Positions 1 through 11,565 of a DNA stretch of 11,565 nt are shown piece after piece. The notes beneath the pieces are model-generated. The model was not told where the DNA came from, searched no databases, and saw only the letters and a list, made by a program, of their open reading frames with translations. The stretch's first letter is position 1. Every line of letters begins with the position of its first letter. Source of the DNA: Candidatus Iainarchaeum sp. GTDB taxonomy: Archaea; Iainarchaeota; Iainarchaeia; Iainarchaeales; UBA10219. The stretch lies in contig JAGVWE010000001.1 in NCBI GenBank assembly GCA_018304425.1, positions 1-11,565 on the forward strand. The letters run 5' to 3'. The position numbers and the translations under genes were made by a program.

Positions 1-684
1 GCGGACAGGCTGCAGGTCGCGGCTCCATCGACGGGCCTGGCCATCCTGCCGACACAGGCACCGGAGCCAAGCGGCAACCAGCCCGAAGCGGCGCCGCCAG
101 CGGCTGCCCCCACCGGCCCGGAAATGAAGGGCTTGTTAAAGGACCCGGCCGGCAAAATGGGCCAGGACAACGCACCAGTAGTCTTCGTCGAGTACTCGGA
201 CTTCCAGTGCCCGTTCTGCGGGAGATGGTACAAGGACTCGGCAGCCCAGCTGAAAAGGGATTACGTTGACACCGGGAAAGTGCTGTTCCTGTACAAGGAC
301 TTTCCCCTGAGCTTCCACCCCAACGCCGGCCCAGCCGCCAACGCGGCGAGGTGCGCGGCCGAGCAAGGCAAGTTCTGGGAATTCCACGACAAGGTCTTTG
401 AAAACCAGGAAGCCCTGTCGGCCGACAACTACAAGAAGTGGGCCAAGGAACTGAAGCTCAACGCGGGCCAGTTCGACTCCTGCTTTGCTGGCAGCAAGTA
501 CAACAACCTCGTGCAGGCCAACTTCAGCGAGGGCTCGCGGTACGGCGTTTCCGGGACCCCGAGCTTCCTCGTGGGCAAGGCCGGCGGAAAAGCACAGCTC
601 GGGCCGCAAGGCTCCTATCCTTCCATCGTGGGCGCCATGCCGTACAGCGAGTTCAAGGACGCCATCGATGCGTTGCTGAAATAA
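1..684 (+). CDS. DsbA-family (thioredoxin-fold) thiol-disulfide oxidoreductase, 5'-truncated by the window
   Basis: Frame is open from base 1 (Pro/Ala-rich linker ADRLQVAAPS...AAPTGPE), so the true start lies upstream of the window. Contains VEYSDFQCPFC active site, KDFPLSFH, AARCAAEQGKFW and the cis-Pro loop GVSGTPSF. Confidence 0.93.
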   Translation, partial: ADRLQVAAPSTGLAILPTQAPEPSGNQPEAAPPAAAPTGPEMKGLLKDPAGKMGQDNAPVVFVEYSDFQCPFCGRWYKDSAAQLKRDYVDTGKVLFLYKDFPLSFHPNAGPAANAARCAAEQGKFWEFHDKVFENQEALSADNYKKWAKELKLNAGQFDSCFAGSKYNNLVQANFSEGSRYGVSGTPSFLVGKAGGKAQLGPQGSYPSIVGAMPYSEFKDAIDALLK

Positions 685-705
685 GCCTGGTTGGGGCTCA
701 ACGCC

Positions 706-1569
706 CTATCTTTTCACCAGCCAGTCGTTCAGGTCAGCCCATAGCCGCATGTCCCAGGGAGTGAACTCCTGGATGGCCTCCATGAAGGGAGTCGTGCCCC
801 CATAGGAGGCGATGGTCCAGCCGATGGCCAACAGGAACAAGCCCGCGACCAGGTTGTAGGGGCTGAGGCTGAGTTGCCTGCCAAACAGGTTCAGGGAAAA
901 CGGGGTGTTGACGGCGGCCACCATTTTTTGGAATCCTTTCCGTTCCGCCACCAGCGAGGCAGCCACCAGGGGCAGGACGACGCCGGCCGAGAAGGCGAGG
1001 AGCAGCAGGGCGCCCCAGGCCGGGCTGGCCATGCCGCCGGCCGCGAGCAGGATGCCGGCCAAGACCGCACCCATGCAGGGCGTCCAGCCAATGCCGAAAA
1101 GGGCGCCCAAGAAGAACATCGAGGCCAGGCCGCCGCTTGCCTTGACGAAGTGCTGCTGGAGCGTGGGCAGGTTTTTTCCCGCCAGCAGCCAGAGGCCCGC
1201 GAATGCCAGCAGGACTCCCGATACCAGGGCGAAAGGCTGCCGGTAGGCATTGAAGAGGGTGCCGAGGCTGCCGGCGACGAAGCCGAACACCGTGAAAGTG
1301 GCCATGAGGCCCAGGCCGAATAGGAGGCTGGCCTGGAAGGCCTTCTTCCGGGTGAAGGCCACGGTGAAAAACAGGGGCAGCAGGACGAAGCCGCAGGGCG
1401 AGAGAAAAGAGATTAAGCCGCCAAGGAAGGCGCCCAACAGGGTGACGCTCTGCATGAGCTGCTGGTTGTATTCAACGATTCTTTGGAGGCCGATTGGGAG
1501 CTCCTGGGCGAGCACGGGAACCGCGAGGAAGGAGAGGAAAACCAGCCAGACAAGCAATCGGGGAGGCAT
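706..1569 (-). CDS. ccdA: CcdA/DsbD-beta transmembrane electron transporter (cytochrome c biogenesis CcdA family) with N-terminal signal-like extension
   Basis: Both hallmark Cys motifs are present (GLISFLSPCGFVLLP and GIGWTPCMGAVLAGIL) with multiple hydrophobic helices. Start moved from 1653 to ATG 1569 (MPPRLLVWLV) to avoid overlapping the upstream gene, which stops at 1583. Confidence 0.88.
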   Translation of the reverse strand: MPPRLLVWLVFLSFLAVPVLAQELPIGLQRIVEYNQQLMQSVTLLGAFLGGLISFLSPCGFVLLPLFFTVAFTRKKAFQASLLFGLGLMATFTVFGFVAGSLGTLFNAYRQPFALVSGVLLAFAGLWLLAGKNLPTLQQHFVKASGGLASMFFLGALFGIGWTPCMGAVLAGILLAAGGMASPAWGALLLLAFSAGVVLPLVAASLVAERKGFQKMVAAVNTPFSLNLFGRQLSLSPYNLVAGLFLLAIGWTIASYGGTTPFMEAIQEFTPWDMRLWADLNDWLVKR

Positions 1570-1582
1570 GGAAACGCCTGGC

Positions 1583-2359
1583 CTATGAGAACCCGCAACG
1601 GGTTTCCCGGTCAAAGGAGTGGAAGGCGTCAAACTTTTTCTTGGCCGAGGCAAGGTGCCGGCCCGTGCCCTGGACCTGGACGGCGAACCGGTCTGCCTTC
1701 AGTTCCTCGTTTTCGAGGTCGGCCCTGATTTCATTGAAGGAAAAGACCGGCACCAGCCGTTTCACGAGCAGCGAGGAGAACTTGAACAACTGGTTGGAGT
1801 TCTTCAGGTGGCTGAGCTCGTGCAAGAGCACCGCCTCGGCTTCCTTCTTCGTCAGGAGCTCCAGGAGGCCGACCGAGACGAAGATGGTGGGCTGGAGGCC
1901 GGCCGTGGAAAAGGCGACCGGTTTTTGGTCGTCGACGAGCAGCACCTTCGGCTGGCGCATCCCGAGCCGGGAGGAGTAAAGGGAAACCATTCCGGCGATT
2001 TCTCCGTCTCCCAGTTCCCGCGCCTTCAGCATCCGGCGGTAGAGGAGGGGCGAGACCAAGTAACCCAGGACGATGGAGCCAAGCAAGGCGATGGGCAGCG
2101 CCTTGAAAACGGTTTTGGCCTGGCATGCCAGCATGCCGGCGCAGGGCACCGAAAGCGTGAAATAGACGAGGGGAAAGAGCACCGAGAAGAAGGTGGTGTA
2201 AATCCAGGCAGTCTTCTTTCGAACACTCAAATCGCTTCGCTTCAACTGGAGCAGCGCCACCACGGCGAGGAACAGGGCGCCAAGCGTGACCATCAGGCCA
2301 TCCCGGCTCTGGAGGAAGCCCAGCAGGCAGGTTCCCACCATGCAACCCATGTCAAACAT
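1583..2359 (-). CDS. BlaR1/MecR1-like membrane zinc metalloprotease (M56/M48), short form without penicillin-binding sensor domain
   Basis: Three N-terminal hydrophobic segments, then PVAFSTAG..PTIFVSVGLL, AVLLHELSHL (HEXXH) and ELKADRFA. Its ATG directly abuts the stop codon of the BlaI-family gene. Confidence 0.88.
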   Translation of the reverse strand: MFDMGCMVGTCLLGFLQSRDGLMVTLGALFLAVVALLQLKRSDLSVRKKTAWIYTTFFSVLFPLVYFTLSVPCAGMLACQAKTVFKALPIALLGSIVLGYLVSPLLYRRMLKARELGDGEIAGMVSLYSSRLGMRQPKVLLVDDQKPVAFSTAGLQPTIFVSVGLLELLTKKEAEAVLLHELSHLKNSNQLFKFSSLLVKRLVPVFSFNEIRADLENEELKADRFAVQVQGTGRHLASAKKKFDAFHSFDRETRCGFS

Positions 2360-2722
2360 TCACGCATGCCTCCCGAAGCGTTCGTTGAAGTAAGTGGTGG
2401 CCGTTGACCCAAACCGCTGAATCAGCTTGTTGACCGCGCTCTCCAGCATGTGCTCCTTGAACTTGGAGGGGGAGCCTGAGGCGAAGTAAATGTAGCGGTA
2501 GCCACCCCGGCAGGACTCGACCTTCCGCTCAACCAGGCCCTTCGAGTACAGCCGGTCGAGGATGACCGCGACGCTCGTCAAGGCGACTTTCCGCTTCCGC
2601 TTGACGAGTTTATGGGCTTCCTTGGTGCGCATGCCGTTCCCCCTGACCAGTACGTCAAGAACCACGGCCTCCAGGGGGCTAAGCGCAGCTTTTAATTCTT
2701 GACGTATCTCAATTACCTTCAT
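2360..2722 (-). CDS. BlaI/MecI/CopY-family winged-helix transcriptional repressor
   Basis: LSPLEAVVLDVL ... VALTSVAVILDRLYSKGLVER ... YRYIY and a C-terminal dimerisation helix (AVNKLIQRFG); 120 aa from ATG 2722 (TTG 2725 is an alternative); coupled to an HEXXH protease as in blaI/blaR. Confidence 0.9.
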   Translation of the reverse strand: MKVIEIRQELKAALSPLEAVVLDVLVRGNGMRTKEAHKLVKRKRKVALTSVAVILDRLYSKGLVERKVESCRGGYRYIYFASGSPSKFKEHMLESAVNKLIQRFGSTATTYFNERFGRHA

Positions 2723-2745
2723 CAATAAGGGGATGGGAAGTAAGG

Positions 2746-2753
2746 CTTAAAAA
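2746..2753 (-). promoter_or_regulatory. Putative archaeal TATA box for the repressor-protease-ccdA transcript (likely leaderless)
   Basis: Minus strand reads TTTTTAAG about 25 nt upstream of ATG 2722, with a pyrimidine-rich spacer and no Shine-Dalgarno. Confidence 0.6.
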
Positions 2754-2765
2754 CATAACCGATTA

Positions 2766-2796
2766 TACAAGTTGTAACATTTACAAGCATTTGTAA
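2766..2796. promoter_or_regulatory. Putative BlaI/CopY-type operator array (TACA...TGTA palindromes)
   Basis: TACAA-G-TTGTA (2766-2776) and TTACAA-GCAT-TTGTAA (2781-2796); the inner half-sites form a third dyad, TTGTAA-CAT-TTACAA (2772-2786). TACA/TGTA is the established half-site of BlaI, MecI and CopY operators, and the array is next to such a repressor gene. Confidence 0.75.
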
Positions 2797-2805
2797 TGGT
2801 ATGGA

Positions 2806-3543
2806 GTGGGAAACTTGAAGGAATCAGCTGAGACCCGGTTCTTCCTGGGCACCAAAAAAGGCTTTTACGCCCTCGTCATCATCACGGCGTTCATGCTGTT
2901 GAACAACATCCTGGCCACCACCCTGTTCGCGCAAGCCATTCAGGCAACTGCGGCCGGGGCCGGCGCCGGGCCCGCGGTCGTCGACGTCGGCAGCGGCTTG
3001 AATTATGGCCCGAAGACCACGCTCAAGCCCATGCCGTTGGCGCAGGACGAGCAGCCCACCTTCCAGGGCTTCAGGACCAGGGTAAAAGCCCTGCCCACCA
3101 TCAGCGAACTCGCCATCGCCCCCTCCAGCAGTGATTTAGTCCAGGACCTGGTCAACAACATCATCCCCACCGGCGTACCATGGTATAGCGACGAAGCCGG
3201 GGGAGTCACTTTTGACGACCCCATTTACGCGCAGCAGACTTGGGGCCCCTACGAGGAAACCATCCAGTTGAGCGGCGAAGACGAACAACGGTGGAGCACC
3301 ATCGTGAACTCGTTCACCTGCGATTATTGTTGTGGTTCCCCGCAGCAGCCCACCATCATCACGCGGTGCGGCTGCGCGCATGCGAAGGCCGCGCGGGGCA
3401 TGGCCAAGTGGTTCATCCAGAATCATGGCGATGAATTCTCGGACGAGGAAATCTACGGCGAAATGGCGCGATGGTACGCCCTGTGGTATCCGGGGCCCAC
3501 CGTCAAGCGGCTCGCCGAAGAAATAACCGGAACGCTATCATGA
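2806..3543 (+). CDS. Membrane-anchored hypothetical protein with CxxCC-x11-CxCxH motif (putative metal- or cluster-binding)
   Basis: 245-aa ORF with an N-terminal hydrophobic helix, an Ala/Gly linker and the motif TCDYCCGSPQQPTIITRCGCAH. First gene of the operon. Start is uncertain (GTG 2806 or TTG 2815). Confidence 0.8.
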   Translation: MGNLKESAETRFFLGTKKGFYALVIITAFMLLNNILATTLFAQAIQATAAGAGAGPAVVDVGSGLNYGPKTTLKPMPLAQDEQPTFQGFRTRVKALPTISELAIAPSSSDLVQDLVNNIIPTGVPWYSDEAGGVTFDDPIYAQQTWGPYEETIQLSGEDEQRWSTIVNSFTCDYCCGSPQQPTIITRCGCAHAKAARGMAKWFIQNHGDEFSDEEIYGEMARWYALWYPGPTVKRLAEEITGTLS

Positions 3544-3569
3544 TGATTAAACACAGGGAGGCAAAAAAA

Positions 3570-3794
3570 ATGGACAAGACAATGATCCTCACCATTCTGG
3601 TGGGAGCCATGGTATTGGTTTCGGCCCTGCAAACCATTCAATTGTTTGGGCTGAGCAACGCGCTGTCCGGCGCACAGGTTGGCGGAGGCTCGCTGAGCGC
3701 GGCGAAAGCCCCGGCAACCACGGCCAAGGCGCCCGTTGCGGTCAGCGGGGGCACGAGCCTAAAGAACCTGCCCAGCATGGTTGGCGGGTGTTAG
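3570..3794 (+). CDS. Small membrane-anchored protein (74 aa) ending in LPSMVGGC
   Basis: GGAGG at 3557-3561 precedes ATG 3570. One hydrophobic helix, an Ala/Gly/Pro/Thr linker and a terminal MVGGC. Fills the gap between its neighbours in the operon orientation. Confidence 0.8.
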   Translation: MDKTMILTILVGAMVLVSALQTIQLFGLSNALSGAQVGGGSLSAAKAPATTAKAPVAVSGGTSLKNLPSMVGGC

Positions 3795-3835
3795 GCCGGC
3801 AAGGAGCCAAGAGCCAGGGAAAGGATTGACAGGCA

Positions 3836-4987
3836 ATGACCAATGCAGGGAAACTCAAGCGGAACGCGTTGACGGTGTTGTTCGTGTTGCTGGTGGGGAT
3901 TAGCCTCCTCAACACCCTCCAATTGATGAACATCACGGGCAAGCTCACCGAAAAGGTGGTGGAAGCAAAAGAGCTGGCGCGGCCGGCCAAGATAGAGGTA
4001 ACCCTGCTTGTTTCAGGGGCTTGCAGCGCAAGTGACTGCTATGACATCGGCTTGTCCCTGGATGCCTTGAAGCAACAGAACGTGGAAGTCACGAAGGAAC
4101 AGACCCTCGCGCTGGAGTCAGCCGAAGGAAAGGCCCTGGCGGAAGCCAGTGGCGTCCAACGGCTGCCAGCCCTGGTCGTGTCCGTGGAACCGAAAAAGGC
4201 GGAACAACTGAAGAACTACTGGAAGCGCGTGAACGCCGTTGAACCCGCAGAAGGCAAGGCCGTTGTCCAGCCACCGGTGCCGCCCTACTTTGACCTCGCC
4301 CAGGGAAAAGTGGCGGGACTGGTAAAGCTCGTCTCGCTGACGGATGACGCCTGCACGCAATGCCTCAAATTGGATGACGTTGCCGCAATCCTCGAGGGAG
4401 CCGGGATAAAAATCGTGGACAAACAAGTGCAGGCCTATGATTCCCCCGAAGGAAAGGCATCCATTGAAGGGTTCGGCGTGACCCGGATTCCGGCCCTCCT
4501 CCTCTCCAAGGACGTAATGGTTTACGAGGGCATGGCCGAGCAGTTGAAGGCCCTGAACTCGGTTGAAAAAAACGGCTATTACGCCGTCCACTCCACTATT
4601 CCGCCTTACCGCGAGGTTGCCAGCAACCAGGTCAAGGGCCTGGTGGAAGTCATTTACCTGACGGACGAGTCCTGCAAGGAATGCTTTGACGTCCAGGTGA
4701 ACAAGCAAGTCCTCCAACGGTTTGGCTTGGTCTTTGCGAGCGAGAAGACCGTTGACATTGCGTCAAAGGAAGGCAAGGAACTCGTGAACCGCTACAACCT
4801 GACAAAGGTTCCGGCCTTTCTGATGTCCGGTGAGGCCAAGGAATACGCTTCCCTCAACAGCGTGTGGAAACAGGTGGGCACGGTCGAGGGCAGCGGCTGG
4901 TATGTTTTCAGGAAGCCCGAAGTGTTCGGTGCCTACAAGGACCTGGAGAAAAAATTGGTGGTCACGCCGCAGCAGGGCGGCCAGTAA
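3836..4987 (+). CDS. Membrane-anchored protein with three tandem thioredoxin/glutaredoxin-like repeats
   Basis: N-terminal TM helix, then three ~107-110-aa repeats with CSASDC, CTQC and CKEC, each followed by S.EGK and a cis-Pro-like RLPA/RIPA/KVPA. Confidence 0.8.
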   Translation: MTNAGKLKRNALTVLFVLLVGISLLNTLQLMNITGKLTEKVVEAKELARPAKIEVTLLVSGACSASDCYDIGLSLDALKQQNVEVTKEQTLALESAEGKALAEASGVQRLPALVVSVEPKKAEQLKNYWKRVNAVEPAEGKAVVQPPVPPYFDLAQGKVAGLVKLVSLTDDACTQCLKLDDVAAILEGAGIKIVDKQVQAYDSPEGKASIEGFGVTRIPALLLSKDVMVYEGMAEQLKALNSVEKNGYYAVHSTIPPYREVASNQVKGLVEVIYLTDESCKECFDVQVNKQVLQRFGLVFASEKTVDIASKEGKELVNRYNLTKVPAFLMSGEAKEYASLNSVWKQVGTVEGSGWYVFRKPEVFGAYKDLEKKLVVTPQQGGQ

Positions 4988-5020
4988 GAGTCCAGCCACT
5001 GCCATTGTTTGGGGAGCGAA

Positions 5021-5794
5021 ATGAGCGAAAAAGAAGGATGGGTGCTCTACGGCTTCGTGGTTTTCGCGGTCGTGGCGCTGGGAATCGGCTTGCTGGCTTT
5101 GGCCAACATCCTGGGTCTGAACCAAGCGAGCCCGGACGATGAAAGTCAAGCCACGCAGGAGCGGGACGAGGCCATGGGCCGGTTGACCATGACGTCCTTT
5201 GACCGGGATATGGCCCTGAAACTCATGGACAAGGACTCCGATGGCAAATGCGATGCCTGCGGCATGCCGGTCGAGATGTGCATCGAGTCCGGCCAGCTGG
5301 AATGCAACATGGGACCGGATGGCGCGTCCAAGATGGGGTTGCTGAACTCCCAGCACGTCCACGCGGACTGGAAGGTTTACGTCAACGGAAAGGCGCTCGA
5401 CTTGTCGGACAAAACCCATGGAGGACGCATGCAGGCCGGGCTTCCCGTGAGCAGTTTCATGCACGTCGACGAAGGCGCGCCAGCGCCTGAACTGCCGGGC
5501 GACGTCCTGCACATGCACGCCAAGAACGTGCCCCTCTGGCTGTGGTTCGAAAGCCTGGGCATGGAGTTCTCCAGGGACTGCCTGGAACTGAGCGCAACCC
5601 CCAAGTTGGGGGCAGGCGAAAAATACTGCAACGGCAACGGAAAGACCCTGAAGTTCTACGTGAACGGCCAGCCCAACGATGGATTCGAGAAATACGTGTT
5701 CAGGGACGGGGACAAGCTGCTGATTTCCTACGGGGATGAAACGGACTTGTCAGCGCAACTGGGTTCCATTACTAGCTTCGGTGGACGCCATTGA
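5021..5794 (+). CDS. Membrane-anchored His/Cys/Met-rich hypothetical protein (CxxCGM plus HxH domain)
   Basis: GGGGAG precedes ATG 5021. TM helix, DKDSDGKCDACGM...C...C, then HVHADW, MHV, LHMHA and VNGQP..FEKYVFRDGDKLLI. Paralogous C-terminal domain in 7595-8173. Confidence 0.8.
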   Translation: MSEKEGWVLYGFVVFAVVALGIGLLALANILGLNQASPDDESQATQERDEAMGRLTMTSFDRDMALKLMDKDSDGKCDACGMPVEMCIESGQLECNMGPDGASKMGLLNSQHVHADWKVYVNGKALDLSDKTHGGRMQAGLPVSSFMHVDEGAPAPELPGDVLHMHAKNVPLWLWFESLGMEFSRDCLELSATPKLGAGEKYCNGNGKTLKFYVNGQPNDGFEKYVFRDGDKLLISYGDETDLSAQLGSITSFGGRH

Positions 5795-5802
5795 GGGAAC
5801 GC

Positions 5803-6210
5803 ATGGACGCAAAAACGAGGATTGAAAGCTTTGTCAGCTCCGCTTCGGGGGCATTGGCAACCATTGGCTCGAGCTGGCAGGTCTGCCACAACATCTGCCT
5901 GGCGGCATTGGCCTTGCTGGCCTCCATCGGCATTGTCATAACCGGGATGCCGCTGCTTTTCCTGTTCGAATACAACCTTTATTTCTGGGGGGCCGCCGTG
6001 CTGTTGCTGGCGCTGACGCTCACCATGTTTCTCAGGAACCCGGCCTGTGGCTCGAAAAACGTCTTGGCGTTCAACGTGGGTGTGGTCATCGCCGGAACTC
6101 CTGGCCAATTCCTCGGAGGCTTTCAGCCCCTGTTCTGGGGGGTTGGAGGCGTTATTGCGTTGACGGGAATCGTGGGCTGGTGGCTGAAGCGGAAAAAGGG
6201 AGAAAAATGA
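5803..6210 (+). CDS. Small 4-TM membrane protein with CxxxC in the first helix (MerC/MerT-like architecture)
   Basis: About four hydrophobic helices, VCHNIC near the N-terminus, a further Cys in a loop (NPACG) and a basic tail. ATG 5803 follows GAGGGA; stop overlaps the next start (ATGA). The Mer-like label is by architecture only. Confidence 0.72.
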   Translation: MDAKTRIESFVSSASGALATIGSSWQVCHNICLAALALLASIGIVITGMPLLFLFEYNLYFWGAAVLLLALTLTMFLRNPACGSKNVLAFNVGVVIAGTPGQFLGGFQPLFWGVGGVIALTGIVGWWLKRKKGEK

Positions 6211-6611
6211 ACTGGCCAGCATGGGCTTTGATTTCGTTGGTTGCGGGCGTGCTCCTCGCGGGATGCGTAGCCGGCGAAGGCAAGCCGGCTGCCGGGAGAG
6301 GAGAAACAGGCTTGAAGACGCTGTCCGTCGAAGAATTAAGGCAAGGGCTTGAAAACAAGGACTTTTTCCTGGTGGACGTGCACGTCCCCGAACAGGAACA
6401 CTTCCCGCAAACCGATGCATTCATTCCCTATGATGCGATTGAGTCAAACCTGGGGAGCCTCCCAAAGGACAAGAACGCCAAGATTGTGCTGTATTGCAGG
6501 ACCGACCGAATGAGCGGAATCGCGGGAGAAAAACTAGTGCGCTTGGGGTACACCAACGTCTACCATGTCGTGGGCGGAAAAGTGGCCTGGGACGGGATGG
6601 CCAGCGACTAG
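6207..6611 (+). CDS. Single-domain rhodanese-like sulfurtransferase, predicted lipoprotein
   Basis: Signal peptide with lipobox LLAGC; FLVDVH.PE, IVLYCRTDRMS, LGYTNVYHVVGG..AW. ATGA coupling with the upstream gene fixes the start at 6207. Confidence 0.88.
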   Translation: MNWPAWALISLVAGVLLAGCVAGEGKPAAGRGETGLKTLSVEELRQGLENKDFFLVDVHVPEQEHFPQTDAFIPYDAIESNLGSLPKDKNAKIVLYCRTDRMSGIAGEKLVRLGYTNVYHVVGGKVAWDGMASD

Positions 6612-6624
6612 GCAGGGGAAAGGC

Positions 6625-7131
6625 ATGCGTTCACAAGCGAACACGGTTTGGCTGGCGGCAAAGGAAGTCCTTTCCCACACGAAGTACCTGTGGCTCTTTG
6701 TTTTGGCCAGCACGTTCTTCGCCCTCCTGTTCATTGTCTACCCCGTGCTCGCCACGCCGGGCAACGACCTGGCTTTCCAGTTGTCGATTACGCCTTGGTG
6801 GGGCCTGCTGTTAATCGGTTTCCTCGCGTTCGCTTCCGGGCTCCTGGTCACCCTACAGGCCTACATCTTCAGAAGGCTCAAGGCCCTGCCCGTAAAGGAA
6901 ACCGGGACAACGCTTGTCGGGGGGGCTTCGGCTTTCCTTGCCAACGTCTTCGCCTCGGCTTCCTGCACGGCCTGCGTTTCGGCCCTTTTCTCCTTTCTCG
7001 GCATCGGCACCATCATTTTCCTGTTGAATTACCGCTGGGAAATCGTGGGCGGCAGCATCGTGCTGACGCTTCTTGCCATTTACTTCGCATCCAAACGCAT
7101 CAACAACCATTGCATGGAATGCGGGGTTTGA
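6625..7131 (+). CDS. 4-TM hypothetical membrane protein with intramembrane CxxC and C-terminal CxxC
   Basis: Hydrophobic helices, ASCTACVSAL in helix 3 and a terminal HCMECGV. ATG 6625 lies 13 nt after the rhodanese stop, behind GGGGAAAGG. Confidence 0.8.
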   Translation: MRSQANTVWLAAKEVLSHTKYLWLFVLASTFFALLFIVYPVLATPGNDLAFQLSITPWWGLLLIGFLAFASGLLVTLQAYIFRRLKALPVKETGTTLVGGASAFLANVFASASCTACVSALFSFLGIGTIIFLLNYRWEIVGGSIVLTLLAIYFASKRINNHCMECGV

Positions 7132-7141
7132 GGGAACGAAA

Positions 7142-7594
7142 ATGAAAGACGTCGTCAAGTGGTTCACGAGGATGGGCGTGGTTCCGCGGGCACTGATTAT
7201 TGGGTTGACGATGTTCGTGGCCTTCGGCGTGCCAACCGCCCTGGTGCCGTTGCCCCTGATTGCCTACAAGCGCATGATTCCCGCGACCGTTCTGGACTAT
7301 TTGCTGCTGGCCGCGGTTTCGGGCCTCGTGGGCCTCTACGCTTCCTATCGCCTGCGAAAAAACGCGCCTGAAAAAGGCGGCGACATGAAGGCGTTTGGGG
7401 CAACGATTGCCGGGCTATTCTCGTTCGCTTGCCCCATCTGCAGCGTGCTGCTGGTCTCCTTGCTGGGCAGCGCCTTTGTTTTGACTTACTTCGAGCCGGT
7501 ACGGCATCCGCTGGGTGTCGCAGCCGTCGGCGCATTGGTTTACCTGGTTTACGTGGAAAGAAAAAATTGCAGGGCCTGCAAGGAAGGGAATTGA
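7142..7594 (+). CDS. 4-TM hypothetical membrane protein with intramembrane CxxC and C-terminal CxxC
   Basis: GVPTALVP, FACPICSVLL in helix 3 and a terminal NCRACKEGN. ATG 7142 follows GAGGGA. Same layout as the preceding gene. Confidence 0.8.
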   Translation: MKDVVKWFTRMGVVPRALIIGLTMFVAFGVPTALVPLPLIAYKRMIPATVLDYLLLAAVSGLVGLYASYRLRKNAPEKGGDMKAFGATIAGLFSFACPICSVLLVSLLGSAFVLTYFEPVRHPLGVAAVGALVYLVYVERKNCRACKEGN

Positions 7595-8173
7595 ATGGAC
7601 GAAGCAAGCGAAGAATTAGTGGCGGAATTGACCAAGAAACAAAAGAAGAACCTCGAAAAAAAACGGAGGCAGAAAGAGGAACAAGCAGTGGAACAGAAAA
7701 AAGCCGGGGCGGAAAAACTGAAAAAGACGGCCCTGGCCTCCCTGGCCCTGGTGGCCGGCGCTTTCCTCGTTTACTTCGTTGCCATGGCCCCCAAAGTGGA
7801 GGGGCCCTACACGCCCGGCCCCGTGCACTGGCATTCGACCCTTTCCATGACCGCATGCGGCCAACCCATTCCCTTGCCCCGCGCCCCGCCGGGCAGGATG
7901 CTGGGGCCCGAAATAAGGCACCTCCACGACAACGATGACAAGATCCACATCGAGGCACAGGTCCAGCGAAAGGAGGACATCATGGTGGAAGCCTTCCTGG
8001 CGGACATCGGCGTGGCGTTCAACGAAAAACAACTGGGAAACTATGGCGAGGGAAACCAGTGCCCGAATGGAAAAGCCGGCAAGGTCGCATTCACCGTCAA
8101 CGGCAAGCCAAGCACGGAATACGAGAAGTACGTGATGCAGGACGGCGACAAAATCGAGATACGGTTTGAATAA
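7595..8173 (+). CDS. Membrane-anchored HxH-domain hypothetical protein (paralogue of 5021-5794)
   Basis: Lys/Glu-rich N-terminus, one TM helix, VHWHS, RHLHD..KIHIE and VNGKP..YEKYVMQDGDKIEI. Its ATG immediately follows the previous TGA. Confidence 0.82.
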   Translation: MDEASEELVAELTKKQKKNLEKKRRQKEEQAVEQKKAGAEKLKKTALASLALVAGAFLVYFVAMAPKVEGPYTPGPVHWHSTLSMTACGQPIPLPRAPPGRMLGPEIRHLHDNDDKIHIEAQVQRKEDIMVEAFLADIGVAFNEKQLGNYGEGNQCPNGKAGKVAFTVNGKPSTEYEKYVMQDGDKIEIRFE

Positions 8174-8197
8174 TTGCGAGTATGCGGAGGGGTAATC

Positions 8198-8683
8198 ATG
8201 GGGAGCAAAATAATCTGGATCGGATTAGTGGCGCTGGCCCTGGTGTTGAGCGGCTGCGCGCAGGCGGAACAAAAACAACAGGCAGTGGCTGGCCCACAGC
8301 AGGGCTACGACCTCCATGTGGACGCCAAGCACTGGCTGAAAGACAAACGGGAAACGGTTCACCACTGGTGCAAGCCCACCAAGGAAAAGCTGTTTGAGTG
8401 CCTGTTGTTTGACTCGGATGCGGCCAACGCCAACATCGTGGGAACGGAAGTCATCGTGGAGAACGGCGTCTGGGAAACCTTTGACGACGAGGAAAAAGGC
8501 CGCTGGCATGACCATAAAACCGAAATCGTGGAAGCAGAGGCCACTCTGCCGGGCATGCCGGAGGCCGAGGCCCAAAAATGGGTCGAAGCCCTGATGCAGA
8601 CCCATGGACGCGTGATTTACTTCTGGAACTACCCGAGGGACGCCTATCCCATTGGCCGGCCTTTCATGGACTCCGACCACTAG
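8198..8683 (+). CDS. DUF1264/OBAP-like protein, predicted lipoprotein
   Basis: GGAGG precedes ATG 8198; lipobox VLSGC. The pattern HHWC...ECLLFD...IVGTEVIV...EEKGRWHDH..E matches my recollection of DUF1264 (HHYC..QCLLYD..LIGVEY..EEK..WH.H). Confidence 0.78.
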   Translation: MGSKIIWIGLVALALVLSGCAQAEQKQQAVAGPQQGYDLHVDAKHWLKDKRETVHHWCKPTKEKLFECLLFDSDAANANIVGTEVIVENGVWETFDDEEKGRWHDHKTEIVEAEATLPGMPEAEAQKWVEALMQTHGRVIYFWNYPRDAYPIGRPFMDSDH

Positions 8684-8740
8684 GTTTAAGGGCTTTGGAC
8701 AAGGCATCCCCTTAAGCCTTTTTCTTTCCTTTGTCCTGCC

Positions 8741-9559
8741 ATGCGCGTCCTCAAGGCCAATGGGGAATCAGAGGAATTCGACGCCGAAAAGGTGCGGCGG
8801 GCCTGCCTCCGGGCCGGGGCCTCCGACCGGATGGCCGAAGAAATCACGCAAAGCGTGCGGGCGCGGGCCTATGACGGCATCCCCACCCATGAAATCTATG
8901 CCATGGCCTACAAGCTGCTCAAGCAAGCCAAGACCGGGGCCGAGCACCGGTTCAGCTTGAAGAAGGCCATGATGGAGTTGGGCCCGGAAGGACACGCCTT
9001 CGAGGACTTCGTTGCCCGCGTGTTCCAGGCAAACGGCTACCAGGCGCGCACGCGGCAAATCGTGAAAGGGAAATGCGTCTCCCACGAAGTGGACGTGGTC
9101 GCGGAAAACGCCGGGGAAAAAGTCCTGGTGGAATGCAAGTTCCACCACCGGCCGGGCATTGAGTGCCACGTGCAAAACCCGTTGTACGTGTGGGCGCGGT
9201 TCCAGGACGTGGTCGAGGGCGCGAAATCAAATGGGGAACGGCCGTTCACGCAGGCCTGGCTTGCGACCAACACGAGGTTGAGCTCGGACGCGGTTGCCTA
9301 CGCGGAATGCGTGGGGTTGAAGGTCCTGGGCTGGAAATATCCTTCCGTCAACGGCCTGGAAGCCCTGATTGAGCAAAAGCGATTGTATCCGGTCACGGTG
9401 TTGACGGGCCTCACTTCCCACGAAAAGGACCGGCTGGTGGGAGCGGACATCCTGTTGTTAAGGGAACTCGTGCAAGCCAACGCCGCGGGCCTGGCCGCGA
9501 AAACCGGCCTGCCCGCACCCCGAATAGAGGGCCTTAAAGCCCAAGTCCACTGGTTATAG
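8741..9559 (+). CDS. ATP-cone domain fused to an Mrr-like PD-(D/E)xK restriction endonuclease domain
   Basis: N-terminal MRVLKANGESEEFDAEKVRRAC (ATP-cone), then GHAFEDFVARVF, EVDVVA...VECK and LATNTRLSSDA..YA..VGLKVLGW (Mrr_cat-like), and a short helical tail. Confidence 0.85.
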   Translation: MRVLKANGESEEFDAEKVRRACLRAGASDRMAEEITQSVRARAYDGIPTHEIYAMAYKLLKQAKTGAEHRFSLKKAMMELGPEGHAFEDFVARVFQANGYQARTRQIVKGKCVSHEVDVVAENAGEKVLVECKFHHRPGIECHVQNPLYVWARFQDVVEGAKSNGERPFTQAWLATNTRLSSDAVAYAECVGLKVLGWKYPSVNGLEALIEQKRLYPVTVLTGLTSHEKDRLVGADILLLRELVQANAAGLAAKTGLPAPRIEGLKAQVHWL

Positions 9560-9612
9560 CGTGCGTTAGCACGCGCGGACCTGCACACCCGCAGGTGCAA
9601 GCCTGTGCAGGC
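9559..9612. terminator. Cluster of short hairpins between convergent genes; possible bidirectional terminator or 3'-end stabiliser
   Basis: GCGTGC-GTTA-GCACGC (9559-9574), ACCTGC-ACACCC-GCAGGT (9579-9596) and GCCT-GTGC-AGGC (9601-9612). No convincing U-tract. Confidence 0.35.
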
Positions 9613-9624
9613 CTACACCGGGTT

Positions 9625-11121
9625 TCAGGGCCTTACCTCTAGCAGGGCCATCATGCCGGACTCCAGGTGCTCGGGGATGTGGCAGTGCAGCATCCATTGG
9701 CCCGGGTTGGAGAAGTCGACGAGCAGGTCCACGGTGCTGCCGGCGGGAACCAGGACCGAGTCCTTCCAGGCCAGGTTGTCGTTCGGTTTTCCGTCCACGC
9801 TGGCCACGAGGAAGCGGTTGCCATGCAAGTGGAGGGGGTGCTGCATGGGATGCGCGGAAGTGGCGAGGTTGTGGATGCGGATTTTTTGGATGCTGCCCGC
9901 CCTGGCTTCAAATCGCACGTCCATGTTTTCTTTGCCGGTTTTCCTGTCGCGCAGGATCCATTTCGTGTTCTCGGGAGTTGAAGCGGAGTTCATGGCGGCC
10001 ATCCTGCCTTCCTCCCACTCGATGGGTTCGGGGGCTCCGCCCAGGGCGTGCGGCGTCATGTCCATGCCCTGCATTTCAACGTCGAGTTCCAGTTCGAGGT
10101 CAGGTTGCTGGTCCAGCAAGGCCTTGAAGGGGGCCAGGGAAGACTGCAGGACCGGGTTGGCATGGGGGGAAGAAAAATCGGTGGCAGGGGTTGGCGCGGA
10201 CGCAGCCTCGACTTCGAGGACGCCCAGGGTGTAAGAGGCGTCGGGCGTGGCGTTGAGTAACTTGAAGGAACCGGCTTTTTCGAGGGCCAGCTCCACGATG
10301 GCGCGCTCCGAGGGCCCGAGGACCACGCCCTCGACCAGGGCTTCGCGTTCGGGTTTGCCGGAATCCAGGCCCACGAGTTTCAGGGGATGGCCTTCGACCG
10401 TGAAATGGAAGGGCCGCGCGTTGGCCGCGTTGACGAGGTAAAACCGCAGGGTTTGGCCTTTCCCAGCCTTCAGGCGGTAGTTGTTTTGCCAGTTGACGAA
10501 CAGGGTGTTGCCATAGCGGCCCATCAAGGCATGCGTGGCCTGGTCCTCGTTGAAACCGGCCATGCCTCCCGGCTCGAGGAGGAGGTCGTCCAAGAACAGG
10601 ACTTCCTCACGGTCGACTGGGTTGTAGTAGACTGGGTCTCGGGGTTCCACGAGGATGGCGCCATACAAGCCGAGCTCCTGTTGCCGGTCTTCGCGTAGGT
10701 GCGGGTGGTACCAGTAGATGCCTTCGTCCGGGAAAGAGAGTTCGTAGCGGAAGGTTTCGCCTGGCTTGACTGGCTCCTGTGTAACGCCTGGCACGCCGTC
10801 AAAGGCATGGGCGACTCTCACGCCGTGCCAGTGCACGGTCGTGTCGTATGGCAAGCTGTTCCGAAAATCAATGGAAACCCGGCTACCCTGTCTCACCTTG
10901 AGGAGCGGCCCGGGCAGCATGCCGTTGTAGGCGTAGAGGGTCTCCGGTTTGCCGGCCATGGTTTGGGTGACGGCGGACGCGGTAAGGGAGTAGACGGAGC
11001 CATCTGCGAGGTCAATGGCTTGCATGGGCCTGGCATCCGGGGCCTGCCTGGCGACGCAGCCGGCGGCAAGCGAGAACAGGAACAGCAGGACCAGAACGCG
11101 GTCACCATGCACACAGGGCAT
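9625..11121 (-). CDS. Three-domain multicopper oxidase (laccase/CueO-like), predicted lipoprotein
   Basis: All four copper motifs are present: HWHG, WYHPH, HPLHLHG and HCHIPEHLESGM. Lipobox LAAGC. Start placed at ATG 11121, about 24 nt downstream of a TTTTTAA box; 11145 and 11160 are alternatives. Confidence 0.93.
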   Translation of the reverse strand: MPCVHGDRVLVLLFLFSLAAGCVARQAPDARPMQAIDLADGSVYSLTASAVTQTMAGKPETLYAYNGMLPGPLLKVRQGSRVSIDFRNSLPYDTTVHWHGVRVAHAFDGVPGVTQEPVKPGETFRYELSFPDEGIYWYHPHLREDRQQELGLYGAILVEPRDPVYYNPVDREEVLFLDDLLLEPGGMAGFNEDQATHALMGRYGNTLFVNWQNNYRLKAGKGQTLRFYLVNAANARPFHFTVEGHPLKLVGLDSGKPEREALVEGVVLGPSERAIVELALEKAGSFKLLNATPDASYTLGVLEVEAASAPTPATDFSSPHANPVLQSSLAPFKALLDQQPDLELELDVEMQGMDMTPHALGGAPEPIEWEEGRMAAMNSASTPENTKWILRDRKTGKENMDVRFEARAGSIQKIRIHNLATSAHPMQHPLHLHGNRFLVASVDGKPNDNLAWKDSVLVPAGSTVDLLVDFSNPGQWMLHCHIPEHLESGMMALLEVRP

Positions 11122-11143
11122 GCAGGGAGTAGGAGGGAAAACC

Positions 11144-11151
11144 ATTAAAAA
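11144..11151 (-). promoter_or_regulatory. Putative archaeal TATA box for the multicopper oxidase gene
   Basis: Minus strand reads TTTTTAAT about 24 nt before ATG 11121 with a pyrimidine-rich spacer; same geometry as the repressor promoter. Confidence 0.5.
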
Positions 11152-11167
11152 TTGCAGCAAATGACAA

Positions 11168-11221
11168 GGGGGAAGGGGCCATTGCAGGAAACGGAATCCG
11201 TTTGATGCAAGCCCTTCCTCC
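11168..11221 (+). repeat. Long imperfect inverted repeat (stem-loop)
   Basis: GGGGGAAGGG (11168-11177) pairs with CCCTTCCTCC (11212-11221), TTGCA (11182-11186) with TGCAA (11206-11210), and AAACGG (11189-11194) with CCGTTT (11198-11203). Confidence 0.75.
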
Positions 11222-11350
11222 CAGCCTTTTCGCCTACAGAATTCGGGGTGATAAATCGCCCGATAATATAATGTCGCGCAGGAATTAGATAATTTTAATT
11301 GGTTTGGAAAGCGAACCCGGCGGGCGGCCGGCGGCCGCGGAGGGGGCTGG

Positions 11351-11365
11351 GAAAGTTTTAATAAG
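11351..11365 (+). promoter_or_regulatory. Archaeal BRE-TATA promoter for the small zinc-finger gene
   Basis: GAAAG-TTTTAATAAG: a purine-rich BRE-like element followed by a TATA-like box, about 30 nt upstream of ATG 11395. Confidence 0.65.
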
Positions 11366-11394
11366 CGGATTGGCGTACGTAATTAGTCGAGAGA

Positions 11395-11565
11395 ATGGAT
11401 TTAAGCGATTACACGAAGCGGAGCCAGAAAGCCGCGTATAGCGCTCCTGGCGCGCGCCAAAAGAAGTGCATGCAGTGCGGCAAAGTCCTTGAAAACGACG
11501 GCTCGCACCTCTACTTCCAGCGGTTCTGCAGCCAGCTTTGCAAGGAAAAATACATGGAATTGTAG
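11395..11565 (+). CDS. Small (56 aa) treble-clef/TRASH-like zinc-finger protein
   Basis: Hand translation: MDLSDYTKRSQKAAYSAPGARQKKCMQCGKVLENDGSHLYFQRFCSQLCKEKYMEL*. CxxCG...FCSxxC pattern; absent from the ORF track, probably because of its short length. Confidence 0.8.
   Translation: MDLSDYTKRSQKAAYSAPGARQKKCMQCGKVLENDGSHLYFQRFCSQLCKEKYMEL

Follow-up and report, generated by a model that had tools for sequence, protein, structure and literature searches.

What would an archaeal cell do with ten tightly packed genes whose products all reach the membrane or the cell surface and all carry cysteine or histidine motifs, and do these genes form one system with the repressor, protease and ccdA genes transcribed away from them? 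The question is raised by an 11,565-nt stretch of DNA from a Candidatus Iainarchaeum sp., which was analyzed in its entirety and is here called the window. A first-pass annotation, made from the DNA alone, had proposed a complete sensor-to-effector module against metal (probably copper) or disulfide stress at the surface of an apparent archaeon; as a whole, this interpretation is partly supported. The archaeal origin agrees with the nearest relatives of the locus, which belong to the Aenigmatarchaeota, Woesearchaeota and Nanoarchaeota (DPANN).

The divergent layout described earlier was confirmed in the sequence. On the minus strand, a BlaI-like repressor gene (2360-2725), the gene of an HExxH membrane protease (1583-2359) and ccdA (706-1569, or up to 1653; translation probably begins at the ATG at 1569, 13 nt past the protease stop) are transcribed in the same direction. 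On the plus strand, across an 80-nt intergenic region, lies an operon of ten tightly packed ORFs, g1 to g10 (2806-8683), with gaps of 26, 41, 21, -4, -4, 13, 10, 0 and 0-24 nt when computed from homology-guided start codons, matching the range of -4 to 41 nt given before. The claim that every operon product combines a transmembrane (TM) helix or lipobox with Cys and/or His motifs holds for all ten: g1, g2, g3, g4, g5, g7, g8 and g9 have a hydrophobic helix, and g6 (LLAGC) and g10 (LSGC) have lipobox-like motifs. The two flanking genes singled out by the annotation are also present, namely, a DsbA-like gene on the plus strand (1-684, 5' end outside the window; Thioredoxin_4, E = 6.5e-33; DSBA, E = 3.8e-15) and, on the minus strand, a gene for a multicopper oxidase with three domains and a lipobox-like LAAGC (9625-11160; Cu-oxidase_3, E = 5.6e-34; Cu-oxidase_2, E = 2.9e-31; Cu-oxidase, E = 3.6e-12). 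The DsbA-like gene is convergent to ccdA, and because both flanking genes are convergent to the cluster, they constitute separate transcription units; both are rare neighbors in related loci.

The comparison set comprised 80 related DPANN loci (1.07 Mb in total), of which 29 are complete, with 6 kb or more of sequence to either side. A syntenic core of g1-g2-g3, g4/g9, g5 and a g8-like gene recurs in these 80 loci, and the arrangement is therefore not a product of chance. Relative to g1 and given enough sequence, g2 is present in 72/76 loci, g3 in 65/68 and g4 in 38/45; the 29 complete loci contain g2 (29), g3 (28), g4 (28), g9 (25), g8 (23), g5 (22), blaI (19) and blaR (19). Scattered homologs or unconserved Cys/His motifs would have spoken against the earlier proposal; instead, the core synteny is conserved, and the motifs are invariant or nearly so. 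Other genes of the window have few relatives at these loci: g6 was found by phmmer in 5/80 (2/29 complete loci), g7 in 2/80, g10 in 2/80, the DsbA-like gene in 10/80 (4/29 complete) and the multicopper oxidase gene in 2/80 (1/29 complete). We therefore class g6, g7 and g10 as accessories of the cluster, and the DsbA-like, multicopper oxidase, rhodanese (g6) and DUF1264 (g10) genes as rare ones. Related loci also have an NTF2-like gene after g3 (58 loci), which is absent from the window, as well as thioredoxin-reductase-like (10 loci) and glutaredoxin (9 loci) genes. To judge by these sequence comparisons, the gene cluster is real and conserved across many tiny DPANN archaea. For its core proteins, neither a Pfam family nor a PDB relative nor a paper was found, and fold and profile searches gave no relative able to anchor a chemistry; most effectors had no Pfam match, in line with the earlier remark on mostly unnamed families.

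How would such an operon be controlled? As in BlaI/BlaR1 and MecI/MecR1, a winged-helix repressor of the BlaI/MecI/CopY family (121 aa; Penicillinase_R, 41.4 bits versus a cut-off of 22.6, E = 2e-10) is encoded beside a membrane HExxH protease. Unlike CopY, the repressor has no Cys cluster (CxC...CxC); it scores 20.3 bits against the CopY_TcrY profile, far under the cut-off of 121.95, and its C72 is kept in only 2/34 homologs. The protease (258 aa, three TM helices, HELSH) resembles the N-terminal part of BlaR1 and matches Peptidase_M48 (37.9 bits versus a cut-off of 20.3, E = 2.1e-9), whereas Peptidase_M56 falls just under its cut-off (29.1 versus 31 bits, E = 7.4e-7). Unlike in BlaR1, no extracellular penicillin-binding sensor domain is recognizable, and the enzyme is best described as a sensor-less M48/M56-type protease rather than a full BlaR1. 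H180 and H184 are kept in 32/32 homologs and C73 in 26/32, and the loop that joins TM2 to TM3, predicted to face outward, contains a Cys. Thus, the proposed BlaI/BlaR pair stands as a BlaI-like repressor with an adjoining protease (adjacent in 31/34 loci) but not as one with a full BlaR1, and the term "complete" sensor-to-effector module was an overstatement for a repressor without the CopY Cys site and a protease without a recognizable sensor domain. The literature search found no paper on an archaeal BlaI/BlaR-type pair. BlaI/BlaR is present in 35 of the 80 loci versus 28 with a membrane-bound winged-helix (wHTH) regulator, DUF7343, that has two TM helices; 21/80 loci, many loci being incomplete, have neither. 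A Cys pair in the inter-TM loop of the DUF7343 regulator (kept in 26 and 28 of 30) would suit thiol sensing on the outside.

Two operator-like dyads (2766-2795) occupy the intergenic region, TACAAGTTGTA (2766-2776) and TACAAGCATTTGTA (2782-2795), both inverted repeats of the TACA-N-TGTA type that lie downstream of A/T-rich DNA resembling a TATA box (about 2746-2754). The window holds three dyad matches, two of them in this region, versus 0.06 expected (three or more in 0/200 shuffles). Upstream of blaI, a strict dyad is found in 15/34 loci versus 0.6/34 random windows (maximum 3, 200 trials), and a dyad with one mismatch in 33/34 versus about 5.5/34 (maximum 11); loci without blaI/blaR have a strict dyad in 4/35 cases and a relaxed one in 15/35. 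The divergent promoter thus holds a candidate BlaI/CopY-type operator that co-varies with blaI across loci. One report gives TACANNTGTA as the operator core for CopR/CopY, BlaI and MecI, and TACA...TGTA dyads in a divergent promoter are a likeness to BlaI, MecI and CopY systems (PMC7253601). Unlike the bacterial operator, with its 2-nt spacer, the dyads here mostly have spacers of 5-6 nt: N5 and N6 prevail in other loci, and the window has N3 and N6. Also unlike BlaI/CopY systems, the targets are neither a beta-lactamase nor a copA operon, and the host is an archaeon. No dyad was found within about 390 nt of the multicopper oxidase start.

The signature family of the cluster is g1 (2806-3543), a membrane-anchored extracytoplasmic protein whose C-terminal helical domain carries CxxCC...CGCxH; C172, C175, C176, C188, C190 and H192 are kept in 81/81 homologs. 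It has no Pfam family. Identity is 54-100% among the 120 proteins listed and, because it is still 54-70% across orders among the listed relatives, a constitutive core function would suit the protein better than an occasional stress response. Its predicted model (pLDDT 84.5) matched no PDB fold at E <= 0.001; the helical domain has a weak likeness to CcmH (2hl7; probability 0.60, target TM score 0.62 over 81 columns, E = 1.7), and the NrfF/CcmH row of the Atlas gave TM scores of 0.29 by query and 0.45 by row. Its neighbor g2 (3570-3794) is a membrane-anchored peptide of 74 aa with a variable Ser/Ala/Gly linker and an invariant C-terminus, ...LPSMVGGC: P68, M70, V71, G72, G73 and C74 are invariant in 23 homologs, and the terminal Cys is kept in 78/78. 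A GGC terminus is found in 105 of the 150 best g1-family representatives, and in 95 it is combined with the Cys motifs; this fused form joins the CxxCC...CGCxH domain to a ...MVGGC tail that matches g2. By this comparison, g1 and g2 are the split halves of one protein that is fused elsewhere. Complex prediction lends weak support, with a score of 0.41 against 0.02 for the best control (runs agreeing in at least 33% of contacts, partner pLDDT at least 48), at a mark reached by 116/157 solved complexes and 2/215 mismatched pairs, although at scores of 0.60 or less by only 18 of the 157 complexes and by both mismatches. Further fusions include 27 ORFs with the g8 family upstream of g1, a distant g1-type protein joined to a rhodanese domain (P0210, E = 6.7e-13) and a distant relative joined to an FKBP prolyl isomerase (P0265).

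The SoxY GGCGG arm and Erv2-type shuttle tails likewise carry a reactive Cys on a C-terminal tail that is flexible and rich in Gly. The g2 Cys could similarly swing into a partner, and g1 bears a CGC motif as well, yet no sequence or fold relation between these proteins and g1/g2 was found. Unlike in SoxY and Erv2, there is just one Cys in the tail, at its very end, and the tail belongs to a membrane-anchored peptide or to the helical Cys5His domain itself.

Electrons for such thiols would come from CcdA (DsbD_TM, 50.1 bits versus a cut-off of 27.1, E = 2.8e-13), both TM cysteines of which are kept in 20/20 homologs. Its presumed acceptor, g3 (3836-4987), is membrane anchored and has three thioredoxin-like repeats (Cx4C, CxxC, CxxC); all six Cys are invariant in 23 homologs and kept in 70-71/71 of a wider set, and precomputed Pfam domains of its homologs are of thioredoxin and glutaredoxin types. 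In protein P0027, a half resembling CcdA (E = 2e-22 against that of the window) is naturally fused to a g3-like half (E = 8e-46), which supports the link between CcdA and a thioredoxin-like partner that the first-pass annotation had suggested. The CcdA-ResA/CcsX pathways offer the same pairing of CcdA with an anchored CxxC thioredoxin-like protein; here, however, genes for cytochrome c maturation (CcsA/CcsB, Ccm) are missing among the neighbors, the acceptor is a triple-repeat protein, and novel clients follow downstream.

The remaining core proteins add His clusters and in-membrane Cys pairs. A TM anchor in g4 (5009-5794) is followed by a four-Cys knuckle (DGKCDxCGM...C...C) and an HxH...H...HxH domain, with H116, H118, H152, H168 and H170 kept in 52/52; searches found no known relative of g4, and its C-terminal domain is shared with g9 (E = 1e-9). 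The latter (7595-8173), a TM anchor plus His domain (HWH...HxH...H), keeps H78, H80, H109, H111, H118 and C156 in 39/39. Such His clusters and Cys4 knuckles would suit zinc as well as copper. The three-TM protein g5 (5791-6210) has QVCHxxC in TM1, with C32, H33 and C36 kept in 39/39, and a GMP motif. Both g8 (7073-7594, likely start ATG at 7142) and its weak paralog g7 (6565-7131, likely start ATG at 6625; E = 0.14, Cys pairs aligned) have four predicted TM helices and a C-terminal CxxC; TM3 opens with CPxC in g8 and contains CxxC in g7, and C120 and C123 of g8 are kept in 50/50.

Of the accessory proteins, g6 (6180-6611, likely start ATG at 6207) is a rhodanese lipoprotein (E = 5.9e-10) with the active-site loop YCRTDRMS, and g10 (8174-8683) is a DUF1264 lipoprotein (E = 2.6e-24). 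The DsbA-like protein has CPFC at residues 70-73, with C70 and C73 kept in 9/9. A Cu-type P1B ATPase with a YHS domain (TIGR01511, 625.7 bits versus a cut-off of 397) is encoded in 13/80 loci, in some (L003, L006) inside the operon; a rough estimate that assumes 1-Mb genomes with one copy each would put chance at about one copA per 1.07 Mb of loci. Cupredoxin genes occur in four loci in all, in three between g1 and g2 or g3, and a multicopper oxidase gene in two loci plus the window. At least one of these three is present in 19/80 loci; in the other 61, no copper gene lies within reach. For the copper role deemed probable by the annotation, these genes supply a link of genomic context only, weaker than the annotation had it. 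A g6-like cluster, found in 13 loci and so similar in frequency to the Cu ATPase gene, has a representative without a Pfam match, and g6 matches 5 of its 14 members.

Taken together, these observations are best explained, at a probability of roughly 0.55, by a conserved DPANN module in which a BlaI-type repressor switches a set of membrane-anchored, extracytoplasmic thiol/His proteins; the cluster probably handles copper or thiol stress at the cell surface. The repressor would sit on the dyads over the operon transcription start until the sensor-less protease, reading a surface signal possibly through its outer-loop cysteine or operon-encoded partners, cleaves it as BlaR1 does BlaI. Electrons would pass from cytoplasmic thioredoxin via CcdA to g3, which would hold reduced the outside cysteines, namely, those of the g1 Cys5His domain, the swinging Gly-Gly-Cys tail of g2 and other surface proteins. 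The reduced thiols, with the His clusters of g4/g9 and with g5, g7 and g8 (CHxxC, CPxC), would bind a thiophilic metal, most likely Cu(I), and hand it on, or else the set may repair surface thiols damaged by metals or oxidants. Several of the observations above weigh against this reading: the 61 loci without a copper gene, the g6-like cluster that matches the Cu ATPase in frequency, the repressor without the CopY Cys site and the protease without a sensor domain, motifs equally suited to zinc, the high conservation of g1, the 21 loci with neither regulator, the spacers of the window dyads, the missing NTF2-like gene and the searches that found no relative to anchor a chemistry.

The module would work much as Scs and CcdA-thioredoxin systems do in the bacterial envelope, with effectors from unrelated families. 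Scs is reported to be an inducible envelope set of a DsbD/CcdA-type reductase, a DsbA/G-like protein and a tethered thioredoxin-like protein, and ScsABCD of Salmonella, Proteus and Caulobacter links copper to thiol redox (PMC10907172, 10.64898/2026.05.22.727170). The window has CcdA, the membrane-tethered thioredoxin-like g3 and the DsbA-like neighbor in common with ScsABCD, but the two sets are not orthologous beyond the thioredoxin and DsbD_TM folds, which are generic, g3 is built of three repeats, the g1/g2, g4/g9, g5 and g8 core has no Scs counterpart, and the regulator is a BlaI/protease pair or membrane wHTH protein. The hosts are archaea with a single membrane, unlike the bacteria that carry ScsABCD.

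An unlikely alternative is general surface disulfide maintenance, a DPANN equivalent of Dsb/VKOR-type oxidative folding and isomerization without metal specificity, with g1/g2 as a non-thioredoxin oxidoreductase and the g8-like protein as its membrane partner. The wide distribution and very high conservation of g1, the presence of CcdA, three thioredoxin repeats and a DsbA-like neighbor, and the FKBP fusion all fit this idea, as does the resemblance between CcmH and the helical domain of g1, although that resemblance falls short of significance. Tight repression by BlaI or a membrane wHTH protein suggests an inducible function instead; the invariant HxH...H...HxH and in-membrane CHxxC/CPxC are foreign to Dsb systems, and the copper-gene neighbors are left unexplained.

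Somewhat more doubtful is a sulfur-carrier relay, in which the Gly-Gly-Cys tail would be loaded by rhodanese and reset by g3/CcdA and would bring covalent sulfur, as persulfide or thiosulfonate, to the g1 Cys5His domain or take it away, for acquisition or detoxification of reactive sulfur at the surface. The invariant terminal Cys on its flexible Gly-rich tail, the rhodanese lipoprotein in the operon, the g1-rhodanese fusion and the g6-like cluster favor it, but rhodanese is detected in only those 5/80 loci, no SoxY/SoxZ fold or Pfam match was obtained, and sulfur-oxidation and -assimilation genes are absent among recurrent neighbors. Such a relay would also leave the neighboring Cu ATPase and cupredoxin genes, and the proteins with His clusters, without an explanation.

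It is improbable that the locus deals with a toxic thiophilic metal (Hg, Cd or Ag) in the manner of Mer systems, with outside Cys capturing the metal and CxxC membrane proteins relaying it inward to cytoplasmic Cys pairs for detoxification. MerF and MerT place one Cys pair within a TM helix and another at the cytoplasmic end, an arrangement echoed by the small membrane proteins g7 and g8; however, the profile matches of the g8 type (MerF 2m67, E = 0.077; Pfam MerT, E = 0.01 in 1/21 members) are at chance level, and g7 and g8 have four TM helices. No MerA, MerB, MerP or MerR homolog was found among recurrent neighbors, the MerA model being only a weak secondary match of a thioredoxin-reductase-like gene, and wide, strongly conserved presence in groundwater DPANN speaks against a mercury-specific trait.

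That there is no system at all, only chance neighbors with motifs incidental to small membrane proteins, can draw on the rarity of g6, g7, g10 and the DsbA-like and multicopper oxidase genes in related loci and on a sigma-70/terminator scan that showed nothing special, yet it is highly improbable, being contradicted by a core order recurring in 80 loci, by invariant motifs, by GGC-tailed and other fusions (g1-g2, g8-g1, CcdA-g3) and by the co-variation of the dyads with blaI. An eleventh plus-strand gene (8741-9559; ATP-cone plus Mrr_cat), separated from g10 by a gap of 57 nt, encodes a cytoplasmic product, and none of the 29 complete related loci has it.

The locus is built around three minus-strand genes that diverge from ten tightly packed plus-strand genes, an arrangement recognized in the first-pass annotation and borne out here with small corrections. 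On the minus strand are ccdA (positions 706 to 1569/1653; DsbD_TM, 50.1 bits versus a cut-off of 27.1), a gene for a 258-aa membrane protease with three hydrophobic helices and an HELSH motif (1583 to 2359), and, abutting the latter, the gene for a BlaI-like repressor (2360 to 2725; Penicillinase_R, 41.4 bits versus a cut-off of 22.6). The ten plus-strand genes, g1 to g10 (2806 to 8683), begin past an 80-nt intergenic region; with starts set by homologues, they are separated by gaps of 26, 41, 21, -4, -4, 13, 10, 0, and 0 to 24 nt, all within the range of -4 to 41 nt reported earlier. As had also been claimed, every operon product combines a hydrophobic (TM) helix or a lipobox-like motif (LLAGC in g6 and LSGC in g10) with Cys and/or His motifs (10 of 10). 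Only three of the ten products match a Pfam family above the cut-off, namely, g3, with a marginal match to the thioredoxin-like HyaE family, g6 (Rhodanese, 5.9e-10), and g10 (DUF1264, 2.6e-24), and NCBIfam added nothing significant for the remaining ones. A 5'-truncated DsbA-like gene (1 to 684) and a gene for a lipobox-bearing multicopper oxidase (9625 to 11160, minus strand) are indeed present on the two sides of the cluster; both are convergent to it and therefore are separate transcription units. The oxidase comprises three cupredoxin domains (Cu-oxidase_3, 5.6e-34; Cu-oxidase, 3.6e-12; Cu-oxidase_2, 2.9e-31) and, with 159 bits versus 525, does not reach the CueO equivalog cut-off. Between g10 and the oxidase, 57 nt past g10, lies g11 (8741 to 9559, plus strand), which encodes a cytoplasmic protein of 272 aa with an ATP-cone, an Mrr_cat domain (restriction-endonuclease fold), and an AF1548-like C-terminal domain.

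The family of g1, a protein with CxxCC and CGCxH motifs, includes 269 proteins at E ≤ 0.001. Among the 120 matches listed, identity ranges from 54 to 100% (54 to 70% across orders), the source names are Aenigmarchaeota, Woesearchaeota, Nanoarchaeota, or DPANN, and no relative contains a Pfam domain. The homologues of g3, a triple thioredoxin-like protein, are likewise DPANN proteins, with all six Cys residues invariant in 23 sequences. A scan with the g1 alignment against one genome per species yielded 80 loci, all in DPANN-type MAGs, with 81 confirmed g1 relatives; a few genomes supplied more than one locus. When every ORF of these loci was searched with the window proteins using phmmer, g1 was found in 80 of the 80 loci, g2 (a GGC-tailed peptide) in 77, g3 in 71, the His-cluster proteins g4 and g9 in 58 and 47, the membrane Cys proteins g8 and g5 in 50 and 40, blaR (the membrane protease gene) and blaI in 34 each, ccdA in 19, g6 in 5, and g7 and g10 in 2 each. 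The homologues are not scattered: with truncated contigs allowed for, g2 lies within 700 bp past g1 in 72/76 loci, g3 within 2 kb in 65/68, and g4 within 5 kb in 38/45. The 29 complete loci, those with at least 6 kb on each side, contain g2 (29 loci), g3 (28), g4 (28), g9 (25), g8 (23), g5 (22), blaI (19), blaR (19), and ccdA (10); g6 was detected in two, g10 in one, and g11 in none, and a gene encoding the ATP-cone alone occurs in 6 other loci. The usual order is blaR<-blaI | (g8-like)-g1-g2-g3-[NTF2-like]-g4/g9-g5. Given this recurring order and these counts, the core is a conserved module. Co-occurrence was found with the blaI/blaR pair and, less often, with ccdA and copper-related genes; dsbA (10/80 loci; 4/29 complete loci) and the multicopper oxidase gene (2/80; 1/29) are rare neighbours, and the inclusion of these two flanking genes in the regulon is unsupported. 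Together with the rhodanese, the DUF1264 gene, and g7, they are occasional additions to the module. The bracketed NTF2/SnoaL-like gene, which encodes a 161-aa membrane-anchored protein (e.g., L007:4962-5444, in one of the 80 loci), comes next after g3 in 58 loci (78 copies) and gives weak matches to SnoaL_2 (5.8e-5) and the NCBIfam Rv0361 C-terminal domain (2.7e-6). When the six-frame translation of the window was searched with profiles of this NTF2-like family and of four other recurrent neighbours (the winged helix-turn-helix [wHTH] DUF7343 and three unnamed clusters), no match was obtained.

Conservation extends to the Cys and His motifs on which the earlier proposal rested. The six residues of g1 (C172, C175, C176, C188, C190, and H192) are kept in 81/81 sequences, the terminal Cys of g2 in 78/78, and the six Cys of g3 in 70 to 71 of 71. 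The same holds for five His of g4 (H116, H118, H152, H168, and H170; 52/52), C32, H33, and C36 of g5 (39/39), C120 and C123 of g8 (50/50), and H78, H80, H109, H111, H118, and C156 of g9 (39/39); the four knuckle Cys of g4 are kept in 43 to 44 of 52. H180 and H184 of the protease are kept in 32/32, and both Cys of CcdA, one in each half, in 20/20. Many g9 homologues additionally contain a C2H2-like motif, KCExCxxxFxxxxxLxxHxxxKH, N-terminal to the TM helix (alignment A10; e.g., L035:14506-15126 and L023:12390-13091), in place of which the window g9 has a Lys/Glu-rich N terminus. Such a motif, a putative zinc finger on the cytoplasmic side of a protein with a surface His cluster, could indicate a role in signalling.

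Fusions and pairings connect the parts of the module. In many genomes, a g8-like four-TM domain with a CPxC and a terminal CxxC motif, like those of g7 and g8, is fused ahead of g1 (27 two-part ORFs); from the positive-inside pattern, we read both g8 Cys pairs as facing the cytoplasm and the g1 domain as outside. A g1 profile search of 1.84 billion representatives recovered 241 relatives at E ≤ 0.001, 28 of these at ≤ 1e-30, and the majority of the weaker-scoring ones, above 1e-30, match in the C-terminal domain only. Among the best 150 of the 241, both CxxCC and CGCxH are present in 128, a GGC end in 105 (VGGC in 96), and the Cys motifs and GGC tail together in 95. The invariant C terminus of g2, ...LPxMVGGC, is the same as the tail of these fused g1-type proteins, so g1 and g2 represent a single protein in split form. 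The fused type has named members in Micrarchaeia, in Candidatus Burarchaeum, and in one Desulfobacterales MAG. The predicted complex between the g1 ectodomain and g2 scored 0.41 (best control, 0.02), with at least 33% of contacts shared between runs and a partner pLDDT of at least 48, weakly supporting an interaction: the calibration mark was reached by 116/157 solved complexes and 2/215 mismatches, and at scores ≤ 0.60 by only 18/157 solved complexes and both mismatches. Another link is provided by a natural fusion protein, P0027, in which one half resembles the window CcdA (30% identity; E 2e-22) and the other consists of two g3-type repeats (38% identity; E 8e-46), and ccdA immediately follows g3 in three loci (L064, L067, and L068). 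This fusion and adjacency indirectly back electron transfer from CcdA to an outside thioredoxin-like partner; electrons would pass from thioredoxin through CcdA to g3 and then to g1/g2. Toward the cytoplasmic end of the path, thioredoxin-reductase-like genes in 10 loci and glutaredoxin genes in 9 hint at its cytoplasmic side. Within the module, g4 and g9 have a C-terminal domain in common (E 1e-9), and g7 is weakly paralogous to g8 (E 0.14), their Cys pairs aligning with each other.

The regulatory genes were compared with their bacterial counterparts. Residues 15 to 104 of the repressor match Penicillinase_R (PF03965; E 2e-10) above the gathering score. The intergenic region contains two dyads, TACAAGTTGTA (2766 to 2776) and TACAAGCATTTGTA (2782 to 2795), downstream of an A/T-rich, TATA-like stretch. 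The pattern TACA-N3-6-TGTA occurs three times in the window versus 0.06 expected, and none of 200 shuffles reached three; the third match, TACA-N6-TGTA (11551 to 11564), falls inside a small plus-strand ORF (11395 to 11565). TACANNTGTA is the published CopR/CopY operator core and has also been ascribed to BlaI and MecI (PMC7253601); the window dyads share the TACA/TGTA inverted repeat with this bacterial operator but differ from its N2 spacer. A strict dyad is found within 200 bp upstream of blaI in 15/34 loci, compared to a mean of 0.6/34 in windows drawn at random from these loci (maximum of 3 in 200 trials), which corresponds to 3.7 versus 0.10 per kb; with one mismatch allowed, the counts are 33/34 and 5.5/34 (maximum of 11). 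Upstream of the g8/g1 block, the dyad is present in loci with blaI (strict, 14/34; relaxed, 31/34) more often than in loci lacking blaI/blaR (4/35 and 15/35). Thus, the operator travels with the repressor. Within the blaI-like coding sequence, toward its 5' end, is a perfect 11-nt inverted repeat, TACGTCAAGAA / TTCTTGACGTA (2651 to 2661 and 2696 to 2706, 34 nt apart).

Direct copper sensing of the CopY type by the repressor was ruled out because there is no Cys cluster like the C-terminal CxCx4-5CxC site of CopY; the single Cys, C72, is kept in 2/34, and the score against the CopY/TcrY equivalog TIGR02698 is 20.3 bits (cut-off, 121.95). As for the proposed BlaR-like protease, a three-TM protein with an HExxH motif (HELSH, 180 to 184) is encoded next to blaI, adjoining it in 31/34 loci, but full BlaR1 identity was ruled out because the sensor domain is missing: the protein stops at 258 aa, past the protease domain and without an extracellular penicillin-binding domain (relatives, 217 to 262 aa). 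It matches Peptidase_M48 (37.9 bits versus a cut-off of 20.3), falls just below the cut-off for Peptidase_M56 (29.1 versus 31), and scores 17.1 bits against NCBIfam blaR1_generic (cut-off, 400). C73, in a predicted outer loop, is kept in 26/32. By analogy with the bacterial pairs, derepression would proceed by proteolysis of the repressor. In the literature searched, neither the cluster and its motifs nor a BlaI/BlaR pair from an archaeon was found to be described, and archaeal use of BlaI/BlaR logic with a recognizable predicted operator appears to be undescribed.

In 28 loci, a two-TM wHTH protein (DUF7343, 1.8e-8; MarR-like) is encoded immediately ahead of g8/g1, in the same orientation (e.g., L029:6973-7473, L047:7363-7821, and L026:14556-15038). 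The wHTH loci mostly lack blaI/blaR, both regulators being present in only 4 loci and neither in 21. The Cys pair in the loop between the TM helices of the wHTH protein, kept in 26/30 and 28/30, suggests a signal read by thiols on the outside; the protein appears to be an alternative sensor, of the one-component type, for this operon.

The first-pass annotation described the cluster as built mostly from unnamed families, and comparison with known structures agrees. The g1 model is confident (pLDDT, 84.5; pTM, 0.72), and neither it nor the g4 model (pLDDT, 73.1) matched a PDB fold at E ≤ 0.001; sequence profiles of g1, g4, and g8 found nothing in the PDB at E < 0.05. The sole recurring hint for g1 is CcmH/NrfF (2hl7; probability of 0.60, target TM of 0.62 over 81 columns, E 1.7), with a TM of 0.29 by query and 0.45 by row for the NrfF/CcmH row of the Protein Atlas; g1 does not match Pfam CcmH. 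In the Protein Atlas, g1 and g4 match only unnamed archaeal or CPR clusters. Pfam assigned no family to 53 of 56 distant g1 relatives, the others being one rhodanese, one FKBP, and one weak PliI, and no family recurred among 20 distant relatives at E ≤ 10. Thus, the libraries searched contain no described relative of the core families. SoxY-like membership was ruled out because no significant similarity was found. Comparison with ScsA-D found only generic fold relatives, and the module is treated here as an analogue of the bacterial Scs and CcdA-thioredoxin systems, not a member, with unrelated effector families, in line with the loose analogy to ScsABCD suggested earlier. In one locus, a g8-like ORF (L008:3352-3864) ends in HCHTAEHLESGMMATF, resembling the copper-site motif at the C terminus of multicopper oxidases (Cu-oxidase_2, E 0.0014; 1/21 members); this end may be a remnant, or the ORF may read through into part of an oxidase.

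The cluster is real: DPANN archaea share a conserved set of surface Cys/His proteins that comes with a BlaI-type switch of its own. The best reading is that the cluster would be a CcdA-fed, thiol-based surface system handling a thiophilic metal, most likely copper, or the thiol damage that it causes. A Cu-type P1B ATPase with a YHS domain is encoded in 13/80 loci (TIGR01511, 625.7 bits versus a cut-off of 397), inside the operon in L003 and L006 and immediately before the wHTH-g8/g1 block in L016 and L046; if every genome is taken as 1 Mb with a single copA, a rough estimate puts the chance expectation at about one copA in the 1.07 Mb of locus DNA. The ATPase gene is often beside a PadR regulator gene, with a weak TRASH-domain match in the PadR representative. 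A lipoprotein cupredoxin is present in 4 loci, in 3 of these between g1 and g2 or g3, and in L025, one of the two loci with a multicopper oxidase, the oxidase gene comes right after g3. The ligand types (Cys, His, and Met in membrane helices, the M-x-G-G-C tail, and HxH clusters) would fit Cu(I)/Cu(II), and zinc is also possible. The metal (probably copper) regulon of the first-pass annotation stands in part: a copper-related neighbour (ATPase, cupredoxin, or oxidase) is found in 19/80 loci, but the other 61 have none, the CopY Cys site is missing, and a g6-like cluster matches the ATPase in frequency (13 loci).

With a probability of roughly one in four, g1 and g2 would form a new extracytoplasmic "swinging-arm cysteine" machine in a DPANN-wide surface relay for Cu(I) or sulfane sulfur, under the proteolytic BlaI switch or the membrane wHTH. 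A helical Cys5His domain (CxxCC...CGCxH) would be served by a Gly-Gly-Cys tail, either membrane-tethered or fused, and wired via novel CxxC membrane proteins (g8-like and g5) and the CcdA-fed triple thioredoxin. The relay would either acquire its cargo, with the environment or the host cell as a possible source, or hand it over, and the membrane wHTH, where present, would sense through its outside Cys pair. General disulfide maintenance is an unlikely but credible alternative. A relay of the sulfur-carrier type is distinctly doubtful; the Gly-Gly-Cys arm recalls sulfur carriers, a point that counts against copper. Mer-like detoxification is highly improbable: one of 21 g8-family members matches the MerT model (E 0.01) and the best PDB match of the g8 profile is MerF (E 0.077), and Mer-like membership was ruled out because there is no significant similarity.

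The genomes of DPANN archaea are tiny, and these organisms live attached to other cells; a surface system of several genes that they retain therefore likely matters to their biology. The four or five families in which Cys/His sites are invariant and for which neither Pfam nor the PDB has a relative are targets for structural studies and for metal and redox chemistry. Should the substrate be copper, the module would account for the supply or protection of extracellular copper proteins in DPANN archaea. A nosZ-like gene with a CuA copper site is found in a majority of the oxygen-deficient-zone DPANN genomes studied (PMC10936187).

Several minor features of the window and the related loci complete the picture. 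The G+C content of the window is 56 to 63%, and an RNA gene search of it found no tRNA and no Rfam family. Scans based on bacterial consensus, applied here to an archaeal host, gave 1 promoter-like site versus 2.6 expected and 19 terminator-like sites versus 16 expected; such scans are uninformative for an archaeon. The small ORF at 11395 to 11565, open at its 3' end, encodes two CxxC-type pairs, with all treble-clef/zinc-ribbon matches (e.g., DUF2116) below threshold. In L018 (5 to 2626), an intein containing a LAGLIDADG domain splits a T2SSE (type II/IV secretion ATPase) gene, a member of a family found in 5 loci. Finally, 5 DPANN loci (L005, L010, L013, and two others) encode Lgt, a prolipoprotein diacylglyceryl transferase of the bacterial type (8e-77), near the cluster, and several cluster proteins, in the window g6, g10, and the multicopper oxidase, contain lipobox-like L-x-G-C motifs, which together suggest bacterial-style lipoprotein anchoring in these archaea.
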